A stretch of DNA of 64,000 nucleotides, taken from the sequence record OR067838.1; one strand, 5' to 3'. The DNA is from Escherichia phage KKP 3954. The notes beneath the pieces were generated by a model. That model saw only the letters and a list, made by a program, of their open reading frames with translations. It searched no databases and had not been told where the DNA came from. The position numbers were made by a program, and so were the translations under genes. Below, one piece after another: positions 1 through 64,000 of this stretch. The number at the start of each line of letters is the position of its first letter. Position 1 is the first letter of the stretch.

Positions 1-269
1 CAGACGAACAATCAGACCCTTTGGTATATAATCTATACGGGCAATACCGTTACGGATACAATGCTAAAGGTCGTCAGTTGGACTATGATGCACTTTACGA
101 TGCACTAATAGCTATGGCTAATGATTTGCTTCTCCGTGACCAAAAATGTAAGATCGGCTTACCTATGATTGGCGCTGGACATGCTGGAGGTAATTGGGCT
201 ATCATCCAAGTGATGATTGAAGAAACTTTAGTAAAAACAGGTCACGATGTGACTATTTATAAACTTTAA
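1..269 (+). CDS. hypothetical protein, 3' portion (frame open to window edge; first in-window start is TTG at 21)
   Basis: ORF track; frame has no stop back to position 3, so the gene probably starts upstream of the window; RBS-containing next gene follows. Confidence 0.35.
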   Translation, partial: DEQSDPLVYNLYGQYRYGYNAKGRQLDYDALYDALIAMANDLLLRDQKCKIGLPMIGAGHAGGNWAIIQVMIEETLVKTGHDVTIYKL

Positions 270-281
270 GAGGAGATTAGT

Positions 282-503
282 ATGGGTGTTTTTGCAGGTA
301 TTGTTGCAGTGGTAAGCTTTTTTGTTATTGCTTTTATGCTTAGTTTGATTCCAGCTTGGTTATTGTTGCTGGCTTACAACTATGTTGCTGAAGTTATGGG
401 TCATGCAGATATCACTGTCCCAGTAACCTTCTGGACCGTGGTTTGTGTTTCGTTTATTCTGGCTGTATTACGAGGAATCTTTTCCTCTCATTCAACAAAA
501 TAA
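282..503 (+). CDS. small hydrophobic membrane protein (2-3 predicted TM helices)
   Basis: ORF track; GAGGAG RBS 8 nt upstream of ATG; strongly hydrophobic sequence. Confidence 0.45.
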   Translation: MGVFAGIVAVVSFFVIAFMLSLIPAWLLLLAYNYVAEVMGHADITVPVTFWTVVCVSFILAVLRGIFSSHSTK

Positions 504-506
504 GTG

Positions 507-534
507 TTGACATAGTTCTTAAAAAGAGTAAGAT
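507..534 (+). promoter_or_regulatory. sigma70-like promoter (TTGACA -35, 16-nt spacer, TAAGAT -10) upstream of TerC gene
   Basis: TTGACA at 507-512 and TAAGAT at 529-534 read directly from sequence. Confidence 0.45.
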
Positions 535-584
535 ATATCACATGAAGCGGGGAATAGTTCCCCGCAAAGAGAAAGGAGAAAATA

Positions 585-1559
585 ATGCAACTTGGTTTCC
601 CAATCATTGATGTAGTTGTTTTAGTTGGTATTTTAGCATTGTCTATTGGTATCGATTTCTTTGGTCATAAAGAGAATAAAGAAATTGGAATTAAATCTGC
701 TTTGCTTTGGTCTGTTTTTTGGATTGCTTTAGCTTTAGGATATTACGCATTCATTTGGGTAGAACATGGTAAAGAGTTTGCCGCGCTTTTCCTAAGTGGC
801 TATGTGTTGGAAAAGAGTCTTTCTGTAGATAACCTAATGGTGTTCATGGCAATTTTTGCAAGCTTTGGAATTAAGAGCACACATCTCCAACATAAGATTT
901 TACTTTGGGGGATTGCAGGAGCCATTGTCTTCCGAGGTATTTTTGTTGCAGCAGGCACCGCTTTGTTTAACCTTCATTGGTCGGTCCAAGTGTTGTTCGG
1001 TTTGATTGTAGCTTGGTCTGCCGTGGCTATCATCAAAGGTGGTGATGAAGAAGAGGATATCGATTACTCTAAACATTGGGCTGTTCGTTTAGTAGGTAAA
1101 GTTCTGCCTGTGCACAATGCACTGGATGGTGAAAAGTTCATCACCATTAAGAATGGTATTAAATATGCAACTCCTGCTCTTCTTTGTGTGTTTGTTATTG
1201 AGCTTACAGATATTGTCTTCTCTTTTGATTCAGTTCCGGCTGTGATCGGTGTGACACAAGAACCTGTGCTAGTTTATTCTGCAATGCTGATGGCTGTTCT
1301 TGGTTTACGTGCACTTTTCTTTGTGTTAAGTGTAGCTGTGAAATATCTGGTTCACTTAGAGAAAGCTGTTGCTGTGGTTCTGGTGTTTGTTGGTGCTAAA
1401 CTTATGTATCACCCGTTCGGTGAAACACTTCATGCCAAGTGGTCATTCCTCCCGCATGATATTTCCCCTAACGTAAGTCTGATGATTGTTCTAGGCACAT
1501 TAGCTCTTGGTGTTATTGCAAGCTTTATCTTCCCTGAAAAAGAAGAAGCTGCTGTTTAA
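585..1559 (+). CDS. terC: TerC family integral membrane protein
   Basis: Multi-TM protein with the two TerC signature segments LEKSLSVDNLMVF and ELTDIVFSFDSVPAVIGVT; RBS AAAGGAG upstream. Confidence 0.8.
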   Translation: MQLGFPIIDVVVLVGILALSIGIDFFGHKENKEIGIKSALLWSVFWIALALGYYAFIWVEHGKEFAALFLSGYVLEKSLSVDNLMVFMAIFASFGIKSTHLQHKILLWGIAGAIVFRGIFVAAGTALFNLHWSVQVLFGLIVAWSAVAIIKGGDEEEDIDYSKHWAVRLVGKVLPVHNALDGEKFITIKNGIKYATPALLCVFVIELTDIVFSFDSVPAVIGVTQEPVLVYSAMLMAVLGLRALFFVLSVAVKYLVHLEKAVAVVLVFVGAKLMYHPFGETLHAKWSFLPHDISPNVSLMIVLGTLALGVIASFIFPEKEEAAV

Positions 1560-1566
1560 TAGATGA

Positions 1567-1590
1567 GCCTCCTTCGGGAGGCTATTTTTA
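1567..1590 (+). terminator. rho-independent terminator (GCCTCC-TTCG-GGAGGC then T-tract)
   Basis: Perfect 6-bp GC stem with tetraloop followed by TATTTTTA directly after TerC stop. Confidence 0.6.
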
Positions 1591-1602
1591 TAGGAGAGAC
1601 TT

Positions 1603-1953
1603 ATGAGCAATTTTGATGAAATTCAAAAACTTGTTTGGGATTTACCTGGTGATGTTGATTACGTTTCAGATTATCTTTCAAAAGTTTACCTTGGGGTAAG
1701 CGTTATGATTGTGACCAAAGATCCAATTAACCTTCCTCCTAATGTAGTAGCTTGTTGTGGAAGTGGTTCAGGAGAGGTAGAACCTGTATCTCGTTGGGAA
1801 TTAACCAAGGCTGTTTCAAAACGAAACGGCGAAGTTTTGAATATTGATATCGAACAAATCTGGACTTCTCCAGCCGCCAAGTGGAATGATCCTAATGGTT
1901 GGGATTTGTTCTTCTGGGATAATGAAACTGATGATGAGGTATTTTTAAAATGA
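1603..1953 (+). CDS. hypothetical protein
   Basis: ORF track; RBS GGAGAG upstream of ATG. Confidence 0.5.
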   Translation: MSNFDEIQKLVWDLPGDVDYVSDYLSKVYLGVSVMIVTKDPINLPPNVVACCGSGSGEVEPVSRWELTKAVSKRNGEVLNIDIEQIWTSPAAKWNDPNGWDLFFWDNETDDEVFLK

Positions 1954-2136
1954 AATACTTGTTGGTTGTGTTTGAAAATATTTGTTTTGCAATAGGGTTG
2001 TTTGTTGTAATTTTTGTATTGACAAGCGTAATCAACGGCAGTAAAGTGAGTTTATACCGAGATGGAGAGCAGCTTTATTGCTTCTCTGGAGATTTCAAAC
2101 ACAGATGTATTAATAGTCAAAACGAGGAAAGCAAAT

Positions 2137-2574
2137 ATGAAAAAACTAGCCCTGATTTTAATTGGTTGTATCTTTTTAACAGCTTGCGAGGATGAAACAA
2201 ATCCTACACAATATCAACAACCTCCTCAACAATACGCTCAACAAGGATCTGACGGAGATACAACTATTATCAACAATGGTGGCGGTTCTAGTAGTAGCGG
2301 TGTTGGTGAGTTTGCTACAGGTATGTTGTTAGGACATATGATGAGCGGTGGTAGTAATCGTAGCGGCGGGGATTATAACGATAACAGAACGATTATTAAT
2401 AAACATTATAACACACCTAAACCGAAAACTAATTTTTATGGTAAGCCTAAACAAGAGATAAAAACTTATGAAAAGCCAAGACAAACTTTTAAAACAAATA
2501 GCAGCTATACAACTCGTAAATCTTACAATAGCCCTTTAAGTAAAAAGAGTTCATCTCGTAGCAAGCGACGTTAA
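2137..2574 (+). CDS. putative lipoprotein, Gly/Ser-rich (start at internal ATG of track ORF 2062..2574)
   Basis: MKKLALILIGCIFLTAC signal with lipobox LTAC; GAGGAAA RBS before ATG at 2137. Confidence 0.55.
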   Translation: MKKLALILIGCIFLTACEDETNPTQYQQPPQQYAQQGSDGDTTIINNGGGSSSSGVGEFATGMLLGHMMSGGSNRSGGDYNDNRTIINKHYNTPKPKTNFYGKPKQEIKTYEKPRQTFKTNSSYTTRKSYNSPLSKKSSSRSKRR

Positions 2575-2588
2575 TAAGGAGAAAAATA

Positions 2589-3182
2589 ATGACAATTTCT
2601 ATTCGTACTTCCATCGTAGGTGTTAAAAGGTTGCCTAATGCTTTGCAAATCACACGTGCTTTGAGGGATACGTTCTCTGCTGTGGATGAGCATAAGATGC
2701 TTGATAATCTGTCAAATTGGCCCTATTTTCATTATTTTAAAAATGAAGACGACGAGTTTATAGATGCTGTTTCTTATGGTTATGATTTCGGTAAGGAGGT
2801 TTCTCCTGAAGAATTTGTAGCTACGGTATTCCCAAATGGTTTCCCTACTCGCAGTAAACGTAAAAAAGGACCAAAAAACAAGAAACGTGCTACTAATAAA
2901 GCTACCATTTTCTTTACTGATGGGACACAGTATACGATTAAAGATTTTGAAGAAGTATCTTATACAGCAGGTGGGAATCTTTCTTTCTACACCATCAAAA
3001 AACAAAACTCTACGTTCAGCCATGTTTCTAACATGATTGAAATGTTAGTAGAAGATATTGAAAGCGTGGCTGTGTTAGGTATGCATAAAAGCTTTTTAAT
3101 TACAAATATTTCAGATTTCAGTGCACGTTTATCTGGCCCTGATTTTGAAGCCACGACCACGCATTTCACTTTTAAGGTGTAA
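2589..3182 (+). CDS. hypothetical protein
   Basis: ORF track; AGGAGAAA RBS upstream. Confidence 0.5.
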   Translation: MTISIRTSIVGVKRLPNALQITRALRDTFSAVDEHKMLDNLSNWPYFHYFKNEDDEFIDAVSYGYDFGKEVSPEEFVATVFPNGFPTRSKRKKGPKNKKRATNKATIFFTDGTQYTIKDFEEVSYTAGGNLSFYTIKKQNSTFSHVSNMIEMLVEDIESVAVLGMHKSFLITNISDFSARLSGPDFEATTTHFTFKV

Positions 3183-3185
3183 GTT

Positions 3186-3776
3186 ATGTATACCGAGAGA
3201 GACTTGCAACTCTTGTGGTGGGAAGTGATGCAGGAAATAAAAGAAGATTTTCCTGTTTACTACAACATGTTACGTGAAGCAGGATATAAAGCTTGTGTTA
3301 GAAACAAAGTGAATAACTCTTTCGGTTGGTGCAACTACCGAGATAAAATTGTTGTTGTAAATTGGCACTTGCATAAGAACTCTACAAGAGATATGATCGT
3401 GGATACAATGAAGCACGAAATTGCTCATGCTATTGATGGTTGTATGGGTAAGTTTAGTCGGCACGGTGCTCATTGGCAAAAACTGGCAGCAGAATTAGGG
3501 GCTAATCCTAAAGCCACTTCCAAAGAGCCGTTGAACCACGAATATAAATATGTTCTTGTTCTGGTAGATAGGTTTGCGACAAGATGTGTTAGAGGTTATA
3601 ATCGTAAACCTAATCGCATGTACCCAGGTAAGCAACCTAATATGTGGTTGAAATCAGATAAAGAAGGGACCGAAGGAAAATTATGGTTGTATAAATGGGA
3701 CGATTGGGTTAAAGTAGCTAAAGAATACGGTGTTTCACCATATATAAGAGATGCAGAAGAGGAGAATGAAGAATGA
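3186..3776 (+). CDS. SprT-like zinc metalloprotease domain protein
   Basis: HEIAH zinc-binding motif followed by HGAHW, as in SprT-like domains; translationally coupled (ATGA overlap) with next gene. Confidence 0.55.
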   Translation: MYTERDLQLLWWEVMQEIKEDFPVYYNMLREAGYKACVRNKVNNSFGWCNYRDKIVVVNWHLHKNSTRDMIVDTMKHEIAHAIDGCMGKFSRHGAHWQKLAAELGANPKATSKEPLNHEYKYVLVLVDRFATRCVRGYNRKPNRMYPGKQPNMWLKSDKEGTEGKLWLYKWDDWVKVAKEYGVSPYIRDAEEENEE

Positions 3777-4885
3777 CAAGTCCATTTTTAAAAGCAGCTA
3801 CTGGTGGTCAGAAGAAGCCTGAAATGAGCGTATTTGCTGCAACAACAGATGCAAGTAAATCTGTATTCGCTCCAAGCGTGTTAGATGCCAGTCCTGTTTA
3901 TGCACCAGCGGCACCGCAAGAAGTTCCAGTTTTGCCTTCTATGACCCGACAAGAGATCGAAGAGATTGGGGCAGAGGCAGGAACAACCTTGCGTTCCTTG
4001 AATGCCGAGGTATTAAAACATCAACGTAGTAATCAAGGAGATCAGATGAGTGAACGACTCACAGCTTTGATTAAACAGGCAAAACAACTTGATCCAAACT
4101 CTATTAAACAAAGCAAAGGTATTACTAAACTCATTAAAAAAGTTATGGGTATGAAAGAAGACCTGTTTGGGGAGTTTGATAATGTTAATAACCGTATTGA
4201 AGAGTTGGTAAAGAACCTTCAAATGGATATTCGCAAAGAAGAAGATTCCTTGGTATATCTTGAAAAGCTACATCAAGCTATTGGACAATATGCCGCAAGT
4301 TTGAACCGAGATATGCAGCTTCTAACAGCAACCTACGAAAAAGAAGAACAAGCTTTGGCTGCTCTTCCAGAAGATGCGGTAGAACAGCGACAAGTGATCC
4401 GAGATACTTTGGATCTTCTGGAGATTCGTATTGCGGATTTAAAAGCATTGCGCCTACTGTGTGTCCAAATGGGACCACGTGTGCAAGGTATGCAAAAAGT
4501 TTCTGCAAGCTTAATGCGATCTGCGCGTAACATAGTAAATAATGTTATTCCTGCTTACTCTGCTAACTTCTCAATGTATATTGAGAGCTTGCGTCAAATG
4601 AAAGCCGCAGAGACGCAGAATAACGTTCTTGATGAATTTAACCTGGCAATTAAACTGGGTAGCGATCTTGCCACACAGAATCAGATCGAAGCAGCAGCAC
4701 TGGCTAACCGTCAAGTGTTGGATATTGAAACTCTGCGTCACGATCAGGAAAACTTGGTTAAGATGTTGGAAGAAACTAACCGCATCAATACGGAAGCCCG
4801 TGCTGCTCGTGTTGATTATATTAATGAAGTTCAATCTCTGGAAGACGGGATGGTAGCTGCTGTGAAACGAGGGCTTGGTAAATGA
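3773..4885 (+). CDS. telA: TelA-like (toxic anion resistance family) protein, alpha-helical/coiled-coil
   Basis: About 370 aa, helical, Q/E/L-rich; size, composition and Ter-gene context fit the TelA/KlaB family; family assignment from memory, not searched. Confidence 0.5.
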   Translation: MTSPFLKAATGGQKKPEMSVFAATTDASKSVFAPSVLDASPVYAPAAPQEVPVLPSMTRQEIEEIGAEAGTTLRSLNAEVLKHQRSNQGDQMSERLTALIKQAKQLDPNSIKQSKGITKLIKKVMGMKEDLFGEFDNVNNRIEELVKNLQMDIRKEEDSLVYLEKLHQAIGQYAASLNRDMQLLTATYEKEEQALAALPEDAVEQRQVIRDTLDLLEIRIADLKALRLLCVQMGPRVQGMQKVSASLMRSARNIVNNVIPAYSANFSMYIESLRQMKAAETQNNVLDEFNLAIKLGSDLATQNQIEAAALANRQVLDIETLRHDQENLVKMLEETNRINTEARAARVDYINEVQSLEDGMVAAVKRGLGK

Positions 4886-5077
4886 GAATCCGTATCTATA
4901 TAATTGATGAAGACATTGGTGTCCGTTATGATGACGAAAAACGATTCGCACCGATGGGAGGCATATACCCCCAAGTGTTCTAGCAGTTTGTCGTGATTGT
5001 TATATTTATGAAGGTTGTCGTAACTTCCGTAAATTCGAACTCCTTGCAGATATTGACTTCAATGAGGAGGAGGAGTA

Positions 5078-5251
5078 ATGAAAATATTACGAGTGAATAT
5101 TGAAACTGCTTGGTGTGGATGTAATGAGGTTGTGGATATCGAAATTGAAGATGATATGTCTCAAGAGGATATAGAAGATCTTGCGCACGAAACCTTTCAG
5201 GACTATTGTAATTACGGGTTCCATATTTTAGAGGAGGAAGAGGATGTTTAA
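5078..5251 (+). CDS. small acidic protein (57 aa; below ORF-track length cutoff)
   Basis: ATG at 5078 preceded by GAGGAGGAGGAG RBS; ends at TAA 5249-5251, 4-nt overlap with next gene start. Confidence 0.4.
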   Translation: MKILRVNIETAWCGCNEVVDIEIEDDMSQEDIEDLAHETFQDYCNYGFHILEEEEDV

Positions 5252-5447
5252 CTACGATAACGATCCTAATATTATCCAGTTAACCCGACAAGAACTGATC
5301 ACAATCATTGAAGATGCTTTTATTGATGGCTGGAATACACAAGATAATGACTGGGGTGGACCTGAAGCTTTTCTAGAACATCATAAAGCGTATGGAGAAT
5401 TTTGCGAAACCACTGTAGCTCTTGATAATCTGAAGGAGGGTTTGTAA
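5244..5447 (+). CDS. small acidic hypothetical protein
   Basis: ORF track; GAGGAGGAAGAGG RBS upstream. Confidence 0.45.
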   Translation: MFNYDNDPNIIQLTRQELITIIEDAFIDGWNTQDNDWGGPEAFLEHHKAYGEFCETTVALDNLKEGL

Positions 5448-6010
5448 TGGGTTGTTTTAGTTTTTTGTGTAAGGAATCGGGCAAAGCTGCCCTTTCTACT
5501 TCTTTCGACGGATCACCTTGCTATCTCTTTCTTTTGAAGGATGGTGTTGTTATTGAAGAGATGTATGGCAACTATGATAGTTATGGTTGTGTTTTCTCTG
5601 GAAAGGAGGATGAAAATGGCGTTCGTGAGCGGTTCGAATGGGCTATGGATTGGGGTAAGGTTTGTGATTTAATGCATTCCTCGAATCCAAGGGACGGTAT
5701 CGCTATGGTGCTGGAAGAGTATTTTACAGGCGAGATCCCTACAGAACAATCTGACGGAGATCCTAATCAAGGTTGGGGTGATGGGGAAGAAGATCCAGAT
5801 TGTTTTTTCAGCACAGAAAAGAATAAGTTTAAACGTGTTGACAACCCTTATCACAAAGTGCATAATACTCTCATTGAAACAGAAGATAACAAGATGGAAA
5901 TTGAAGAAGATGATCCTCTTGTAACACTTCCTATAAGCGAGTTGCAAAAGATCACTAAAGAAGCTTACGATTTGGGCTTCAAAATTGGTAAAGGAGGTAT
6001 ACGTGTTTAG
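5447..6010 (+). CDS. hypothetical protein
   Basis: ORF track; AAGGAGG RBS; coupled to flanking genes. Confidence 0.5.
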   Translation: MGCFSFLCKESGKAALSTSFDGSPCYLFLLKDGVVIEEMYGNYDSYGCVFSGKEDENGVRERFEWAMDWGKVCDLMHSSNPRDGIAMVLEEYFTGEIPTEQSDGDPNQGWGDGEEDPDCFFSTEKNKFKRVDNPYHKVHNTLIETEDNKMEIEEDDPLVTLPISELQKITKEAYDLGFKIGKGGIRV

Positions 6011-6281
6011 ATTCAATATTCAAGAAGAAAAGTGCCAGGATTTACCTATTGCTTTCGAAGATCTTGGCATAGGGGCCACATTCATGTATTATGATGCCTA
6101 TGAAGACGCAGGGTTGGATACCTACCGTAACTTGGTGTTCATTAAAAATTCCACAAACAGTGCGATCTGTATTAATGGATCACTAGCACAACGAGGCTAT
6201 ACTCATTGCATCCCACCAGATACAAATATGGTGGAAGTAGATTTAGAAGTTACCAATATTACACTTAAGAAGGAGAAATAA
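6003..6281 (+). CDS. hypothetical protein, paralog of 7305..7574 (GTG start after AAGGAGG)
   Basis: GTG at 6003 five nt after AAGGAGG; C-terminus VEVDLEVTNITLKK matches LEVELTVTGITLK of 7305..7574. Confidence 0.5.
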   Translation: MFRFNIQEEKCQDLPIAFEDLGIGATFMYYDAYEDAGLDTYRNLVFIKNSTNSAICINGSLAQRGYTHCIPPDTNMVEVDLEVTNITLKKEK

Positions 6282-6282
6282 T

Positions 6283-7079
6283 ATGTCCGAGAAAATCAGC
6301 CTGAAAAAACGTCAAGAAAACCTTGCTTTCTCTCTGAAAAAGAATAAGAACCTGAACGAAGGTAAGATTGTTCTTCGTGTAGCATGTGCTCTAGATATTT
6401 CTGGTAGTATGCATGGTCTATATACTCGTGGGGTAGTGAGTGATTTTGTAGGTAAACTGCTTCCTTTTGGTATGCTGTTCGACGATAATGAACAAATTGA
6501 CATGTGGGCCTTCAATACGAGTTCTCAAGAGCTTACTCCAGCAACAGCAGACGTTTACGATGACTACGTTGGTAAATGTATGCGTAATGTTCGTATCGGA
6601 GGTGGAACAAATTACGCCCCTGTAATGGCAGATATCTACGATGAGTATTTTGGCACTGTTACCAAATATGTTACCACTAAACAAGTGGTATACAAGAGGA
6701 GGCTCCAAAGAAAGGCTTCTTTAATCGTCTGCTTGGTAAAACTGAAACAGTATCGGTAGAGCGTGAAAAAGTTGTAGCTGTATCTGAACCAGGTGCTGAT
6801 GTTACTCCTGGCGTTGTATTCTTCCAGACAGACGGTGAGAATGGTGATCCTAGTGCTGTTCGTCGTCTTATTGAAGAGAATAAGAATAAGCCTATCTATT
6901 GGTTCATGGTTGGCGTTGGTAATGAGAAGTTCAGCTTCCTGAAAGAACTGGCAAATGCTTATGACAATGTTGGTTTTATTGGCATTAAAGATTTAGACTT
7001 GACAGATTCAGAGCTTTATGACAAACTCTTATCTGAAGAGTTCGGAGAGTGGGTTGTTAAAGTAGGTGCTAAAAAATGA
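6283..7079 (+). CDS. vWA domain protein with TerD-like N-terminal motif; reading frame broken near 6690-6710 (track ORF 6283..6759 continues in another frame to 7079)
   Basis: MIDAS motif DISGSM and GGGTNYAP in first frame; the vWA TDG segment (VVFFQTDGENGD) lies in the downstream frame, which has no start codon of its own until about 6907. Confidence 0.55.
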
Positions 7080-7324
7080 TCGACGAGCTTGCCTCTCAAG
7101 TCGTAGAAAATTATTGGCGCGAGAGAGAAGCTTTCATTATGCGCAGTCTCAAAGAATATTTCATTGGGACTGTGAGGATGGAAGATATTGTAAGTAGAGT
7201 AGAGATTCATGTATGGCCTGATTATGAAGAATGGGTTGACAAAGAAAATGAAAATGCTATAATTCTTCGTATATACAAACCGGAGATAACATTAGGAGGA
7301 AGAAGTGTTAAACTTCGAAATTGA
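7076..7324 (+). CDS. hypothetical protein
   Basis: ORF track; ATG overlaps preceding stop. Confidence 0.45.
   Translation: MIDELASQVVENYWREREAFIMRSLKEYFIGTVRMEDIVSRVEIHVWPDYEEWVDKENENAIILRIYKPEITLGGRSVKLRN
7236..7263 (+). promoter_or_regulatory. near-consensus sigma70 promoter (TTGACA, 16-nt spacer, TATAAT) inside 7076..7324, upstream of TerD cassette
   Basis: TTGACA 7236-7241 and TATAAT 7258-7263 read directly. Confidence 0.5.
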
Positions 7325-7574
7325 TGAGCAAAAAGTAAATAAACGATGCCTTACCATTAAAGATTTGGATGTAGGAGATACTTTCGTCTATGAAAATGCA
7401 TTTGACGAAAATGGTTTAGACCTTAGTGAAGTAATTGTTTATTTAAAAGTAGATGATGGGGAAAATGATTATTCTGCTGTAGAACTAAACCATCATGCAC
7501 AATTAGTAGCAATCCAAAACACATCTAAGCTTTTGGAAGTAGAATTGACTGTAACTGGTATTACACTTAAATAA
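7305..7574 (+). CDS. hypothetical protein, paralog of 6003..6281
   Basis: GTG start after AGGAGGA; shared C-terminal motif with 6003..6281. Confidence 0.5.
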   Translation: MLNFEIDEQKVNKRCLTIKDLDVGDTFVYENAFDENGLDLSEVIVYLKVDDGENDYSAVELNHHAQLVAIQNTSKLLEVELTVTGITLK

Positions 7575-7589
7575 TAGAGGAGACAAAAG

Positions 7590-8192
7590 ATGACTGATAA
7601 AATTTCCCTGAAAAAAGGCTCTAGCGAAAAAATTTCCCTGAAGAAAGTTGCTCCGGCTCTGAAAGAACTGCGCCTGGAATTCTCTTGGAAATCTGATTCT
7701 AAACTGGATCTGGATGTAAGTGCACTGGTTTGTCGTCATAATGCCGCTGGCAATCCTGAAATGCTGTCTGCACGTCATCTGGTTTGCTATGCTAACAAGT
7801 TTGATCCTGAACGTTCTACCTTCGCTGGTGACGATGTTCGTGATGGAACTGGCAGCATGGAGCAGATTGATATTACTCTGGCTAAAATCTCTCCTGATGC
7901 ACAAGAGATTGCCTTTGTTCTGACCATTGATGATGATACAGGTCTGAAACGTTTTGGTCATGCTTCTGAAGGTATGCTTAAAATCTTCGACTCCGAGCGC
8001 AATGTGGAAATTCTGGATTTTGACTTCCTGGCTCCTGAAGTAGCTGGCAACACAATCTGCCACGTGGCTTCCTTGGTTCGTGAAGATGGGGAATGGAAAC
8101 TGAAAGCATATGGTGTAGGTAAAGCTGGTCTGGATATTTGCGATGTGGTGATGGCCTTCGGTGGTAAAAAAGAATGGTATGAATGTCCATAA
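7590..8192 (+). CDS. terD: TerD family protein
   Basis: Aligns by eye along its length to E. coli TerD: duplicated ISLKK N-terminus, GDDVRDGTGSMEQIDITL matching the GDNRTGEGDGDDE calcium-binding region, GEWKLKAYGVGKAGL near C-terminus. Confidence 0.85.
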   Translation: MTDKISLKKGSSEKISLKKVAPALKELRLEFSWKSDSKLDLDVSALVCRHNAAGNPEMLSARHLVCYANKFDPERSTFAGDDVRDGTGSMEQIDITLAKISPDAQEIAFVLTIDDDTGLKRFGHASEGMLKIFDSERNVEILDFDFLAPEVAGNTICHVASLVREDGEWKLKAYGVGKAGLDICDVVMAFGGKKEWYECP

Positions 8193-8210
8193 TAATTAAC
8201 AAATGATTTT

Positions 8211-8234
8211 GAGGGGGAGAAATCCCCCTCTTGC
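8211..8234 (+). terminator. GC-rich hairpin (GAGGGGGA-GAAA-TCCCCCTC) after TerD
   Basis: 8-bp perfect stem read directly; weak T-tract. Confidence 0.5.
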
Positions 8235-8259
8235 AATAAAGCCTCTATCGTGTTATACT
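8231..8259 (+). promoter_or_regulatory. sigma70-like promoter (TTGCAA, 17-nt spacer, TATACT)
   Basis: Hexamers read directly; intergenic, upstream of 8292 gene. Confidence 0.5.
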
Positions 8260-8291
8260 AGAAGTTCGTTAACTTAAAAAGGAGGCAAAAT

Positions 8292-8813
8292 TTGCTGATA
8301 AAAAACTTTGTAACAGTTGCGTTACTATCCTTAACTGCTTTTACATTTACACCTGTTGTGGCGAAAGCCGAAGCTGCAAACGTAAAAACCGCTAAAGTAG
8401 TTCACAAATATACAAAGCAATATAATGATAAAATTCTATTAGCTTGTGCAATTTACGCAGAAGGTCGCGGTCTGGGTAAAAAGGGAATGAATGCCGTTGG
8501 GAATGTGGTAATCAATAGAAGAAATGATGCCTACTTTCCTAACACAGTCAGAGGAGTCTTGTTCCAGAAAGGGCAATTCTCATATGCGAAAACTTTTAAC
8601 GTAACAGAGAAAGATAAGTGGCAGGAAGCAAAAGCAATAGCGGAGCGTTTACTTTATTTAGAGAAACATTTTCCTGAATTGCGGTCTGTTTTAGATGTTA
8701 CTAAAGGTGCTCTATACTTCAAGAAGCGGAATATAAAGACACACTGGGAGCGTGATATGCGTCTTGTTTATCGAGATAAAGTGCATGGTTTCTATCTACC
8801 AAAGGGGAGTTAA
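8292..8813 (+). CDS. secreted cell wall hydrolase, SleB-like (Hydrolase_2) domain with N-terminal signal peptide; candidate endolysin
   Basis: Signal peptide then AIYAEGRG...VINRR...FQKGQFS, typical of SleB-type hydrolases; TTG start 7 nt after AAGGAGG. Confidence 0.6.
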   Translation: MLIKNFVTVALLSLTAFTFTPVVAKAEAANVKTAKVVHKYTKQYNDKILLACAIYAEGRGLGKKGMNAVGNVVINRRNDAYFPNTVRGVLFQKGQFSYAKTFNVTEKDKWQEAKAIAERLLYLEKHFPELRSVLDVTKGALYFKKRNIKTHWERDMRLVYRDKVHGFYLPKGS

Positions 8814-8815
8814 AA

Positions 8816-9099
8816 TGCAAGAAGATAATACTGTTGTTGTAGCAAGTTACCTGGTTGTCGGTCTTACCGAAGAGGACGTATACTACACCCGTAAGCATTT
8901 GGAAGCATACGCTACTTTGTTTATGGAAGATGAAAAGGATGTAGATAAATACAGTATTGATATGATCAACGACAGTATTTATCCTTGTATGGTTCTTAAA
9001 GTAGATGCTGTGTTGTGGGAGCGTTTTGCAAGGACTCATGATGCTGTAGAATGCTCCGCAGTAATGTCTCAAAACAACATTTTAGGGGAGATTCACTGA
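8816..9099 (+). CDS. hypothetical protein (start at ATG 8816 rather than track start 8752)
   Basis: AAGGGGAG RBS before ATG 8816. Confidence 0.45.
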
Positions 9100-9329
9100 T
9101 GGGAGAAGTCATTGAAGTCAATTTTCGCACTAAACAAAAAGTGCAAAAATATGTCGTTATTAAAAACATTTGCGTTGTCTGCTTCAATACTGTAATATAC
9201 GATTCACGACGCGGAGAAAACGAAAATGAACCTTACATTGAAATTTCTAAGAACAAAGGTCAATGTATTTGTAAGAACTGTGCAGTAGCTATTAAGGAGG
9301 TTGTAAATGAAAACGCTTGGGACCAATGA
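9099..9329 (+). CDS. small zinc-ribbon protein (CxxC...CxxC)
   Basis: ATG 9099 overlaps previous stop; two CxxC pairs. Confidence 0.45.
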   Translation: MGEVIEVNFRTKQKVQKYVVIKNICVVCFNTVIYDSRRGENENEPYIEISKNKGQCICKNCAVAIKEVVNENAWDQ

Positions 9330-9498
9330 AACTGGCGAGATCTCTCTTCAAGAAGTGACAAACGACAAACTGATTAAACTACGGGATGTAGCTCGTGACC
9401 ATCTCCAAGAATCTTTTAAAGAATATATGGAAGCACGAGATCGTGTCATCCAAATCCAACAAGAAATGATTAAACGTGGGATTGTAGCTGACAGTTAA
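9307..9498 (+). CDS. small hypothetical protein
   Basis: ORF track; AAGGAGG RBS. Confidence 0.45.
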   Translation: MKTLGTNETGEISLQEVTNDKLIKLRDVARDHLQESFKEYMEARDRVIQIQQEMIKRGIVADS

Positions 9499-9514
9499 TA
9501 TAACGGAGGGGAGA

Positions 9515-10078
9515 ATGATTTATTATATTACTCCCTATCTGACAGGAAATATCGGCAAGGCTATCAATGAAGCTATTGCCGTTCTTCCAGATGATAGTTG
9601 GGTGTGTTTAAGAGATACCGATACGATGTTCCTCCTACCTGATCAACCATCTATGCTTGAAGAGCTTGTTATGTCAAACCCGCCTTTTGATGTAATAGGT
9701 GCAACTTGTAACAGGTTAGGTAGTGGTTATCAGCTTTTCTCTAACCAAATTAACGATGATCCAGATATTCTAAACCATATAGAATATGCTAAGATTGCAA
9801 GAGAATATCATAAAGTGAGTGTTGAAGAAGTTCCTTTTGGAACACCTCTGGCAGGTTTCTTTTTGCTTTTTAGAAAATCATTGTGGAATGAAATTCCTTT
9901 CGAAGAAAAATCTATCCAATTTGACTTAATTTTCTCTCGCACTTTACATGAAAAAGGAAAGAGGTTAGGATTGATGCGGGGAATGTATCTGTTTCACATT
10001 TACAGATTAGGTCAAACAAATCCTCAACGGTCTATACATCATTTATTACACTGTCACGATCACAGTAAAACTATTTAG
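9515..10078 (+). CDS. hypothetical protein, possible GT-A-like glycosyltransferase (DTD motif)
   Basis: ORF track; GGAGGGGAG RBS; weak motif similarity only. Confidence 0.35.
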   Translation: MIYYITPYLTGNIGKAINEAIAVLPDDSWVCLRDTDTMFLLPDQPSMLEELVMSNPPFDVIGATCNRLGSGYQLFSNQINDDPDILNHIEYAKIAREYHKVSVEEVPFGTPLAGFFLLFRKSLWNEIPFEEKSIQFDLIFSRTLHEKGKRLGLMRGMYLFHIYRLGQTNPQRSIHHLLHCHDHSKTI

Positions 10079-10086
10079 GAGAGAAA

Positions 10087-10770
10087 ATGGAAAATATTAA
10101 AATCGGAGTGGGTGTTATCACTGTAGGTGTCCGTCCACTTAAAGACTACCTTGTAACAGATCCACATGCAGATTTTCGAGTATTCAACGATCCAGATCGT
10201 AAAGGTGTAGCTTACGCCAGGAATGAACTTATGCACCAGTTTTATGAAGAAGGTTATGATTATTGGTTTATTTTTGACGACGATTGCTACCCAATCATGG
10301 AGGGATGGGAAACATATTTTGTAGATCAAGCTGTCTCTGGAGGATGGGATTTCTTTGGTATGCCGGAGTATTTCAAAGATAAAGTTGTTGGGAGTAAAGG
10401 AGAAGTTATTCTCTGGGAACTTGCAATGTGTCAATTTGCAATGTATTCTCGTGCCGTTGTTGAGAAGATGGGTTATTTCCGCCCTTACACTCACGGCTAT
10501 GGTTTTGAAGATGCTGAATGGGTACACCGTTTGAAAGCTGCTGGTTTGAATCAGGGTATTCAGGCAATACCTTGTCCACTTCGTATCATGGCTTATATCC
10601 ACCCAGACGATGTTTTTGGAAACAATCCTATGCCTTTTGCTAATCTGACAAAAGAAGAGAAAGAAGCTGCTATTGGCATTAACTGGGAAGAATATAAAGC
10701 GTCTTTAGAAGATATTAAAAATGGGAAAATCCGAATTTCTTATGAGGAGGCACTGGCACATGTCAAATAA
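10087..10770 (+). CDS. glycosyltransferase family 2-like protein
   Basis: GT-A features: N-terminal GVGVITVG, AYARNEL, FIFDDDC acidic motif. Confidence 0.55.
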   Translation: MENIKIGVGVITVGVRPLKDYLVTDPHADFRVFNDPDRKGVAYARNELMHQFYEEGYDYWFIFDDDCYPIMEGWETYFVDQAVSGGWDFFGMPEYFKDKVVGSKGEVILWELAMCQFAMYSRAVVEKMGYFRPYTHGYGFEDAEWVHRLKAAGLNQGIQAIPCPLRIMAYIHPDDVFGNNPMPFANLTKEEKEAAIGINWEEYKASLEDIKNGKIRISYEEALAHVK

Positions 10771-11707
10771 AAAATGGACTAAACTGAAAATTGATGCAAA
10801 ACCTCACAGTGGTTGTGATTATCATCGTATTGTTATACCATTTAACAACAATAATTTTCAGCCTAAGAAAGATGTTGTCGTGTTTAACCGTATTCATTCT
10901 AAAGGGGCAGAATATGTTCTGTCCCTGAAACGTCAAGGTGTTAAGATTATTGTAGATTTAGATGATTTCTACCAACTTAATCCAGAACATTATTTAGCAA
11001 GTTTATATGAGTCAAACACTCATGCTATTGTAGCTATGGTTAAGCTTGCCGATGTGGTCATTGTGACTACGGAATATTTGGCATATAAGATCCGTCACTT
11101 AAATAGGAATGTTGTTGTGATCCGAAATGCACTTCCTTTTGATAGCGGACAATTCACTTTGTCAAATGATCGTTCATCCGGTACCCCTGTTGTATGGGCT
11201 GGCGGTGCTAGTCACGAACCCGATTTACGACTAGTCTCTAATACTTTCGATGATGAACTTCTTACTATTGCAGGATATGAAGCATCGCAGAGTATCACGG
11301 GGCAAGAGTGGATTAAGATCCGTAGAAATTTACCAAACGCCAAATATAAAGCTGCTGTAAAAGATTTAGATAATTACATGAGTGTTTACGAAAGTCATGC
11401 TATTGCTATAGCTCCTTTGGTAGACAATGATTTTAATAATTGTAAAAGTAATCTCAAAATCCTTGAAGCTGGGGCAAAAGGTATTCCGATTGTTTGTTCT
11501 AAGGTATTACCTTATTTTAACCCTGTGGATGCTCGCGCTGTTGCTTACGCAGAGAATAAAGCAGAATGGCATTACGAAATTGTTAAACTTCTTCGCAATC
11601 CGAACTATCGGGAAGATCGCGGCTTGTTCTTAGCGGAACATGTTCGAACACATTATAATCTGGCAGATGCAAACGAATTGCGACGCCAGGTTATTGAAAG
11701 CTTGTAG
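10760..11707 (+). CDS. putative glycosyltransferase (GT-B-like), paralog of 11715..12659
   Basis: ATG 10760 after GAGGAGG; shares CDYHRIVIPF, DLDD, WAGG, KSNLKILEAGAKGIP and VRTHY blocks with next gene. Confidence 0.5.
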   Translation: MSNKKWTKLKIDAKPHSGCDYHRIVIPFNNNNFQPKKDVVVFNRIHSKGAEYVLSLKRQGVKIIVDLDDFYQLNPEHYLASLYESNTHAIVAMVKLADVVIVTTEYLAYKIRHLNRNVVVIRNALPFDSGQFTLSNDRSSGTPVVWAGGASHEPDLRLVSNTFDDELLTIAGYEASQSITGQEWIKIRRNLPNAKYKAAVKDLDNYMSVYESHAIAIAPLVDNDFNNCKSNLKILEAGAKGIPIVCSKVLPYFNPVDARAVAYAENKAEWHYEIVKLLRNPNYREDRGLFLAEHVRTHYNLADANELRRQVIESL

Positions 11708-11714
11708 GTGAAGT

Positions 11715-12659
11715 ATGGGACAAATAATTCTTGACAATCGTAACGGAATCAATTATAGTGTCTGCGATTTCCATAGGGTAGTGCTGCCTTACTCAAGGCA
11801 GTTCTCTTCACAACCTAAACACAACGTTTTCGTTTTTAACGGAGTGCCAACAAAAGGTAAAGAGGGCTTTTTAGCCCTTAAAAACCTAGGCTTTAAAATG
11901 GTTATGGATTTGGATGACTCTTTAGTTATTCCAAAAGGACACATGTTAGAAGGTATTTTTGAATCCGGTATTCGTGAACATTTAAAATGGTTTTTAGAGC
12001 ACAGTGATCTTGTTACAACTACGACACCTGCCTTGCAAGTTGAACTTTCACAATACAATGATAATGTGCACATAATCCCTAATGGACTTCCTTATGATGA
12101 AGGTCAATTTGTGTTGACCCGTGATCGCTACTCCAAAACTCCATTAGTCTGGGCTGGAAGTGAAACACATAAACAAGATTTGGCTATCTTACCCGATTTT
12201 GGTAAAGATCTTACAATATGTGGTTTTCGTAGGGATTCTGAAGTTTTAAGTAGTCGTGAATGGTCTTTAATCAGAGAAAATGTAGCACCAACTTGTGTTT
12301 ATGAAGGTGTAAGACCATATGCCAACTACATGGAATCTTACGATGGTCATCAAATCAGTCTTGCACCATTGATCGATAACGTGTTTAATAATGCAAAAAG
12401 CAATCTTAAAATTCTTGAGGCAGGTGCTAAGGGTTTACCTTTAATCTGCTCTCCTCGTGAGAATTATCATACACAAGAGTTTAAAGATTTGTTATTCTTT
12501 GCTGAAACACCTTCCGAGTGGAAAGATATTACGGAATACTTATTAAGTGCTCCCGATGTTTGCATGGAGAAAGGATTAGCATTAGCTAAGTATGTCAGGA
12601 CTCATTATCACATTGATGTGTTGAATGAGCGTCGTAGACTTTTATTTGAGGAGCTATAA
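11715..12659 (+). CDS. putative glycosyltransferase (GT-B-like), paralog of 10760..11707
   Basis: Tandem paralog; KSNLKILEAGAKGLPLICS motif. Confidence 0.5.
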   Translation: MGQIILDNRNGINYSVCDFHRVVLPYSRQFSSQPKHNVFVFNGVPTKGKEGFLALKNLGFKMVMDLDDSLVIPKGHMLEGIFESGIREHLKWFLEHSDLVTTTTPALQVELSQYNDNVHIIPNGLPYDEGQFVLTRDRYSKTPLVWAGSETHKQDLAILPDFGKDLTICGFRRDSEVLSSREWSLIRENVAPTCVYEGVRPYANYMESYDGHQISLAPLIDNVFNNAKSNLKILEAGAKGLPLICSPRENYHTQEFKDLLFFAETPSEWKDITEYLLSAPDVCMEKGLALAKYVRTHYHIDVLNERRRLLFEEL

Positions 12660-12937
12660 TGATTAACACTTTTGATTTTGAATACACCACTCGTAACGGG
12701 AAAGCCTTGGTCGTGGAGGTGGATTACTATTATGAAGAACCTAATCCACTTTCTCGTGAAAGTGATTGGGATTACCACGGAGGGCTTTTAATTGACGGTA
12801 TTCGTTTTTATGAAGGATCTACAGAAGTTTTTGAAAAAGATTTAAATGTAACTGTAGCAGAAATTGCTTTCCAATTTAGAAAGCACATGGAAGAACTAGA
12901 AGCAGAATATATGATGGAGACTAACGAACCATTTTAA
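12659..12937 (+). CDS. hypothetical protein
   Basis: ORF track; coupled start. Confidence 0.45.
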   Translation: MINTFDFEYTTRNGKALVVEVDYYYEEPNPLSRESDWDYHGGLLIDGIRFYEGSTEVFEKDLNVTVAEIAFQFRKHMEELEAEYMMETNEPF

Positions 12938-12949
12938 CAGGAGAACAAA

Positions 12950-14728
12950 GTGTCGCACATTATAACTAAATATGGATTTGATGTTGATCTTAGCAAGGAA
13001 GGACATACAGGTTGTCCGCGCTGCATGAAAAATGGCAAGGATCGCTCTCGTAATAACCTGATGGTTTACGGATTAGATTCTAATGGAGAGCATAAAGGTG
13101 CTAAGTGCTTTGCGTGTGAATACACTATTCCTAGCGTAGAATGGTTACGAGAAAATGGTGAAGTTTTAGAAGAAGAGGAGGAGATTGTGGGTTCGGAATT
13201 TAATAAACAGATTCATCGTAAAATTGTTCAAGAAACATCAACCAACCCACGTGGTTATCGAGGCATTAAAGAAAAAGTTTCATCTTTCTATGGTGTTCGT
13301 TATGAATACCGTCAGGAAGGGGATCAGATGGTAGTAGAAAGTTGTTTATATCCGACTACCATCGGTAAAGAATTGGTTGGTTTTAAGCGTCGTATTCATC
13401 CTAAAGATTTCAGTAAACCTATTGGTCAAGTAGGTAAAGATGTAGATCTTTTTGGACAAATTCGTTTTGCAGACCGTTCTCATACTGTTGTAATTACAGG
13501 TGGTGAACACGATGCTCTGGCAGCTTATCAAATGCTATCTGAAAACTTGGACAGTAAATATGAGCTTCCAGCCGTAGTAAGTGGCACAACTGGTGAAACC
13601 AGTATGTATAAACAAGTTCAGGCACAATATCCTTTCTTTGAAAAATTTAAGAAGATTATTGTTTGCATGGATAACGACAAAGCAGGTAATGAGGCATTTG
13701 AAAATATTGTTAAGGTGCTGCCTCGTAACAAAGTCTACCGTATGCAGATGGATCTTAAGGATGCCAATCAGTATCTGGAAGAAGGCCGTGCAAAAGATTT
13801 CGTAAAAGCTTTTTGGAGTGCTCGTCTATACACCCCAGCAGGTGTTTATGCTTCTAATGTCTTGTATGAAGCTGCATTGGAATGCTTGGAATCCAAGATG
13901 ATTACCTTGCCTCCTTTTATGCGTGTTGCTGCAAACATGTTGGGTGGTGGTTTAGTAGAAGAAGAGATTACAGTCATCCTGGCAAAGACCAGTATCGGTA
14001 AAACTTTGATGGTGAACGAGATCACCAAACATATTATTGTTGCACACCCAGAACATACCCTAGGTATTCTGTCCTTGGAAGCGACTTATAAAAAGTATTC
14101 TCGTAACCTGTTATCCTCTTTCCTACACATTCCTCTACACAGGAAAACACCGGAAGAGAAATTTCAAATCTTGGAAGAGAATAAAGAAAAAATCCTAGAT
14201 TTTTACGAAAGAGAAGATGGATCACCACGTTTTTACGTGTGTGATGATCGTGGAGCAGATGTGGAGTCTATCAAAGAAAAAGTTTTGGAGATGATCATCT
14301 ATTTTGGAGTAACAATTCTTGTTATCGACCCTTATTCTGATTTGCTTTCTGGTATGGATGTTCAAGCCCAGGAAGAGTTAGCAACATGGTTGAAGCGAAT
14401 CATGAAAGAGTATGCTATAACTATTATCGTCATCTCACACGTTAAGAAGTCAGCTAATGGTGGCAATGAGCACTTAACAGAGGACGATGCAATGGGTAGT
14501 AGTTTCTTGGCTAAAGGTGCTGGTATTACCTTGGCTTTGGAACGAGATAAGGCTGCTGAAGATCCTGTAGAACGTAATACAACTCATTGCTTTATCCTAA
14601 AAAACCGTGAGTTCTCGGAGACTGGTCCAGCAGGGCAGTTTTACTATGACATTAGAACTGCAACTCTTCACGACAAAGAGCAGTATTTTAACAACCCTGC
14701 TAACTTACCTACGGATAGCAACTACTAA
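12950..14728 (+). CDS. DNA primase/helicase (T7 gp4-like: Zn-ribbon, TOPRIM-type primase, DnaB-like helicase)
   Basis: CPRC...CFAC zinc ribbon at N-terminus; P-loop ILAKTSIGKT in C-terminal half; GTG start after CAGGAG. Confidence 0.8.
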   Translation: MSHIITKYGFDVDLSKEGHTGCPRCMKNGKDRSRNNLMVYGLDSNGEHKGAKCFACEYTIPSVEWLRENGEVLEEEEEIVGSEFNKQIHRKIVQETSTNPRGYRGIKEKVSSFYGVRYEYRQEGDQMVVESCLYPTTIGKELVGFKRRIHPKDFSKPIGQVGKDVDLFGQIRFADRSHTVVITGGEHDALAAYQMLSENLDSKYELPAVVSGTTGETSMYKQVQAQYPFFEKFKKIIVCMDNDKAGNEAFENIVKVLPRNKVYRMQMDLKDANQYLEEGRAKDFVKAFWSARLYTPAGVYASNVLYEAALECLESKMITLPPFMRVAANMLGGGLVEEEITVILAKTSIGKTLMVNEITKHIIVAHPEHTLGILSLEATYKKYSRNLLSSFLHIPLHRKTPEEKFQILEENKEKILDFYEREDGSPRFYVCDDRGADVESIKEKVLEMIIYFGVTILVIDPYSDLLSGMDVQAQEELATWLKRIMKEYAITIIVISHVKKSANGGNEHLTEDDAMGSSFLAKGAGITLALERDKAAEDPVERNTTHCFILKNREFSETGPAGQFYYDIRTATLHDKEQYFNNPANLPTDSNY

Positions 14729-14747
14729 GGGCTTCGGCCCTTTTATT
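14727..14747 (+). terminator. rho-independent terminator (GGGC-TTCG-GCCC then TTTT)
   Basis: Read directly after primase-helicase stop. Confidence 0.55.
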
Positions 14748-14758
14748 AAAAATACCTG

Positions 14759-14787
14759 TTGACAACTTTGCGGAAGGGACTTATACT
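14759..14787 (+). promoter_or_regulatory. sigma70-like promoter (TTGACA, 17-nt spacer, TATACT)
   Basis: Hexamers read directly, intergenic. Confidence 0.55.
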
Positions 14788-14820
14788 TGTCTCATCAACC
14801 AAACAAGAGGAGAAGTAAAA

Positions 14821-15252
14821 ATGCGTATGACAATCGATCTGAATGCAAAAGTTAAAGCTGCTGGTGCTCTGGGTGCTGGTGTTATTAAACACAAACAAGC
14901 GTTGGCATTTGCCATCCCACACATGATTGTTGAGGATCATCCTGAAGAGTTTGCTGTAAAAGTTGTTGAGAACAATGTCTCTGTTATTGAACATCTTCCA
15001 ACTGGACGTTCTTACCGTGTTGTTTCTTCTAAAGGTTTTCGTTTCGATGTAAGCCCTTCTTTCACAAAAGGTGCTGGTCGTAGTAAAGTGGGTATTCTTT
15101 CTTACAAATATTATATCGATAAAGTTGCAGATGGTGTTGCATTCTGTCGTGTAAGTGAAGGTAAAGTAGATATCATCTTTAAAAATACCAAAAACATGGT
15201 TATTTCTGATGATGGTAAAGTGGACCTCACTATTGAGTTCGCTAACAACTAA
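14821..15252 (+). CDS. hypothetical protein
   Basis: ORF track; GAGGAGAAG RBS. Confidence 0.5.
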   Translation: MRMTIDLNAKVKAAGALGAGVIKHKQALAFAIPHMIVEDHPEEFAVKVVENNVSVIEHLPTGRSYRVVSSKGFRFDVSPSFTKGAGRSKVGILSYKYYIDKVADGVAFCRVSEGKVDIIFKNTKNMVISDDGKVDLTIEFANN

Positions 15253-15261
15253 GGAGGACTA

Positions 15262-16056
15262 TTGAGCAAGTTGAACACACTTGATCAATATTACACTAAC
15301 CCCGCTTATGCGGGGTTCTTATGTGATAAGATCAAAGAAATTTTTGGAGAGGAAGCTAACTACGTAGAACCATCTGCGGGAGAAGGAGCTTTCTCTTCTT
15401 GTTTTAAAAACATAACTTCTTTTGATATTGACCCTAAGTTTGAAGATTGTATTGAGGCAGATTTTTTAGCTCAATCTGTTGAGTCTGTTGGTAGTGTAAC
15501 TGCTTTTGTCGGTAATCCTCCATTTGGAAAAAATGCTAGTCTTGCCATTAAATTCTTTAACCATTGTGCTGAAATGCTGGATAACGAAGGTGGTATTTGT
15601 TTTATCTTGCCTCGCACATTTCAAAAAATCTTTTTTGCACACAAACTAAATCCCCATATGCATCTTCTTTACGAAGAAGAATGTCCAAAAGGATCTTTTA
15701 TTCTTCATGGAGAACCTTGGGATGTTCCTTGTGTATTCCAGATATGGATTAAACGCAACGAGAAGCGTTCTCCCGTTGTTTTAGGAGAGAATCGACTATT
15801 CGTATTAGGTAACAGTAAAGACTACGATATAGCCGTTAGGAGAGCGGGAGCAAGTGCAGGTAAAGTGTTATCAGAAGAAGATTCTTTATCTGAAGCATCT
15901 ACCTATTTTTTAAAAGCCTTGACTTCTGATCTTAAAACGCGTATCATTGAGGCTTACCCGTTACTTAAAGCTGAAGCTAGTAAAACTGCGGGAGTAAGAA
16001 GTTTAAGTTTAAAAGAACTTCAGTGGGTTCTGGAGAACATTAGAAAGGAGGAATAG
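15262..16056 (+). CDS. DNA N6-adenine methyltransferase
   Basis: AdoMet motif EPSAGEGAF and catalytic NPPF motif; TTG start after AAGGAGG. Confidence 0.65.
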   Translation: MSKLNTLDQYYTNPAYAGFLCDKIKEIFGEEANYVEPSAGEGAFSSCFKNITSFDIDPKFEDCIEADFLAQSVESVGSVTAFVGNPPFGKNASLAIKFFNHCAEMLDNEGGICFILPRTFQKIFFAHKLNPHMHLLYEEECPKGSFILHGEPWDVPCVFQIWIKRNEKRSPVVLGENRLFVLGNSKDYDIAVRRAGASAGKVLSEEDSLSEASTYFLKALTSDLKTRIIEAYPLLKAEASKTAGVRSLSLKELQWVLENIRKEE

Positions 16057-18653
16057 TGAGTAAGTTTACATGGGATATTGAAGCAAACGGATTGTTGAAT
16101 AATGACACTATTGATTATTTAGCTAGTCCTTATCGTCTCAAAGACACATTTCAAATGCACTGTATTGTCTTAGAGAACCATGAAACAGGAGAAATAGTAG
16201 CTTTCCACGATGGCCCTAAATACATCTTTGATGGGCGTCCTTATGAAGAGTCAGATGGTAAATACACATATGTTCTTAAAGAGTATGTGGCGCAAGATTA
16301 CACACATTTTCAACTAAAAGATTTCCCAGACTTTATTAATCATGAAGGTTATTTTAAAGATAAGCCTGAATATCTGGTTGAAATGGCTGTGGCTCACAAC
16401 GGTATCAACTATGACTGGTTGGCTACAAAACTGTTTTATGGTTTAGATTACAGTGTTAAATATAATACGTGGGGCAAAAATAAGGTAAAACTTATTGACT
16501 CCTTGATTTTGAGTAAAGTGTTAAACCCAGATCGAAAGATTGAGGGCAAATCAGGACATAGTTTGGCAGCACTTTCTCGAAAGGCAGGGGGTGATGTAAA
16601 AATAGATTTCCGTAAAGAGATTCCAGAAGAAGATCGATTTAAGACTTTTGCTGCTGATATGCTTTATTACTGTATCTATGACAACAAAGCCAATACGAGC
16701 GTATATAATTACCTTATGGAAGAATGGGGTGATTATGATAAATGGGAAGGTCCATTTGAACTTGAACAACGTGTAGCAGACATTATTACACGCCAGGAAC
16801 ACCGTGGGTTTGCTTTTAACATGAAGCAAGCAGAAGAGAACCTTGCTTTTTTGGATGCAGAAATGGAGCGTCTTCGTTTACTCGTTGAGCCTATTTTGCC
16901 ACCTAAACCAGCAACAAAAGGTTATCTTAAGGCTTTTATTCCACCTAAGTTGCAAATTAAAAAGAACTTAGAGCCAACTAACCATATGATCAATTTTGCT
17001 AAGAAACATGATGGTCATTTGGAAGAGAGGGATGGAGATTGGTGGTTAGTGATGTTGGGGAAAGAATGGAAACTGCCAGTTGCAGCAGATGAGCCTTTGT
17101 GTGATCCTAATATCCCTGCAACATTGAACGATACTACCCATATTAAAAACTGGCTTGTAGGATTAGGTTGGGTACCGTCTGAATATAAAGATAAAGACTT
17201 GACTCTTAAATCTGGCACCAAGATTAAAAAGAGCGAGGAAGAACTTCAGAAAGGTATTCGAGCTTACGTTGAGCAAACTCTATCTTCTAATTTTTGTCAG
17301 GATCGTTGTGATCATCTGGAGTGCACACCGGAAACCTTGGAGAGGAAGATTCAAGAGCGTATAGCAAAAGGTAAAGGTCGCGGTCTTAAAGTATTGACTA
17401 ACCCATGTTTTACCAAAGGTCAGGAAAAAGAAATTTGTCCTAACCTGCAAGCTTTGGGTGAGAAATTTCCTTATGCTACACAGATTGTAGAATACTTAAC
17501 GTATAAACACCGTAGGAACTCTATTTTAGGTGGTGGTGCCGATTGGGAAGAAGACGAAGAAGATCAAGAATACGATAAAGGTTTCTTAGCCGCAGTAAGG
17601 GCGGATGGTCGTATTCCTACCCCAGCCGCTACATGTGATGCTGCAACCTCTCGTATGAAGCATAGATCTGTAGCTAATATTCCTCGTGTCACATCTTTGT
17701 TTGGATGGGAGATGCGTAACTTGTTTGGTGTAGAGGTTCCTAAATACTTCCAGATTGGCTACGACTTCGACTCTTTGGAAGCAAAAATTGAATCACACTA
17801 CTGTTGGCGGTACGAGCCGGAGCCACACGAATATTGTAACGCTCTGTTGTTAGAGAAACCTAACGATGTTCACACAATGATGGCAAAACGTATCACTGAA
17901 ACTATTGGACGTAAATTTGAACGTAGTCCTGCTAAATCTGTTAAGTATGGTATTACCTATGGTGCACAAGCCGACAAGGTTGCTAAAACAATTGGTAGCG
18001 ATAAGTTTACAGGTCAGTTGGTGTTCGATGCTTTCTGGGAAGCTGCCTTCCCACTGGCACGTCTTAAAGAACGTTTAAACGATTTCTGGGTTAAAACTGG
18101 TAAACAATATGTTTTGGGTATTGACGGTCGTAAGGTTCCTACTCGTTCTGCTCACGCGATTCTTAACTCTTTGTTCCAAAGCGGTGGGGTTATCTGTGCT
18201 AAACGTGCAATGGTTATTTATGACGACATGATCGAAGAAGAAGGGCTAAGTGTTGACTTCTTTAAAGATGACTGGAAGAATAAAGACTTCGTGCAACAAA
18301 TGATTGCATACCACGATGAAGCCCAGCTTGAAGTTTCTCGTAACCTTGTAGAATTCAAATGGTTTTCACCTGAATCATTAGGTTGGAAGAAAGTAGACGA
18401 TCCTGAAGAACAAAAGAAAATTGATAAAGAATGCCTTGCTAAAGTCGAAGAATGGAAGCATAATAAGGAAAAAGAGACAGGGCAAATTTGGGCTAACATT
18501 CATGAATCTCCCAAAGGTGGATGGTTTACAGCCTATAGTCGGGCAGGTGAACTTGCTGCTTTAGCTGTTACTAAGGCTGGAGAATTTTACAATCTTAACG
18601 TTCAGCTTACTGCCGGATATGATGTGGGTAATTCTTGGGCGTCCTGTCACTAG
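16056..18653 (+). CDS. DNA polymerase, family A, with 3'-5' exonuclease domain
   Basis: 865 aa; N-terminal exo motif WDIEANGL; size and context typical of phage PolA; GTG start after AAAGGAGG. Confidence 0.85.
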   Translation: MSKFTWDIEANGLLNNDTIDYLASPYRLKDTFQMHCIVLENHETGEIVAFHDGPKYIFDGRPYEESDGKYTYVLKEYVAQDYTHFQLKDFPDFINHEGYFKDKPEYLVEMAVAHNGINYDWLATKLFYGLDYSVKYNTWGKNKVKLIDSLILSKVLNPDRKIEGKSGHSLAALSRKAGGDVKIDFRKEIPEEDRFKTFAADMLYYCIYDNKANTSVYNYLMEEWGDYDKWEGPFELEQRVADIITRQEHRGFAFNMKQAEENLAFLDAEMERLRLLVEPILPPKPATKGYLKAFIPPKLQIKKNLEPTNHMINFAKKHDGHLEERDGDWWLVMLGKEWKLPVAADEPLCDPNIPATLNDTTHIKNWLVGLGWVPSEYKDKDLTLKSGTKIKKSEEELQKGIRAYVEQTLSSNFCQDRCDHLECTPETLERKIQERIAKGKGRGLKVLTNPCFTKGQEKEICPNLQALGEKFPYATQIVEYLTYKHRRNSILGGGADWEEDEEDQEYDKGFLAAVRADGRIPTPAATCDAATSRMKHRSVANIPRVTSLFGWEMRNLFGVEVPKYFQIGYDFDSLEAKIESHYCWRYEPEPHEYCNALLLEKPNDVHTMMAKRITETIGRKFERSPAKSVKYGITYGAQADKVAKTIGSDKFTGQLVFDAFWEAAFPLARLKERLNDFWVKTGKQYVLGIDGRKVPTRSAHAILNSLFQSGGVICAKRAMVIYDDMIEEEGLSVDFFKDDWKNKDFVQQMIAYHDEAQLEVSRNLVEFKWFSPESLGWKKVDDPEEQKKIDKECLAKVEEWKHNKEKETGQIWANIHESPKGGWFTAYSRAGELAALAVTKAGEFYNLNVQLTAGYDVGNSWASCH

Positions 18654-18671
18654 TTAACTTATTGTTTTATA

Positions 18672-18691
18672 AGGGGCTTCTGCCCCTTTAT
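18672..18691 (+). terminator. rho-independent terminator (AGGGGC-TTCT-GCCCCT then TTTAT)
   Basis: Read directly after polymerase stop. Confidence 0.55.
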
Positions 18692-18701
18692 AGGAGGAGA
18701 T

Positions 18702-18893
18702 ATGCATTACGATTTAGATTGTTTTGGTATGCCTTACCTACCAGATGAATTTGAAGGTGAAGAAGAACGTGAATGGGATGATGGGGATATCCGTTGTTGG
18801 TCTTGTGGTAAAGATATGTCTTACGAACAACATATGCACAATGATGGTTTCTGCATACATTGTTATAATGAAATTGATCTGGAGGAAGATTAA
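18702..18893 (+). CDS. small zinc-ribbon protein
   Basis: ORF track; GGAGGAG RBS; CWSC...CIHC. Confidence 0.45.
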   Translation: MHYDLDCFGMPYLPDEFEGEEEREWDDGDIRCWSCGKDMSYEQHMHNDGFCIHCYNEIDLEED

Positions 18894-19060
18894 TGGGAAA
18901 TGGTATCATGATTTGCTATAAAATTGTGCGTATTGTCGGAGACGAAGTTACCACTCGGTATTTTATGATAGAGTCTCAAGCCGATGAGGTTTACAATGAC
19001 TGGCTTGAAAAAGGTGGATACGATTTTGTATCTAAAGAAACTTTCCGTTTAGAAGTATAA
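18893..19060 (+). CDS. small hypothetical protein (55 aa; below ORF-track cutoff)
   Basis: ATG 18893 overlapping previous stop, GGAGGA RBS 7 nt upstream. Confidence 0.35.
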   Translation: MGNGIMICYKIVRIVGDEVTTRYFMIESQADEVYNDWLEKGGYDFVSKETFRLEV

Positions 19061-19070
19061 GGAGAAAACA

Positions 19071-19289
19071 ATGCGTAAATTAGTGAGCTTTAATGTTTCA
19101 ATTCTTGTTGATGAACAAAATGAAGATGTTATTAAAGGTCTTGCAAATAAGATTGCAGGTGGAATGACGGAAGCTGAAGTGTGGGAAGAATGTGCTCGAC
19201 TTTATGAGGAAGGTGTTATTGAGGTCTTGGGGGATGAGATTAATATGGACGATGTTGTAAAAGTAACTGTGGAGCGTATCAATGACTAA
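19071..19289 (+). CDS. small acidic hypothetical protein
   Basis: ORF track; AAGGAGAAA RBS. Confidence 0.45.
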   Translation: MRKLVSFNVSILVDEQNEDVIKGLANKIAGGMTEAEVWEECARLYEEGVIEVLGDEINMDDVVKVTVERIND

Positions 19290-19875
19290 ATCAAAACAAA
19301 TCAATATTGCCAAAGAGATTCTTACCGTATTAAAGATCGCTGATCCTAATTCTGTCTTGGCTGGCGGTGCTGTTCGTGATTGGCGTATTCTTGATATTGC
19401 TGGACGTGATCTGGATTTCTACACATCCCTTCCTGCACATCGATCAGAAGAGCAAATACAAGAATTGATTGCATCTGCTTTGATGGGAACTAATGTTCGT
19501 AAACTAGGAAACAAAGAGGCTTCTGACAATTATGAGGGTGTTACTGGTCTTAAACACGTTTTTGAGTTTGAACGTGATGGTCAGCTTTGCAACCTTATGA
19601 TTATGGAACCAAGCGTAATGACAACCTTTCTAAATGAGTTTGATCTGTCCATCTGCCAGGCTGCATTTGATGGGAAGGATTGCTATTATTCTAAAGATTT
19701 TGAAACAACCTTGGAAACAGGGATCTGCTTCTTGCACAAAGATGTTAGAGAAGATGCCAAACACGTTATTAAAATTGCTACACGTTTCCCATATCTTCGT
19801 TTTGTGAAAGAGGTTAAGGTTCCACGTCCACCTCAAGTAGATACCAGATTAGAAGAAGATGATATTCCTTGGTAA
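19282..19875 (+). CDS. putative nucleotidyltransferase-fold protein
   Basis: GGAVRDWRILDIAGRDLDF fits the pol-beta superfamily pattern G[GS]...DxD. Confidence 0.45.
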   Translation: MTKSKQINIAKEILTVLKIADPNSVLAGGAVRDWRILDIAGRDLDFYTSLPAHRSEEQIQELIASALMGTNVRKLGNKEASDNYEGVTGLKHVFEFERDGQLCNLMIMEPSVMTTFLNEFDLSICQAAFDGKDCYYSKDFETTLETGICFLHKDVREDAKHVIKIATRFPYLRFVKEVKVPRPPQVDTRLEEDDIPW

Positions 19876-19882
19876 TTAAAGC

Positions 19883-19912
19883 TTGACAATATTAAACATT
19901 TTATGATAGGAT
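19883..19912 (+). promoter_or_regulatory. sigma70-like promoter (TTGACA; -10 TAGGAT), possibly giving a leaderless or very short-leader transcript for 19921 gene
   Basis: TTGACA 19883-19888; no SD before ATG 19921. Confidence 0.35.
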
Positions 19913-19920
19913 AGCATTCA

Positions 19921-20313
19921 ATGACTGAACGTTCTAAGATAGCTGTTGAAACTGTTTATGGAAACTATACCAGTTTAACACTAGTTGAGAAAAATGTTGT
20001 AGGTCTTGACAACTCTTTTTATTTTCAGATTTTGGTTATTCAAGGTGGAAACAAGAAGCTAACTGCTCGTGTTGAAGCATCTGAAATAATTGAAACCACT
20101 GTTACAAACAAAGAATTCATTTCACTGCAAGATACAATCCGAAACGTTATAGACGAAGAAGGCAAAGCTGCCACAATTAAACTCGGAGGTTTTCCAGTGC
20201 AAATAGTTCATTTCCCTAATGGTGAAATTGGAGTTGGAATAGGTAAAGGTAAATACCTGTTAGAGCAAGATGATATGGAAAGACTCCGCTCTTTCTGTGC
20301 AAAATTAATGTAA
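19921..20313 (+). CDS. hypothetical protein
   Basis: ORF track. Confidence 0.45.
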   Translation: MTERSKIAVETVYGNYTSLTLVEKNVVGLDNSFYFQILVIQGGNKKLTARVEASEIIETTVTNKEFISLQDTIRNVIDEEGKAATIKLGGFPVQIVHFPNGEIGVGIGKGKYLLEQDDMERLRSFCAKLM

Positions 20314-20329
20314 TGTAGAGGAGATAATA

Positions 20330-21217
20330 ATGTCCGTAATTAATACTGAAACTGATCGTAAAGGCAAAACCGTAACTTATGCAACTGGTATCGTAGACTA
20401 CGTTAAACTGGATAAATTCGCCGAACCTAAAACTTTTCATTGGGAAGGAAAAACGATTGTTTCAACTCACCGAGCTTCTCTTGTTCTGAAAGAGAAAGGT
20501 GCTAAACCAGATGAGAAAGGTGTTTGGATTTCTCTTGGTGACATTGAACTGAAAGAAGGTTATGAAAACCTGCAAGTCAAAGAAGGTGATAACTGGATCA
20601 CTATTGAAAAAGGTGTAGAAGTAAGTATTGATATTGATCGCGTTGATAATAAAGGCGGTAAAACTTACTACAATACTAAAAAATCTCGTATTACAGTATT
20701 GTCTACCGATGGTGTTCAGAAGTCTAACAAATCTTCTGGCAATAAGGGTTCCAACGATGCTGCTCCTAAGCAGTCCTATAAAAAACGTGATACTGTAGGT
20801 CTGGAAACTGGTCACGCAGTAAATGGTGCACTGGAACTGATTCGTAATGGTGTTAAAGGCGATGCTTTCGATATCGCTGGGGTTGTTCAATCTGCAACTG
20901 TCACACTGAAATCGGAAATTGCTGAATCTCGTGGCGTTGATATTAATGATTATGATCTTGGGGCATCTGTTGGTCACGCTATCCTCAATGCTTGTAAAGA
21001 CCATACCGTTAAGACTGTATCTGTAGAAGATCTGATTGATTCTGCTCGTAAAGTTCTGGCTCTGTCTGATAAAGTTGCTGCTGCCATTCGTGGTTCCGCA
21101 GAACAGCCTAAGAAAGAAGAGAAGAAAGAAGTTAAGAAACCTGAACCACAACCAGAACCAACTCCAAGTAATCAAGAAGAACCTCCAATGGACTTCGACG
21201 ATGATATTCCATTCTGA
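20330..21217 (+). CDS. ssb: single-stranded DNA-binding protein with E. coli SSB-like acidic C-terminal tail
   Basis: C-terminus EPPMDFDDDIPF is the same as the E. coli SSB tail; strong RBS GAGGAG. Confidence 0.7.
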   Translation: MSVINTETDRKGKTVTYATGIVDYVKLDKFAEPKTFHWEGKTIVSTHRASLVLKEKGAKPDEKGVWISLGDIELKEGYENLQVKEGDNWITIEKGVEVSIDIDRVDNKGGKTYYNTKKSRITVLSTDGVQKSNKSSGNKGSNDAAPKQSYKKRDTVGLETGHAVNGALELIRNGVKGDAFDIAGVVQSATVTLKSEIAESRGVDINDYDLGASVGHAILNACKDHTVKTVSVEDLIDSARKVLALSDKVAAAIRGSAEQPKKEEKKEVKKPEPQPEPTPSNQEEPPMDFDDDIPF

Positions 21218-21251
21218 TCTTATTGATTTATAAAGAGTTTTTATAAAAGAA

Positions 21252-21280
21252 AAGGGAACCCGCAAAGGTTCCCTTTTTTA
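21252..21280. terminator. bidirectional rho-independent terminator between convergent plus and minus gene blocks
   Basis: AAGGGAACC-CGCAAA-GGTTCCCTT flanked by A-tract and T-tract. Confidence 0.65.
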
Positions 21281-23956
21281 TTAGTCGTAATATTTCAAAC
21301 CTGTAATGAACTTCGATCCCCAATCCGCACTTGCGGCGGTGAACGTCAACATCCAAGTTGTAGCTGTACCAGTGAAGACCTCTCGTTGCACAATACCATC
21401 AGTGTGGTAAATGTCCACGCCAGTATGTCCATTCTTAGGAATAGTGAAGGTAACAGCACTGGTAGTGTCTCGTGCATAAGAACAAACAAATGGTGTCCCC
21501 GCCCAAACTGGATTTGTCATATCCCCCATCTCAAGCTGTGGAACCCAAGCAATAAGACCTGCCATACCATCTCCTGCGAAAGTGTCTGATCCACTTGCAT
21601 TCAAAGCTATAATCTCATAGGTTATAGATGCTTGTTTGGCAACTGTCACTTTGTGTAGAATTACACGATACCAACCATTCCCCATATCGATTATGTTTGC
21701 ATCTGCACCTGTAAATGTTCCAGCTACAAGATCATAAGTCCCTTCGTTAATCTCATCTCCTGAAGTCAATTTGAGTTTCACTTTAGTGATCCCATCTGGC
21801 TTCAAGAATACGGATGCCGCCCAGTGCTTACCTGCTGTAATATCAGAAGCTGTATTCACTGCTGATAAAATATGTTGTCCTGAAGTTGTAGAAGGTGTTA
21901 ACTTGTAAGTGTTAGCCGTAGTTCCAACCGGAGAGTTGATTGTTGATGCTGTGACTGTCAAGTTCGTCTTCAACCACGGGGAAGCTGTTGTCAAGTTATT
22001 GTTGATAAAGATATGTATACGGTTGGCTGCTACAACACGTCTACCTTGTGGAGTTGTACCAACATATTCTAAAGGTGCTACGGGAGCAGAACTCTCTGTA
22101 GGTACAAGGATATCTCCAGAAGCCCTGGCATAACGGTTACTCCTGTTGACCTTTACATCCGCCGGAATAGTTTCTTGCGTCAAATCATAGTCCATCACAA
22201 TCACCACAGCATTCACTGCGAGATAAGAACTATCTTCGGCAGTTACCACACCTTGATAAGTTGCTCTACAACCGATACGACAATCCCCATCAGCAACCGC
22301 TGTAATAACGCCTGTAACGGGGTCAACTGTTGCTACCGTAGGATCATTAGAGAAATACTCAACAACCATACCAGGTAAGCTTGCTGCCCCTGTTGGCGTT
22401 ATTTCTGCTACCATTGTTTGTGTTGTTCCTACATCCATCGCAGATAAGCTAGGAGTGTAAACGCTCAATGTTGAAGCATATCCTCCAGAGGTATCTGATA
22501 AAGTTGTTCCTTCAGCGTTTAAGGCTGTCATACCTGCATCAAAACCACCTTCTGCATGGAAAGTCATTAAACCAGTAGATGATATTGTCATGTTTGCAGG
22601 GGCAGAAGAAGTGTATTTAATATTGAAAAGTTTACCTCCTTCTGGGCTAACAGAATGTGTCAACTGTTTAGTTCCACCTACAATACAAATTCCTAAAGAA
22701 TCTGTAGTTAAGCCAGTTGCCAGAACATCACCCGTAATCACGGAGCTTGCTATTGGTGTGAATTTATTATAGTTTAGACCACTATTGAACAGATACGAAG
22801 CTTTCCCATCTTTCCAAATACCGGAATAATACATATCTCCATTATAAACGAAAAAGGTTCCTTGATAACCTAATTGGTTAGTAACATCCATATTCAGCGT
22901 ATGAACGCTTGTGAGCTTGTTTATATCCCAAGAACCCACTCCTTCAGGTTTAACTGGTTTTCCCACTTGGAGTGGATCTCCGCTCGCAGAATCATACCCC
23001 AAACCTAAGTTTGCAGTGTAGTTCTTACCAATAGCCCACAAGGAATTATTGATCCCAACGAAAAAAGAGTGGCGGCTTGGTGGAAACTTCCATGTTGAGA
23101 AACCTGCTGCAAAGGTATCCAGTTTAGTGTAGGTTGTTTCTGTATTAGATCTAACATATAAGTAGTTTACCATACCCGTGCCACCGGAGGTATCTCCTAC
23201 AACTATTGTCTGGGAAACTGTATTGATGTAATCTTTGACATACACTGTTTCAGTAGCGGATATCTTGGCATTGACAAAAGCTGTTGTTGTGTTATTATTA
23301 CCTGCTAAACCTTTACTAGCTCCACAAACACGCAAGGTTCCCACATTGTTGACATAAGAGCATTGGTTGTAACCTGCATCAAAAGCAACTGCTGCACTCG
23401 TTATTTGACGAGGAGTAGAAACTTCGTTAGTAGTACTTGCACCTAAACTGCCTACTGTGTTTTGACCCGATCCATAAAGAACGCCACTATTCATTAACCA
23501 GAGAGTGTTATTATATCCTCCCTTAACCTCTTTAAGATTGGCTAAAGAGATAGTCCCCGTTATTACAGATGGAAAGCTGGTCCAAGTAGTTACACATGCA
23601 TCCATACCACCTGCTGCTATAGATCCTACCAACCCTGCTGTCAATCCTGAATATTGCCATCCCCCACTATTAGTTTTAATAATAAAACAACGATCTGCGG
23701 TAAACACATCCGCTACTACAGTAGAAGCTAAGTAGAAATTATTGAATCGTGCACTACGAGTTCCATCTGCAATCTCACCAAAAAGGTTTGCACCTTGAGT
23801 AAACAATCTACCATCGTTAAGCAAAATTGCTAAACTACTGTTAGAATTACCAGCATTGTCTGGGTAATCTAAAGTGATTACTTTTTTAACAATACCCGCT
23901 GGCAGAGGAACGACACCAGTACTGGTCATAATAGTAAATATTGGAATTGGAAACAT
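21281..23956 (-). CDS. tail fiber/tailspike-like protein (receptor-binding candidate)
   Basis: 891 aa, Gly/Thr/Ser/Asn-rich; GGAGGG RBS; last gene of tail block. Confidence 0.55.
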   Translation of the reverse strand: MFPIPIFTIMTSTGVVPLPAGIVKKVITLDYPDNAGNSNSSLAILLNDGRLFTQGANLFGEIADGTRSARFNNFYLASTVVADVFTADRCFIIKTNSGGWQYSGLTAGLVGSIAAGGMDACVTTWTSFPSVITGTISLANLKEVKGGYNNTLWLMNSGVLYGSGQNTVGSLGASTTNEVSTPRQITSAAVAFDAGYNQCSYVNNVGTLRVCGASKGLAGNNNTTTAFVNAKISATETVYVKDYINTVSQTIVVGDTSGGTGMVNYLYVRSNTETTYTKLDTFAAGFSTWKFPPSRHSFFVGINNSLWAIGKNYTANLGLGYDSASGDPLQVGKPVKPEGVGSWDINKLTSVHTLNMDVTNQLGYQGTFFVYNGDMYYSGIWKDGKASYLFNSGLNYNKFTPIASSVITGDVLATGLTTDSLGICIVGGTKQLTHSVSPEGGKLFNIKYTSSAPANMTISSTGLMTFHAEGGFDAGMTALNAEGTTLSDTSGGYASTLSVYTPSLSAMDVGTTQTMVAEITPTGAASLPGMVVEYFSNDPTVATVDPVTGVITAVADGDCRIGCRATYQGVVTAEDSSYLAVNAVVIVMDYDLTQETIPADVKVNRSNRYARASGDILVPTESSAPVAPLEYVGTTPQGRRVVAANRIHIFINNNLTTASPWLKTNLTVTASTINSPVGTTANTYKLTPSTTSGQHILSAVNTASDITAGKHWAASVFLKPDGITKVKLKLTSGDEINEGTYDLVAGTFTGADANIIDMGNGWYRVILHKVTVAKQASITYEIIALNASGSDTFAGDGMAGLIAWVPQLEMGDMTNPVWAGTPFVCSYARDTTSAVTFTIPKNGHTGVDIYHTDGIVQREVFTGTATTWMLTFTAASADWGSKFITGLKYYD

Positions 23957-23969
23957 TTAAACCCTCCAT

Positions 23970-23995
23970 AAAAAGAAAGCCCCTTTCGGGGCTTC
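23970..23995 (-). terminator. rho-independent terminator on minus strand
   Basis: GAAGCCCC-GAAA-GGGGCTTTC then TTTTT on minus strand. Confidence 0.5.
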
Positions 23996-23997
23996 TG

Positions 23998-26022
23998 CTA
24001 TCGTGTTACAACAACCATGTCCACGATATCACCCACACCAGGATACGTTAATTGCAAAATTGTTACTGCGTTAGCAGTAGTTGCTATTTCTGTATCATTC
24101 AGTGCTCCATAAGACGCATCTAGTGTAACCGTGTGTCCCGTTGTATCTTGAATCAAATAAATCATTGCTGAAAACGCTTTAGGTTTTGTAGAGCCAGTGA
24201 CACCAGGCCATGCTCCAACTGTCAGAGCGTCAGTTACTGTAACAACATACATATTGGAAGTTCCAGAAGGAGTCCAAGATGCTCCAGAGTTGGTAGTAGT
24301 TGTTTCAAGTTCCATGAAACCTGCTGTAACTCTAGTTGGTGTTATAGCTTCCGTAGGATCTGATCCTGATATTTCGATCCAGTTTCCATCAGAACGACCA
24401 TACGTCAAGCCGTCTTGAGGGGCTTCTGGTATACTAGGAAGAGTTCCTATAAGTGTCCACGTAGAAGAATCTGTTTTCTTAAACACTGCTCCAGTGGTAG
24501 TATTGAAGGCGTAATCATTGATAACACCGTCTCCTGCGACTGGATTAGTTGTTGCTACAAACCACTGTGCGCCGTCCTTACCGTTGGTCCCATCAATACC
24601 GTTGGTTCCGTTTGTTCCAGGATCACCCTTATCTCCTTTATCCCCTTTTTCACCTTTGTCGCCTTTAATACTTCCCATGTCAACAAAAGATGCGGAATTG
24701 GTGTCTTGATCGTAGGTATAGATGTAAAGATTACTAGTGTCTTCAGTTAAGTAGGCATCGCCATAGTTATTGTAAACAGGTAGAGCTTCACTGTTCGGAA
24801 CATGACCTTTAGCTGTAATTGATGTTCCTCCAAGACTACCAACATTCATCCATTCCGTAGCATCTTGAACCCAAACATACAAATCATTATTAATTTTATA
24901 TGCGTCACCTACTTCTCCAGTCGGAGGAAGTTCAGCTTCGCTGTTCAGAACCCCGATAATCTCTAAACCTGATCCTGTTGCACCCACTGGTCCTTGTGGA
25001 CCTAATTCGCCTTGTGGTCCTCGTTCTCCTTGCTCTCCCTTGTCTCCTTTTGGACCTTTAAGCGAGGCAATAAAATCTACTTCTGTCCCTTCATTACCAG
25101 CATCCAGCCAACTTTGATATGCAGATTTCCCTTCATCTCCATCTGTTCCATCTAGACCGTCTTTACCTGCCTCACCTTGTGGACCTTGAGGACCAACAAT
25201 ATTACCCATGTTGACCCAAGCTGTCCCATTGGAGACATAAAGATTACCACTGATAGAATAAGCTTGGCTTACGTTTTCAGAGTTAGGTTGTGGTAAGTTA
25301 CTTGTAGAAGGCAAATCCCCACGATAATCAAAACCATTAGCGTTGACACCAGGTGCACCCTGTGGACCTGTAGGACCAACGTCTCCTTTATCACCTTTTA
25401 TAGAGGCAAGAAAGTCATAAACAGATCCTGTATTACCATCTGCCAACCATACCTCGTAAGCTGATTTCCCTTCTGGTCCAAGAGAAGAAATAAGTTTCCA
25501 AACAGAACCGTCCCAAGCGTAAATCACATCACCTACGATATAACCATCCCCTGCAACGTTACCTGTAGATGGTAGTTCACTAGTGCTTGCTAATGATCCT
25601 TTAATATTAAGTTGAGCACCAGTATCCCCTTTCAAAGAAGCAAGCCATTGTGCTTCTGTTCCAACAAAACCATTATCAAGTGCGATCTGATAAGCCGATT
25701 TACCAGCTTCAGGTATTGCTTCTGACAAATCATCGATCTGTTGTTGCACTGCCGTAAACTTGGCATTGATAATTGCTATATCATCAGCGGTCCCAACACT
25801 TTGCCATGCAAGGGAAGAAATACCACCTGTGGTGGCTGGCGTAGAGTTTGCTGGAACTACTTTAGGAAAAGTTCCTTTCCATTGGTAATAATTCCCTTCT
25901 GCCGCTAACAGCAAAACTTCACGGGAATTACGTAATGTAAAACCTGCCTCAAAGCTGCGACGTTTTCGATAAGTAGCTTCTACCAGATCGGCTATCGCAC
26001 TATTAGGTCTTGTTAAATTCAT
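23998..26022 (-). CDS. collagen-like repeat tail fiber protein
   Basis: Several Gly-X-Y runs (GPQGPQGEAGKDGLDGTDG, GDKGEKGDKGDKGDPG) and three repeats of GKSAYxxWLxxGxxGxxxDFxASLKG. Confidence 0.6.
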   Translation of the reverse strand: MNLTRPNSAIADLVEATYRKRRSFEAGFTLRNSREVLLLAAEGNYYQWKGTFPKVVPANSTPATTGGISSLAWQSVGTADDIAIINAKFTAVQQQIDDLSEAIPEAGKSAYQIALDNGFVGTEAQWLASLKGDTGAQLNIKGSLASTSELPSTGNVAGDGYIVGDVIYAWDGSVWKLISSLGPEGKSAYEVWLADGNTGSVYDFLASIKGDKGDVGPTGPQGAPGVNANGFDYRGDLPSTSNLPQPNSENVSQAYSISGNLYVSNGTAWVNMGNIVGPQGPQGEAGKDGLDGTDGDEGKSAYQSWLDAGNEGTEVDFIASLKGPKGDKGEQGERGPQGELGPQGPVGATGSGLEIIGVLNSEAELPPTGEVGDAYKINNDLYVWVQDATEWMNVGSLGGTSITAKGHVPNSEALPVYNNYGDAYLTEDTSNLYIYTYDQDTNSASFVDMGSIKGDKGEKGDKGDKGDPGTNGTNGIDGTNGKDGAQWFVATTNPVAGDGVINDYAFNTTTGAVFKKTDSSTWTLIGTLPSIPEAPQDGLTYGRSDGNWIEISGSDPTEAITPTRVTAGFMELETTTTNSGASWTPSGTSNMYVVTVTDALTVGAWPGVTGSTKPKAFSAMIYLIQDTTGHTVTLDASYGALNDTEIATTANAVTILQLTYPGVGDIVDMVVVTR

Positions 26023-26059
26023 TTATCTCTCCTATCATTAGACCATTCTATTGGAAGAA

Positions 26060-26079
26060 GAGGGGGAATCCCCCTCTAT
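26060..26079. repeat. 19-bp perfect GC-rich palindrome AGAGGGGGA-A-TCCCCCTCT (hairpin/terminator or protein-binding site)
   Basis: Read directly; core resembles the hairpin at 8211-8230. Confidence 0.45.
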
Positions 26080-26083
26080 TCCA

Positions 26084-28801
26084 TTAGGTTGTTGGCACAT
26101 CTACTACTGGCGTTGGGCGAATAACCGCAGTATTACCTACAGAAACATTACTGGAATCATTAGGTATGGTTTTAATTCTAACTCCAGCACTTGTAGGCGT
26201 TACAATTGGATCTGCAATGTCTATTTTAACTGGGTTAGTCCACGTATCATTATCTTGATAAGGTGCACGAGTAATAACTGTGTCCAAATCTGCTCCACCT
26301 ACGCCAGCACCAGGAATACGGATACGTGTCCCTGCTGACAGAGGGTAATGATACAACCAAGAAGCATTTGTTGCTGTCCCGTTAGGAGTCAAGTTCTGTG
26401 TCAGGAAGGTATCTCCTGCCTGTGTAGCTCGAATACCGAAAGCTGGGATATCTGGAATATATGCCCCACTTGTTGTTACAAGGAAGAACGTATTATCCGC
26501 CTTGACTATCATATCACCTTTGTCAAACTCTTTCCCTGTTGGGAAATGCATTCCATCAATGTTTCGACTAGGATTAGGCTCTAAGTAATAAACTTTGCCC
26601 GTTGTCCCTACAATAGCTCCAATACCACCTGCGATATTGGTATACATATTAGCTTCAACATTACAGTTGACACGATGAATATCCGAGTAACGGCAACGGC
26701 TCCACTGTGGACGACCAGTAACCATCGTCTTGCCATCTGGGTAACAGTTTACGTTAACCATTTCAAGAACAGATTTTTCTCTACGGAAGAATCCATCATA
26801 AAATGTCCCTGGACCAGATTCAGGTTGACCAACACAATCGAAGATATTACAGGTAATGTTAGACATTGAAAGCCAAGAAGCTATACCGAACAACTGCAAT
26901 GCAGCGCAACGAATATTTTCAAAGCTAACTCTGTTTTCATAACCTGGACCAGCGGAAACTCCCGCAAAAACACGCCCAGTTTTGGTGTGAATGTTACGAA
27001 CAGAATAGTTAAAGCATGGATTTGAAGGTCTGCCCTGTGCCGGAACTACCGGATTACCTTCTTCGTCCAGAACTGCGTTAGTTCCCCACTCCAAATAAAT
27101 CATACGGATATTACTTGCAAGTGTGCTACCGTCTGTTTTAGGCTCTCCATAAACACCGTCAATCGTAAAATCTTTACTTCCATACATTACAACTGCGCCA
27201 GTTGCCAAACCTGTCCCAACAGATACAGTCTGGTCTGGATCGCCATGAATGTTTTCGATAGAGATATTACGACCAACTTCTACATGGACAATCTGACGAC
27301 AACGTTTTGCAAAAACGTTACGAATTGTAATATTCTTGCAATATTGATCATCAGGGATTCCGTAACCATATGGTCCTTTACCAGCTACACCGATACCGAT
27401 ACCCCAGTTGGACAGAGGAATAGGAGCGTTAGTCCCATCGATATTAGACAGGTAAATATTCTCAATCACACAACCATCGTCATAATGTTTATTGATGACG
27501 TTCAGTTCTATTGCATCACCTTGCATGTCCATGAAGGTAAGGTTACGGAAGACACCACGTGTTACTGGTTCCCCTGTTCCTTGTTGAAGGATGCCATACA
27601 ACCCGTTTTTAAAAATACAGTTATCAATTTCAAAAATACCTGATATTGGGTTGCCTTGGAATACCAAGCTACCAACTTGACCTGCGCGAGGAGCACCGTC
27701 CCACAAACAATCGAACATGCGCACAGCACCACCCCAATACATAACACGAGAGTTACGGAAAGTTGTGCCTTCTACTGTAGCATTTTGCACACGATAGTCG
27801 CGTTGACCACGGAACACACCCCCACGCAAAGTGATACCTTGAATATCAAAAGAGCTTGTCGTGAAAGTCATATCGCAACCGTAAGCATCGAGAATCTTGC
27901 TTTTCGAAGCTTTTGCTGCTAACAGTGCCGCTTGGAAAGCTGCTTCTGGTGTGGTATATGTTGTTGTGTTGTTAGCAAATTCTGACAAGTAGACAACATC
28001 GAATAAATCGTTGTATGTTCCACCACGAGGGGTTAACAGTCCTTCTGTATTGGTCAGAACCCATGCATTTGGACCTAATCCACCGCTTGTCTCCAATGTA
28101 TCAGAGGCCAAAATACTTTTTGGTAAACTTCCAGCCCAACGATAACGACCAGCACCACGTCCAATCGTCTGATTTTTAGCTGTCAGAGTTACGTTATTAC
28201 CAAAGCTTGTAGGCAAATGAACAAACTGTCCACGTTCAACAGCTAGTGCAGAAAGATCTACAGACCCCCCAGAATAAGTCATTACTCCAGAAACAGACAA
28301 GGATGTTAAAGTTCCTGTGATGTTAGGAGGTAATGTGTAGGAAGACTGTGCTACTGGATCATACAGAGCTTTAATCCCTGTTAACGATTGACCTGCTGTT
28401 GCGTAAGCCACCTCATCATCTAACAAACCATATTTACGAGCAATAGTTTGCAGAGGGACTTTATCCATGCTTTCTGTTAGTTCTTCCGTTTTTGTTTCTA
28501 AACTAACAAGACGGTTCTCTAGATTAGGATCTGTATCTGCTGAAGCTACGATTTTACCAATATAAGCAAAAAGCTTGTTTGGTAGTCCTGTTGCAGGATC
28601 GTGTCCCAAAGGTTCAGATAAGATGATCTTACTATCTTCTATACGGAAAGCTTCTCCCAGAACCTGAATAACACCGTTGATAGTAACAATAGCACTGTCA
28701 AAAATATAAGGAGGACTAATTACTGTTTCATAACCCGTTGCACCAGAATATACCCACGGGGTGACTTCTGTTGCTAATTGTTCTGTTTTCAGTCCCCACA
28801 A
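26084..28801 (-). CDS. tailspike protein with parallel beta-helix (pectate lyase-like) repeats; probably the C-terminal body of a gene whose N-terminus is 28819..29139
   Basis: 905 aa with beta-helix-like repeats (NITIRNVF, NISIENIHGD); TTG start without RBS; frame open upstream into previous ORF. Confidence 0.55.
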   Translation of the reverse strand: MWGLKTEQLATEVTPWVYSGATGYETVISPPYIFDSAIVTINGVIQVLGEAFRIEDSKIILSEPLGHDPATGLPNKLFAYIGKIVASADTDPNLENRLVSLETKTEELTESMDKVPLQTIARKYGLLDDEVAYATAGQSLTGIKALYDPVAQSSYTLPPNITGTLTSLSVSGVMTYSGGSVDLSALAVERGQFVHLPTSFGNNVTLTAKNQTIGRGAGRYRWAGSLPKSILASDTLETSGGLGPNAWVLTNTEGLLTPRGGTYNDLFDVVYLSEFANNTTTYTTPEAAFQAALLAAKASKSKILDAYGCDMTFTTSSFDIQGITLRGGVFRGQRDYRVQNATVEGTTFRNSRVMYWGGAVRMFDCLWDGAPRAGQVGSLVFQGNPISGIFEIDNCIFKNGLYGILQQGTGEPVTRGVFRNLTFMDMQGDAIELNVINKHYDDGCVIENIYLSNIDGTNAPIPLSNWGIGIGVAGKGPYGYGIPDDQYCKNITIRNVFAKRCRQIVHVEVGRNISIENIHGDPDQTVSVGTGLATGAVVMYGSKDFTIDGVYGEPKTDGSTLASNIRMIYLEWGTNAVLDEEGNPVVPAQGRPSNPCFNYSVRNIHTKTGRVFAGVSAGPGYENRVSFENIRCAALQLFGIASWLSMSNITCNIFDCVGQPESGPGTFYDGFFRREKSVLEMVNVNCYPDGKTMVTGRPQWSRCRYSDIHRVNCNVEANMYTNIAGGIGAIVGTTGKVYYLEPNPSRNIDGMHFPTGKEFDKGDMIVKADNTFFLVTTSGAYIPDIPAFGIRATQAGDTFLTQNLTPNGTATNASWLYHYPLSAGTRIRIPGAGVGGADLDTVITRAPYQDNDTWTNPVKIDIADPIVTPTSAGVRIKTIPNDSSNVSVGNTAVIRPTPVVDVPTT

Positions 28802-28818
28802 TACCCAGTTATTATCCC

Positions 28819-29139
28819 CTACTGGAGAATACCTTGCATAGGGATTGGGTTTACCAATGTAGCATTAGGAGCATAATAATAACCGCTCAATACCCCATTC
28901 TGGAAATAACGCAGTTGGTTAAAAACCGTTTCATTTGTGCCTTGCGCCCAATCCAATGGACTTTTAAAGAAAAAGTTGTCAACAAGGGCTTTTCTCAGGG
29001 TTGGTATCAACCCTGATTCTGTTTCAATACTCTCTGTAGCACTTCCATTAATAACATCATGGAGTTGGTTAGACGAGAAAATAACCAGATCTACGCCCTG
29101 TTCAAGAGACGTTGCTGGATATGTTGGGAATGTTGCCAT
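28819..29139 (-). CDS. tailspike N-terminal domain (likely same gene as 26084..28801, separated by a -1 frame break)
   Basis: ATG with AAGGGG RBS; downstream ORF frame is open from 28862. Confidence 0.5.
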   Translation of the reverse strand: MATFPTYPATSLEQGVDLVIFSSNQLHDVINGSATESIETESGLIPTLRKALVDNFFFKSPLDWAQGTNETVFNQLRYFQNGVLSGYYYAPNATLVNPIPMQGILQ

Positions 29140-29142
29140 TAA

Positions 29143-29478
29143 TTACCCCTTATTCTGTATACGTTTAACTATGTCATCTAGCATCATTTGAATAGTAGCA
29201 TTCTTGAGGTCCATAATCTTTTCAATCTTTTGCTCAAGAGTGTTATTATTTGCCATTAATGTAGAGTTAATTTGATTTAGCATCTGGGTAAGTTCGGCTT
29301 TAGTTGCATAAGTTGATTCAACAAAGACCAACTTCTTCTCTAGCTCTCGACTTTTCTCCTCCATTTCCTCAAGATCAGAGCCGAATTTATCCATTTTTTG
29401 TTTGAAAAAGAACCAGATGACTCCGATTAAAGGGATGATTGCATCCTTTGCAAGTCCCCATGCTTCTTGAAATTCCAT
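29143..29478 (-). CDS. hypothetical protein with N-terminal TM helix and coiled coil
   Basis: ORF track; hydrophobic N-terminal segment IIPLIGVIWFFF. Confidence 0.45.
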   Translation of the reverse strand: MEFQEAWGLAKDAIIPLIGVIWFFFKQKMDKFGSDLEEMEEKSRELEKKLVFVESTYATKAELTQMLNQINSTLMANNNTLEQKIEKIMDLKNATIQMMLDDIVKRIQNKG

Positions 29479-29487
29479 AGTGATCCC

Positions 29488-30033
29488 TTATTCCGTCGGT
29501 AATGTAGGCCAATCTATAGCGTAAGGATAGTTTTTTTGAAGCGGAACACGGTTTAGTTTAACCACATAAACTTGAAGATTTTTAAGATAAGTTAATTCAT
29601 CTTCAGTAGCCATTTCTAAATCTTTAGCATATTGTAAAGGTGTTATAAGTGCTACCGCTGTTTCTTGTAAAGAGCGAATCTTTGCACTAGCTTGTGTCAT
29701 CAACTCTTCACGGGAATACTCTTTATCCTTAAGAGTTAAGGTTTCTAAATCCAAAACCTTGTTCCTAATATCCTCAAAAGTATCTATATTAAAGTCTACT
29801 TGTGCTATAGAAAGATCTTCAGGGCAAAGTAGTGTAGGATCAGTATTCCAAAACACAATACGATTTTGATCATCAAAAACGACTTTCATTTTGTCGTTAT
29901 TGAATTCTGTGCTACGTAAATCATACCAATCGTAACCTTGATCACAACGAAGGAAAAGAATGTTCTCTGCTTCTACCAATTCTTTTAGTTCAGGATCTTC
30001 AGGAATATACTTTTTAAAATTTGTAAATATCAT
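29488..30033 (-). CDS. hypothetical protein (tail fiber-associated)
   Basis: ORF track; position between fiber genes. Confidence 0.45.
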   Translation of the reverse strand: MIFTNFKKYIPEDPELKELVEAENILFLRCDQGYDWYDLRSTEFNNDKMKVVFDDQNRIVFWNTDPTLLCPEDLSIAQVDFNIDTFEDIRNKVLDLETLTLKDKEYSREELMTQASAKIRSLQETAVALITPLQYAKDLEMATEDELTYLKNLQVYVVKLNRVPLQKNYPYAIDWPTLPTE

Positions 30034-31095
30034 TTAGCCTCCAATATCATACCAGTTTCCGTTAACGTTGCGCTGGAGGCGTTTGAAGTAAACCCCACCA
30101 ATGTTATCCGCAGAACTACGACCTGTTTCCTGAACAATAATACCAGAAAGAACATAACCAGAAGAACAGATATAAGTCCAAGAAACTTCGTTCCCTGGTG
30201 GATAATACACACCTTGGCTAGTATAACGAATATCTCTTACAAAGGTTCCATTAGCATAGTTGTAGTTATTTGTAATCTGATTTTGATGATTACTTTCTAC
30301 ATTGTTTATACGGGAAGAGAGGTTGCTGTTAACACTATTCAGGTTGTTTTGAACAGTGTTAATATTCGTCTGCAATGTGTTCTGAAGAGAAGTCAAACGA
30401 GAATTCAGATAATCTAAGCGAACCAAGGCATTTCCGTTAGAAGTGTCTTGTCCATTGTTTGATCTTGGATTATCTATTAGAACATAACCTGCATCATATA
30501 AACGAACACCTGCGGCTACACTACCTGTGCTAGGATTTCTACGATAAATATAAAGCTGACCTCCACTTTGGTATTCGGCAGAAATCTCACCATTAGTCTG
30601 TCCTGCAAAGTTCTTGAAAAACAGGGTTGCAGGATCTGTTGTGGAAATACCATTAACATAAACATCACCACCATAAATAGCACCACCTGCATCACGTTTT
30701 ACCAACACATTTGGTGTTACTATTGAACTAGTAGCATCTGTAATGTTTGCCGATAAGTGATTATGACTGTTGTCTTGAACTTGGATAGATAAAGTAACTT
30801 CTTTATTACCATTCCAAGTAGCTTCACCAGTAGCATCACCTGCCATTGTAATCTTAGTTCCAACTAAAGGCAAGTAAGTATCAGGTAAAGTTGGAAGAAA
30901 GTCATCCACCAAATAGCGAATCCATAAACCGATATTATTAAGAATCCAGTTCATTTCTTCGCAAGTCATGATTTGACCATAATCCATACCAACTGTGCGG
31001 ATGGTTTCTTTAGGTCTAATTTTGTTTGTGTTTAAAGTTCCTGGGAGCGTTACAGTTTGTGTAGCCCAGTCAGGATAATATATTGGCTTCGCCAT
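30034..31095 (-). CDS. tail fiber protein (Asn-rich coiled-coil segment)
   Basis: ORF track; NNLNSVNSNLSSRINNVESN repeat typical of fiber shafts. Confidence 0.5.
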   Translation of the reverse strand: MAKPIYYPDWATQTVTLPGTLNTNKIRPKETIRTVGMDYGQIMTCEEMNWILNNIGLWIRYLVDDFLPTLPDTYLPLVGTKITMAGDATGEATWNGNKEVTLSIQVQDNSHNHLSANITDATSSIVTPNVLVKRDAGGAIYGGDVYVNGISTTDPATLFFKNFAGQTNGEISAEYQSGGQLYIYRRNPSTGSVAAGVRLYDAGYVLIDNPRSNNGQDTSNGNALVRLDYLNSRLTSLQNTLQTNINTVQNNLNSVNSNLSSRINNVESNHQNQITNNYNYANGTFVRDIRYTSQGVYYPPGNEVSWTYICSSGYVLSGIIVQETGRSSADNIGGVYFKRLQRNVNGNWYDIGG

Positions 31096-31104
31096 TTAAA
31101 CTCC

Positions 31105-31734
31105 TTAATCTATTTGCTTGAGAAGCGTATACATGCGTCCTGTTTCATCCCCAGTAGATTCCATGTATAGGGAACCTAAACCACCAATACCATGAGGCGG
31201 TTTGGTAGCATAATAAGAACTAAAACCAAAAGCTGATCCTGCTTTTGCTCCAAGACGGTAGCTACTAATAATAGGGAAAACACTTAGCAACTGTTCTAAA
31301 GCTTGATCAGATTGAAGACACAGGTTGTAGAAAAACACATCAAAGGTTTTATTCAAACCTACGTAAGTATTAAGCGTTTCACGCTCTGTTCCTGTGAAAC
31401 GGGCGAAGATATCAATTATGTCACCACGAGTCCCCGATGAGGCTACGCGGTAAGCCCTGATTTTTAATATTGTTCTATACTCTTCATCATCAGAGCCATT
31501 ACGTTCGATCCCCATTTCTTCTCCTAAGATATCTAGGTATTTGCCTGTGGCTGTGGAGATCAAGCGGTGTTTAGCAAGATAGATCATTGCCTGATCTATC
31601 TTTTGCTTTTCACTGGATACGATGTAGAGGAGCTTGACAATGTTAGGAGAAGATTTAAAATCTTCAATCAGAAGGTTTTTAACGTCTTCATTGATACTGG
31701 CCCAAGTTGTTACATGGTCAACACTCACTGCCAT
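31105..31734 (-). CDS. putative baseplate protein
   Basis: ORF track; gene order. Confidence 0.4.
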   Translation of the reverse strand: MAVSVDHVTTWASINEDVKNLLIEDFKSSPNIVKLLYIVSSEKQKIDQAMIYLAKHRLISTATGKYLDILGEEMGIERNGSDDEEYRTILKIRAYRVASSGTRGDIIDIFARFTGTERETLNTYVGLNKTFDVFFYNLCLQSDQALEQLLSVFPIISSYRLGAKAGSAFGFSSYYATKPPHGIGGLGSLYMESTGDETGRMYTLLKQID

Positions 31735-31736
31735 TT

Positions 31737-33224
31737 TTACACTCCATACTCGTAAGAAATGTTATCAAGGTCAAAAGAAGGGACAACATTATAAGCAGGA
31801 ACTATATTATTCTCTGTATATTTACTGTCATCCTCAGTATTAAGTTTAACATAAACACGAAGAGAAGTCAAGCGTCCAAAAGCAAGTGCTGCATAAATAA
31901 CACCTTTGATTTGATCGTTCGTTACTGAAGAACCTAATTCAAAGTAAGCTTGCAGGTTTTGTAAAGCTTCTACAATGTTTTGTTTTTCTGTTCCACTTAA
32001 AGTTGTTCCGTTGACAGTTTGATAAACAAGTTTTACGGAATACATAGCAGAGGCTCCAGGAGAGAAACGAATAATTTCTTGTCCTCCGTCTTCTGTTGTA
32101 ACTGTTATGTTCGTTGTTCCATGTGTCAAAGTGTTGATTGGTTTAGTTTTATAAATAACCTCGGCAACTTCTTCAGCACTTCCTCCATAAACTATAGTCT
32201 GGAAAGTCATAGCTGGAGCATGTTCTTGATCATGCAATGTAGGGTTATCATAAATCTTCACCTTGGTAACACCATCGGTAAGCAACAGTGCTTTCACAAT
32301 AGCTGCACGTGTCCCTGCATTAGCTTCGTCTACGTTGTCATTGAAACGAGAACGGAATTCTGCATCTGTCTCAACGTCTCGACCAGGAGAAAATGAATAG
32401 AAGTTACCACTATCAAGATAACCTGTGAAGGTAGAAGAGATACCTGTAATGGACTCTACACCCACCGGATTATATCCTTTCTCTGCTGCAACTACCGGAA
32501 TTTCACTCCATTTGGTTCCAACTGGAACACTAGCATAAAATTTGATAGGAGTTACTAGTCCCACTGGAGTATCATTGGTTAAAGAAGTAAAACCAATTGA
32601 CAAGTTACCAGAATCAGAAAATACAAGACTACGATCAGCCTCTGTTAAGTTTGCCTTGATAAAAGTTTCAAGATCGGCTATAAATGTAGAAGAACCAGGT
32701 GCAAGTGTTTTACTGTTTAGTCCTCCATCTATCGCACTTTGTGCATAAAAGGTAATATTTGGAACACCTGTAGCAGTTGCATTAGCACGAGAAATTTGAT
32801 AAGCTGCAATCTTAGCATTCAACATAGTTGGTGTGCTAACATAGTAGTTCATATCGCTATCAGAGTTGAAGTAAATATCTGTGCCTAACTCGTAAGTCCA
32901 AGCTGCTTTGTTATTACTTTTAACATATGCATAACCTGTGCTTGCTGCTGCCCCTGCTCGATAGAAACCACGTTTAGAAAAGATTTCGTCAAGATAAATA
33001 CCTTCTGCACCATCCAGTGTTTGAGTATTATAAACCCCTTGCATACCTTCCCACAATGTGTAATCTGTGTATGCAATTATTCTAAACAGTTGTCCGATCA
33101 CAGTATCTTCCGAAGTGGCTGCATCTGCACCAAATGTGTTTTTTACTGCTGTCATGTAGTTGTTTAAAACATCGTCAAAAGTCGGGATTACAAATCCCGC
33201 ATCTGTCAAACCATATTCGTCCAT
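31737..33224 (-). CDS. putative baseplate wedge (J-like) protein
   Basis: ORF track; size and position. Confidence 0.4.
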   Translation of the reverse strand: MDEYGLTDAGFVIPTFDDVLNNYMTAVKNTFGADAATSEDTVIGQLFRIIAYTDYTLWEGMQGVYNTQTLDGAEGIYLDEIFSKRGFYRAGAAASTGYAYVKSNNKAAWTYELGTDIYFNSDSDMNYYVSTPTMLNAKIAAYQISRANATATGVPNITFYAQSAIDGGLNSKTLAPGSSTFIADLETFIKANLTEADRSLVFSDSGNLSIGFTSLTNDTPVGLVTPIKFYASVPVGTKWSEIPVVAAEKGYNPVGVESITGISSTFTGYLDSGNFYSFSPGRDVETDAEFRSRFNDNVDEANAGTRAAIVKALLLTDGVTKVKIYDNPTLHDQEHAPAMTFQTIVYGGSAEEVAEVIYKTKPINTLTHGTTNITVTTEDGGQEIIRFSPGASAMYSVKLVYQTVNGTTLSGTEKQNIVEALQNLQAYFELGSSVTNDQIKGVIYAALAFGRLTSLRVYVKLNTEDDSKYTENNIVPAYNVVPSFDLDNISYEYGV

Positions 33225-33466
33225 TAGTCATCCTCTTTGGTAGATTGTGATCTGCCCCAACGTAAATCAATAAGATTTTTCATGAGGCGAGAAGGGGTTA
33301 TCATGAAAACAAAAGCCCAACCCATCCATTCAGGAATTTCTTTTTCTATTCCTAAAAAGATAAACATGCCTGTCATAACCGACATGCCTACAGCGTTCCA
33401 GACTTTAGTAGAACTGACTTTATTATCAGGATATATACAGAACATACCTATTAAAAATTTTCTCAT
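33224..33466 (-). CDS. small membrane protein (2 predicted TM helices)
   Basis: ORF track; hydrophobic. Confidence 0.4.
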   Translation of the reverse strand: MRKFLIGMFCIYPDNKVSSTKVWNAVGMSVMTGMFIFLGIEKEIPEWMGWAFVFMITPSRLMKNLIDLRWGRSQSTKEDD

Positions 33467-33768
33467 AGTGCGTTCTCATTACTTTTTAAATCACGAGATA
33501 CAGCTAATTCCCCAAGGTCTACAGAACCCGCTGAATGCACAAATACAGCAGCACTAAGACTAATGGCAGTAGTACCTGGGGCAATATCAGCAGGTAGGGA
33601 ATACGCCCTTTGCGTCTCCTTGTCATAGATAACCTTATACCCACCCAAATCCACACCAACTGAGAAATAAACAACTTCTGATTGCTTAACTCCGAAGTGA
33701 CGGGCTATAGCTTGCTTGTTAGTTTGTTTTGCTACCGAGCCTGTTGGCTGAGTAAACATTTCATTCAT
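33463..33768 (-). CDS. hypothetical protein
   Basis: ORF track. Confidence 0.45.
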   Translation of the reverse strand: MNEMFTQPTGSVAKQTNKQAIARHFGVKQSEVVYFSVGVDLGGYKVIYDKETQRAYSLPADIAPGTTAISLSAAVFVHSAGSVDLGELAVSRDLKSNENAL

Positions 33769-33820
33769 GGATTAATCCTCGTGTTTTAGTTTTAAATGCC
33801 CCGCCGAAGCGGGGTTTTGT

Positions 33821-36217
33821 TTAGTCGGTTATGCTTGATATCGCTGCATACTGGTTCACGGATACAGGAGTTGCGTCTATTCTAGTGTTTCTCGATGATG
33901 ACCTAACCATCAGAAACACCATAGCGCGTCCAGATCCGTCAACATACTTGAGTATCCCTGTTGTATTTGCGGATATTTGTTGTAGGAATATCTGTCCTTG
34001 CGTTGTCGATGTAATAACAGCCGGAGTAGACACCACGGCTGAACCGATTATAAATACACTTATTTTTCCGGATAATTGATACAAAAGCGCCGCAGTTCCA
34101 GAAAACGTACCGGATGCCAATGTAACATTTATATCCCCCGACAACCGGATATACGCGCTTGGTGATGCCGTTATTGTTACGGATGAAGCGTTTATACGAA
34201 ACCCTTTATAACTGGTTACGACTCTGGTAAGTGAGACAGACCCTGTTACATTTATAACGAAGTCGCCGCGAAAACCACCTTTTTGTCTAACGATGTTTAC
34301 AATTTCTATCGCCCGCTCCAGAGATGCTACAGCCCTACCAGAAACAAATCCGGAGTTCTCATCGTTACCAGTTGCAGGGTTAACAAAGATTTCTCTCGTG
34401 AAATCCATCCCTAAATAGTTTACAGCAGACCAGTTACCAATACTTCCATAATCAGTAATAGCAGGGCTTACATTCTCTACGCGCAATGGTGCATTAGTGA
34501 ATGTTCCACCAACCATCCCATTAGAGAACCCTCCGACTGGGGGCATACCACGAGCAATAACTTTACGCTCAGTACCATCTTGACCACAGAAGAAGAACCC
34601 ATAGGAAAGACAGGTATAGTTAATTTGCGACCAGTTATCCAAATCTATATAACTGTTAGCTATCACAAAATTGTGACGCATAATCATATTGCCGCCTACA
34701 TCTTCTACGTGCGGCTTTCGTAAGTGAATGTCTGTATCGTTAAATGCGAACGCCTGCCTCCACCATTCAACGACAGGTTCGTCGATAACAAAATCACGAA
34801 CTGTATCGCAAGTTATACCAGTATTCTGATTTTTTCCTTCAGCAGTCCATGCCGTTGCTGGATAGACTAATTCTGGATTGTCGGCGTTAGCACCAACTCG
34901 TGCAACATAAGGATTGGTTATACGTAGCCCGGCGTTTGCCTTATAAAGATGGATACCCTGACGCATAGCCAGCACTTTAGGGGAACGGAAATCAGCACCC
35001 CATGACCATCTAAAATACATTCCTAACATGGGTGCTGATACCAGATTACCGCCACGTTCTGTGATTCCTATACTGGTTTTTGTACCTTTACATCCAGGGG
35101 ACATTGAGAAGTTAAGACCTATCTTGACACCGCCAGAACATGCTACTGATAGGTCGAATAGGAATCCATCTGACATCGTGATATAACCGTTCACATCGGT
35201 AATATCGTTGTCAGGCGTGCCGATTAAAGCGCCAGTTTTCCTCACATAAGAAATACCTGACAACTCAAAAACAACTGGTTCTGTAGCAGCGGTGTTTAAA
35301 TCCGTCGGAGCATAATAAAAACCAACTGGTATTTGTCTGTTGAAATAGGTCTGCGCACCAACCTGATCGTAATGTACATGACGCATAAGCAGGAGCGGAA
35401 CAGCAGACTCTACACGAGAAGTAAACACCACATGAACTGGTTTAAGGCTATATTTATATGCCTCCAAAGCTGTAGCGTTGGCGTAAGATGATGCCATACC
35501 CGCTGTGATATAAGAGTTCAGAGCGTTGATTTTTTCTGTGCCTGTTCCGGCGAAATCATCAACGTAAAGCTCATTAATCAGTTTCGCATACAATCCATTC
35601 ACGATTGGCATCGGCGTGACTTCGGAAACAATCTCCCATCTGGATCCACCAGTTGACACTTTCTGACCCAGAATAAGAGTTGCATCAGCAGCCATAGCCT
35701 GGATATTACTAAAGCCGTGCACATAACGATCTCCACCCTCACTAGAGATGTTTTCTTTAAGAGATGCATCGCCAACACTAACCCACGCTCCTAATTTAAC
35801 CTCACCTGTGCTATCTGGAGTTGAACCAGTTGGAACTATTTTTGGTAGGTCACTATCCCAAGTGTAGCACTGACCACCTGCAATATACCAAACAGCATCA
35901 GTAGATGTGGATACAGTAGCCCCCTCTTCAAAACTACCATCAACAAGTGTTAACCCCGCTTCAGCAAGACTACGACGCCACTGTTCACGATCATTAAGAA
36001 GATTGTTATTCAACTCTTCCTGAACAGTATTACCATTTGAGGATTGTATTAAATCTGCTCCATCTGTATCTTTCAACTGGGTGGCTAAAACCACCCCAGT
36101 GTCAGTAAGAAAGTTGGAAACTGTGCTTTTAACAGTTTTATCAGGTTGATCTAAAACCAGGTAATCTGAACCATTAACTTTTGATGTTTCGGGTAAATTA
36201 GTAATTGTAGTTGACAT
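33821..36217 (-). CDS. tailspike/tail fiber protein
   Basis: 798 aa; GGAG RBS; Gly/Ser/Thr-rich body consistent with a beta-structure enzyme domain. Confidence 0.55.
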   Translation of the reverse strand: MSTTITNLPETSKVNGSDYLVLDQPDKTVKSTVSNFLTDTGVVLATQLKDTDGADLIQSSNGNTVQEELNNNLLNDREQWRRSLAEAGLTLVDGSFEEGATVSTSTDAVWYIAGGQCYTWDSDLPKIVPTGSTPDSTGEVKLGAWVSVGDASLKENISSEGGDRYVHGFSNIQAMAADATLILGQKVSTGGSRWEIVSEVTPMPIVNGLYAKLINELYVDDFAGTGTEKINALNSYITAGMASSYANATALEAYKYSLKPVHVVFTSRVESAVPLLLMRHVHYDQVGAQTYFNRQIPVGFYYAPTDLNTAATEPVVFELSGISYVRKTGALIGTPDNDITDVNGYITMSDGFLFDLSVACSGGVKIGLNFSMSPGCKGTKTSIGITERGGNLVSAPMLGMYFRWSWGADFRSPKVLAMRQGIHLYKANAGLRITNPYVARVGANADNPELVYPATAWTAEGKNQNTGITCDTVRDFVIDEPVVEWWRQAFAFNDTDIHLRKPHVEDVGGNMIMRHNFVIANSYIDLDNWSQINYTCLSYGFFFCGQDGTERKVIARGMPPVGGFSNGMVGGTFTNAPLRVENVSPAITDYGSIGNWSAVNYLGMDFTREIFVNPATGNDENSGFVSGRAVASLERAIEIVNIVRQKGGFRGDFVINVTGSVSLTRVVTSYKGFRINASSVTITASPSAYIRLSGDINVTLASGTFSGTAALLYQLSGKISVFIIGSAVVSTPAVITSTTQGQIFLQQISANTTGILKYVDGSGRAMVFLMVRSSSRNTRIDATPVSVNQYAAISSITD

Positions 36218-36225
36218 TTTTACTC

Positions 36226-38379
36226 CTATATATAAAATTTTTGTGTTGTTACTAAATCTTCTCCAGATTTAGTGGCTAATGTAATTCCACTTATGGTGGC
36301 AATCTCAACATTTACCTGTTTAAGAGTGATATCCTGTAAATAAACGTTCAAAGGCACGTTACCCATATAGAAAACTTGGGATTGAGAATTAACTACCGTG
36401 ATAGAATCATGCATTATTTGAGGATAGGCCCATATATATTGTGTAAGTCCGTCAAACTTATTGGCGTTCAACACTATGTTACCTATAATCATCTTCCAAA
36501 GATATGTGCGGTAGTTTGATTTAGGATCAAAGCCATACAAAGGTGCAAGAGTAGCATCTGGAACAAAACCTGAAAGGTAGTGAATATCAGAATATTCAAA
36601 ACCTAATTTTTCATGTGGTATAGTAATTGCATCAAATGCTTTCATCATCTTACCTTCCAGAAGCCAGTCATAACACTCTGAACAGTAAAAATCAAAAGCT
36701 TCAGGAATGTAGTAATCAGACGGGAAGTTAACTTTCTCCATCAAACCGTTGCCGATAATTGATGGCAAGAACGGAAGCAATGTTACCTTGGCTCCTGGGT
36801 AAGTTGCTCTAGTATCTGTTGCAAACTTTGTAACTCTTAATCCTAGTTTACGAGACAAAAATGCATAGTATTCGTCAAACGGCGTTCCTGTTTTATAATT
36901 ATCTATTGTTCCTGCATCTTGTGCAAATAAACCTGTTTCTGTGTTGAATGCCAGTTTGGTAGTGTAATCATATATGCAAGGCATTTTACTTGCTGTATTA
37001 TACCACCACCAAGGCTCACCAATTTGAATGACAACTGGAATATTATTAGCTTGCGAAATAGATGCTATTTTATTAATAACATTTTGCAAATATTCCATAC
37101 CTTCGTCAATAGTTGGAGACAATACGTAACTAGGAGGCTCATACCCTGTTGCTGCAAGAGCATCGTTCCAATCATGCTGGACCCATTCTACAGGACAAAC
37201 TGTGCTCATCAACTCAAAACTTAAAGAGTTCATTATTGTGTAACCCTTCTCGTTCGCTATAGCATGGAAACTATTTAGCCAAGCTTCTGTAGCGGGATTC
37301 AGGAAGACAGATCTATTTAAAGCCCAAGATGTTCCGTTCCATGAGAACTCATAATAGTGAGACATTCCATTGTAATGGTTAATCATTCCACGATAACCTA
37401 GCGCATATGTATTATAAATAACTCTCTCTGGAGTCAGGTTATACATATCATCATAAGATGTGCACATGCGAATATCATGTTCAGGCTGGACAAGGTTGCT
37501 GACTTTCATCATACTATAACCAGAAGTAGGTTCAAGAAGAGTGAAAGTAAACCAAGCCTCTTGACTGTCAATAGGTACAATCTCTTCTATTTCTTCATAC
37601 CTCGTTGTAATCAAAGAGAAGAAAATATCATCTACAGCACTCATATCCAAAGGAATATCATTATTAGGACCAGAGAAGATATTACCAAAATCTAATTTGA
37701 TTGTGGCTGTTTTACCATCTTCTGAAATATCTGAAGCGTAGAATCCTAAACTGACATAATGAACACTTTTATCCAAGAGAGTTACAGTCAAAGTCGGCAC
37801 CAAAGGTTCTTCTTTAAAACCTGGCATGTTTTGACTAATTTCCATTTTAAACCAAAGTTTCTCTGAACTTAAATCTGTGTGGGGTAAATACCCAACACCT
37901 TTATGGTCATATTTGTCAACTGTGCTCCAGATAACCCCTGCCAAACCTGCTGCTGTTCTGTTTACAAATCTTGCAGTAAAAGAGTCTCCATGAGATACAA
38001 TAGAACAACTTTCCGTTGCTTGAGAATCTATTGTCCAATACATAGGAGAGAACATTTTAACGTCTTTTGTAGTCCAAGTTATTGGAGTAGTATTTTCTTG
38101 GATCGTAGTTATAATACAATTGATGGTCGTTTCAACCATCATGTTATTTTGACTAATCCCTGAAACTTGGAGGGAGAAGTTAAGATCTATTGAGTTCTTT
38201 GGTCGTTCAAATACTTCAACCACAATGGTAGCAGAATCAGCATCATCAGGGAACACAAGTGTTCCCGATTTTGCAATATAATCTCTACCAGCGACTGCTG
38301 TTCCATCAACAGTCGTGTAGTTAAATGAACTCGCATTTACTCTCTTGTCTCGCGTGACAGTAAATATAGCTTGTTTCAT
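36226..38379 (-). CDS. tail fiber-associated protein
   Basis: 717 aa; AAGGGG RBS. Confidence 0.5.
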   Translation of the reverse strand: MKQAIFTVTRDKRVNASSFNYTTVDGTAVAGRDYIAKSGTLVFPDDADSATIVVEVFERPKNSIDLNFSLQVSGISQNNMMVETTINCIITTIQENTTPITWTTKDVKMFSPMYWTIDSQATESCSIVSHGDSFTARFVNRTAAGLAGVIWSTVDKYDHKGVGYLPHTDLSSEKLWFKMEISQNMPGFKEEPLVPTLTVTLLDKSVHYVSLGFYASDISEDGKTATIKLDFGNIFSGPNNDIPLDMSAVDDIFFSLITTRYEEIEEIVPIDSQEAWFTFTLLEPTSGYSMMKVSNLVQPEHDIRMCTSYDDMYNLTPERVIYNTYALGYRGMINHYNGMSHYYEFSWNGTSWALNRSVFLNPATEAWLNSFHAIANEKGYTIMNSLSFELMSTVCPVEWVQHDWNDALAATGYEPPSYVLSPTIDEGMEYLQNVINKIASISQANNIPVVIQIGEPWWWYNTASKMPCIYDYTTKLAFNTETGLFAQDAGTIDNYKTGTPFDEYYAFLSRKLGLRVTKFATDTRATYPGAKVTLLPFLPSIIGNGLMEKVNFPSDYYIPEAFDFYCSECYDWLLEGKMMKAFDAITIPHEKLGFEYSDIHYLSGFVPDATLAPLYGFDPKSNYRTYLWKMIIGNIVLNANKFDGLTQYIWAYPQIMHDSITVVNSQSQVFYMGNVPLNVYLQDITLKQVNVEIATISGITLATKSGEDLVTTQKFYI

Positions 38380-38387
38380 TTTACCCC

Positions 38388-39305
38388 TTACTCGGTAACG
38401 TCCACACTAATGTTTGCCATTGTCAAAACAGTAAGTGCAGGAATATTGCTCGAATCCAAAACAGGTAATGCATTTTGGGGATTAAGTTTTTTGTATAAAG
38501 CATACAACCCAAAACCACGTAACAACTCTCCAGCGTGGAAGCCAAAGAAGACTCCGTTATCACTATCTGGTCTAGGAGCGGAACTCCAACAGCCATTCAT
38601 AACATGATTAGGACCAAGAACAATATAATTTTCCTGAATAAGTTCAAAACAGCGGTCTGCTACTATTTTAATGTTAGGAATTTCTGAATCATACCCAGCC
38701 ATCCCCATTATAGCACATCCTGCCATAAAGAGCGCAGACATGTGACTTGTAAAGTCATCTACAGGTGCTGCCACTTCTCCGTTGGGATAAAATATTGTTG
38801 GTGTTCTTCCTTCGTTGTTGTCTTGGAACCACTTTAGATAGTTGATCCAGTTTTTACAAACTGTTAAAAGTTTTTCAGGAACTTCTGCCCCTCGTTGTTT
38901 CAGTTCGTATACTGTATGACACGCACAGAAGAATGCTCGTGCTTCATAACCATCCCAAGCTTTATCGTTCCAATGATACATTGTGAACTCATTCTTGTTT
39001 CCGTATTTATGAGCATCCCAACGATCCCAAACATAAGCTTGTGCCATTGGTCCAGGCATCACAGGGGCAAACTTATTATAAAACCACATTTGTGAATCAT
39101 ATAAAAAGTCTATACTGTTGTTCATACGAACCCAATCAATATCTCTCCCTTTAAAACAATATAAGGATGGGTATTGATAACCTGGGTAAGGAATACCACG
39201 CCAACCGTCATATAAGGCTGTGTTAGGATCACTGATATTGGAAAATGGAATGATTCCTGGAGTATAATTCAAACTGTTAAGTTTGTAGTCCAGTATTGTA
39301 TACAA
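38388..39305 (-). CDS. hypothetical protein (TTG start, no RBS; frame open upstream into 39269..41266)
   Basis: ORF track; 37-nt overlap with upstream gene. Confidence 0.45.
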   Translation of the reverse strand: MYTILDYKLNSLNYTPGIIPFSNISDPNTALYDGWRGIPYPGYQYPSLYCFKGRDIDWVRMNNSIDFLYDSQMWFYNKFAPVMPGPMAQAYVWDRWDAHKYGNKNEFTMYHWNDKAWDGYEARAFFCACHTVYELKQRGAEVPEKLLTVCKNWINYLKWFQDNNEGRTPTIFYPNGEVAAPVDDFTSHMSALFMAGCAIMGMAGYDSEIPNIKIVADRCFELIQENYIVLGPNHVMNGCWSSAPRPDSDNGVFFGFHAGELLRGFGLYALYKKLNPQNALPVLDSSNIPALTVLTMANISVDVTE

Positions 39306-41266
39306 TCTCCAAGTTTTGCTGTATAAGGATTTTCAGATGAAACTGTAACCCTGAAATACATTGTGTAATCATCACCAGTGGCTGAAGAATACAAAGATGG
39401 TATATCGTTAACGCAATAAAAATCGATTGCCCCTGTCAAGCCATTTGCAGGTTCAGAATCCAATGCAATATTGATCTGATCAACAGCAGTCAGGTTTATT
39501 GACGAAGGTTTTGCCTCTGTGTCTTCGTGATTAGGTTGCCAAGTACTTAATTTGAAATCGGCAGGACTTAAAGCTTTAGTAACCCATGCAGAATTTGTTT
39601 TTTCTAACATGGCCCACCATCTCCAACCTGCGGAATCCGTAATAGTGATGTTAAAATCATCTGCGTATGAACGATACGTAATAGATTTTAAATTGGCTGT
39701 TTTAGTTGGTGTTAACCAAAACCCAACAGTAAAACCACCATCTGAATCCATATTAGCAGAAACTATCTGATCACTATTTGTCCCAGCAATACCAGTTGCA
39801 TATTTATATTGTATCACAGTATTGCTTCCCCAGTCAACAATGATTCTAGGTTCAGCAATAATATATACACCACCCCCAGGAGGTTCGGTGCGCATAAAAC
39901 TGGATAGAGGTATATCCATCTTAGTCATATTAGCTGCACCAAGAGGTAAGCCACAACGATATGTCACTGTATCTGTTTCACTCTTAGTCTTGCTTAATTC
40001 TAACTCTGGACGGAAAAGAACACCTTCCCCTGCATCATCTACACCTTGAAACTCAATACGCAGTTTTGAATTCTGATCCACTCTGAACCAAACTGCCTGT
40101 TGTTCTAGAGTTGTTTGTGCTGCAACATCTTGGCGAATTACTGTGTATCCTAACTCGTCACGAGAATATTTAGGTATTGCTGTAGATGGGTATGAGTAAT
40201 CATACGAGATACCGTCTGTAAAAGGAATTATTGCTGTAGTAGATCTACGGAAGAATTTATCAAACATATCAATGTTTGAGTAGTCTTGGCACAGCAATAA
40301 AGAAGATTGCCAGCAAAGCCAGTATTTTCTCTCTCCTGTGATCTGATACATCAGGTAGTTTGCATCACACCACCACGTTTCAGCATCGGAAGCATTATCT
40401 TGATAACCTAACTCTACCGGAACGTTTACAGGACGGTTATGCCACATCTCATTACGCTTAAGCAGATATCCACCGTGTTCTACAGGGTTGCATGTAGCGT
40501 AGTTGAATTTATAGTCACCGTTCACAGAAGCATTTTTAAGCTGCACTGTTCCATATTCTGCGAAGCTGTGACCTGTAGATAAAATGTTACCATCCCAATC
40601 AACTTTACGTCCTAGACGATCTATAATCCATTCAACGTCCCACTGATCTCCATATTCTTTCCAGTTGGTTGAACCATCTGGGTTAATTGCATAAACTGTT
40701 GCGTTAACGGAGTTCCAACCAAGATTACCATTGAAAGCAAACCAAGCTTTATCTAAGTATTCCCCCCAATGCGGTGCACCTTTAGGAATAACAGTCCTTC
40801 CGTTAATCCAAGTCATCATGCTACCTTTGAACCCGCCGTGCGTAGGATACCCATCATCTGTGAGAGGGTAATGTGCTAAACGTGGTTCTTTACCATTGAT
40901 GATCCAGTTGGGACGATATTTAGCTGGAGGATCAGGAATAGGTTGGCCCCCGAAGAAGTGATCTATATAAGCTTGCCAATACTTTTCGGCAGATTCAAGA
41001 TATTTTTTATCCCCTGTAGCCAAATATGCATAAGCAAAACCAGTGATAAGCACAGATTGACCTTCGGTAGTAGCGTCACCGTTTGGTTGCCCTTCCTGCG
41101 CTGTCCAGTTAATAAAGTGTCTGTTGTTCGCCAATACGTTTTGTGGGTTGATAATGTAGTGCTGAACCGTAGGATCTATGGTAAGCCCAGTATTTCTTTC
41201 CAAAAACTGAACCAACCCTTCAATCAACTGAAACGTGTTGTCAATATTGTGCTTAACTCTTGACAT
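39269..41266 (-). CDS. tail fiber/tailspike-like protein
   Basis: 665 aa ORF. Confidence 0.5.
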   Translation of the reverse strand: MSRVKHNIDNTFQLIEGLVQFLERNTGLTIDPTVQHYIINPQNVLANNRHFINWTAQEGQPNGDATTEGQSVLITGFAYAYLATGDKKYLESAEKYWQAYIDHFFGGQPIPDPPAKYRPNWIINGKEPRLAHYPLTDDGYPTHGGFKGSMMTWINGRTVIPKGAPHWGEYLDKAWFAFNGNLGWNSVNATVYAINPDGSTNWKEYGDQWDVEWIIDRLGRKVDWDGNILSTGHSFAEYGTVQLKNASVNGDYKFNYATCNPVEHGGYLLKRNEMWHNRPVNVPVELGYQDNASDAETWWCDANYLMYQITGERKYWLCWQSSLLLCQDYSNIDMFDKFFRRSTTAIIPFTDGISYDYSYPSTAIPKYSRDELGYTVIRQDVAAQTTLEQQAVWFRVDQNSKLRIEFQGVDDAGEGVLFRPELELSKTKSETDTVTYRCGLPLGAANMTKMDIPLSSFMRTEPPGGGVYIIAEPRIIVDWGSNTVIQYKYATGIAGTNSDQIVSANMDSDGGFTVGFWLTPTKTANLKSITYRSYADDFNITITDSAGWRWWAMLEKTNSAWVTKALSPADFKLSTWQPNHEDTEAKPSSINLTAVDQINIALDSEPANGLTGAIDFYCVNDIPSLYSSATGDDYTMYFRVTVSSENPYTAKLGDCIQYWTTNLTV

Positions 41267-41739
41267 TAAATAACTCCTGCTAAAACTAAGCTACCTGTCC
41301 AAGTTGCACCATTATCATAACTGATAAACTCAAAAGTGTCTGTTGCACCTTGACGATAACTCAAAACTGGGGAACGACCAAAACTCCATTTTACAGAAGA
41401 AGGCCATACGACTTTATTTGCACCACTTCCTTGACGCAAAGATAAAGTAAAGTTTAAAACTGCATTCGTTGCTACTGGAATATTAGTAAAACTAATTGTG
41501 CACGTTGCAGAAGATAAGGTTGCCGAAAAATATTCTGCTGAACTAATATCTAATGCCAAGGTGCTAGTTACTGTTCCCCGTGCATTTAAACGGTTTCTAG
41601 TTACCCCTGCACCACTCAATAGCACTTTCAAAGAAGTCTTCTTTGTTATTCCAGCCTGATCTGTTACAAAGAAATCTGTATCAGATACAGAGGTTGTTTG
41701 TGTAAGATCAGAAACTTTGATCGTAGTTAAATCTGCCAT
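41266..41739 (-). CDS. putative baseplate/tail protein
   Basis: ORF track; coupled starts. Confidence 0.45.
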   Translation of the reverse strand: MADLTTIKVSDLTQTTSVSDTDFFVTDQAGITKKTSLKVLLSGAGVTRNRLNARGTVTSTLALDISSAEYFSATLSSATCTISFTNIPVATNAVLNFTLSLRQGSGANKVVWPSSVKWSFGRSPVLSYRQGATDTFEFISYDNGATWTGSLVLAGVI

Positions 41740-42365
41740 TATTCTTCTACTCCTGTCATAGCTGTTATACCGAAATTATTGTTTGTAGCTAATGCATCAC
41801 CTTTTTCGTTAACCATGATTCTTTCCCCTGCTGACTCTGTAGACCATTCATTCCACCAAGTAGAGTAGGTATCACGTGGCAAACCAACAAAGTTGATAAA
41901 GCGATAAAGTCTATTCGAATTCTCAACAATACTGTAAGCTTCACAAATGATCGCTGCATTGTCTTCACCAGCTTCAGGGTAAATAAACTCTTCAGAAGGT
42001 TGAGTATTGAATATAGATGTTACTGTATCTGCTCCAACTGTGACCATAACTGTCATTGAGTAATAACGTTGATCCATGTCATAAGCAGATTTATAACTGT
42101 TTATTGTATCTATGTAAACGTTTTTGGCAATCTCTGCTAAAAATATTCTGTCTACAATATCTTTCTTTCTGGCAACACCAATAATCTCTTGTAAGTAAGG
42201 AACACCGAAGTTAGTATTTAAAAACCACTCTCCACGATACGTGTTCAGAGTTATCCCAAGAGTTTGTGCTGCAATTTCTGTTCTGGTTGTGGTGAGGACC
42301 AAATCCCCATCATCCATGATGAGGTCGTTGTTTGGTCCAAGCTTTAAGTCAAAAGGGATTCCCAT
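41739..42365 (-). CDS. putative baseplate protein
   Basis: ORF track. Confidence 0.45.
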   Translation of the reverse strand: MGIPFDLKLGPNNDLIMDDGDLVLTTTRTEIAAQTLGITLNTYRGEWFLNTNFGVPYLQEIIGVARKKDIVDRIFLAEIAKNVYIDTINSYKSAYDMDQRYYSMTVMVTVGADTVTSIFNTQPSEEFIYPEAGEDNAAIICEAYSIVENSNRLYRFINFVGLPRDTYSTWWNEWSTESAGERIMVNEKGDALATNNNFGITAMTGVEE

Positions 42366-42366
42366 G

Positions 42367-43101
42367 TTAGGCTCCTGTTGGTTTTAAGGACTCGGCACTT
42401 GAGCTACCGCTCTGAATGTTACGAACCGTGTGCGTGTGAGTATGGAATCCGATGCCATTACCATCTGTCATCAAACCGTTCTGATCTATTTTAAGACCAT
42501 TAATATCTGCTACGCCGCCTTTGAAAGTTAAATTACCACCTTTTAGATCCAAAGTCCCTGTGCCATCTGTAATAGTAATACCAGAGGTAGTAATATCTAT
42601 TCTCATCCCTTGACTATTCCATATTGAAATATTACCTGTAGGGTCGAAAGAAGCGTATGTGTTTTTGTTATTAGAAATAACTACCTTTTCAGAATCTACG
42701 GCTTCTGTTGAATCTGTTCCTGTAGCTATTTTGGGAATAAAACAAATAGGGTATAATCCACAAGGCTGCATAAAAGTGGATGACGAAGAGGTTTCCCCAC
42801 TAGTTTGCAGTGCATTAGAAGGATCTCTTTCAGAAAATATAACAGTTCCTAAATCGCCAGCTTTAATAGGGAATGAGATTCTTCCTGTCCCACCACCATT
42901 AACCATAAAAGGAACGTCTTCAAAAGTAGGATAATCTATTTCATCTTCACTAGATCGTGTGTTTTTAACAATAGACTCTAAAGTGACAGTTTTAGCACCA
43001 TAATTAACGCCAGTCACACGGACTGGCAAGGCTGTATGGACTTCTGCTAATTGTTCTGTCATTAAGCCACGCATTGCTGTGACAAAATTCAATGCATCCA
43101 T
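42367..43101 (-). CDS. putative baseplate spike/assembly protein
   Basis: ORF track. Confidence 0.45.
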   Translation of the reverse strand: MDALNFVTAMRGLMTEQLAEVHTALPVRVTGVNYGAKTVTLESIVKNTRSSEDEIDYPTFEDVPFMVNGGGTGRISFPIKAGDLGTVIFSERDPSNALQTSGETSSSSTFMQPCGLYPICFIPKIATGTDSTEAVDSEKVVISNNKNTYASFDPTGNISIWNSQGMRIDITTSGITITDGTGTLDLKGGNLTFKGGVADINGLKIDQNGLMTDGNGIGFHTHTHTVRNIQSGSSSAESLKPTGA

Positions 43102-44111
43102 TATTTCTCCTTAGTCATTATTTCAGACACGGATACACACTCCACTTCAGTAACCCACTCTTTACCCTCTTTATCACCATTGTGAGAAACAGAAACAACT
43201 TTAAATGGACCATCATAATCTCGGCTTTTTAACCAGATTGTTTTTTCTGGTAAAATTGCACCGTTCATTTGGCATTTAAATTTAACACCATCTGTAGGTT
43301 TCTTTGCCTTCTTAGAGGACTTGGTAACTTTTTTAGTAGGTTTAATATCGTTGTGGAATGGTTCTGGACTTCCTATCAGACCAGTTTCAGGGCTAATATA
43401 GGCGCTACGTGCACTAGACATTTGTGAACGAGGAGTGACATAAACAGATCCATCTTGTATTGACACATTGTGATCAATACTTTTACAAATATGTTCTAGG
43501 TAATGTGAAGTGTTTCCACACATAGCTGTTGCTGAAGATAAGGTTTGATCATTATCTACGTGTATATTACCTTCTGTAGTTCCTAAATCCTTTACCAAAT
43601 CTGTAACAACACGTTTGATTTTAGTTCCTTTTGGATAACTGCGGCTTGTTCTTGCTTCTGCAATGTTAATACCGCCATCCAAACAGTGTAAAGTGGTTTT
43701 CCTGTCTACCGAGTCAAAAGTATCACTAACCCACTGGATAGTTCCTTTGAAGACCATAACCAACTCTTCACCTTCGTATCCTACCGCTAAAGCAACAGCC
43801 AAGTTATTTCGGATACCACGGTTTATATAGTTAACAGTATCATCCGAAAGGTTATAAACTACAATCTCTGCTTGGTTAGGATCTTTGTTATTATCTTTCT
43901 TAATGCTGAAGGTTATTTGATGGTCTTGCAACAAATACAAATTAGAAGAGGATTTTTCTGTTGTCCCTAACTTGGTATCCAAATCTACCGTAGATTTAAA
44001 TGCCGAGTTCTTAGTTCTCTTCTGTATTGTGTTTGTGGCAGAACCAATTAATAATTTGTATGCCCTGTTTAAATTAGGGGCAGGAGCTTTTGTATACTCT
44101 CTTTCTGCCAT
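43101..44111 (-). CDS. putative baseplate hub/tail protein
   Basis: ORF track. Confidence 0.45.
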   Translation of the reverse strand: MAEREYTKAPAPNLNRAYKLLIGSATNTIQKRTKNSAFKSTVDLDTKLGTTEKSSSNLYLLQDHQITFSIKKDNNKDPNQAEIVVYNLSDDTVNYINRGIRNNLAVALAVGYEGEELVMVFKGTIQWVSDTFDSVDRKTTLHCLDGGINIAEARTSRSYPKGTKIKRVVTDLVKDLGTTEGNIHVDNDQTLSSATAMCGNTSHYLEHICKSIDHNVSIQDGSVYVTPRSQMSSARSAYISPETGLIGSPEPFHNDIKPTKKVTKSSKKAKKPTDGVKFKCQMNGAILPEKTIWLKSRDYDGPFKVVSVSHNGDKEGKEWVTEVECVSVSEIMTKEK

Positions 44112-44120
44112 ATTATCTCC

Positions 44121-44535
44121 TTACGCCTGATTAGGTTTGTTATCAATATAAACCAATACAAAACGTTTATCTCGACCTGTAGTTGTATACCCAGGACGAC
44201 CATTAATCTTAACTGTATCTACTATATACAATTGACCATCTGGCACACTTTCAAGATATTTATAAGGTTTAAGAAGATCTAAACCATTTGTAACTTTGAA
44301 ACTTATACTTGGATCATCTCCAGATAATCCTATCTGACATTGCCAAGACTCGTCCCTAGTGTTCCACCTTAAACGAATGTCATAATCAACTCCATCCAAT
44401 GTAACTGTATATGTTTGATCAGGTATACTCTTCAGTTTTCAGATACCATGCAAAATAAGTAGAATGGTCCTCCAGATAAACTGCACTGTAGCCTGTATTA
44501 CTTGTAGACCTTGTTGTTTTAGAATAAGTTGTCAC
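44121..44535 (-). CDS. hypothetical tail protein; track ORF 44121..44399 (TTG, no RBS) plus probable N-terminal extension from GTG 44535 (RBS GGAGG), joined by a +1 frame break at a T4 run
   Basis: GTG 6 nt after GGAGG; downstream frame open across junction; break at plus 44436-44439. Confidence 0.4.
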
Positions 44536-44537
44536 TA

Positions 44538-45239
44538 TTAACCTCCGTTGTTTGTTGGGGTATTAGTAGCTTCAGCAGTTCTTACTGTAATATCTGACTT
44601 AGGACCATTCGAAGCAACTTGACCTTTCACATCACCACCAGTTGACTTATTTGGTGCTGTTTTTACAGCAATAGCGTTAGTAGTGGCCTTAGAAACGAGA
44701 CGGATTTGTTCAAACTCTAAATCAAATTGCATAGCAAATTCAGATTTATAATCATACGAATAACCTTTGAGGATAACATTTTCAAAAGTTCTGTGTTCTG
44801 TCAAAAGAACTATTGGTTGTCTTGCCTCAAATATTTGGTCTAGATATTCTATTGCTTGAGAAATCCTTGCTCCATTTACACCTGCACTGTATAATTGATC
44901 TCGCATAAGCCGAATTGGTGTTTCGGTAATTATACCTGAAAGTTTAAATCTGTTGTTTTTTATTTGAACGTGGTCACTTACATCCGATCCTGATTCTACT
45001 GGAAAACTTGTAACATCTGCCTCACGAGTTACACCTACTTCAGGGACCGAATCGAAAGTAATTGCTTTAAAGTTTTGAATGTATTGATCACTTGAACTAT
45101 TATAAACACTTGCTAAAATGCAGAAACCATTATCACCCTTTACAGTAGATGCCGAGGTATTTTTATTCTCGGTAGAGTTGATTTCCTGTTCTGCCTTATA
45201 GACGGCTCTCACCGACTGTTGTGGAGTCATTGCTGCCAT
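44538..45239 (-). CDS. putative tail protein
   Basis: ORF track. Confidence 0.45.
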   Translation of the reverse strand: MAAMTPQQSVRAVYKAEQEINSTENKNTSASTVKGDNGFCILASVYNSSSDQYIQNFKAITFDSVPEVGVTREADVTSFPVESGSDVSDHVQIKNNRFKLSGIITETPIRLMRDQLYSAGVNGARISQAIEYLDQIFEARQPIVLLTEHRTFENVILKGYSYDYKSEFAMQFDLEFEQIRLVSKATTNAIAVKTAPNKSTGGDVKGQVASNGPKSDITVRTAEATNTPTNNGG

Positions 45240-45365
45240 GATAACCTCGTAGTAATGATAATGCCAAAAGGAAGATGCAAGATCTTCCCATATTGATTAT
45301 TGTAACACATATAGAAACTTCGTGTCAAGGAAAACGAAAATACCCCGCCGAAGCGAGGTATTTTA

Positions 45366-47355
45366 TTAACCACCAGTGTTAGATTGTCCACTTAGAGTTG
45401 AAAGAGACAAACGTTGGAAAATACTATTTCCGCTATTTTGAATTCTTGCATCAAGAATATTTCCAAACTCGGAAGAAGGGCTGATCGTAACTTTGATAAG
45501 ATCACTTGGTATTGCTACCGTATTCTCAACAACAGGTTGATTACGAGCCAAACTTACGTTAGGTGTATAGGCTGATTCACGTAAATCTTCAAGAGGATTA
45601 CCAAATCCAAAAGCACGTGTCCTTGTTTGTTCTCCTCTCCACATACGACCAATATCTTGTGTATCAATACCTGTTAAATTATACAACCAATCTGCTACAG
45701 GATTGCTGTCTCCACTTTGCGTTGCCTCGTATGCTTTTTGTGCCAAAGATTTATTAGGATCTGTGTTGTCTCCGAAGGTATCTGGGAATGTTTCTTTAAG
45801 CCAATTGGTAAAAGATCCGAAACCATCTCCTAATTCTTTAGCAAAACCACCAAGTTGAACTGTTGTTTTACCAAGTTCTTCACCTAAATCTTTGGCGAAC
45901 TGATCTAGCACTTTAACGTTATCCAACCAAGAATCATCTTTAGGTAAAGCTTTTACAAAACCTTCTAAGAAATGGTTCTGCATACCTTGACCTACAAGCT
46001 GAACTGTTGCAGCAAAACGAGTAAACTCTTTAGAAGCATCTATTTGTTCTTGAGTTAATGTTGCACCTGTTCTTTGAAGCATTTTCAATACTTCATTATA
46101 CCCTTCGCCGTTTTTACTAAACATACGTTGGTAGTGCATAAGGTCATCACCAAGGTTTTCAAGAAGTCGCCCGATTTGAGCGGAGTTCATACCTCGACGC
46201 TCACCTTCATTAACAGTAGCCTGAATAAAAGCTAAAGGATCGTTCTGTAAAGGTTTAAGCTGTTCTGGATTCCATCCAAACAAGTTCATAATGTCAGTTA
46301 TGCCATTATCACCGCCTTTCCACTTCCCTTCTTTCTCATTCCACTTTGCAGCTAAAACTGTATTACCAAGACGTTCACGAACGTCTTTAATATTATCTAT
46401 TGATTTAATAATATTTGCAGAGTCTACACCGTTCTGTTCACCCCAAGCTGTCATTGCCAAAATAGCGTTGGCGTTTGTCTGAACGTTTTCAGCACCACGG
46501 CTTACAAGTTTAATTCTTTCGTTAGTATTCATCAACGTGTTACCAACTACAGAACCACCTGCAAACAGCCCAGCACCTATTAAAGAGGATGCAATCATGC
46601 GTGGATTAAGACCTGCCGCACCTTCTTTTAATTGTCCATATCGACGATCACGATCACGTTTTTGTTGAGCTAATTCACGCTTACGGTTGCGTTCTATATC
46701 TCTAAGTTCACGATTTCGCATACGTATACGCATTTTAGCTTCTGCTTCTAACTCTCTACGAATACGGCGACGACCGCGAACCTCGTCTTCTATTTCAGCA
46801 TTCTTTTCACGATGCGATCTGCGTAAAGCATCCAACTGGTGAGCAAGAGCTTGGTTCATACGTTGAAGAGTTATTTCACCCTTTTTGTATTGCTCTACAG
46901 CTTTACCCATAACATCTCTAGCTTCTTGCATAGCGCCAGGACTGGCTTTACTAAATGCTCTTGCTCTGTAGTTAAAGTTCTGCAAACGAAGATTACCTAA
47001 GTCTTCCCTACGTGCTGCTGCTTTAGCTTCGCGTTCAGCAGCTTTACGAGCTTTTTTCTTCTTCTCTTCCTTGCGGGGTTTTAGGAGTTCTAGGTCTGCC
47101 AGATCCGCCTACAGGAGCACCCGCTCCAGCGGGAGTAGGTGCTCGCATAGGTTTTTGACTTTGAGTTTGAGCTTTCTTAAGTTCACGCTCAATCTCTTTC
47201 ATTTGTTGTCTAAACTTGGTCATGTTCATAGTGGGTTGCATTTTATTTGCAAACTTCTGAACACTCAACACGGCATCTTTTGCTTCCTTGAGACTGTTCT
47301 TGTCCACCTTAAACGTAACCACGTTACTAATTTTGGAGGCGTTAATTTCTAACAA
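45366..47355 (-). CDS. tail tape measure protein; two ORFs (47044..47355 and 45366..46985) joined by a +1 frame break at a 6-nt homopolymer
   Basis: TTG start after GAGGA; both parts K/R/E-rich helical; break at plus T6 47053-47058; removing one base fuses the frames. Confidence 0.55.
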
Positions 47356-47375
47356 AGTATGTTCCTCGTGTTGGA

Positions 47376-48124
47376 TTAAACAAGTTTCTTAAACAAATCT
47401 GACATTTTATTTGTCTGGTTTTGATGTTTTCTCTTTATTGAAGTGTCTTTAACATACATGGCTTCAACATACTCTTCGTATGTTAAATACTCATATAGTT
47501 TTAAAAGATAATCTACACCGTAGTTATCCAATGTTTTCAGTGTTTCCGAGGTATCTTTAACGACTTTGCAAAGAATAACCTCATACCACTTCAAAGTAAG
47601 GGTTTTCGTTGCTGTGTCGATAGCATGTTCAATCGCAGGTGTTAATTTGCTGCTAAACTCGTCATCGCCTGAAGCTGTGTGAACAGTTTTCCGAAACCTC
47701 GTTTGAAAAAAGGGCCGTAGTTTACCTCCAGAACTTTAGCAGTAAGATCTAACACTAGTTCTGGGTGAGCCATAAATAATTCATCAAAATTTTCTGCAAC
47801 GTTATAACCGTCTTGAGTATAAACCTCATCTAAAATTTTACGCAAAAAGACAGTTAAATTCTTTTCTTCCAAACCTGCAAAAAGTTGGATCAGTGCCATA
47901 GCAATACGTGACTCAAGGTCTTCGTCTGCGGACATTGTTGCTGTGCTATACATAGTCATAGGAACAACCAGAACACTACCCAATTCTGGAATCCTGTCAA
48001 ACACTTTAGATGGACTCCACTTCATAATACGGAAAGTAACAGATCTGTTTCCATCTAACGGAATCTCAACTACTTCTTCTGGTCGAGCATATTTTTGAAT
48101 TGTGTTATCTTGTTCTTGTGACAT
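47376..48124 (-). CDS. tail assembly chaperone, long form produced by -1 ribosomal frameshift (G-T type)
   Basis: Slippery heptamer U UUU UUC on mRNA (plus 47705-47711); -1 frame open from there to stop at 47376; gene sits between tube and tape measure. Confidence 0.5.
47642..48124 (-). CDS. tail assembly chaperone, short form
   Basis: 160-aa ORF between tube and tape measure genes. Confidence 0.55.
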   Translation of the reverse strand: MSQEQDNTIQKYARPEEVVEIPLDGNRSVTFRIMKWSPSKVFDRIPELGSVLVVPMTMYSTATMSADEDLESRIAMALIQLFAGLEEKNLTVFLRKILDEVYTQDGYNVAENFDELFMAHPELVLDLTAKVLEVNYGPFFKRGFGKLFTQLQAMTSLAAN

Positions 48125-48140
48125 ATTTTCCTCTCTAATG

Positions 48141-48163
48141 ATAAAAAGGGCATTTCTGCCCTT
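48141..48163 (-). terminator. rho-independent terminator after tube gene
   Basis: AAGGGCA-GAAA-TGCCCTT then TTTTTAT on minus strand. Confidence 0.5.
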
Positions 48164-48169
48164 TATTTA

Positions 48170-48649
48170 TTATTGAATTGTCAGAGCAGAGATTGAGTTA
48201 AGGGTGCTCAAACCTACACCAACTTCATTACGCAGAAGGCTTGCATCTTTAAGACCAATAACCCATTGGTTCTCTGTAATCATTTCGCCAATAGTATCTT
48301 CAGGCTGACTTTGAATCCATCCAATCGTGCTAATGTAATAGCCACGTGGGTCTTCCAAGTAAACACTGAATGCTACTTGACGAGTAGAATACATTGTTTG
48401 TGCATATGTTGCAAGTACTTCGTTAGCTGGAGATGTGCGTTGCAAAGACATTGTGAGTGTTCCCAAACGGTTACGACTCAAAGCTAGTGAAACGTCGCCA
48501 TCAGTCCCTGAATAAGGGTTGATAATATCGTTAGATTTAGCAATAACGATTTTAGTATCAGCCGCAAAACCCCACGGTTCCCAACCACCTAATGAAAGGA
48601 TAACTTGAGATGGGTCGTAGGCCATTACGCCAGTAAGCATTTTATCCAT
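48170..48649 (-). CDS. tail tube protein
   Basis: 159 aa, directly downstream of sheath; AAGAGGA RBS. Confidence 0.55.
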   Translation of the reverse strand: MDKMLTGVMAYDPSQVILSLGGWEPWGFAADTKIVIAKSNDIINPYSGTDGDVSLALSRNRLGTLTMSLQRTSPANEVLATYAQTMYSTRQVAFSVYLEDPRGYYISTIGWIQSQPEDTIGEMITENQWVIGLKDASLLRNEVGVGLSTLNSISALTIQ

Positions 48650-48661
48650 TATAGATCCTCT

Positions 48662-50072
48662 TTATTTTGATAACGGGGGGCTTAACCCCCGCCGTATTAG
48701 TTTGCAAGTACGGTTAGTCAGGACGTTGACCTGAACTTTAACGTAATGGAAGAAGCCAGCGTAAACATATTCAATCTTCATCCCATCAACCAGACGAGCA
48801 TTGATTTGCGCATCGGTCATATCGGCACGAGAAGGAATATAAACAATAGGTTTCAGATCGACACGCAAACCAGTCTCTTCAGAAGTAACAACTTCATTAG
48901 CGATGGAACCGTTGAGGATACCTACTTGGATCGGGTTAGCCAGAACAGCTTGTCGAATCAAAGCCAGACCGTTTGAAGTAGCACGAACACCACCACCCAG
49001 CATAGACTGTTGTTTAAACAGTGTAAACAGTGATTCTTCTGTGCGAGCTTTAAACCACAAAGCATGAACAACATAGTCAACAAAGAAACCGCTAACCATC
49101 AATCCATCACGATAGAACAGAGTTCCATGCTCTTTACGATAGATGTTACCGTTCTGTTGAACAATATTGTTTTCCGAAGTCTGATCCAGTTTCTCGATCT
49201 CTACTCCTACCAGTGTTTTACCGTGAAGGGTAGTTAAACCAGGTTGACGAGAACAGATTGCACCAACAACTGCTGCTTCTGGGAATACAGAATCTGCATC
49301 AGTCATCCACAAAGCAAAGCAAGTGTTATTATAACCGAGGTCATTCAGTCGTTCCAGAACGTTATCTTCTGCTTTCGTTTTAATTCCAGGTTCAGAGCTA
49401 GAGAAGAAGTAAACTTTATCATTCTCTTCTACCCATGCAGCCAAAGCTAGAACATCTTCTGTTTCATGGGAATCTGAAAGGGTCCAGAACCAGCTACTAT
49501 CAATATCATGCAGAGCAGCGATATCTTCCGTAATAGCATTAGCATAGACAGTTTCTTGAGTGAAACCTGTGCTGTCAATAGAACCAAACTTACCTTCTAC
49601 TGGAGTGAAAGTCATTGCAGCGCCGTTGTTAGCTACTGTAAACAGTGGGCCATAAACAAGATCTGCATTGATCATTTCAGTCAGACCAACTACAATCTCT
49701 TGTGCAGTTGCAGTGTCATCAGCAATGAATTTAAATTCTTTTTTCTTGGGTACCATTTTTGATGGTAATTGTGTAAGTTGCACTATCTTCTACGATTGGA
49801 GTTAGAGTAAAGTTTGTAACTTCACGCTTACCAACCATGACTTGATCTGGTGGGAACAAACCGTTAAACAGTTTGACTGCCATAATATACGCTGGATCAT
49901 TTAATCCATAACCTGCTTCCAAAAGTGCATCGGAAGAAGAGTAATATTGAATCGCTTCGCCAGTTACGTTCTGACCTGTAAGGATCAGAGGAATATCGAA
50001 CTGGGTTTCACGAATTGATGTAGCACCATACAGTAAAGTTACGGTTGCTACCTTTTCACGAAAAGTTGCCAT
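48662..50072 (-). CDS. tail sheath protein; two ORFs (49731..50072 and 48662..49783) joined by a +1 frame break at a 6-nt homopolymer
   Basis: AGGAG RBS before ATG 50072; break at plus T6 49739-49744; combined about 470 aa upstream of tube gene. Confidence 0.55.
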
Positions 50073-50106
50073 TTATGCTCCTGTTAGAAACTTAATTCCA
50101 ATGAGT

Positions 50107-50766
50107 TTATTCGGTAGGGTTGTTAAATAATGATCCATTTTGATTGACTGACGAGTATTCGCCTGGAACCAAAGTAATTGCATAAACCCTGTTTAGAATT
50201 AAATCTAAAGGGATAGGATCATTGTAACTATCTCTGAATGAACGGATGTGCATGTTGATTGCTTCTATTGGTGTAGTAGCAATATCTTCAATACTCATAC
50301 GAGTGTTGAACGTCATAACCATACGCGCTCTTAATTCAGTCTTATCTCCGTCTACAATCGTATTGGCTTGAGCTATATTAGAGGCTCCTAAAAAACCAAG
50401 ACCTTTAGAATAGAGATGTTTGTATTTTAATTCCTCTGCACCACGGAGAGCAGCCAGAACATAGCTCATCAAAGTGGTAGGTCTTCCACGATAGGCTACA
50501 AGTTCAATCTCGTAGGTATTATCCATCTCGTAGGAATACATATCATTTTGAATAGAGCTTCGGTAAGACCAACCTCCAGAATCGCTGGAAGTGATAATAC
50601 GTAGTGCTAGGTAAGGAGTATCCGGTTTAATGAATGGCTTATCCATAACATAGACTGGCAACCCCACTAATTCTTGAAGGAAGCCACCTATATTTAAGTA
50701 GATGGCATTTTCGTATGCTTCTATTTGTTGGTAAATATTAGCCAAAGTTTCCTCCTTCTGTTCCAT
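50107..50766 (-). CDS. putative tail completion/neck protein
   Basis: ORF track; gene order. Confidence 0.4.
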   Translation of the reverse strand: MEQKEETLANIYQQIEAYENAIYLNIGGFLQELVGLPVYVMDKPFIKPDTPYLALRIITSSDSGGWSYRSSIQNDMYSYEMDNTYEIELVAYRGRPTTLMSYVLAALRGAEELKYKHLYSKGLGFLGASNIAQANTIVDGDKTELRARMVMTFNTRMSIEDIATTPIEAINMHIRSFRDSYNDPIPLDLILNRVYAITLVPGEYSSVNQNGSLFNNPTE

Positions 50767-51187
50767 AAGACCAGGAGTTGTTTTGATCGTCTAATATTGC
50801 AACACAGTGATGATGGACTAAGAAAGATGTTCTGGTCCAATCTTTAAGGGAATAAACAGAATACCATTTACCATCTATCAGTATCTGATCTGATAACTGT
50901 TCTGTTCCTTGTTGTAACCCCTTCATTTCTGTTTTAGTCCAGAAACTATATTGAGCCTTAGATCTGTAACCTTCAGGTAGTGCATTCAGTGTTTTACCAG
51001 ATATCGGTTGTAAGCTTGCCGCTTCAATAGTAAATGGTTCATATTCTACACTACTTTCTAAGTTAGCAATAACTGAACCAACCGCCTCTTTGTAGACTCG
51101 TCTACGACCTTGGTATTCAGTTAGATCAAGGAGAGTAAATTGATCTAGTAACACTTGTATCTCCTTTTTAGTATACATCAAAAACAA
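50738..51187 (-). CDS. putative neck/head-tail joining protein
   Basis: ORF track. Confidence 0.4.
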   Translation of the reverse strand: MFLMYTKKEIQVLLDQFTLLDLTEYQGRRRVYKEAVGSVIANLESSVEYEPFTIEAASLQPISGKTLNALPEGYRSKAQYSFWTKTEMKGLQQGTEQLSDQILIDGKWYSVYSLKDWTRTSFLVHHHCVAILDDQNNSWSYGTEGGNFG

Positions 51188-51199
51188 AGTTTATGCAAG

Positions 51200-51688
51200 T
51201 TATTTTTTAGACTTGCTTTTTGTGATTTTTGTTTCGATTGCATTTATCATGTATGCCGTATCTATTAAGATATGATTAGAATAGTTGCCTTTATCTTGTC
51301 GTATCTTAATTGTCACAGGAGATAAAGGACGATAACGTTGCATTGCAATCGCTTGAGCTATTCCTTCTCTAGAGGCTCTCGCTATAGGCTCAAAAACAGC
51401 TAACCCAACATTATTCATTAAGTAATTTGCAAACACCTGCTTCATCTTTTTAGCGATATTGTTCTGTGAGATAACAGCACCATCTGTTATAAAAGGGCGA
51501 GCAGGTATGTTATTTGTTTCATTACCATATTGTTGAATAGCTGCTATTGCAGGAATAGTGAGATCTGATTCAGGATGCCTTTTGTTTGTTAAAAAACCAG
51601 CTTCGATTTGAACTTGTTCAAGGTCCATCATCTTTTTGATAATGGTTTCCCAATCCGTATCATCACCTGGTAAGATCTCACTTTCCAT
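51200..51688 (-). CDS. putative head-tail joining protein
   Basis: ORF track. Confidence 0.4.
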   Translation of the reverse strand: MESEILPGDDTDWETIIKKMMDLEQVQIEAGFLTNKRHPESDLTIPAIAAIQQYGNETNNIPARPFITDGAVISQNNIAKKMKQVFANYLMNNVGLAVFEPIARASREGIAQAIAMQRYRPLSPVTIKIRQDKGNYSNHILIDTAYMINAIETKITKSKSKK

Positions 51689-52236
51689 TATTTGTCCCTA
51701 CGATAAAAAGAAACAGGTCCATAATTTCGCAAATAATTAACGTTGCGTGTATTACGATCAACACTTGCAACATTACCAAGACCATTTACAGAGTTAGGAT
51801 CGCTGTTTACTCGATCAATCTCACGAGCATCAACACCACCAATAAGAACTTTACTGGTTGCTCCTCGTCCTGCCATGCACCCAGGAATAACCATAAGACC
51901 ATTTAAATAGTTATGATAAATATCTTCCCACGGAGACTTATAAGTTACTTGACCGTTGTTAAATTTAACTTCAACTTCGACTTCACCCATCTTTTCTCTG
52001 CGGGACATAGCTCCTCCTGTTTGAGTATTGTTATTAAGAACATCGTTGTTCCATAAATACTCTAAAACAGAAATCAAGCTGTTCCACAATACTGCACACT
52101 TATCCTTATCTTCATTCCCTATAATATCAATCCAAGTCTGGATGATCTGAATCAGCATTGCATCTGGCAATACTTCTTGAGAAGGGTTATAAACAAGAAT
52201 TCGGATCAGTGGTGCCAACTCTACCGCATTCAGCAT
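51688..52236 (-). CDS. putative head completion protein
   Basis: ORF track. Confidence 0.4.
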   Translation of the reverse strand: MLNAVELAPLIRILVYNPSQEVLPDAMLIQIIQTWIDIIGNEDKDKCAVLWNSLISVLEYLWNNDVLNNNTQTGGAMSRREKMGEVEVEVKFNNGQVTYKSPWEDIYHNYLNGLMVIPGCMAGRGATSKVLIGGVDAREIDRVNSDPNSVNGLGNVASVDRNTRNVNYLRNYGPVSFYRRDK

Positions 52237-52245
52237 AAGCCCACC

Positions 52246-52644
52246 TTATTTTTTACGAAGGGAACGTTTTTTAGCTGGAGTGTCTACCGCTTCTACTTTT
52301 AAAACTTCTTCTTTGATTTTTACAGGTGCATAGTCTTCGTAACTTACAAGATAGTAACCCATGTGTTCTTCACTTGCAAAAGGATGCACAAGAATACCTG
52401 TTTCTTCTCTCAAACGCGTGAGGAAGTGAATGAAGTTTCCACCTAATGCAATACGACCATCTTTCAGATAGAAAGACATTGGTGGCGCAGATACTAATGT
52501 TTTATCAGCATCAATCAGTGGTGAAAGCGATTCGAAATCACGAATCATTTCGTGATAACTAAAGTAACGTTTCAATTCTGGGTTTGACATATCAATCTCC
52601 TCATTGTAAACTCTTGTTGTAAACAGAAAAGGCTCGCCCATCAC
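52246..52644 (-). CDS. putative head-tail connector protein
   Basis: ORF track. Confidence 0.4.
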   Translation of the reverse strand: MMGEPFLFTTRVYNEEIDMSNPELKRYFSYHEMIRDFESLSPLIDADKTLVSAPPMSFYLKDGRIALGGNFIHFLTRLREETGILVHPFASEEHMGYYLVSYEDYAPVKIKEEVLKVEAVDTPAKKRSLRKK

Positions 52645-52654
52645 GGACGAGCCT
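52621..52654 (-). terminator. rho-independent terminator after major capsid gene
   Basis: AGGCTCG stem with 11-nt loop then TTTCTGTTT on minus strand. Confidence 0.5.
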
Positions 52655-52674
52655 CTAATATTAACAGAGTTCTG

Positions 52675-53676
52675 TTAAGCCGTAGTCAGTTTAACTACCA
52701 GTTCTGGACGGGTGTTAACTGCGAGCAGCGAGAATTCAGACTGAAGCTGAATGGTGCGGTGCTGGCTGATCATGAAGGTATACAGTTCACGAGCCTGGGT
52801 GTTAGCCAGTTCTGGAGTATCCGCAGGAGCGTAGTGCGCCTGGAACATACCTTCGATACCCATAGGCAGAACATATGCTTCACCAGCAGGGATGTTACCG
52901 TGGATATCTTCAATGTAAGTTACACCGTTCCATTCGAACACCTGAACATCCATGTTACCGCTAAGGCGGTCACGCAGAAGGTTAGGAGTTCCCTGGAAAT
53001 ACTGATATGCCTGGCGAACAAATGGAGAGTTAACCAGAGATGCGAAAAATTCACGAGAACACAGAGCTACGATACGGGTAGCGGTAGAGCCATCTTGTTT
53101 AGTATCGATGATGTAAGCACGAGCTTCTTGTTCGATAGTGGCTGCTGGAGAAACAGTGGTAGAAGCAAAGTCTACAGCAACAGATTTCTGGGTAGCACCC
53201 CATTCGGTATACCAGTTGTATGCAGAGTTAGCTGCACCACCTACGCCGTTATAGGCACGACCCATAACTGCTTCTGCAAAGATTTTCTCTTTGGTTTTTG
53301 CTACGTCACGCAGAATCTGGGACATATAGCGGTTAACAACTTCAGCGTCTGTGCGCAGAGAGTCATTGATTCCTGCCATCGCAAAGCTACGGAAAGATTG
53401 AATATCTTGAGCTTTGATGTTTTTATCCAGAGGGAAGAACGGAATACGGAACGCTTTCAGTTCTGGATTTTTCATGGTCAGGAAGTTACGCTCACCACCA
53501 CGCTCACGAGCGGAGATCAGAGCATCTTCAGCTTTTTCTTTACCGATTTCAATAGCGGTAGTTGAATGATAGTCAACGCTGAACAGATTCAGGCTGGCAA
53601 TCAGTGTATCAGGGGAATCCTGAAGTTCGATCATAGGGCTGAAATCTACAACCTGATCTAAAATTACTGCTGGCAT
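52675..53676 (-). CDS. major capsid protein (lambda gpE-like)
   Basis: 333 aa; C-terminal region resembles lambda E protein end; high-expression context with terminator. Confidence 0.7.
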   Translation of the reverse strand: MPAVILDQVVDFSPMIELQDSPDTLIASLNLFSVDYHSTTAIEIGKEKAEDALISARERGGERNFLTMKNPELKAFRIPFFPLDKNIKAQDIQSFRSFAMAGINDSLRTDAEVVNRYMSQILRDVAKTKEKIFAEAVMGRAYNGVGGAANSAYNWYTEWGATQKSVAVDFASTTVSPAATIEQEARAYIIDTKQDGSTATRIVALCSREFFASLVNSPFVRQAYQYFQGTPNLLRDRLSGNMDVQVFEWNGVTYIEDIHGNIPAGEAYVLPMGIEGMFQAHYAPADTPELANTQARELYTFMISQHRTIQLQSEFSLLAVNTRPELVVKLTTA

Positions 53677-53697
53677 TATATTAATCTCCTATTAAAA

Positions 53698-53973
53698 TTA
53701 AGAAGTGAAAACGACTTTTTCGGTCAGTTTCAGATCATGTGTTTCCAGTGCTGCTACGCCAGCGTCATCTACCAGGGAGCCATCTTTGTAGTATACTGCA
53801 AAGCGGTTCAGAGTAAGATCACGTACGCCAACAACTGCGGTGAAAGTGTCACCTACTGCTACATCATCAATACCGAACAGAGCATCAGTCCAAATCAGAA
53901 CTTTAGCAGCATCGGCAGCTTCAGCTTTAGCAGCTTCAGTGTTGTCAGCTTTCAGGATAGAACCAATTTTCAT
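53698..53973 (-). CDS. putative head decoration protein
   Basis: 91 aa, immediately upstream of capsid gene as in lambda D-E order. Confidence 0.4.
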   Translation of the reverse strand: MKIGSILKADNTEAAKAEAADAAKVLIWTDALFGIDDVAVGDTFTAVVGVRDLTLNRFAVYYKDGSLVDDAGVAALETHDLKLTEKVVFTS

Positions 53974-54117
53974 GGTTGCTGTTTTAACCAGGTTAACTTC
54001 ACGTATACACAGTGTCCAAGGTCAGAGCTAAACACTCCACCCAGAACCAGGTGTCCGAATTCCTGGCGAGAGTTAGATAAAGTAATTCCTTTAGCCATTT
54101 AATTTAATCTCCTAAGA

Positions 54118-55233
54118 TTATTGTTTCTGGGCTTTTTTAAGTTCAGCAGCTTTCTGACTAATCAGTTCAGAAGAAGATTTAGCTACAGGTTGAGTATTGA
54201 TCACATCAACACCACGTTCTGCTCCAAATTCTTTCTTAACTGCGTCCACTTCTGCACGTGCTTTTTCGAATGCTTTGACGATAGTTTCAGCGATATCTTT
54301 ATTATCTACCAGATATTTAACGAGAGCTTCAACTTTGTCTTCTTCTACGAAAGAATAGGATTTAACAACAGTTGTATATTCTTCTTCGATACGAGCTTGT
54401 TCAGCTTTACGAAGTTCTTCTGCTTCCTGTTCTGCCTTAGCGATTTTTTCCTGTGCTTCAAGTTCTGCGGCTGCACGTGCATCTGCGGCTGCTTTTTCTA
54501 CAGCTTCAGCGATCTGTGCTTTCATCAGTTCTTGGAATTCAGCAGATTTCAGGAATTCTTCTTTGTTGATATTTTCCAAAGGGGTTTCTCCTTTATTGAT
54601 TCCAGTTGTGTTTGCAGATTTATCACCTGCGGGGTTAGCCTCTGCATCCACAGAGTTTGTATTAGCTTTAGCGTGAGCTTTCACTAAATAATCTTTAACT
54701 TGACTTTGTTTCAAGGAACTCTTAACGAGATTACTCAAAGCATCGTCTAAAACGTCCTCAAAGAAATCAATGGAGATCATTACATCACCATCAACAACTT
54801 GATAATCAGTAACACGAACAACAGGTTTAGCAACCTCTTCAACTTCAACATTCAGTCCGTCAACTTTAAAGCCAACAGAGAACATACCGTTATCTGAACA
54901 GAAAATTGCAACGTTCGCATCGAAGTCAGCATCAATAACGTAAACCCAATCCCAACCAGCTTCAAATTTTTCACGCACTTTTTCAGAGATGCGATCCATC
55001 ACTTGTTGAATATAGCTTTTACGTAACTCTGTAACATCTTCTCCCATTTTAGTGAGAGCTTCTAACTTTTCAAAAGTTATGTCTGGAGATCCGTCTGACT
55101 TAAATAAAAGGGGGGTATTATAACCAGATGCCGCTCCACCTTGAAAATCAAAAGTGTAAGCAATATGAGCACCTAGTGACTCTTCCGTAGCTTTTCCTGA
55201 AAAGTCTACGTTAGTTAAATATGTATTTGCCAC
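54118..55233 (-). CDS. putative scaffolding protein
   Basis: Acidic, A/E/K-rich helical protein between portal and capsid genes. Confidence 0.5.
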   Translation of the reverse strand: MANTYLTNVDFSGKATEESLGAHIAYTFDFQGGAASGYNTPLLFKSDGSPDITFEKLEALTKMGEDVTELRKSYIQQVMDRISEKVREKFEAGWDWVYVIDADFDANVAIFCSDNGMFSVGFKVDGLNVEVEEVAKPVVRVTDYQVVDGDVMISIDFFEDVLDDALSNLVKSSLKQSQVKDYLVKAHAKANTNSVDAEANPAGDKSANTTGINKGETPLENINKEEFLKSAEFQELMKAQIAEAVEKAAADARAAAELEAQEKIAKAEQEAEELRKAEQARIEEEYTTVVKSYSFVEEDKVEALVKYLVDNKDIAETIVKAFEKARAEVDAVKKEFGAERGVDVINTQPVAKSSSELISQKAAELKKAQKQ

Positions 55234-55235
55234 GA

Positions 55236-55715
55236 TTAGTCCTTCTTGACTTTAACGCCCATTGCGCCTATACTCAAACCTTTAAGAACGCCGTCTTTAC
55301 GAGCTTGATATAATTCAGGGTCGTTGAATTGGATTTTAACGAGGGGAGTTCCTTCCACAACGAGTTCGTCACCAATGTAACAATCGACTTCATTTACCCA
55401 AGCTTTAATTGGAGAAAACTTATCGGTGTTCTTCATGTGACCAAGATTACCACTAATGTTGGTAATATTCTCATTGAAGTTGTCAACCATCTTCCTGATT
55501 TCCAAATCAGACATGCGCTCTCCGTGGAGATCGTCTTCTTCAGGTGGACAATACAAGACCTCAATAACCTGCATCTTTTCTTCATCAAATTTATTTTGTT
55601 TGACTAAAGTTTCAGGTTTTTGAGATGGTATAGAATCTTGTTGGGATTCAGAATTCTCTTTAAAACCAGCGAAGGTTTTGAAGAGTTCCCACAGTGTATC
55701 TTTATTGAGTTCCAT
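55236..55715 (-). CDS. hypothetical head protein
   Basis: ORF track. Confidence 0.4.
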   Translation of the reverse strand: MELNKDTLWELFKTFAGFKENSESQQDSIPSQKPETLVKQNKFDEEKMQVIEVLYCPPEEDDLHGERMSDLEIRKMVDNFNENITNISGNLGHMKNTDKFSPIKAWVNEVDCYIGDELVVEGTPLVKIQFNDPELYQARKDGVLKGLSIGAMGVKVKKD

Positions 55716-55808
55716 TTGAAACCTCTTAAAAACAGATATCCCATAAATCTTAGTCTACAGGATATTTGTTGTTTTGTCAATAGAAAAATTAAAAAATATT
55801 AAATATTT

Positions 55809-57374
55809 TTAATTCGACAGGTTTTGTGCTGAAGGATCTAAAGCAGAAACAGTATCAGATGTTCCAGTCCCTGCTGTAGCTAAACCATCTCCTGATCGTG
55901 AAGTTTTGTCAGGCATATAGTTATCCATGAATTCAAAGAATTTCTCTTTATTGGCAACAATATCGTCAGGGATGCGATATTCAAAACCAATTTTTTCAAG
56001 GAACTCGTTAATAACTTCTGGGGTTAAAGGTATTGCACCAGAGGCTACCAACTGTTGAATAGCTTTAGCATTTACTTCAATATCAGGATCACCCATTTCA
56101 CCACTGACAAACTTAGGCATATCTTCATCAGAAAGGAAGATATTGTTTAGTCGTAGTGTTTGAGGGATTAGTTGAGAGTTTATAGCTTCTACAACAATAT
56201 CTACATCTCGCTCAATAAAATGAGACAATAGTGTTTGTTTGTTGTCAGAAAGCGCAAAACTTCCTGCATCACCATCACCCATAATCAACACACCCGCACC
56301 AAAGCGGTTATAAATATCTAGTTTGCGTTGTTTGATTAGTGCTTGAGTGTCAAACTGTTTACCCGTGCCATCAACACCTTGGAATACAAGATCGTATTGA
56401 CGCATCACTGTACCTTCATAAACGTCTGAAGGCAATACCATGTAGGCTTGCTCACCAGAGTGCAGGTTAGCGATGTTGGCTTGGAGAACTCGAAGAGATT
56501 GTGCTTCATCCCCAGCAGGATCTAAAGATGCCCTGTTTAGAATGTCACTTGGAACCTTAAGAACTGGCATACCGCCTAAATCTTTAGATACCCCAATAAC
56601 CTCAAATTCCTGAATAAGAGATTTTTCACGCCAGCTACGATATACAGCTAAAAGCGGACTAACTCCTAGTGGGTTATTCTCTGTAATGTTGCTACCAACA
56701 AATAAAACTTTACTGAAAGGAATTTCTTTAATACCCGTTTCTAAAGTTGTATTACCTGGGGCTAACATTGTATTGGTGATATTCTGGTTAACAGACAAGA
56801 TAGAACGTCCGTCTGCCGAATATGTAAAAGGTTGAGCCATGTGAAGAGTATCTTGTGGTCTAAAAGCCAGCTTAGTTAATCGCCAATACCCAAAGTAAGG
56901 ACTCTTAGGATCTTCATCCAACTCATAAACTTTTTCTGCGAATGCAAACCCGTATTGCTTATATGTCAAAAGTGATCTAACATATTGACGTAGAGGGGCT
57001 TGCATATTACGTAACATATAATCAATAAACTTAGCAGCTTTTCTTGACTTTGCCGAGCTTACATTGTATTTTATCTTAAAATCAAAGAATGCTCTATCTA
57101 CAAAGATATACGTAGCATCAAGAGCAGTAGCTACATCAGGGTCTTCACCCATCTCTTTAAAAGTTCGAATACATTCTGGGAAACGAGTCTCATAAGGCTG
57201 CATGAAATTCGTAAATGCTTTGATTGAGTTTAATCCGATCGTTCCTATTTCAGGTGACAGGAGTAACGTTTTCTCTTTCTCTGCTTCTTTTGTTGGAGAG
57301 AGAGCAGCTTTATTTGCAGCACCTTTGTCCCAGTATTCTGACTTTTTAGTATACGTTCTTTTTCCTGTTGACAC
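55809..57374 (-). CDS. portal protein
   Basis: 521 aa directly downstream of large terminase. Confidence 0.6.
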   Translation of the reverse strand: MSTGKRTYTKKSEYWDKGAANKAALSPTKEAEKEKTLLLSPEIGTIGLNSIKAFTNFMQPYETRFPECIRTFKEMGEDPDVATALDATYIFVDRAFFDFKIKYNVSSAKSRKAAKFIDYMLRNMQAPLRQYVRSLLTYKQYGFAFAEKVYELDEDPKSPYFGYWRLTKLAFRPQDTLHMAQPFTYSADGRSILSVNQNITNTMLAPGNTTLETGIKEIPFSKVLFVGSNITENNPLGVSPLLAVYRSWREKSLIQEFEVIGVSKDLGGMPVLKVPSDILNRASLDPAGDEAQSLRVLQANIANLHSGEQAYMVLPSDVYEGTVMRQYDLVFQGVDGTGKQFDTQALIKQRKLDIYNRFGAGVLIMGDGDAGSFALSDNKQTLLSHFIERDVDIVVEAINSQLIPQTLRLNNIFLSDEDMPKFVSGEMGDPDIEVNAKAIQQLVASGAIPLTPEVINEFLEKIGFEYRIPDDIVANKEKFFEFMDNYMPDKTSRSGDGLATAGTGTSDTVSALDPSAQNLSN

Positions 57375-57475
57375 TTGTTCCTCCAGTCAGGTATAAAATC
57401 GTTAAGGCAAGGCTGTATTATATACAACCTCACCTATCTAGTTATAATACACTTTAAAGTGACTTTTGTCAACAA

Positions 57476-59551
57476 TTATCTTTTACGGACACTATACGGT
57501 TGGTGAAATCCGCTGTTCATTCTACTGTATCCTGTAGGAGCATTTGTTGTTGTAGGAATAGCTACTGCCTTGAAAGTATTCTCTTTTGACAGAGTATTGA
57601 AACAAGAAGCAGCAGCATCGGGAATGTCATCTTTAATAGTGGCTGTAGATCTTTCACCATTGAAAGATTCCAATTCTTTATAAAAGTGGGTTAGAGTTTC
57701 CACATTAGGGAAAGAATCTTCAACAATATAAACAAAACCATTTTGACACGCACTACTAAAAGGCATAAAACGCTGAAGCTTTTTCTTGTTGCCTGGCATA
57801 GCATCTGGTTTAACAACAAAACCTTCTAGAATAAGTTTCTTTGCAGACTCTGTATATTCTATTGTTCCAGCACCAGATGGGTCTTTAGGAAGCACTACTG
57901 TAACTTCTGGTCCATCAATCTTACATTGATTAAGAATCAGATTATCCCTTTCCCCAGGTAGTCTTCTAAACCTTCCGAAAATTTTACTTTTCTCATCCAC
58001 AGCGTCATAGTCATAGTCACCAAAGATGTAGATATTACCATCCTGATCTTTACCCATTTTGACAGACGTTGTATAGTCTGGATAACGATAAGTTTCTGTA
58101 GGAACTGAAACAGCTTTATCCCAGGCTCGCATTAGTTTAAGATTGTTAGGAACATCTTTATAAGATATTTTATGTAACCATTCACGTTGAAAGAAAGATT
58201 CTTTCTGAATACGTGCAAACCAACAACCATCCAGAAGCTGTGCTCTTTTAATTGCTGTTTGTGATTTAAGCTGTGCTAAGTAATTAGGGTTAAGCCTAAT
58301 CAGTTCTGGGTTATCAAATATTGTCCCACCAATAAATACGAAAGTTTGTGGTTCAATAACAACTGTCTCCCCTGTATTAGGGTTTTCCATGAAACAGTTT
58401 TCTGGATATTTTTCTTTCAGTTCTTCAGGTGTGTCAGCAAAAACAGGTTCATCGTTAACAATGATGAAATATTTTTGTTTACCACACATATCTTCTCTAG
58501 GATAACCACCCTCATCAAGATAAGGTAACACCCAATTCAAAACCCAACTATCTGCATCGGGGTTACATGTGCACAACATGAAGCTTGTTTCTGATTCTGA
58601 ACGCATACGTCCCAGAAGATAGAGCATTTCATATTGCGTGAAGTGGGTTAACTCGTCAAAACCTACCATTGAATACTGTATACCCTGATGGTTTGTTTCT
58701 GCTGTTACGTTATCATTTTCCAAATGGTCGAATTTGAGGGTTCCACCACCAGTGGCTTCAAAAATGATATCCATTGTACTTTCTTTTACGTGCGGTTGTA
58801 AAGGAAGATACAAACGTTTTGCTTCTGTAAACAGACCACCTGGTTTACGGTGAGCAGTGGTGTTCTTACGAAAAAGTATTCCACCAAACAAAGGATCTTT
58901 GTAGGCGTATTTTAAAGCTTTCAGCAATAGCAGACGAGACTTGCCGCTATTCCCAGTAACGAAGCAGTGATCGCCACGTCTAAAGACAATATAGCTGCTT
59001 GGAGTCTCAAAACAATATTTCTTATCATCTGTTGAAATAACCTCGTGTATTTTTAAGTAAGTGCTCTTTTTACCAGGTATGTTAAAAGGAACACGTTTAC
59101 CGAATGGATTTTCTACATAACCTTGAAGGGGTTTTCCTATTTGCTGTAATGCAATAAGATCTCCTACAAGAATCTCGAAATGTTTCTTTGATTTCTTTTT
59201 CTTATAGAATACAAAACGGTGTTCCATACTAAGTTCTTGGAACAATCCTACACCATTTGTTATTCTGTATAGGTTATCTCCATTTAAATCGTATTCTACA
59301 AAATAAGGTGTTACCAATTCTAAACGCTTATTCTTAGGATTGTATTGGTAAATATCCTCTCCTGAATATTCACTAATCTGTCTCCAACCATCTTTTGTAA
59401 GATATTCCGTTTCAGCAGAAACACATCCAGCGGCACCACCATAAATCATAACTTCTGGCATTAAATCCATTGCAAGAGTCTGTTTACCTGGTTGAGCCTT
59501 TACTTCAATATCTACTCCAGCTAAACTACCTGCTGCCTTTTTCTTTGCCAC
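57476..59551 (-). CDS. terminase large subunit
   Basis: 691 aa; P-loop-like VTGNSGKS; position before portal. Confidence 0.75.
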   Translation of the reverse strand: MAKKKAAGSLAGVDIEVKAQPGKQTLAMDLMPEVMIYGGAAGCVSAETEYLTKDGWRQISEYSGEDIYQYNPKNKRLELVTPYFVEYDLNGDNLYRITNGVGLFQELSMEHRFVFYKKKKSKKHFEILVGDLIALQQIGKPLQGYVENPFGKRVPFNIPGKKSTYLKIHEVISTDDKKYCFETPSSYIVFRRGDHCFVTGNSGKSRLLLLKALKYAYKDPLFGGILFRKNTTAHRKPGGLFTEAKRLYLPLQPHVKESTMDIIFEATGGGTLKFDHLENDNVTAETNHQGIQYSMVGFDELTHFTQYEMLYLLGRMRSESETSFMLCTCNPDADSWVLNWVLPYLDEGGYPREDMCGKQKYFIIVNDEPVFADTPEELKEKYPENCFMENPNTGETVVIEPQTFVFIGGTIFDNPELIRLNPNYLAQLKSQTAIKRAQLLDGCWFARIQKESFFQREWLHKISYKDVPNNLKLMRAWDKAVSVPTETYRYPDYTTSVKMGKDQDGNIYIFGDYDYDAVDEKSKIFGRFRRLPGERDNLILNQCKIDGPEVTVVLPKDPSGAGTIEYTESAKKLILEGFVVKPDAMPGNKKKLQRFMPFSSACQNGFVYIVEDSFPNVETLTHFYKELESFNGERSTATIKDDIPDAAASCFNTLSKENTFKAVAIPTTTNAPTGYSRMNSGFHQPYSVRKR

Positions 59552-59560
59552 ATTTCCTCC

Positions 59561-59905
59561 TTATTCAGCAATAATACCTTTTTCTTGCAGTGTTTTAATA
59601 TATGTTTGTAAACCTAAAACCTTTCGTCTATCTTGCTCCCAAAGAGCGTTGTTTTGAGTTTGGTTGTTAACAACTTCAGATCTACTGACCCCTTTTGCAA
59701 TTTGATTTTTAGTGTATGGCACAGGTGTCGATACTTTATCCATCAAGTCTGAATCTGGACCTTTAACCTTTTCTATGGCTACAGCCTTACACTCATCAAT
59801 AAGAACTGGGGAAACTTTTGTTGATGATGAACAACCCGTCATCATTAGGGGCAAAGCAAGACATACTGCCAGAATTAGTTTTTGCATAATTCGTTGTATC
59901 CTCAT
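59561..59905 (-). CDS. outer-membrane spanin (Rz1-like lipoprotein), overlapping the 3' end of the i-spanin gene
   Basis: Signal peptide with lipobox LMMTGC; about 110-nt out-of-frame overlap with 59796..60206. Confidence 0.55.
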   Translation of the reverse strand: MRIQRIMQKLILAVCLALPLMMTGCSSSTKVSPVLIDECKAVAIEKVKGPDSDLMDKVSTPVPYTKNQIAKGVSRSEVVNNQTQNNALWEQDRRKVLGLQTYIKTLQEKGIIAE

Positions 59906-60206
59906 TGATCGTTTGTTTCTTCTTCTCTAAATCTGCTTTTAATTGTGCATTGTTTTTAGACAAGTTGTTTATTTGAGTATTTAATAATGCTCTTTCTTCA
60001 TCGGCTCTTTTTTGAAGAACATCAAAATCCTGTTTTGCTTTTGCTTGGGCTGCTTGATATAATTGCGTTTGATAGGCAACACCATCTTTGTAGCCAGACT
60101 CACGTATCTTGTTATAAGCAAACATTCCGGTAAGAATAAGAACAACAATTAAAACAAAACCTAATACAGTTTTAGTCTTTAGATTCATTATCTTCTGCTT
60201 CCTCAT
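59796..60206 (-). CDS. inner-membrane spanin (Rz-like): N-terminal TM helix plus coiled coil
   Basis: TM segment TVLGFVLIVVLILTGMFAY then charged helical region. Confidence 0.55.
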   Translation of the reverse strand: MRKQKIMNLKTKTVLGFVLIVVLILTGMFAYNKIRESGYKDGVAYQTQLYQAAQAKAKQDFDVLQKRADEERALLNTQINNLSKNNAQLKADLEKKKQTINEDTTNYAKTNSGSMSCFAPNDDGLFIINKSFPSSY

Positions 60207-60238
60207 AAAATTTTATTTTAGGAAGAGAAGGGGCATTA

Positions 60239-60409
60239 TTAACTATCTTCTTCACTTCCATTGGTTGAGCCTCCACTAGGATCTCTTCCCACGTCTTCTC
60301 TGTCATCATAAAGTTCTTCCTCCAAGTTCCAAGCCCGTGTGTAATCATTCTTTTTATCTTTATGATAAGAAGAACGGTTAAAATCATTTTTAACTACAAA
60401 ATTGCGCAT
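60239..60409 (-). CDS. small acidic hypothetical protein (56 aa; different frame from track ORF 60172..60387)
   Basis: ATG with GAGGAGG RBS 7 nt upstream. Confidence 0.4.
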   Translation of the reverse strand: MRNFVVKNDFNRSSYHKDKKNDYTRAWNLEEELYDDREDVGRDPSGGSTNGSEEDS

Positions 60410-60465
60410 ATTTTATCCTCCTCATATCTGATCTTATCACAAAAGGATATACAATTGCAAGCATT

Positions 60466-60497
60466 AAAAATAAAAAAGCCCCTAACCTTTCGGAGAG
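60466..60497 (-). terminator. hairpin followed by T-tract on minus strand
   Basis: CCCCT...AGGGG stem then CTTTTTTATTTTT on minus strand. Confidence 0.4.
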
Positions 60498-60549
60498 GGG
60501 TGTTAAAAATAACAAGGAGGAGGGCCAAAGCCCCAAGAGAGGAGAGGGA

Positions 60550-60846
60550 TTAGATTACGATCTTTTTAGGAACGTCATCTGTATTCTGCACGGCAGGGGT
60601 TTCTTCTTCCATAGCTTCATAATGTTCTTCTAACCATTCTTCTACTTGCTCTTTAATAGCTTTAGCTGCTTGGAAGCGGAGAGGTTTTGCTGCATCCTTA
60701 TCATTAACAAGTTCAACAATATACCGCATAGCTTCTAAATAATGCTCTGCAAATAATTCTTTTACACTTGCTTGCGCCGCATCCATTGCGTAAATCTGTT
60801 GCATTTCGGCTGTTGGTCTTCCACGACCACGTTTTAGTTTAGGCAT
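60550..60846 (-). CDS. small DNA-binding-like protein (basic N-terminus); possible terminase small subunit or regulator
   Basis: AGGAGGATT RBS; MPKLKRGRGRPT N-terminus. Confidence 0.45.
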   Translation of the reverse strand: MPKLKRGRGRPTAEMQQIYAMDAAQASVKELFAEHYLEAMRYIVELVNDKDAAKPLRFQAAKAIKEQVEEWLEEHYEAMEEETPAVQNTDDVPKKIVI

Positions 60847-60867
60847 AATAAAATCCTCCTAAACTTT

Positions 60868-60896
60868 ATCTTAACATATAAAAAATAATAAGTCAA
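60868..60896 (-). promoter_or_regulatory. sigma70-like promoter on minus strand (TTGACT, 17-nt spacer, TAAGAT)
   Basis: Hexamers read from reverse complement. Confidence 0.45.
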
Positions 60897-60913
60897 GTTT
60901 TATTCAATAGATA

Positions 60914-60938
60914 GCAAAAAGCCTCCAATAAGGAGGCC
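60914..60938 (-). terminator. rho-independent terminator closing the tRNA cluster
   Basis: GCCTCC-TTATT-GGAGGC then TTTTT on minus strand. Confidence 0.55.
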
Positions 60939-61053
60939 AATAAATACTGTTAATTTGAAATGCTTTATTATGATTGTGCGTTAAGGAGTCGCACCCCTCC
61001 ATCTTAGAAGGAACCAGGCAAGGTCTTCAAAGATACCGCTGGCAAGCGATATT

Positions 61054-61132
61054 TGGAGGCGGGAATTGGATTTGAACCAATGATCTCCAGCATATGAAAC
61101 TGGCGAGGACGACCAGACTCCTCTATCCCGCT
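61054..61132 (-). tRNA. tRNA-Met (anticodon CAT), initiator-like
   Basis: Manual fold: T-arm ATTGG-TTCAAAT-CCAAT, anticodon loop TTCATAT; 3' CCA encoded; ends approximate by 1-2 nt. Confidence 0.6.
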
Positions 61133-61138
61133 ATCATG

Positions 61139-61208
61139 TATCCCGTGCTGGATTCGAACCAGCGTCACAATAAATTGTGGATCTCTTATCCTGTAAGTCT
61201 AACGGGAA
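61139..61208 (-). tRNA. tRNA-like gene, aberrant (anticodon arm has only a 4-nt loop); possible pseudogene
   Basis: Good T-arm GCTGG-TTCGAAT-CCAGC and 6-bp acceptor stem, but anticodon region folds as CACAA-TTTA-TTGTG. Confidence 0.4.
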
Positions 61209-61210
61209 AC

Positions 61211-61284
61211 TGGTTGTTTCGACAAGAATCGAACTTGTGTCTCACGATTATCAGTCGTGGGTTCTACCATTGAACTACGAAACA
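61211..61284 (-). tRNA. tRNA-Ile (anticodon GAT)
   Basis: Manual cloverleaf: acceptor TGTTTCG/CGAAACA, loop CTGATAA, T-arm ACAAG-TTCGATT-CTTGT, CCA encoded. Confidence 0.7.
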
Positions 61285-61290
61285 TTTAAT

Positions 61291-61367
61291 TGGTCGGAAT
61301 TGCAGGATTCGAACCTGCGACCCTACGCTCCCAAAGCGTATGCTCTACCAAACTGAGCTAAATTCCG
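61291..61367 (-). tRNA. tRNA-Pro (anticodon TGG)
   Basis: Manual cloverleaf: acceptor CGGAATT/AATTCCG, loop TTTGGGA, T-arm GCAGG-TTCGAAT-CCTGC. Confidence 0.7.
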
Positions 61368-61372
61368 TTATA

Positions 61373-61448
61373 TGGCTGGTCTGTCTGGATTTGAACCAAA
61401 CCTACGACAGTCAAAGTGTCGTGTGCTACCGGACTACACTACAAACCA
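61373..61448 (-). tRNA. tRNA-Gln (anticodon TTG)
   Basis: Manual cloverleaf: anticodon stem CGACA/TGTCG, loop CTTTGAC. Confidence 0.6.
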
Positions 61449-61546
61449 ATAAATCATTTAATGAAGGGCAACCAGAAGAAGTGTGAGAGAAGGAGAAAAC
61501 CATGAGTAAAAGAGAAAGTTTTCTGGCAACCCTTTATTAAATAATT

Positions 61547-61620
61547 TGGAGCGTTCTACGAGGATCGAACTCGTGCCGCCGACTTGGAAGGACGGAATGC
61601 TACCGCTACACCAAGAACGC
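61547..61620 (-). tRNA. tRNA-Gly (anticodon TCC)
   Basis: Manual cloverleaf: acceptor GCGTTCT/AGAACGC, loop CTTCCAA, discriminator U. Confidence 0.6.
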
Positions 61621-61631
61621 CCTATATATTT

Positions 61632-61661
61632 ACTATACTACATTTTACTATTTGTTGTCAA
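61632..61661 (-). promoter_or_regulatory. sigma70-like promoter on minus strand (TTGACA, 18-nt spacer, TATAGT) for the downstream tRNA genes
   Basis: Hexamers read from reverse complement just upstream of tRNA-Gly. Confidence 0.5.
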
Positions 61662-61933
61662 GACTTTTATTGATTGGGACAGTGACGAGTATCCCGTTGG
61701 GTGACTAGCCCTACGTTCGGTAAGCTAACTTAAAATAATACAAAACCAAAGTCAAATATTATTCTTCGTTGCTGTCGATGGGAGAGCCGCTTCTCATTTT
61801 GCCCCATCCAACCCTACTCCGGTCAAGTTTCGGGTGACTCTTTTTGTGATCAACACAATACTAAGAACACTGTCTTTCGAGCAGACCTTGTGCACAGGAA
61901 CGACGATCAATCACAATGCTCTTAATGTTGTGT

Positions 61934-62008
61934 TGGTGCTCCCACACTGAATCGAACAGAGATCCACGGATTACAAAACCGTTGTAATAGCCATTATACT
62001 ATAGGAGC
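61934..62008 (-). tRNA. tRNA-Thr (anticodon TGT)
   Basis: Manual cloverleaf: acceptor GCTCCTA/TGGGAGC, loop TTTGTAA. Confidence 0.6.
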
Positions 62009-62014
62009 AATGCT

Positions 62015-62091
62015 GGGACTCGGCAGGATTCGATACCTGCAATTCCAGAAGCCTATTGGCGACTGGGGGTTTACCTTAACTCTACAAGTCC
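62015..62091 (-). tRNA. tRNA-like gene, anticodon unresolved (irregular anticodon arm, 8-nt T-loop)
   Basis: 7-bp acceptor stem GGACTTG/CGAGTCC and T-arm GCAGG-TATCGAAT-CCTGC, but no canonical 5-bp/7-nt anticodon arm. Confidence 0.4.
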
Positions 62092-62098
62092 ATAATTC

Positions 62099-62184
62099 TG
62101 GCGATGAGTATAGGATTCGAACCTATATTGTTCTTTCGAACACGGATTAACAGTCCGCCGCTTAAACCGTTCAGCCAACTCATC
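62099..62184 (-). tRNA. type-II (long variable arm) tRNA with Asn anticodon GTT
   Basis: Perfect 7-bp acceptor GATGAGT/ACTCATC, discriminator G, CCA encoded; anticodon arm CGGACTGTTAATCCG; variable arm GTTC-GAAA-GAAC. Confidence 0.6.
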
Positions 62185-62190
62185 TTAATT

Positions 62191-62278
62191 TGGTGGTGAG
62201 TGATGGAGTCGAACCACCCGAATCGCAATGATAACAGATTTACAGTCTGCCCCGCTACCCCTACGGAATTAACTCACC
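62191..62278 (-). tRNA. tRNA-Tyr (anticodon GTA), type II
   Basis: Anticodon arm GCAGA-CTGTAAA-TCTGT; discriminator A; CCA encoded. Confidence 0.65.
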
Positions 62279-62409
62279 TAAATACTAATATTTAAATTCT
62301 TTTTAAAATAGCCAGTGTTCGCACCACTAACTATGAGTTATCGGTAAGATGGTGGGGGGCTATCTTCCGAAAGTTTACTCTATTAAAGTAAGCTACATTA
62401 AAAAGAACT

Positions 62410-62495
62410 TGGCGGTAGATGTAGGACTCGAACCTACACGCCGTTTCCGACTACAGTTTAGCAAACTGTCGTGGCTACCATTTCACCAATCTACC
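62410..62495 (-). tRNA. tRNA-Ser (anticodon GCT), type II
   Basis: Anticodon arm ACAGT-TTGCTAA-ACTGT; long variable arm; discriminator G. Confidence 0.7.
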
Positions 62496-62500
62496 TAATC

Positions 62501-62591
62501 TGGCGGAAGGAGGGAGAGTCGAACTCCCAAGGCTCTTTCAAGCTCGGCGGTTTTCAAGACCGTTTTCGTCGCCACATCGATTTGCCCTTCC
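62501..62591 (-). tRNA. tRNA-Ser (anticodon TGA), type II
   Basis: Anticodon loop CTTGAAA; T-arm GGGAG-TTCGACT-CTCCC; long variable arm. Confidence 0.65.
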
Positions 62592-62599
62592 ATACTTAT

Positions 62600-62629
62600 A
62601 ATCTAACATAAAATAATGATTGTTGTCAA
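62600..62629 (-). promoter_or_regulatory. possible sigma70-like promoter on minus strand (TTGACA; -10 TAGATT) upstream of tRNA-Ser
   Basis: Hexamers read from reverse complement. Confidence 0.35.
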
Positions 62630-62825
62630 TACTTTTTTAAAACATTTTACCATGAATGGTGACTCCACCAACCCCCGTTCTCCACGAACGGTGCTCTTCG
62701 AGCATTTATGTCTTCTAATATAACCGTGGCCTTTGTTTATAATGTCTGACATACTTGCCTCATTCTCTGCCACCATGATCAGTAGTGGGTTCAAATCACT
62801 TGAGCTAATTCATGTTAAAATGTTC

Positions 62826-62900
62826 TGGTGTCTTTACAAGGAATCGAACCTTGACTAAGAGTTTAGAAGACTCCTGTGCTATCCATTACACCATAAAGAC
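62826..62900 (-). tRNA. tRNA-Arg (anticodon TCT)
   Basis: Acceptor GTCTTTA/TAAAGAC; loop CTTCTAA; T-arm CAAGG-TTCGATT-CCTTG. Confidence 0.65.
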
Positions 62901-62902
62901 GT

Positions 62903-62977
62903 TGGTGGCCCTGGCTGGTTTCGATCCAGCTACCTATCGGTTATGAGCCGACAGCTCTCCCATTGAGCTACAGGGCC
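62903..62977 (-). tRNA. tRNA with anticodon CAT, Ile2 (lysidine)-type by resemblance to E. coli ileX; alternatively elongator Met
   Basis: Acceptor GGCCCTG/CAGGGCC; loop CTCATAA; 5' and 3' ends resemble E. coli tRNA-Ile2. Confidence 0.6.
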
Positions 62978-63183
62978 ATAAATGTGGTAACAGAGACGCT
63001 GACGATTGTAGAGAACCGCTACATTCTCTAAGACCAAGCCCAACTTTCAGCGTAAAAGTTCTTGAGCCGAGACTATTCCTTTTCCTCTTTGGTAGCTAAC
63101 CTCTGAAGAAGTAGTCTCTAACACTATCCGCAGTGCAAGCCCCTCTTAACAAAAGTCAACGACCCTGTTACCACACTTGATGA

Positions 63184-63210
63184 ACGTATCCTAACATATG
63201 AAGGATACGT
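63184..63210 (-). terminator. 8-bp perfect inverted repeat ACGTATCC...GGATACGT (hairpin downstream of minus-strand gene 63225..63473)
   Basis: Read directly; no clear U-tract. Confidence 0.3.
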
Positions 63211-63224
63211 TTGTCAATAGTTAT

Positions 63225-63473
63225 TTAAGCATATTCTGCTACTTCTTCACTATCTTTCTTTTCCAGAAGAGCAACAACCAAAGCTTCTGCGTTAAAAGTA
63301 TTAATTTCAAGATCCATCTCTCGCATCAGAGCCAAGAAATCAATAACTTTAACATCTTTAGTGATTACAATAGAAGTTGTACCATTGTTTTCAGATGTGT
63401 ATTTTTCTGGATGGAAAAGAAAAACTGCATTGCCGTTACCATCTTCAAACACGTGTTTTTCTAATAGAGACAT
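63225..63473 (-). CDS. small hypothetical protein (start at internal ATG with AGGAGG RBS rather than track start 63539)
   Basis: AGGAGGAACA then ATG (MSLLEKH...). Confidence 0.45.
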   Translation of the reverse strand: MSLLEKHVFEDGNGNAVFLFHPEKYTSENNGTTSIVITKDVKVIDFLALMREMDLEINTFNAEALVVALLEKKDSEEVAEYA

Positions 63474-63481
63474 TGTTCCTC

Positions 63482-63733
63482 CTAATCTGTTAGTTGTTCG
63501 TCCTCTACCAAGTTTGACACGAGAACGTCTGTTATACATTGATGCTGATAAACCCTTTCGGGACTATCATCAAAAGCCAAACCTGTGCAAATAGAACAGA
63601 GGTCTGATTCCTTGATGACTCCATTTTTATCACGTCTGGAGTGGTTTGTCAAATGCCTATTACAAGCACGGCACCTAAAATAAAAGCTATTTTGCATATA
63701 TCCTTCGAACCCCAAATGGGGAGTGATCGGCAT
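63482..63733 (-). CDS. small zinc-ribbon protein
   Basis: ORF track; CRAC...CSIC. Confidence 0.45.
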   Translation of the reverse strand: MPITPHLGFEGYMQNSFYFRCRACNRHLTNHSRRDKNGVIKESDLCSICTGLAFDDSPERVYQHQCITDVLVSNLVEDEQLTD

Positions 63734-63770
63734 CTCCTCACTTCTAGTTTAGCACGAAGGATATCTTAAG

Positions 63771-63956
63771 TCAACTAGGAATAATTTTATCCCTTTTGGT
63801 TTCATAACCAGTCCAATCTAAATCCTCCCAGCCTTCATCATCGTCTAACACATTGTCATCGTCATAAGATGCAATGTTATAAATAGAACGTGGATTACAA
63901 GACATACAATCTTTAATAGGCACATGATGCCATTTGCACGGATTATCACTAATCAT
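63771..63956 (-). CDS. small cysteine-containing acidic protein
   Basis: ORF track. Confidence 0.4.
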   Translation of the reverse strand: MISDNPCKWHHVPIKDCMSCNPRSIYNIASYDDDNVLDDDEGWEDLDWTGYETKRDKIIPS

Positions 63957-64000
63957 TGCACACCTCCATTCTTGTTAAGATGTTTCATGTATTGTACTTC

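Follow-up and report, generated by a model that had tools for sequence, protein, structure and literature searches.

A sixth adenine that splits the tape measure gene in an assembly of Escherichia phage KKP 3954 is most probably a sequence error

The frame break that divides the tape measure gene in the window, the 64,000-nucleotide stretch of Escherichia phage KKP 3954 analysed here, is an artefact of the assembly and not a real biological feature. We consider it highly probable (roughly 0.93) that the sixth A in the run at the break is a base-calling or consensus error, in which the homopolymer was over-called, and that the phage itself has A5 and one 662-aa gene that is translated without recoding. 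One of the six bases at 47052..47057 would then be a spurious insertion that shifts the frame by +1, and the true gene would be a single 1989-nt ORF, translated conventionally, that starts with the TTG at 47355 and stops at 45366-45368. As to the technical cause, the error looks like one made by a long-read (nanopore-type) consensus on modified DNA. We infer this because errors of homopolymer length occur together with a palindromic motif at which G/A and C/T readings disagree.

The tape measure gene and its frame break

The window comes from a phAPEC8-like E. coli myovirus of Phapecoctavirus. The 2.4-kb stretch around the break is matched at 95-99% identity by 64 GenBank phage records, nearly all of them Escherichia phages of Phapecoctavirus. 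In phAPEC8 (NC_020079), the gene order runs from the tail sheath through the virion structural protein gp107, the tail assembly chaperone gp106, gp105 (a 72-aa ORF) and gp104 to the distal-tail and baseplate genes. The gp104 gene is 1989 nt long and encodes 662 aa, which RefSeq names ‘tail length tape measure protein’; the tape measure gene is likewise uninterrupted in AV126 and Ro121c4YLVW. The tail genes of the window lie on the minus strand, and its tape measure gene (45366..47355) is found between the tail assembly chaperone and the distal-tail and baseplate hub genes. The chaperone gene (47642..48124, minus strand), which is upstream, matches PHROG 3840 and Pfam Phage_TAC_15, and the genes downstream are Dit_like, Pam3_gp18 and E217_GP41.

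As written, the whole gene spans 1990 nt, or 1989 nt (662 aa) minus one A, and it is divided into two minus-strand ORFs that both begin with TTG, as the original prediction had described. The 5' part (47044..47355) encodes 103 aa and has a ribosome-binding site, GAGG, 8 nt before its TTG, which is the same start as annotated for phAPEC8 gp104. Its product ends in ...PQGREEEKSS, of which the last two residues, together with the stop, are out-of-frame artefacts. The 3' part (45366..47051) is in the +1 frame, and within it the mechanically called ORF (45366..46985) encodes 539 aa. No Shine-Dalgarno-like sequence was found upstream of its TTG at 46985, so the claim of a ribosome-binding site for the first ORF and none for the second holds. 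As also claimed, the frame of the second ORF stays open further upstream; it does so as far as 47108, and when read from 47054 it continues stop-free as KARKAAEREAK... The two frames thus overlap over 47047..47108.

The break itself occurs at the A6 run in the mRNA sense (47052..47057, minus strand). The corresponding T6 run on the plus strand had been predicted at 47053-47058; the run is present, but its coordinates are 47052-47057. At the break, the 0 frame of the mRNA reads GAA GAA GAA AAA AGC UCG UAA, and the continuing tape measure frame starts at GCU, which places the downstream frame at +1 with respect to the upstream one. In the -1 frame, a TAG follows soon after. Because the frame break is read directly off the written sequence, it is not a chance pattern, and the prediction of a +1 break at a 6-nt homopolymer is correct for the sequence as written. 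The gene as written does not read in a single frame, but it does once one A is deleted from GAAGAAGAAAAAAGC, which gives a single ORF of 1989 nt and 662 aa. This fusion by removal of one base had also been foreseen. We attribute the failure to read in a single frame to sequence error, not to biology.

Both pieces belong to one protein family, which bears out the tape measure label given to them. The 5' ORF matches PHROG 16051 (‘tail length tape measure protein’) over profile positions 1-106 (E=1e-46), and the C-terminal ORF matches it over positions 126-660 (E=0). The intact phAPEC8 gp104, the homologue that RefSeq names as a tape measure protein, covers positions 1-660, and positions 107-125 are exactly the stretch that is missing between the two ORFs. 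A Pfam search with the tape measure protein returned no matching model.

The corrected window gene shares its position, TTG start and 662-aa length with phAPEC8 gp104 (YP_007348530.1; PHROG 16051). In contrast to the window as written, which has the extra A at codon ~100, gp104 and the genes of all other relatives are unsplit. The corrected gene differs from that of phAPEC8 by 26 nt and 3 aa. Since these differences are mostly synonymous (23 of 26), including those downstream of the break (20 of 23), the whole tape measure frame is under purifying selection.

Run length in relatives and in a second assembly of the phage

The original prediction had proposed comparison with related phages as a check, and all relatives examined turn out to have A5 and an unbroken gene. 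In alignment, the A6 of the window stands against A5 in phAPEC8, AV126 and Ro121c4YLVW, with no other difference in the flanks. A query of 80 nt with the run at its centre gives 59 GenBank matches, each of which spans 79 nt and none of which has 100% identity. Another 20 loci, drawn from ENA, Logan and NCBI assemblies, have both the called 662-aa gene and A5 in every case. When the run was measured directly, it was A5 in 28/28 fetched loci (27 distinct DNA stretches). A metagenome pattern search for A5, or A5 plus any base, is matched by two contigs, both in the 35-nt form that corresponds to A5. Exact scans of IMG/VR contain neither the 36-mer (A6) nor the 35-mer (A5), so they are uninformative on run length. 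The exact 103-aa product, with an L or M start, has no record in the protein-position index, as would be expected if the truncated product occurs nowhere else. Across the sequences compared, A6 is private to the window assembly.

A separate assembly of the same phage provides a closer comparison. The window homologues of gp103 (233 aa) and gp112 (182 aa), the latter with a substitution private to the window, are found in only one sample of the protein-position index, Logan SRR24296944. Look-ups of the window lipoprotein (29143..29478) and endolysin (8292..8813) products found no record. The two Logan contigs, SRR24296944_31 (13,298 nt) and SRR24296944_36 (5,110 nt), share 99.93% and 99.98% identity with the window, respectively, compared to 98-99.4% for the best GenBank relatives. 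The comparison covers 18.4 kb, and the window sites at 28829, 6692 and 4967 discussed below lie outside it. Over this length, the contigs and the window differ only at the A run, at one CC/CCC beside a GTAC site (49750) and at five GTAC sites. No ordinary SNP was found over the 18.4 kb, and therefore the SRR24296944 contigs represent the same phage as the window.

In this assembly, contig SRR24296944_31 has an A5 run and an unbroken tape measure gene of 662 aa. The window gene minus one A is identical to it at 1989/1989 nt. Of the two readings offered in the original prediction, a homopolymer sequencing error is thus strongly supported by A5 in the relatives and in the separate assembly. Genuine slippage fares poorly, as the break is absent from all relatives and from the independent assembly of the same phage.

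Private indels and GTAC sites in the window assembly

The extra A is one of a larger set of changes that are specific to the window. We aligned the whole window with UP17 (LR746137) and phAPEC8 and mapped 74 phAPEC8 genes onto it. Compared with both phages, the window has twelve private indels, and a further 2-nt insertion, at 28829, is seen relative to UP17. Besides the +1 at 47057 in the tape measure gene, such indels break the genes for the head decoration protein (+2 at 54007), the tail protein gp097 (+2 at 39302), gp102 (+1 at 44424), gp088 (+2 at 28829), gp063 (+2 at 6692) and gp058 (-1 at 4967). The tail sheath gene (48697-50072, minus strand) is broken twice, by +1 at 49750 (GGTACC to GGTACCC) and by +1 at 48707 (GTACTG to GTACTTG), and yields the ORFs 49731..50072 and 48662..49783; the Logan contig has normal sheath sequence at 49750. 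Near its 3' end, the DNA polymerase gene lacks one base. In total, at least eight conserved genes besides the tape measure gene, one of them in the baseplate region, are broken by private indels. Because a lytic myovirus is not viable without its sheath, tape measure and baseplate-region proteins together, we regard these breaks, that at A6 among them, as assembly faults.

Two intergenic homopolymers are also longer by one base, C5 to C6 at 48680 and A4 to A5 at 1589. Intergenic hairpins that resemble terminators (48675-48695 and 8210-8225) have G/C homopolymer arm lengths that differ from those of relatives. In GGGGGTTAAGCCCCCC, the run at 48680 is C6 compared to C5 in relatives, and the C run at 8217 is C5 in the window compared to C6 in UP17. 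These changes in arm length at 48680 and 8217 are probably of the same error class.

The alignment also brought out features of other kinds. The block at 62200-62400, in the tRNA cluster, is genuinely diverged from relatives, and at 5244-5447 the gp060 homologue is shortened in frame by 195 nt relative to phAPEC8, which is likewise genuine divergence. The gene at 55236-55715 (minus strand) is homologous to phAPEC8 gp117, which RefSeq calls a ‘DNA methyltransferase’, and has a precomputed Pfam match to Peptidase_S78_2. Given this match and its position after the portal gene, the product is more likely a prohead protease than a methyltransferase.

Most of the private changes of the window, including most of the frame-breaking indels, fall on GTAC. 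This tetranucleotide occurs 26 times in the window compared to 229 expected from base composition, and 63 times in two UP17 loci together (55 + 8, with a 1-kb overlap counted). Across the phage group GTAC is about four-fold under-represented, and neither GATC nor TGCA is depleted. The group-wide depletion suggests that these phages have long been avoiding a restriction activity specific for GTAC.

At 28 sites where UP17 and phAPEC8 both have GTAC, the window does not; the number of private losses in either relative is zero. These sites read GTAT, ATAC, GTATAC or similar in the window. Among the 49 UP17 GTAC sites that align to the window, 17 read GTAT, six read ATAC and three read GTATAC. Examples of GTAC-site differences are those at 54003-54008, 49750, 48707-48711, 48415, 45681, 44423-44428, 39298-39303, 28829 and 6688-6693, and 2-nt GTATAC insertions disrupt the genes for the decoration protein, gp097 and gp063. 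Coding substitutions at these GTAC sites are nonsynonymous in 15 of 26 cases (58%), compared to 169 of 1168 (14%) elsewhere.

At five of these GTAC sites the Logan contigs offer other readings than the window, such as GTAC versus GTAT or GTATAC versus ATAC. Contig ends also directly abut GTAC sites (53823, 48708 and 35374), as would be produced by branching of the assembly graph at position 1 (G/A) and position 4 (C/T) of GTAC. The disagreements suggest strand-specific miscalls at a modified GTAC motif. Because the errors concentrate on GTAC and the two assemblies disagree almost solely there, they further suggest that the DNA of this phage stock carries a base modification at GTAC. We infer that GTATAC is the result of GTAT and ATAC being merged by the consensus step.

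Strand-specific base-calling errors induced by methylation have been described for nanopore data (Lohde et al., 2024, PMC11610573; PMC11610603). The window resembles these long-read errors in combining a private homopolymer indel with motif disagreements that are purine for purine and pyrimidine for pyrimidine and are symmetric under reverse complementation. The motifs differ, however, with GTAC (read GTAT or ATAC) in the window and RACG/CGTY, or minimally RA/TY, in PMC11610573. A caveat to this comparison is that the 2-nt GTATAC insertions are fitted to it by interpretation only and are not a documented type of long-read error.

Two other origins for the changes at GTAC were considered. Restriction cutting, fill-in and religation (G^TAC) could give GTATAC junctions, but we rejected this because the other assembly reads GTAT or ATAC at such sites, flanked on either side by genomic sequence. 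We set aside genuine selection of the lineage against GTAC in view of the frame-breaking insertions in essential genes; the excess of nonsynonymous changes noted above (58% versus 14%) also opposes it, as does the disagreement at these sites between two assemblies of one phage.

A literature search for Phapecoctavirus with GTAC and for SRR24296944 found nothing. The homologue of phAPEC8 gp078 (15262-16056, plus strand) is, according to an unconfirmed RefSeq annotation, a ‘putative DNA N6-adenine methyltransferase’; it has no Pfam-A match and no PDB sequence match, and these searches identified no gene that can be linked to the GTAC effect.

Recoding, genuine mutation and separate genes as alternatives

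Overall, we think it very unlikely that A6 is a genuine insertion mutation in this phage stock, whether as a fixed or a major variant, with full-length protein arising when tRNA-Lys slips by +1 on AAA-A, unprogrammed and at a low level, or when RNA polymerase slips on the A/T run. Such a mutant is chemically conceivable: AAA re-pairs perfectly one base on, GCU follows in the new frame and carries on the conserved protein, both frames are open over 47047..47108, and a few copies of the tape measure protein per virion suffice, so that a leaky mutant would not be absurd. It would also be formally possible should SRR24296944 and the window be sibling isolates. If true, it would be a natural case of an essential, low-copy structural gene that tolerates a frameshift. 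However, the other assembly of the same phage has A5 with zero ordinary SNPs over 18.4 kb, and were A6 genuine, a frameshift in an essential gene would be the sole true difference between assemblies that otherwise agree. The genes for the sheath, decoration and baseplate-region proteins are also broken in the window, which points to a fault of the assembly and not of the phage. Sheath-type proteins are required in large copy numbers, and leaky slippage could not supply them. Moreover, the site has no stimulatory element: the A-site codon is AGC, the 0-frame stop comes two codons on, and the run is just 6 bases long.

A programmed event at the same site, either a +1 frameshift or transcriptional slippage giving the 103-aa product plus a full-length fusion, as in dual-product phage tail genes, is less probable still, to the point that we give it hardly any weight. 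The local sequence, with a homopolymer at the junction and overlapping open frames, is all that speaks for it; against it, the break is absent from the 59 GenBank records, the two metagenome contigs and the 27 directly measured loci, and the exact 103-aa product lacks any record in the protein-position index. Because the site exists in one assembly only, A6 carries no evolved recoding signal. The programmed +1 shift of E. coli prfB (RF2) is conserved among bacteria and has an A-site stop codon in frame and, 3 nt upstream, a Shine-Dalgarno sequence. A prfB-like shift by re-pairing of the P-site tRNA from AAA to AAA is formally possible at A6. Unlike in prfB, though, AGC occupies the A site, the stop follows two codons later and no relative has the break, leaving neither conservation in homologues nor a stop or slow codon in the A site. 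Efficient transcriptional slippage is generally reported for A/T runs of ~8-9 bases or more, and the run here has six. The idea of two truly separate genes, a small K/R/E-rich protein and a shorter tape measure protein whose start codon is the TTG at 46985, strikes us as similarly far-fetched. TTG does begin both ORFs, but the one at 46985 has no ribosome-binding site, profile positions 107-125 of PHROG 16051 are lost exactly between the ORFs in a family profile that spans the junction, and all homologues are single 662-aa proteins. An over-called A in a gene that is intact in the phage remains our preferred reading.

A different site in the window has features expected of genuine recoding. 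The chaperone gene contains a slippery heptamer, T TTT TTC, at 47711..47705 (CCT TTT TTC in the 0 frame). The -1 frame, open from 47735, extends across the 72-aa ‘hypothetical’ ORF (47376..47594); GenBank records annotate this ORF and the chaperone separately. The heptamer is identical in 29/29 covering fetched loci (28 distinct), including contigs that are ~94% identical to the window. The programmed -1 frameshift of tail assembly chaperones, as in lambda G/GT, is reportedly conserved. In that system recoding takes place just upstream of the tape measure gene, and the counterpart of this position in the window is 47705-47711, not the A6 site. The A6 site, by comparison, is inside the tape measure gene, needs a +1 shift, has no slippery heptamer in register and is unconserved. 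Location in the chaperone gene, an X XXY YYZ motif and an open -1 frame are all found at 47705-47711, whereas the A6 site lacks this combination. On these features, 47705-47711 is a likely candidate for a genuine programmed -1 frameshift in the tail assembly chaperone.

For annotation, the finding means that this assembly is unsuited to inferring pseudogenes, split genes or recoding, with at least nine conserved genes broken in 64 kb. The by-product of the analysis, the behaviour of GTAC sites, may outweigh the frame break itself in value. For the biology of the phage there is little consequence: the tape measure gene is an ordinary, intact gene of 662 aa, as in every other Phapecoctavirus.

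What the first reader, a model, noticed from the sequence alone, without database searches (positions are those of the whole stretch)
47700..47716. Conserved -1 programmed frameshift site in the tail assembly chaperone gene
Between tube and tape measure genes, ORF 47642..48124 contains the slippery heptamer U UUU UUC (plus 47705-47711) about 20 codons before its stop, and the -1 frame is open from there to 47376. This matches the conserved G / G-T chaperone frameshift of tailed phages.
Basis: partly seen in the sequence, partly recalled or inferred. Interest (0 to 1): 0.45.

Follow-up and report, generated by a model that had tools for sequence, protein, structure and literature searches.

The report
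Tail chaperone -1 frameshift site, confirmed

Summary
The window is a Phapecoctavirus (phAPEC8/ESCO5-like myovirus) with its tail genes on the minus strand.

ORF 48124..47642 (160 aa) is a Pfam Phage_TAC_15 tail assembly chaperone. It lies between the tube gene and the tape measure gene. T_TTT_TTC (47711..47705) sits in the X_XXY_YYZ phase at codons 139-140. The -1 frame is open from 47735 to the stop at 47376, which gives a 249-aa GT fusion.

The heptamer alone is not unusual (17 copies in the window, 29 expected). The comparative evidence is what decides it:
- 57 related loci were collected, 47 of them unique, spanning Stephanstirmvirinae, Vequintavirinae and Plateaulakevirus. All have the T domain in the -1 frame and an invariant in-phase TTTTTTC with no synonymous variation.
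- Ordinary Phe codons in the same alignment are nearly saturated for synonymous change.
- The stretch between the G stop and the first possible start codon evolves like coding sequence. In some relatives no start codon exists for about 77 codons.
- An outgroup (Barbavirus) has replaced the site with lambda's G_GGA_AAG.

I found no conserved downstream RNA structure. An upstream GGAGG is a possible stimulator.

Verdict: a real -1 programmed frameshift and a new member of a known kind. None of the GenBank/RefSeq records checked annotate it.

The parts
47642..48124 (-). Gene G (TAC-N): the 160-aa tail assembly chaperone, product of standard decoding. The stop is TAA at 47644..47642.
47705..47711 (-). 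Slippery heptamer U_UUU_UUC (codons 138 third base, 139, 140: ..CCU UUU UUC). This is the proposed -1 shift site.
   Evidence: Sequence and phase. Invariant and in phase in 47/47 unique related sequences, with no synonymous differences at codons 138-140. Also present in Aeromonas phage 2L372D. U_UU.U_UU.C is a frameshift-prone motif in E. coli (PMC4066793).
47708..47714 (-). Overlapping second in-phase heptamer C_CCU_UUU. Together with the main heptamer it makes a 10-nt slippery run, C CCU UUU UUC. A slip here gives the same protein.
   Evidence: Present in 20 of 47 unique sequences, the Stephanstirmvirinae-type group. C_CC.U_UU.U is listed among efficient E. coli motifs (PMC4066793).
47376..47705 (-). 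T segment: -1-frame codons read after the slip (109 aa, QTRFRK...KKLV) plus the TAA stop at 47378..47376. The -1 frame is open from 47735.
   Evidence: Translation. The T-domain HMM matches the -1 frame in 57/57 loci. Third-codon-position excess of substitutions in the -1 frame, including the startless stretch between the G stop and the first start codon. PHROG 16039 and 10409 hits.
47376..48124 (-). GT (TAC-NC) fusion coding region: 140 aa from frame 0 plus 109 aa from frame -1, 249 aa in total.
   Evidence: Fusion lengths in 12 distinct relatives are 241-252 aa.
47724..47729 (-). Shine-Dalgarno-like GGAGGU. 13 nt lie between GGAGG and the heptamer. Candidate 5' stimulator, inferred only.
   Evidence: It is the strongest anti-SD duplex (-10.6 kcal/mol) in the last 470 nt of gene G. 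A site of -6 kcal/mol or better lies within 26 nt upstream in 83% of unique relatives, but it is absent in ChuuTotoro and KP13-16. The Glu codon here is GAG in 33 of 39 Glu codons, whereas GAA dominates the other two Glu columns listed.
47691..47698 (-). Conserved GGUUUCGG, 6 nt 3' of the heptamer. It encodes G-F-G in frame 0 and R-F-R in frame -1, and contains an in-phase U_UUC tetramer (GGU UUC).
   Evidence: GGT 46/46 and TTC 40/46. Invariant columns in A1. No covariation supports a hairpin. Absent in 2L372D. Best explained by dual coding.
47592..47594 (-). TTG used as the start of the separately annotated 72-aa 'hypothetical protein' (phAPEC8 gp105). It is actually codon Leu178 of GT.
   Evidence: No SD sequence upstream (GCAACGAAAACCCTTACT). 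Conserved T residues lie upstream of it.
48170..48649 (-). Tail tube gene (159 aa), immediately upstream of G.
   Evidence: PHROG 280 E=3e-35. Pfam KPP10_Orf10 scores 24.4 bits, just under its cut-off of 25. Called 'putative tail tube' in OM386667.1 and OM362897.1. It follows the sheath gene.
45366..47355 (-). Tape measure gene, immediately downstream. It is intact (662 aa) in ESCO5 and phAPEC8. In the window it is split into 103-aa and 539-aa ORFs by one extra A at 47057.
   Evidence: PHROG 16051 E=0 for the ESCO5 protein.
48145..48164 (-). Terminator-like hairpin between the tube gene and G.
   Evidence: Annotated as a terminator in phAPEC8.

Best explanation

Most ribosomes read gene G (48124..47642) to its stop and make the 160-aa chaperone. 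When tRNA-Phe molecules occupy UUU (P site) and UUC (A site) at 47710..47705, a minority re-pair one base upstream on U_UUU_UUC. They then continue in the -1 frame (CAA ACG AGG ...) to the TAA at 47378..47376. The result is a 249-aa GT protein: the N-terminal 140 aa of G, a variable Gly/Ser/Asp-rich linker, and a conserved roughly 70-aa helical T domain.

By analogy with lambda gpG/gpGT and P2 E/E+E', G and the G part of GT would coat the tape measure protein. The T domain would recruit the tube protein, and neither protein would end up in the virion.

What is shown here: the gene order, TAC homology, in-phase slippery site, startless coding -1 ORF, and deep conservation including slip-site replacement in an outgroup.

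What is inferred: that the slip is ribosomal, that its efficiency is in the low per cent range, that the upstream GGAGG helps, and the binding partners.
For: (1) Anatomy
- The heptamer is in X_XXY_YYZ phase, 20 codons before the stop.
- The -1 frame is open for 109 codons after it, and the +1 frame is closed.

(2) Identity
- G matches Pfam Phage_TAC_15 at 82.7 bits and PHROG 3840.
- The flanking genes are the tube and tape measure genes.

(3) Conservation
- In 57/57 loci from about 15 lineages the T domain is in the -1 frame relative to G.
- TTTTTTC is invariant in 47/47 unique sequences.
- Codon 138 is always NNT although it encodes Pro, Cys or Ser. Codons 139 and 140 are TTT and TTC in 46/46 sequences.
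- Another invariant Phe in the same alignment is TTC 28 / TTT 18, with 49% synonymous pair differences.

(4) The shift window is tightly bounded
- The -1 frame opens 0-3 codons before the heptamer in many relatives. In L035 a TAG stop lies directly before it.

(5) No independent initiation
- The first ATG/GTG/TTG in the -1 ORF moves about between relatives.
- In Hena1 it lies about 77 codons after the slip, beyond conserved T residues.
- There is no SD sequence before the window's TTG at 47594.
- The stretch between the G stop and that TTG has substitutions of 161/120/279 at -1-frame codon positions 1/2/3. The rest of T shows the same pattern, 619/466/1088.

(6) Slip-site turnover
- Rheinheimera phage Barba35A lacks the U run (HYGCLTSGKSF).
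- It has an in-phase G_GGA_AAG four codons downstream and a homologous T domain in the -1 frame.

(7) Motif competence
- U_UU.U_UU.C and C_CC.U_UU.U are frameshift-prone in E. coli, and the former is used by IS elements (PMC4066793).
- P2 E/E+E' uses TTTTTTG without a downstream structure (PMC3091744).

(8) No fused GT protein exists among database proteins
- All 41 hits are about 160 aa and cover 57-64% of the fusion. The long form is therefore not encoded contiguously anywhere.
Against: - There is no direct evidence of the GT protein. No proteomics or reporter data were found in the literature searched.
- No conserved 3' stimulatory structure was found. RNAalifold predicts 0 pairs on 28 sequences. 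The window's downstream 107 nt fold no better than shuffles, z = 0.17. The small GGUUUC..GAAACC hairpin shows no covariation.
- The upstream SD-like element is not universal.
- Insertion of one U by RNA polymerase on the T6 run would give the identical protein, and sequence alone cannot exclude it.
- The heptamer on its own is common in the window.
Confidence: 0.88

Rival explanations
1. Transcriptional slippage. RNA polymerase occasionally adds one extra U on the T6 run, and the edited mRNA is translated normally into the same 249-aa GT protein.
For: - The site is a homopolymer run, and the product would be identical in sequence.
- Runs of U/A are known slippage sites. UUUUUUU is avoided in all frames of E. 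coli genes, possibly for this reason (PMC4066793).
- The absence of any conserved 3' stimulatory RNA structure fits either mechanism.
Against: - Efficient bacterial slippage is described for runs of about 9 A/T (PMC5009743). Here the run is held at exactly 6 followed by C in 47/47 sequences, although T7 would slip better.
- No nascent-RNA hairpin abuts the run.
- The Barbavirus orthologue uses G_GGA_AAG, which is a ribosomal heptamer and not a homopolymer.
- The close contractile-tail precedent P2 (TTTTTTG) is described as translational.
Confidence: 0.07
2. Two separate genes. The downstream ORF is translated on its own from TTG 47594 as a 72-aa protein, as annotated for phAPEC8 gp105. The heptamer is just a Phe-Phe dipeptide.
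For: Several GenBank/RefSeq records annotate a separate small 'hypothetical protein' here. A TTG exists at 47594.
Against: - There is no SD sequence before the TTG.
- Annotated starts differ between relatives. In rV5 the annotated start is a CTG 3 nt before the heptamer.
- Hena1 and KB57 have no start codon until far inside the conserved domain.
- The startless upstream stretch evolves as coding sequence in the -1 frame.
- Synonymous sites of the Phe-Phe codons and the preceding wobble base are frozen.
- The frame relation is -1 in 57/57 loci.
Confidence: 0.03
3. A chance or non-functional coincidence of a common heptamer with an open -1 frame.
For: TTTTTTC occurs 17 times in the window, fewer than expected by chance. 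Many gene pairs in the window overlap in the -1 frame.
Against: Among 75 ORFs of 100 aa or more, this is the only one with both a long (30-codon) overlap containing an efficient heptamer and a -1 extension of 88 codons. The conservation results are incompatible with chance.
Confidence: 0.01

Closest known systems
Phage lambda gpG / gpGT tail assembly chaperone frameshift (Levin 1993; Xu, Hendrix & Duda 2004, 2013, 2014; summarised in PMC5009743)
   Same: - Two overlapping ORFs sit between the major tail (tube) gene and the tape measure gene.
- A -1 shift near the 3' end of G gives a G-T fusion.
- T has no start codon of its own.
- The expected role is chaperoning the tape measure protein and recruiting tube subunits.
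- The Barbavirus relative even uses lambda's own heptamer, G_GGA_AAG.
   Different: - The heptamer is U_UUU_UUC rather than G_GGA_AAG.
- The host virion is a contractile-tailed myovirus of about 150 kb.
- G belongs to a different Pfam TAC family (Phage_TAC_15).
- The ratio and binding partners are untested here.
Phage P2 E / E+E' frameshift (Christie et al. 2002; described in PMC3091744)
   Same: - Contractile-tail phage of E. coli.
- A -1 shift on a run of six U (TTTTTTG) in the chaperone gene, between the tube and tape measure genes.
- No downstream RNA structure.
   Different: - The seventh base is G rather than C.
- The proteins are much smaller (91 and 142 aa).
- I detected no sequence similarity.
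- The P2 case is experimentally demonstrated, and this one is not.
TAC-N / TAC-NC -1 frameshift proposed for Vandenendeviridae (Pakpunavirus Adele) and Andersonviridae (PMC12846349, Dec 2025)
   Same: - These are sister clades of Stephanstirmvirinae and Vequintavirinae according to that paper.
- The same locus is mis-annotated as TAC plus a 'hypothetical protein'.
- There is an invariant poly-T motif (GTTTTT) near the 3' end of TAC-N.
- The -1 frame is uninterrupted.
- The argument is purely comparative.
   Different: - That study did not report the site for Stephanstirmvirinae or Vequintavirinae.
- The motif here is (C/G)TTTTTTC with a fixed phase.
- Codon-level statistics and a case of slip-site replacement are added here.
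E. coli dnaX -1 frameshift cassette
   Same: An SD-like sequence lies upstream of a homopolymeric heptamer. In dnaX the spacing is about 10 nt (recalled from Larsen et al. 1994, not checked here). In the window, GGAGG lies 13 nt upstream.
   Different: - dnaX also has a strong 3' stem-loop and shifts at about 50%.
- No 3' structure is found here.
- The SD-like element is only partly conserved.

Membership tests
G/GT-type tail assembly chaperone programmed frameshift (Xu, Hendrix & Duda 2004) | A pair of overlapping ORFs located between the major tail/tube gene and the tape measure gene | tested here: met
   The order is sheath, tube (48649..48170), G (48124..47642), -1 ORF (to 47376), tape measure gene (from 47355)..
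G/GT-type tail assembly chaperone programmed frameshift (Xu, Hendrix & Duda 2004) | The downstream ORF is in a shifted frame, overlaps the 3' end of the upstream ORF, and lacks its own start codon and ribosome binding site | tested here: met
   It is in the -1 frame with a 30-codon overlap. The first candidate start (TTG 47594) is 37 codons after the slip and has no SD sequence. The position of the first start codon is not conserved, and in Hena1 it lies about 77 codons after the slip..
G/GT-type tail assembly chaperone programmed frameshift (Xu, Hendrix & Duda 2004) | A slippery sequence in the correct phase inside the overlap | tested here: met
   U_UUU_UUC at 47711..47705, with C_CCU_UUU overlapping it.. 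Motif competence in E. coli: PMC4066793.
G/GT-type tail assembly chaperone programmed frameshift (Xu, Hendrix & Duda 2004) | The arrangement is conserved in diverged relatives | tested here: met
   57/57 loci show it. The heptamer is invariant in 47/47 unique sequences with frozen synonymous sites. The Barbavirus outgroup has replaced it with G_GGA_AAG..
G/GT-type tail assembly chaperone programmed frameshift (Xu, Hendrix & Duda 2004) | A fusion protein is made at a low fixed ratio to G and is required for tail assembly, and neither protein is in the virion | not testable with these tools
   This needs a reporter assay, mass spectrometry and phage genetics. No published data were found.
Pfam PF21822 Phage_TAC_15 (tail assembly chaperone) | Score above the curated gathering threshold over most of the model | tested here: met
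   82.7 bits against a cut-off of 22, with residues 29-143 matching model positions 3-125 of 127. All 41 database homologues carry PF21822.
TAC fold (HK97 gp10-like, PDB 2ob9) | Structural similarity of the G domain to solved chaperones | tested here: inconclusive
Canonical -1 PRF cassette with 3' stimulatory stem-loop or pseudoknot | A conserved RNA structure 5-9 nt downstream of the heptamer | tested here: not met
   RNAalifold predicts 0 pairs. Folding z-score is 0.17. The candidate hairpin has no double-sided changes. No Rfam family matches. Such a structure is not required for the G/GT class: the lambda shift is low-level and P2 lacks a structure.

The most novel reading that the evidence does not exclude
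The site may be the core of an ancient recoding cassette that works without any RNA structure. On this reading the invariant GGUUUCGG 6-9 nt downstream and/or the upstream GGAGG act as sequence-specific stimulators, for example by mRNA-rRNA pairing, or as a second U_UUC slip site that yields a GT isoform differing by three residues. Alternatively, the long form may be made by transcriptional slippage on a run of only six U. Either would make this widespread phage group a simple model for structure-independent frameshift tuning.
Probability: 0.1. Interest if true: 0.45.

Novelty: new member of a known kind. Interest (0 to 1): 0.25.

Why it matters
The mechanism itself is textbook, so the value is practical and comparative.

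- **Annotation.** The tblastn searches found homologous loci in 358 to 495 phage genome records, including phAPEC8-, phi92- and rV5-like phages. In all 19 loci whose annotation I inspected, this locus is given as a chaperone alone or a chaperone plus an unrelated small 'hypothetical protein' (or nothing). The 5.8-billion-protein collection contains no fused product. Correct annotation adds a real, probably essential tail-assembly protein.
- **Evolution.** The data give a clean natural experiment on slip-site evolution. The U_UUU_UUC heptamer is frozen at the nucleotide level across at least two subfamilies. In one outgroup it has been replaced by lambda's G_GGA_AAG. This argues that the frameshift itself is what selection maintains, not the Phe-Phe dipeptide.
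- **Mechanism.** The site offers a structure-free heptamer with a candidate SD-like stimulator in an E. coli system that is easy to test.

Tried and rejected
- **3' stimulatory RNA structure.** Single-sequence folding gave z = 0.17. RNAalifold on 28 diverse sequences predicted 0 pairs. Per-sequence MFEs over 45 nt were weak and inconsistent. An explicit test of the GGUUUC..GAAACC hairpin showed no covariation, and its 5' arm is invariant. I rejected this as unsupported.
- **Rfam.** A scan of 47300-48200 gave only a sub-threshold SraG hit on the other strand.
- **Other slip sites in the overlap.** A_AAU_UAA at the stop codon is not conserved. The U_UUC tetramer in GGU UUC is conserved in most relatives but is replaced by UUA or UUG in rV5 and L038 and is absent in 2L372D. 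It is at best a secondary site.
- **+1 frameshift.** The +1 frame closes 4 codons past the G stop.
- **Fold and sequence searches against the PDB.** Foldseek found nothing significant. The sequence search found nothing significant either.
- **Literature.** Searches for phAPEC8, Phapecoctavirus, rV5, Vequintavirinae or Stephanstirmvirinae together with 'frameshift' found no explicit description of this site. The rV5 genome paper does not mention it. The closest paper is the Adele study on sister families. The Vladimirov et al. 2022 paper on T4-like chaperones is not held.
- **Sequencing artefact.** I considered that the T run might be an error, because the window has homopolymer insertions elsewhere. 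I rejected this: the site is identical in ESCO5, phAPEC8 and all relatives.

Full report
**What the window is**

A megablast of 47000-48700 finds 61 phage records at 99% identity or more. All are Phapecoctavirus (phAPEC8, ESCO5 and relatives; Stephanstirmvirinae). They are myoviruses of about 150 kb that infect E. coli.

In RefSeq ESCO5 and phAPEC8 the local gene order is tail sheath, 'virion structural protein' (called tail tube in other records), tail assembly chaperone, then the tape measure protein. phAPEC8 also annotates a 219-nt hypothetical protein before the tape measure gene. In the window all of these genes lie on the minus strand.

**Checking the observation**

- ORF 48124..47642 is 160 aa.
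- On the minus strand the sequence reads ...AAC UAC GGC CCU UUU UUC AAA CGA GGU UUC GGA..., with TTTTTTC at 47711..47705.
- The first U is the wobble base of codon 138, followed by UUU (139) and UUC (140). This is exactly the X_XXY_YYZ phase.
- Twenty sense codons separate the heptamer from the TAA at 47644..47642.
- The -1 frame is open from 47735 to the TAA at 47378..47376. Read from the re-used C at 47705, it adds 109 aa, giving a 249-aa fusion.
- The +1 frame is closed.

The heptamer by itself means little. There are 17 copies in the window, and dinucleotide shuffles give 29.5 +/- 5.1. Among the window's 75 ORFs of 100 aa or more, however, this is the only one that combines a long overlap containing an efficient heptamer with a long -1 extension.

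**Is the T run an artefact?**

The window differs from ESCO5 by several single-base or two-base insertions that break the sheath, tape measure and other structural genes. I therefore checked the slip site specifically. It is identical in ESCO5, phAPEC8 and every relative examined.

**What the proteins are**

- The G part matches Pfam Phage_TAC_15 (82.7 bits, cut-off 22) and PHROG 3840 'tail assembly chaperone' (E=3e-50).
- The -1 part matches only unannotated PHROGs (16039, 10409). These are the small ORFs that annotators call here.
- An AlphaFold2 model of G (pLDDT 72) gives no significant Foldseek hit in the PDB.
- The ESCO5 tape measure protein matches PHROG 16051, and the sheath matches DUF3383 and PHROG 205.

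**Comparative evidence**

This is the core of the case.

*Loci collected.* A tblastn with the conceptual fusion finds the two halves as two adjacent pieces in different frames in hundreds of phages. I collected:
- 16 GenBank loci covering Phapecoctavirus, Justusliebigvirus, KP13-16, Vequintavirus rV5, Henunavirus, Mydovirus, Seunavirus, Certrevirus, Avunavirus, ChuuTotoro and A73;
- 40 IMG/VR loci.

One of the two search patterns used for IMG/VR included the FF dipeptide at the protein level. That biases towards Phe-Phe but not towards particular codons. The other pattern lay in the T domain.

*Frame relation.* HMMs of the G and T halves place T in the -1 frame relative to G in 57/57 loci. In the 12 distinct relatives aligned, fusion lengths are 241-252 aa at 22-76% identity to the window protein.

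*Invariance of the heptamer.* Among 47 unique nucleotide sequences TTTTTTC is invariant and in phase. It is the only slippery pattern common to the overlap.

*Bounded shift window.* In many relatives a -1-frame stop lies 0-3 codons before the heptamer. In L035 a TAG directly abuts it. The shift can therefore only occur at or after this point.

*Codon-level conservation:*

| Position | Codons seen | Note |
|---|---|---|
| Codon 138 | CCT 20, TGT 24, AGT 2 | Three different amino acids, always a T at the wobble position |
| Codon 139 | TTT 46/46 | No synonymous variation |
| Codon 140 | TTC 46/46 | No synonymous variation |
| Phe117 (comparison) | TTC 28, TTT 18 | 49% synonymous pair differences |

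Neighbouring conserved codons are in the same range as Phe117. This is selection on the nucleotides, not on Phe-Phe.

**No independent initiation of T**

- The first ATG/GTG/TTG in the -1 ORF after the slip lies at different places in different phages.
- In Hena1 it is about 77 codons downstream, and in KB57 about 83 codons downstream. In both cases it lies past the conserved 'SL-W-D-YL' core of T.
- In the window the first candidate is TTG 47594, which is Leu178 of the fusion. It is preceded by GCAACGAAAACCCTTACT, which has no SD sequence.
- Within the Stephanstirmvirinae-type group, substitutions in the 16 codons between the G stop and that TTG fall 161/120/279 on -1-frame codon positions 1/2/3. 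Downstream T shows the same signature, 619/466/1088.
- In the true overlap the G frame dominates, with 238/140/101.
- The 'intergenic' stretch is therefore translated in the -1 frame and has no start codon. It has to be entered from G.
- No contiguous fused protein exists among 5.8 billion database proteins. All 41 hits are about 160 aa.

**Outgroups**

- Aeromonas phage 2L372D (Plateaulakevirus) keeps U_UUU_UUC and has a 98-codon -1 extension.
- Rheinheimera phage Barba35A (Barbavirus) has lost the U run; the protein reads HYGCLTSGKSF there. Four codons downstream it carries an in-phase G_GGA_AAG, the lambda G-T heptamer. The -1 ORF that follows encodes ...VFRIPSG... and a homologous T domain.
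- Replacing one slippery heptamer with another while keeping the frame relation is what one expects if the frameshift is the selected trait. It also argues for a ribosomal mechanism, because G_GGA_AAG cannot support polymerase stuttering.

**Mechanistic details**

- U_UU.U_UU.C is among the frameshift-prone heptamers measured in E. coli. It gives more than 0.1% shifting without a stimulator, H_HH.U_UU.Y is among the most efficient classes with one, and it is used in IS elements. C_CC.U_UU.U, which overlaps it in the window as C CCU UUU UUC, is also efficient (PMC4066793).
- A slip anywhere in this 10-nt run gives the same protein.
- I found no conserved downstream structure and no Rfam match. 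This is in line with P2 E/E+E', which shifts on TTTTTTG without one (PMC3091744).
- Upstream, GGAGGU (47729..47724) has 13 nt between GGAGG and the heptamer. It is the strongest anti-SD match in the last 470 nt of G.
- A comparable site is present in 83% of unique relatives but is missing in a few. The Glu codon involved is GAG in 33 of 39 Glu codons in that column, whereas GAA dominates the other two Glu columns listed. I regard it as a plausible, unproven 5' stimulator of the dnaX type. The dnaX spacing rule is recalled from memory and was not checked.
- The invariant GGUUUCGG downstream encodes G-F-G in frame 0 and R-F-R in frame -1. It contains an in-phase U_UUC tetramer. Dual coding explains its conservation, and it is absent from 2L372D, so it is at most a secondary slip site.

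**Function (inferred)**

This follows lambda. There, gpG and the G part of gpGT bind the tape measure protein, and the T domain binds the major tail protein. The molar ratio is about 30:1 and neither protein is in the virion (PMC5009743). By analogy, G and GT here would chaperone the 662-aa tape measure protein and recruit the 159-aa tube protein. A terminator-like hairpin between the tube gene and G (annotated in phAPEC8) would lower expression of the chaperone and tape measure genes relative to sheath and tube.

**Rival explanations**

| Rival | Assessment | Confidence |
|---|---|---|
| Transcriptional slippage on T6 | Gives the same protein and cannot be excluded from sequence. Disfavoured by the short run capped at six in all 47 unique sequences, the lack of an adjacent hairpin, and the Barbavirus heptamer | about 0.07 |
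| Independent translation of a 72-aa ORF | Contradicted by the start-codon and codon-position data | about 0.03 |
| Chance | Excluded by the comparative data | about 0.01 |

**Novelty**

The G/GT frameshift is a classic (Xu et al. 2004). A December 2025 paper argued on similar comparative grounds for a -1 frameshift on a conserved GTTTTT motif in the chaperone genes of the sister families Vandenendeviridae and Andersonviridae (PMC12846349). It did not report the site for Stephanstirmvirinae or Vequintavirinae.

None of the 19 GenBank/RefSeq loci I inspected annotates a joined CDS. The rV5 record annotates gp050 from a CTG 3 nt before the heptamer.

I therefore rate this as a new member of a known kind: solid, useful for annotation, and unsurprising to a specialist.

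Noticed in passing
window 54007, 49750, 48707, 48680, 47057, 44424, 39302: Relative to ESCO5 (98.6% identity) the window has seven coding-region insertions of 1-2 bases. They break the head decoration, sheath (three times), tape measure and 958-aa tail protein genes. Five of the seven sit at or next to a GTAC, for example GTAC to GTATAC. Frame-breaking changes in essential genes suggest systematic sequencing or basecalling error at a motif, possibly a modified one, rather than biology.
   Followed up: partly
whole window; L059 (ESCO5 55200-100000): GTAC is strongly depleted. There are 26 sites in 64 kb against about 229 expected from base composition, and ESCO5 has about 1.0 per kb. GATC, CATG, TGCA and ACGT occur at 2.4-5.2 per kb in the window. 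This suggests avoidance of a GTAC-specific restriction system. ESCO5 annotates a DNA methyltransferase between the portal and scaffold genes.
   Followed up: partly
L058 (Rheinheimera phage Barba35A) about 1825-1831; G gene 1417-1887: The orthologous chaperone gene has lost the U_UUU_UUC site. It carries lambda's G_GGA_AAG heptamer in phase four codons downstream, followed by a 74-codon -1 extension encoding a homologous T domain. This is a natural slip-site replacement.
   Followed up: yes
window 48145-48164 (minus strand): A terminator-like hairpin (AAAGGGCAGAAATGCCCTTT followed by T-rich sequence) lies between the tube gene stop and the chaperone gene start. It could set lower expression of the chaperone and tape measure genes relative to sheath and tube.
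   Followed up: no
window 61054-62977 (minus strand): A cluster of 10 phage tRNA genes: Met x2, Ile, Pro(UGG), Gln, Gly, Thr, Asn, Ser, Arg. There is no tRNA-Phe, so the slip site is decoded by host tRNA-Phe. The tRNA-Pro region shows local rearrangement compared with ESCO5.
   Followed up: no
L006 (rV5) 1851-2219; L002 (phAPEC8) 4606-4824: Database annotations of the T segment are inconsistent. rV5 gp050 is annotated from a CTG 3 nt upstream of the heptamer, overlapping gp051. phAPEC8 gp105 starts at an internal TTG. ESCO5, SF1-1 and Hena1 annotate nothing there.
   Followed up: yes
window 6283-6759 (plus strand): This ORF has a 25-codon overlap with a -1 ORF that extends 106 codons. The only in-phase heptamers are weak (A_AAG_GCT, T_TTA_ATC). 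It is probably an ordinary overlapping gene pair.
   Followed up: no

Follow-up and report, generated by a model that had tools for sequence, protein, structure and literature searches.

A tail sheath gene split in two in the record of Escherichia phage KKP 3954: very probably a GTAC-specific sequence error

In the deposited sequence of Escherichia phage KKP 3954 (OR067838.1) the tail sheath gene does not form a single open reading frame, which raises the question whether it is recoded, has become a pseudogene or is split only in the sequence record. We analyzed a stretch of 64,000 nucleotides from this record, here called the window. Its sheath region is located on the minus strand and consists of a 113-aa ORF and a 373-aa ORF that overlap by 53 nt, with the second ORF in the +1 frame (Table 1). 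Residues 1-108 of the 113-aa ORF are identical to the sheath protein of phage vB_Ec-G1. The GTG listed as the 'start' of the 373-aa ORF is not a real start, and the final 13 codons of this ORF are out of frame due to a second insertion (48706-48707). The overlap carries the mRNA sequence ...GGTACCCAAGAAAAAAGAATTTAA, which includes a run of six A residues (A6). The initial annotation had described two ORFs in a +1 relation, an ATG with a ribosome binding site, and an A6 run whose sequence context recurs at a frame break in the tape measure gene. All of these elements are present: AGGAG precedes the ATG, and the window contains exactly two copies of the decamer AAGAAAAAAG, both in minus sense, one at 49738-49747 in the sheath gene and one at 47051-47060 at the tape measure break.

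Table 1. Features discussed in the text, with positions in the 64-kb window.
Feature	Position	Strand	Remarks
Tail sheath gene, true extent	48697..50072	-	1376 nt versus 1374 nt / 457 aa in relatives
Tail sheath N-terminal fragment, 113-aa ORF	49731..50072	-	Native ATG, AGGAG 8 nt upstream
Sheath C-terminal part, 373-aa ORF	48662..49783	-	+1 frame
A6 run (plus-strand T6)	49739..49744	-	Native; equal length in all aligned relatives; not the lesion
GGG run with private extra base (relatives GG)	49748..49750		Adjoins GTAC 49750-49753, within GGTACC 49749-54
AA where relatives have A	48706..48707		Adjoins GTAC 48708-48711; second private sheath frameshift
G6 run (relatives G5)	48675..48680		Private homopolymer insertion; non-coding, GC-rich hairpin just downstream of sheath gene
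T6 run (mRNA A6; relatives A5)	47052..47057		Private homopolymer +1; tape measure gene
T4 to T5	1585		Private homopolymer +1
1-nt deletions	4967, 61899		Private
GTAC to GTATAC, clean TA insertion	6689-6690, 39299-39300, 54004-54005		Private indels
GGGTAC to GGTATAC	44424		Private indel
Complex indel at GTAC	63987		Private
Complex indel in tail fibre gene	28828-28829	-	Private; relatives GGAGTCCCTTG, window GGAGAATACCTTG
65-aa ORF	4882-5078		Frameshifted
264-aa protein	6283-7079		Frameshifted
1017-aa colanic-acid-degrading tail fibre	26084-29139		Frameshifted
958-aa tail protein	38388-41266		Frameshifted
137-aa virion structural protein	44121-44535		Frameshifted
132-aa head decoration protein	53698-54098		Frameshifted
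ORF annotated in relatives as 'putative DNA N6-adenine methyltransferase'	15262-16056	+	PHROG 799 (DNA methyltransferase), 1e-10, first 120 residues only

With the 1411-nt sheath region as query, 70 phage records match, 59 at an identity of at least 99%; nearly all are assigned to Phapecoctavirus (phAPEC8-like coliphages, Stephanstirmvirinae). Every annotated relative that we examined contains a single uninterrupted CDS of 1374 nt (tail sheath / DUF3383), and 30 of 30 GenBank relatives among the matches listed align to the 1411-nt query with 1408 nt. The A6 run resides unchanged inside this intact CDS, as seen in the alignment for the five fully aligned relatives and as judged by match length for the 30 listed relatives. 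The split-ORF architecture is not conserved; among the 30 listed GenBank relatives, two metagenome contigs and the window, the window alone is split.

An alignment with three relatives shows where the three extra bases of this region lie: 49750, 48707 and 48680. The first changes GGTACC of the relatives into GGTACCC (mRNA sense), 4-9 nt upstream of the A-run, and the resulting GGG is, judged from this alignment, the real cause of the first frame break. The initial annotation had located the break at the A6 homopolymer, which is however wild type and identical in the relatives. The second insertion, at 48706-48707, is a further private frameshift of the sheath gene that had escaped notice; it replaces the native C-terminus ...NRTAN by ...NRTCKLIRRGLSPPLSK and makes the sheath ORF 12 aa longer. 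When the bases at 49750 and 48707 are deleted, a protein of 457 aa is obtained that is 100% identical to the vB_Ec-G1 sheath EcG1_091. The repaired sheath, scored through this identical protein of the relative, matches PHROG 205 'tail sheath' (2.9e-100 over residues 1-456) and Pfam DUF3383 (7e-20), whereas the deposited 113-aa and 373-aa ORFs are without full-length homology to PHROG 205 or DUF3383 in one reading frame. The earlier proposal to fuse the two ORFs by dropping one A from A6 does restore an open reading frame, but the product reads ...GTQEKEFKF where the native protein has ...GTKKKEFKF, and its C-terminus is still wrong. The variant with the extra C (GGTACCC) found no match in IMG/VR, GTDB genomes or E. 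coli genome and plasmid collections, while the wild-type version without it is present in two metagenome contigs.

Both sheath insertions adjoin a GTAC, and this tetranucleotide stands out in the whole window. We aligned the window to five relatives (vB_Ec-G1, ESCO5, phAPEC8, ESCO13 and tuntematon) and, as a control, also took each relative as the focal genome. The number of private differences is 368 in the window versus 223-510 per relative, but 29 of those in the window lie at or abut GTAC versus 1-3 per control genome. Only 26 GTAC sites are found in the window versus 56-70 in the five relatives, and about 18-20 sites have been lost privately versus 1-3 per relative at comparable divergence. 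Of the GTAC sites conserved in the five relatives, about 62% are altered. In an unbiased scan of sites conserved in the five relatives, GTAC ranks first of 136 strand-symmetric 4-mers, with 17 of 28 sites changed versus a background of 2.4% (p=4.7e-21). The same scan provides no sign of Dam/Dcm motif errors, an independent nanopore signature, as changes affect 1 of 215 conserved GATC sites and 3 of 52 conserved CCAGG sites.

The window-private states of GTAC are ATAC (10), GTATAC (3), GTAT (2) and GTGC (2). At strictly private sites the plus-strand miscalls are skewed, with ATAC at ten and GTAT at two (binomial p=0.04). No clear extended motif emerged when we looked for a flanking-base rule dividing miscalled from correct GTAC; at most, A-GTAC tends to appear as A-ATAC and GTAC-T as GTAT-T. 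Examples of miscalled sites are found at 23604, 24596, 27615, 27636, 30647 and 58680, and many of the miscalls result in false Thr to Ile exchanges in minus-strand tail genes. The private substitutions at GTAC sites affect the first and fourth positions of the motif irrespective of codon phase, even though a synonymous route to destroy GTAC is available in every frame. Ten of them are nonsynonymous and nine synonymous, versus 53:275 for all other private substitutions (Fisher p=4.8e-4). Apart from the GTAC sites and three homopolymers, the private differences of the window conform to normal purifying selection.

Thirteen private indel events were counted in the window, seven to eight of them at or abutting GTAC and three in homopolymers of at least four bases. 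They frameshift eight genes, at least six of which encode virion proteins, and the sheath gene is hit twice. With head decoration, sheath, tape measure and tail genes among the eight, this is a load that is incompatible with a viable myovirus. In the tape measure gene (45366-47355, minus strand) a change from A5 to A6 splits a 662-aa gene into parts of 103 and 539 aa, and this break is evidently a genuine homopolymer-length error. The AAGAAAAAAG context that it has in common with the sheath gene is a coincidence. At 28828-28829 the private change brings in a string containing ATAC at a place that lacks GTAC in the relatives; the phage itself may in truth have a private GTAC there, which was then miscalled. 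The deletion at 61899 was considered as a cause of tRNA damage and rejected, as the site is located between tRNA-Gly and tRNA-Thr and all ten tRNAs were detected. The array (61054-62977, minus strand) consists of ten intact genes (Met, Ile, Pro, Gln, Gly, Thr, Asn, Ser, Arg, Met).

On this basis the sheath gene is very probably intact in the real phage, and its split would be an error in the deposited or assembled sequence brought about by a GTAC-motif-specific process. We judge the split to be an artefact because the changes are private, concentrated on GTAC and unfiltered by selection, and because removal of two bases exactly restores the native protein. Two single-base insertions would have entered the consensus, each directly beside a GTAC (GG to GGG at 49748-50 and A to AA at 48706-7). 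They would belong to a window-wide error process that strikes about 60% of the GTAC sites and in which the misread site appears as ATAC, GTAT or GTATAC, or keeps its GTAC and gains a copy of one flanking base. Far less frequent +1 errors in homopolymers would come on top of this (tape measure A5 to A6, terminator G5 to G6, and T4 to T5).

As to the technical cause, we infer a nanopore consensus error on modified DNA, read by a basecaller untrained for the modification. The virion DNA would have been modified at GTAC, the agent being either a phage function or, as the likely source, a GTAC restriction-modification methylase of the host used for propagation, and the assembly would have been made without polishing by short reads or by reads from demodified DNA. 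Motif-specific, consensus-resistant nanopore errors that stem from untrained modifications and occur beside homopolymer indels have been described for GCAGC and GCTGG in Listeria, where they number in the thousands (PMC10687267). The error profile of the window, i.e. substitutions and indels at a motif, occasional homopolymer indels and an otherwise clean sequence, matches this published case, suggesting that the virion DNA was probably modified at GTAC. Both concentration on a motif and absence of selective filtering, as expected for this class of errors, are observed here. Several points argue against it. The clean change of GTAC to GTATAC at three sites is not a described nanopore error signature, and complete modification of a palindromic site would not obviously predict the 10:2 bias of ATAC over GTAT. 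Natural avoidance and fast evolution of GTAC in the genus also mean that some few private substitutions, above all synonymous ones to GTGC and GTAT, may be real.

A generic homopolymer-length error, as known from 454, Ion Torrent or nanopore sequencing, would explain the break as a miscounted run for which the motif is irrelevant. The extra sheath base does lengthen a run, from GG to GGG, and three clear homopolymer +1 errors are present in the window (47052, T5 to T6; 48675, G5 to G6; 1585, T4 to T5). However, A6 is wild type, the affected sheath runs comprise only 2 nt and 1 nt and both abut GTAC, and of about 280 runs of at least 5 nt in the window only two to three have been miscounted versus about 60% of the conserved GTAC sites. 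In addition, three indels are TA insertions inside GTAC, which lengthen no run. We regard a purely homopolymer-based origin of the sheath split as improbable. Programmed recoding, in which +1 ribosomal frameshifting or transcriptional slippage at A6 fuses the two ORFs into a full-length sheath, draws some appeal from the position of A6 within the 53-nt overlap and from the second copy of the decamer at the tape measure break. It is hardly credible, as the relatives carry the same A6 inside one ORF, a shift at the A-run replaces the conserved KKKEF by QEKEF, and the gene contains a second, unrelated C-terminal frameshift, while no A-run is present at the breaks in seven other genes. A run of six A residues is also too short for efficient transcriptional slippage, and the sheath is needed in hundreds of copies. 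The initial annotation had offered site-specific recoding as the alternative to systematic indel errors in the assembly, and only the latter suggestion finds support here: the split is private, removal of two bases recreates the protein of the relatives, and seven other genes are broken likewise. The errors are mainly tied to GTAC and not, as had been thought, to homopolymers; of the sheath and tape measure breaks, that in the tape measure gene alone is a true homopolymer change.

It is also conceivable that the changes are real: a restriction system that cuts GTAC would have driven the loss of these sites from the lineage, GTATAC might stem from fill-in repair after cleavage at G^TAC, and the genome would belong to a defective or decaying phage. 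GTAC is indeed the most avoided 4-nt palindrome in every relative (56-70 sites observed versus about 205 expected, observed/expected 0.28-0.33), and the five relatives, which are only 1-3% diverged, differ from one another at 28 of 57 GTAC sites, mostly by synonymous changes. GTATAC is the exact product of filling in and religating a staggered G^TAC cut, as made by Csp6I/CviQI-type cleavage, and the clean insertions at 6689, 39299 and 54004 match such a filled-in cut. The natural variants among the relatives nevertheless look different from those in the window. They comprise 20 synonymous and five nonsynonymous changes and affect all four motif positions (GTAT 7, GCAC 7, GTGC 4, ATAC 4); natural losses are thus 80% synonymous, whereas about 50% of the window-private substitutions are nonsynonymous and are accompanied by frameshifts in eight genes that no plaque-forming phage could carry. 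Moreover, each relative has lost only 1-3 GTAC sites privately versus about 18-20 in the window, and selection has acted normally on the other private differences of the latter. Real loss of the sites is therefore very improbable. Codon effects and frameshifts led us to reject natural restriction avoidance as the explanation for most of the changes, even though the genus avoids GTAC. The genus-wide avoidance itself looks like ongoing selection against a GTAC-cutting system. Its strength suggests that GTAC restriction systems are common among the hosts and that the phage itself does not protect GTAC.

If the GTAC-specific sequence error is accepted, it can be asked who modifies the DNA. It appears rather unlikely that the error signature is the footprint of a real GTAC base modification that is undescribed for Phapecoctavirus and possibly phage-encoded, instead of ordinary host methylation. 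Even if the modification were phage-encoded, the sheath 'frameshift' would remain an artefact. Phapecoctavirus phages contain an uncharacterised methyltransferase-like gene and several glycosyltransferases. A dTDP-rhamnose pathway is reported for these phages, and glycosylation of their DNA has been speculated upon (Olsen et al. 2020). The Vequintavirinae and phi92-like phages tested in the BASEL study, which are grouped with the phAPEC8 cluster, proved highly sensitive to restriction. GTAC methylation appears in papers on Helicobacter methylomes and on PabI-type base-excision restriction systems, and in the literature searched we found no description of a GTAC-motif error or modification in coliphage, Phapecoctavirus or E. 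coli DNA.

Matching of the phage ORFs to Pfam and PHROG did not identify a GTAC-specific methyltransferase, a further point against the proposed technical cause. The ORF at 15262-16056 resembles a DNA methyltransferase family in its N-terminal part (Table 1) and has no Pfam match at 1e-3. A 159-aa protein encoded between the portal and scaffold genes (55236-55715, minus strand) is designated 'DNA methyltransferase' in the RefSeq entries of ESCO5, ESCO13 and tuntematon. The Pfam match of this protein is to Peptidase_S78_2 (XkdF-type prohead protease, 1.4e-11), and in vB_Ec-G1 it carries the annotation head maturation protease; the methyltransferase label is hence probably a misannotation.

The biological weight of our observations is small, given that the sheath gene would be neither recoded nor a pseudogene, and their value is a practical one. 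At least eight genes appear to be falsely split in the 64-kb window, head decoration, sheath, tape measure and tail fibre among them, and about 20 GTAC sites seem to carry false substitutions, half of which change an amino acid. Annotation, protein clustering and SNP-based comparison that start from this record will consequently be wrong until it is polished. Its frame breaks are unfit for mining recoding signals, and any split gene in the window should be read accordingly. The motif-specificity hints at a GTAC modification in the DNA of this phage preparation, which is consistent with the avoidance of GTAC throughout the genus. A separate observation concerns one of the reference genomes. With tuntematon (NC_052660.1) as the focal genome we counted 15 inserted and 14 deleted private indel bases and five private substitutions that create stop codons, and the nonsynonymous share of its substitutions is high (150:318); none of these changes is located at GTAC. 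The tuntematon record may in part be divergent or of poorer quality.

Once two bases are removed, the window encodes the same 457-aa sheath protein as the intact Phapecoctavirus genes (phAPEC8 gp158, ESCO5 gp247, vB_Ec-G1 EcG1_091), and it shares with these phages the gene order tail terminator - sheath - tube - chaperone - tape measure. The deposited gene differs from them: it is broken into parts of 113 aa and 373 aa, and its C-terminus is wrong. Programmed frameshifts in tail genes, i.e. those of the G/GT type for tail assembly chaperones, likewise have a pair of overlapping tail-module ORFs whose shared segment contains an A-rich run. In contrast to these, the split in the window is not conserved, affects the gene for the major sheath protein, lacks a slippery heptamer and shows a +1 relation, and the relatives have a single ORF. 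Homopolymer pseudo-frameshifts in phage records are paralleled by the changes from A5 to A6 in the tape measure gene, from G5 to G6 at the terminator and from T4 to T5, and they have the same outcome, an essential gene split in two; the sheath breaks deviate from them in that they are +1 changes in runs of 2 nt and 1 nt flanking GTAC and do not reside in A6. In its sequence pattern the window resembles assemblies with modification-dependent nanopore errors (GCAGC/GCTGG in Listeria, PMC10687267; Dam/Dcm sites in enterobacteria). Here as there, one short motif is affected, the errors survive into the consensus and are private to one assembly while the homologous sites of relatives are perfectly conserved, and homopolymer indels occur alongside at a low rate with the rest of the sequence being accurate. 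In those cases most errors are mismatches, whereas a large share of the events in the window are insertions, either of TA into GTAC to give GTATAC or of a duplicated flanking base.

Follow-up and report, generated by a model that had tools for sequence, protein, structure and literature searches.

How does a large phage finish lysis when its spanin-like genes lie beside the terminase gene, with neither a holin nor an endolysin gene next to them? The question is raised by two overlapping, out-of-frame genes on the minus strand of a 64-kb stretch of phage DNA, analysed here as a whole and referred to as the window. The answer depends on whether both genes are real, whether their products have the properties of a two-component spanin, and which enzyme is likely to open the peptidoglycan before they act.

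The identity of the phage sets the frame for these questions. Over the 4 kb around the gene pair, identity is 99.2% with Escherichia phages vB_EcoM_REC and ESCO5 and 98% with many other phapecoctaviruses, and the whole window aligns in reverse orientation with positions 55171..120054 of ESCO5 (NC_047776.2) at 96-99% identity, interrupted by two divergent gaps that both fall in the tail-fibre region. By these identities the source is a Phapecoctavirus, a virulent E. coli myovirus of the phAPEC8/ESCO5 type within the Stephanstirmvirinae, with a genome of roughly 150 kb, 43% of which is covered by the window. Because the window is so close to a phage of E. coli, its host is taken to be E. coli as well, that is, a Gram-negative bacterium as expected for a two-component spanin.

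The gene pair and its setting

The upstream gene of the pair encodes a protein with the features of an inner-membrane spanin subunit, or i-spanin (Table 1). Two start codons are available, and the RefSeq orthologue in ESCO5 begins at the second ATG, which corresponds to 60188 in the window and gives a product of 130 residues. This product matches a PHROG family labelled 'Rz-like spanin' (phrog_4297, E 2e-35) and has a single hydrophobic segment near its N-terminus, with a Kyte-Doolittle 19-residue maximum of 2.46; its counterparts in four relatives also have one such segment. In an AlphaFold2 model computed with no alignment, residues 3-104 form one continuous helix, with block pLDDT values of 87-97 between residues 11 and 100, and the last 26 or so residues make up an unstructured tail. 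The modelled helix would include the membrane segment and continue for roughly 70 residues beyond it, up to about residue 104. In the alignment of the window protein with its relatives 21 positions are invariant, and one of these is a Cys in the C-terminal tail, where the conserved sequence reads YAKTxSGSMSCFxPNDDGL. Hydropathy and model together describe an i-spanin that crosses the inner membrane once, near its N-terminus, and whose periplasmic part is mostly helical.

Its partner has the features of an outer-membrane lipoprotein, or o-spanin. The start used in relatives is the equivalent of the second ATG at 59887, which yields 108 residues, and the product matches phrog_1267, a family that also carries the label 'Rz-like spanin' (E 8.7e-21). 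It begins with a lipoprotein signal peptide that ends in the signal peptidase II lipobox LMMTGC, with Ser rather than Asp at position +2. Five diverged phages all keep the lipobox Cys and have S, A, T or N at +2. An invariant lipobox Cys without the Asp at +2 that would act as an inner-membrane retention signal implies that the predicted lipoprotein is sorted to the outer membrane. The mature protein has about 89 residues with few prolines, and its AlphaFold2 model contains a C-terminal helix over residues 69-102 (pLDDT 80-88).

Table 1. Features discussed in the text, with positions in the window unless otherwise indicated
Feature	Position	Strand	Basis or context
i-spanin gene	59796..60188 (ATG 60188, 130 aa) or 59796..60206 (first ATG, 136 aa)	-	ORF; phrog_4297; hydropathy
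o-spanin gene	59561..59887 (ATG 59887, 108 aa) or 59561..59905 (114 aa)	-	ORF; phrog_1267; lipobox
Dual-coding overlap	59796..59887	-	Last 30 i-spanin codons and stop codon; first 30 o-spanin codons
Large terminase subunit	57476..59551, GTG start	-	PF03237 E 7.9e-17; phrog_979 E 1.7e-216; ESCO5 annotation
Small ORF	60172..60387 (29-aa version annotated in ESCO5)	-	Upstream of spanins
Small ORF	60239..60409	-	Upstream of spanins
Small ORF	60550..60846	-	Upstream of spanins
tRNA array, 10 genes	61054..62977		Beyond the upstream small ORFs
SleB-like cell-wall hydrolase	8292..8813, TTG start	+	Pfam Hydrolase_2 PF07486 E 1.3e-17; candidate second exported muralytic enzyme
Speculative holin candidate, 80 aa, two hydrophobic segments, charged C-terminus	33224..33466	-	Baseplate gene block, spanin strand
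T4 e-type lysozyme gp080, 166 aa, leaderless	ESCO5 29570..30070, outside the window		Pfam Phage_lysozyme PF00959 E 6.6e-11

The two genes overlap by 110 nt, or by 92 nt with the likelier starts, on the same strand and with the lipoprotein in the +1 frame relative to the i-spanin. The DNA that specifies the conserved tail at the C-terminus of the i-spanin also specifies, in the other frame, the signal peptide and lipobox of its partner. Downstream, 9 nt separate the o-spanin stop (59561) from the GTG (59551) at which the large terminase gene starts. Portal, scaffold, capsid and tail genes follow, so that the spanin genes head the block of packaging and structural genes. To judge by their position 9 nt upstream of the terminase gene and behind a tRNA array, they are probably co-expressed with the late genes of this block. 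A promoter scan around the spanin genes returned five sites against a mean of 5.9 in shuffled sequence, no better than shuffling alone.

On the upstream side, none of the three small ORFs contains a hydrophobic segment above a Kyte-Doolittle 19-residue mean of 1.5 or matches a lysis family in Pfam or PHROG; the matches of two of them are confined to PHROGs of unknown function, and the third has none. The neighbours of the pair are therefore small non-membrane ORFs, a tRNA array and the terminase gene, and the locus is not a canonical lysis cassette, in which holin and endolysin genes adjoin the spanins. The first-pass annotation had described an inner-membrane protein with a coiled-coil region that overlaps a lipoprotein gene out of frame beside the terminase, with no holin or endolysin adjacent, and on all of these points, including the lipoprotein and transmembrane predictions it asked for, the present analysis agrees with it.

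The terminase gene has a peculiarity of its own. Where the terminase of Seunavirus SSE121 has a contiguous GGAAGSGKS Walker A motif, the protein encoded in the window carries a 159-aa insertion exactly between GGAAG and SGKS, which begins with Cys and ends with Asn and is followed by Ser. In the comparative alignment this pattern fits a mini-intein; intein profile searches with the insertion in Pfam, NCBIfam and PDB sequences gave no match.

Conservation of the pair and coding in both frames

Searches with tblastn found both spanin products in about 133-135 phage records. At the corresponding locus of phi92 (Justusliebigvirus), phiWec190 and the Klebsiella phages phi1_175008 and KP13-16 an overlapping pair is present in each of the four, with an overlap of 80-95 nt, an N-terminal membrane helix in one product and a lipobox (LMMTGC, LMITGC or LMVSGC) in the other. 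The pair has been named accordingly in several GenBank records, where the labels 'Rz-like spanin', 'o-spanin' and 'i-spanin' occur in ESCO5, SF1-1, EF1-1, EmilieFrey and PaulScherrer; in ESCO5 itself the i-spanin is the 'Rz-like spanin' and its partner the 'o-spanin'. Elsewhere the annotation is less settled. Many records call the o-spanin merely 'hypothetical protein', and that of phi92 leaves it unannotated and attaches the remark 'Bad Prodigal statistics' to the i-spanin. Such uneven treatment would be compatible with the idea that the lipoprotein ORF had arisen by chance out of frame and that the membrane protein were the sole real gene, yet the conservation results already contradict this idea and leave it with practically no chance of being correct. 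The lipoprotein ORF continues for 235 nt beyond the overlap with no competing gene, its product shows 38-73% identity among five phages, in which 29 positions, the lipobox Cys and a second Cys among them, are invariant, and a homologous gene stands alone in SSE121.

The strongest evidence that the sequences themselves provide is the mark of dual coding in the overlap. When the window is aligned with phi92, phiWec190 and Klebsiella phage phi1_175008, invariant columns make up 70% of the overlap, compared with 30% and 42% of the flanks that code in a single frame. Conservation of third codon positions climbs sharply within the overlap in both frames: 74% of them are invariant in the i-spanin frame and 57% in the o-spanin frame, as opposed to 14% and 11% outside it. 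This pattern indicates that purifying selection is acting on both frames. Compared at the level of sequence, the pair is conserved across the Stephanstirmvirinae, and the o-spanin is homologous to that of the Vequintavirinae, with E 2e-9 for SSE121.

A family assignment follows from published work. In the survey by Kongari et al. 2018 (BMC Bioinformatics 19:326, Tables 3 and 4; PMC6139136), phi92 and phAPEC8 form a two-member 'Overlapped' family in both the i-spanin and the o-spanin tables, the criterion for a family being that 40% or more of the periplasmic domain aligns at an identity of 40% or higher. The o-spanin encoded in the window is 100% identical to that of phAPEC8 and the i-spanin 97%; the corresponding values for phi92 are 66% and about 51%. 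With a high degree of confidence, we regard the pair as the phi92/phAPEC8 two-component spanin, of 'overlapped' architecture, of a Phapecoctavirus, and consider this, together with the lysis route proposed below, the best explanation of the locus.

Both genes could in principle be real and still have no part in lysis. The lipoprotein might, for example, serve in superinfection exclusion or receptor masking, as T5 Llp does, the helical protein might be an unrelated envelope factor, and the overlap might reflect gene packing. The unusual length of the o-spanin, its helical C-terminus and its low proline content would be compatible with such roles, as would the location outside any lysis cassette, and a literature search found no complementation, localisation or lysis phenotype for the phi92/phAPEC8-type spanin family. 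We nevertheless give this possibility very little credence. A type-II inner-membrane helical protein and an outer-membrane lipoprotein encoded by adjacent or overlapping genes are the defining signature of a spanin, and this signature is present in every relative examined. Both proteins match PHROG spanin families, and the annotation of ESCO5 shows no other candidate for a component that phages of Gram-negative hosts generally need. Moreover, a periplasmic Cys is found in both partners in the Stephanstirmvirinae and in neither partner in SSE121, and its joint presence or joint absence suggests that the two proteins work together. The spanin assignment is retained in what follows.

Muralytic enzymes and the search for a holin

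A spanin acts after the peptidoglycan has been degraded, and the window offers one recognisable enzyme for this step. The SleB-like gene on the plus strand encodes a product that, in addition to its Hydrolase_2 domain, matches PHROG endolysin families and aligns with TIGR02869 at E 4.3e-14, a score below the curated cut-off. A hydrophobic N-terminal segment followed by AKA/EA is typical of a Sec signal peptide, and this segment and the TTG start are kept in UAB_1 (Justusliebigvirus), SSE121 (Seunavirus) and KpS11 (Mydovirus). The protein thus combines an export signal with a muralytic domain, as a secreted or a SAR endolysin would, its N-terminus being compatible with a cleavable signal and with a SAR anchor alike. 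Because nine tail and baseplate proteins that were tested contain no muralytic Pfam domain, the SleB-like gene is the sole recognisable muralytic gene in the window. The first-pass annotation had said as much, and had gone on to suggest that the lysis genes are dispersed and that the endolysin may be secreted rather than released by a holin.

The dispersal is real, and the suggestion of a secreted endolysin finds no support as the main reading. ESCO5 encodes a leaderless T4 e-type lysozyme, gp080, in a part of the genome outside the window, so that it could not have been seen in the earlier reading; a tblastn search of the 64-kb window with gp080 gave nothing significant. Along its whole length the protein shares about 48% identity with the product of gene e of T4-type phages. 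With gp080 as query, tblastn finds at least 95% identity in 64 records and 60-90% identity in 68 more, counts that match the numbers of phapecoctavirus-level and more distant relatives obtained with the spanin and SleB-like queries. This phage type therefore carries a canonical cytoplasmic endolysin of the kind that requires a holin, with no holin gene adjoining it: gp081, its upstream neighbour in ESCO5, is a hydrophilic protein of 49 aa and not a holin. The first-pass annotation had stated that a canonical holin-endolysin pair elsewhere in the genome would speak against its proposal; the endolysin of such a pair exists, and an adjoining holin does not. Given the lysozyme in ESCO5 and its matches across relatives, a holin-released endolysin is the default reading. 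The picture of two hydrolases and no cassette has already been published (PMC12210895; PMC7344957).

The SleB-like hydrolase is thus a putative participant in lysis, and two views of it deserve mention. In one, the Sec-exported hydrolase would itself be the working endolysin, lysis would be independent of a holin or, in the manner of SAR endolysins and pinholins, would require no more than membrane depolarisation, and completion would fall to the spanins. We consider this unlikely, although several observations are in its favour. The Hydrolase_2 match is clear, a signal-peptide-like N-terminal segment is kept in four genera of two subfamilies, and the gene is annotated as 'endolysin / SleB' in ESCO5 and as 'endolysin' in SF1-1. 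In PMC7344957 the SleB-like protein is described as having a signal peptide, and the CB7 homologue is reported as toxic on expression in E. coli (data not shown); the CR3 homologue is 'implicated in host lysis', and in Certrevirus a holin-like gene with two transmembrane domains overlaps the SleB-like gene. Weighing against these points, the leaderless T4 e orthologue of ESCO5, with its matches in about 130 related records, belongs to a type for which holin dependence is experimentally established. In addition, no membrane-protein gene flanks the SleB-like gene in the window and, in the ESCO5 annotation, it sits among replication, glycosyltransferase and tellurite-resistance-like genes rather than late genes. 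Finally, SleB-like domains occur in T5-like and Pakpunavirus phages as well, and the characterised endolysin of T5 is an enzyme other than the SleB-like one. The preferred reading remains that the T4 e-type lysozyme is the main endolysin and the SleB-like protein a second, exported hydrolase.

A holin is the missing partner in this reading, and the search for it produced one lead. Nine small membrane proteins of ESCO5 were compared with PHROGs, and six of them also with Pfam; none matches a holin family, and no T-type holin was recognised among the nine. The most conserved candidate among the small membrane proteins is the product of 33224..33466. Its ESCO5 orthologue matches phrog_1322, labelled 'membrane protein' (E 2.6e-26), and its homologues occur in 371 phage records from both subfamilies, where they are called 'membrane protein' or 'hypothetical protein' and, among the matches listed, never holin. 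Its identification as a holin is speculative.

Three further candidates were set aside. A 67-aa hydrophobic ORF at 7720..7923 (plus strand), embedded out of frame in the gene upstream of the SleB-like gene, is spurious, as the gene in the same place in UAB_1 is non-homologous and contains no such ORF. Near the spanins, a 48-aa hydrophobic ORF with a TTG start at 60390..60536 (minus strand) lies in an intergenic stretch in which a stem-loop is visible, and the matching phi92 DNA reads in a different frame. The ESCO5 protein gp113, annotated as 'hol-like chemotaxis', is hydrophilic, acidic and coiled-coil-like and has no membrane segment.

A second view of the SleB-like hydrolase is broader. The Stephanstirmvirinae and Vequintavirinae might in general lyse their hosts with two muralytic enzymes that reach the peptidoglycan by different routes, the SleB-like protein, with its conserved TTG start, through Sec and the T4 e-type lysozyme through a holin, for which 33224..33466 would be one candidate. 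The SleB-like enzyme would then be kept restrained in the periplasm up to the point of membrane depolarisation, and co-expression with the packaging genes, not a lysis cassette, would set the timing of the spanins. As a whole, this scheme is a conjecture that we think will probably not hold. The reading we prefer is confined to the simpler sequence of events set out below.

Proposed route to lysis and comparison with known systems

Models for the spanins of lambda and T4, as summarised in PMC6139136, provide the template for a mechanism. In BLASTP, the comparison with lambda Rz gives E 7.3 and that with Rz1 aligns the signal peptide alone, and the Pfam Rz/Rz1 (Phage_lysis) families are not matched at E up to 1. 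The pair thus does not belong to the lambda Rz or Rz1 families by homology, and since such similarity is lacking, the mechanism is carried over to it by architecture. By analogy with lambda Rz/Rz1 and T4 PseT.3/PseT.2, the i-spanin would be anchored in the inner membrane and the lipoprotein in the outer membrane, and the C-terminal regions of the two would bind each other to form a complex that spans the periplasm and is threaded through the peptidoglycan. Each subunit probably homodimerises by a disulfide through its single periplasmic Cys. The peptidoglycan would most likely be degraded by the leaderless lysozyme of the T4 e type, whose gene lies outside the window and which a putative holin would release; the exported SleB-like hydrolase, as a conserved second muralytic enzyme, may contribute. 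Once the peptidoglycan has been degraded, the spanin complexes would be free to move, and fusion of the inner and outer membranes would form the last step of lysis. The genes for these steps would be scattered, as in T4, and not gathered in a cassette.

The pair resembles lambda Rz/Rz1 in the N-terminal membrane helix and helical periplasmic domain of the inner-membrane partner, in the outer-membrane lipoprotein encoded in the +1 frame, and in the periplasmic cysteines available for homodimer disulfides. It differs in several respects. The Rz1 gene is wholly embedded in Rz, whereas the lipoprotein gene of the window continues for 235 nt beyond the i-spanin stop; mature Rz1 is a proline-rich protein of 40 residues according to the cited papers, whereas the mature o-spanin has about 89 residues and a predicted C-terminal helix; and lambda has an S-R-Rz/Rz1 cassette, whereas the window pair sits beside the terminase gene. 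A resemblance by eye between the C-termini of the o-spanin and lambda Rz (...LQTYIKTLQ... and ...GTQKYINEQ...), which would have made the pair a frameshifted single Rz, was discarded, as BLASTP gives no alignment and Pfam no Rz match.

With T4 the likeness concerns the organisation of lysis rather than the spanins themselves. In both cases the lysis genes, which in T4 are e, t and pseT.3/pseT.2, are scattered through the genome of a large virulent myovirus, and ESCO5 has a T4 e orthologue as its endolysin. The spanins of T4 are of another family, with the separated architecture. T4 is not known to have a signal-peptide SleB-like hydrolase.

Closer relatives share the position of the pair. In Seunavirus SSE121, as in the window, the two spanin genes immediately precede the terminase gene and are not part of a lysis cassette, and in rV5, PVP-SE1 and CB7 the spanins are likewise next to the large terminase without a cassette (PMC7344957). 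The C-terminal tail of the vequintaviral i-spanin is similar by eye to that of the window protein. The two groups differ in architecture, in that the pairs of the Vequintavirinae are 'separated', with stop and start codons that overlap by 4 nt as against 92-110 nt in the window, and in cysteines, in that neither SSE121 spanin has a periplasmic Cys and the proteins of the window family have one invariant Cys each.

The significance of the locus beyond its correct annotation is small, as the spanin family is catalogued, the pair has been annotated and published, and its position beside the terminase gene and apart from the remaining lysis genes is a described and normal trait of this phage group, whose members are widely used as therapy candidates. 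The match with the phi92/phAPEC8 spanins is close: the family is the same, the genes are of the overlapped type and occupy the same position upstream of the large terminase, and the pair differs from this family in nothing of substance, only in a few substitutions such as the lipobox LMMMGC in ESCO5 for LMMTGC here.

The insertion in the large terminase

The terminase gene upstream of which the spanin pair lies (57476..59551) carries an insertion of 159 aa that cuts the Walker A motif exactly, giving GGAAG / C...(159 aa)...N / SGKS; in the terminase of Salmonella phage SSE121 (Seunavirus), by contrast, GGAAGSGKS is unbroken. Judged from its sequence, the insertion looks like a mini-intein because its first residue is Cys, its last is Asn with Ser directly after it, and it contains a TxxH-like motif (SMEH) and a block-A-like motif (CVSAETEYL). 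Searches for intein profiles returned no match to it in Pfam, NCBIfam or PDB sequences. Residues 23-134 matched a PHROG labelled PhoH-like (phrog_32482); a different P-loop protein with a related insert could account for this.

In phage nepoznato, a close relative, the terminase match falls in two pieces over about 3 kb (NC_052658.1 3556..6597), and the feature labels there read 'terminase large subunit (x2) | HNH endonuclease'. A homing-endonuclease element appears to interrupt the nepoznato gene, and this element is absent from the window.

Features of the window and of the SSE121 spanin-terminase locus (L013)
Feature	Coordinates	Strand	Remarks
73-aa protein, two TMDs	282..503	+	phrog_16065, unknown function
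324-aa multi-pass membrane protein	585..1559	+	TerC-like per ESCO5 annotation
Gene directly upstream of SleB-like gene	7590..8192	+	annotated hypothetical only
80-aa protein	33224..33466	-	two hydrophobic segments, charged C-terminus
159-aa insertion	58949..59425	-	within terminase gene 57476..59551
Ten-tRNA gene array	61054..62977	-	Met x2, Ile, Pro, Gln, Gly, Thr, Asn, Ser, Arg
SSE121 spanin pair	L013 31..375 and 372..662		window counterpart: 59561..60188

Small membrane proteins and the SleB-like gene

The 80-aa protein is encoded in the structural gene block, with a baseplate wedge gene directly downstream, and by its shape it is a speculative holin candidate. Conserved copies are present in 371 phage records, from Stephanstirmvirinae, Vequintavirinae and others, and among the matches listed they are labelled only 'membrane protein' or 'hypothetical protein'. 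The 73-aa protein with two TMDs is encoded next to the TerC-like gene. The Phapecoctavirus reference genome ESCO5 (NC_047776.2) also annotates a 'tellurite resistance' gene (115171..116283 of that record) within the region covered by the window; taken together with the TerC-like annotation, the phage therefore carries homologues of Ter-type stress-resistance genes.

TTG is the start codon of the SleB-like hydrolase gene (at 8292) and of its homologues in Justusliebigvirus, Seunavirus and Mydovirus (L009:1501, L010:1486 and L011:1495). Such a weak start, conserved as it is, may hold down the level of an exported cell-wall hydrolase.

Unaligned stretches and the tRNA array

Only two stretches of the window, 21252..22206 and 33418..36067, lack a blastn alignment to ESCO5. 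Both lie among the tail-fibre and tail-protein genes, and they are probably swapped host-range modules. The tRNA array separates the early/middle gene block from the spanin-terminase block.

Spanin architecture in the window and in Seunavirus

The homologous spanin pair of SSE121 differs from that of the window in two respects. Its genes are arranged in the 'separated' architecture with an overlap of 4 nt, whereas those of the window's family overlap by 92 nt; and neither SSE121 spanin has a periplasmic cysteine, whereas each partner in the window's family has one that is invariant. Disulfide capacity and gene architecture seem to have changed jointly inside one homologous spanin family.
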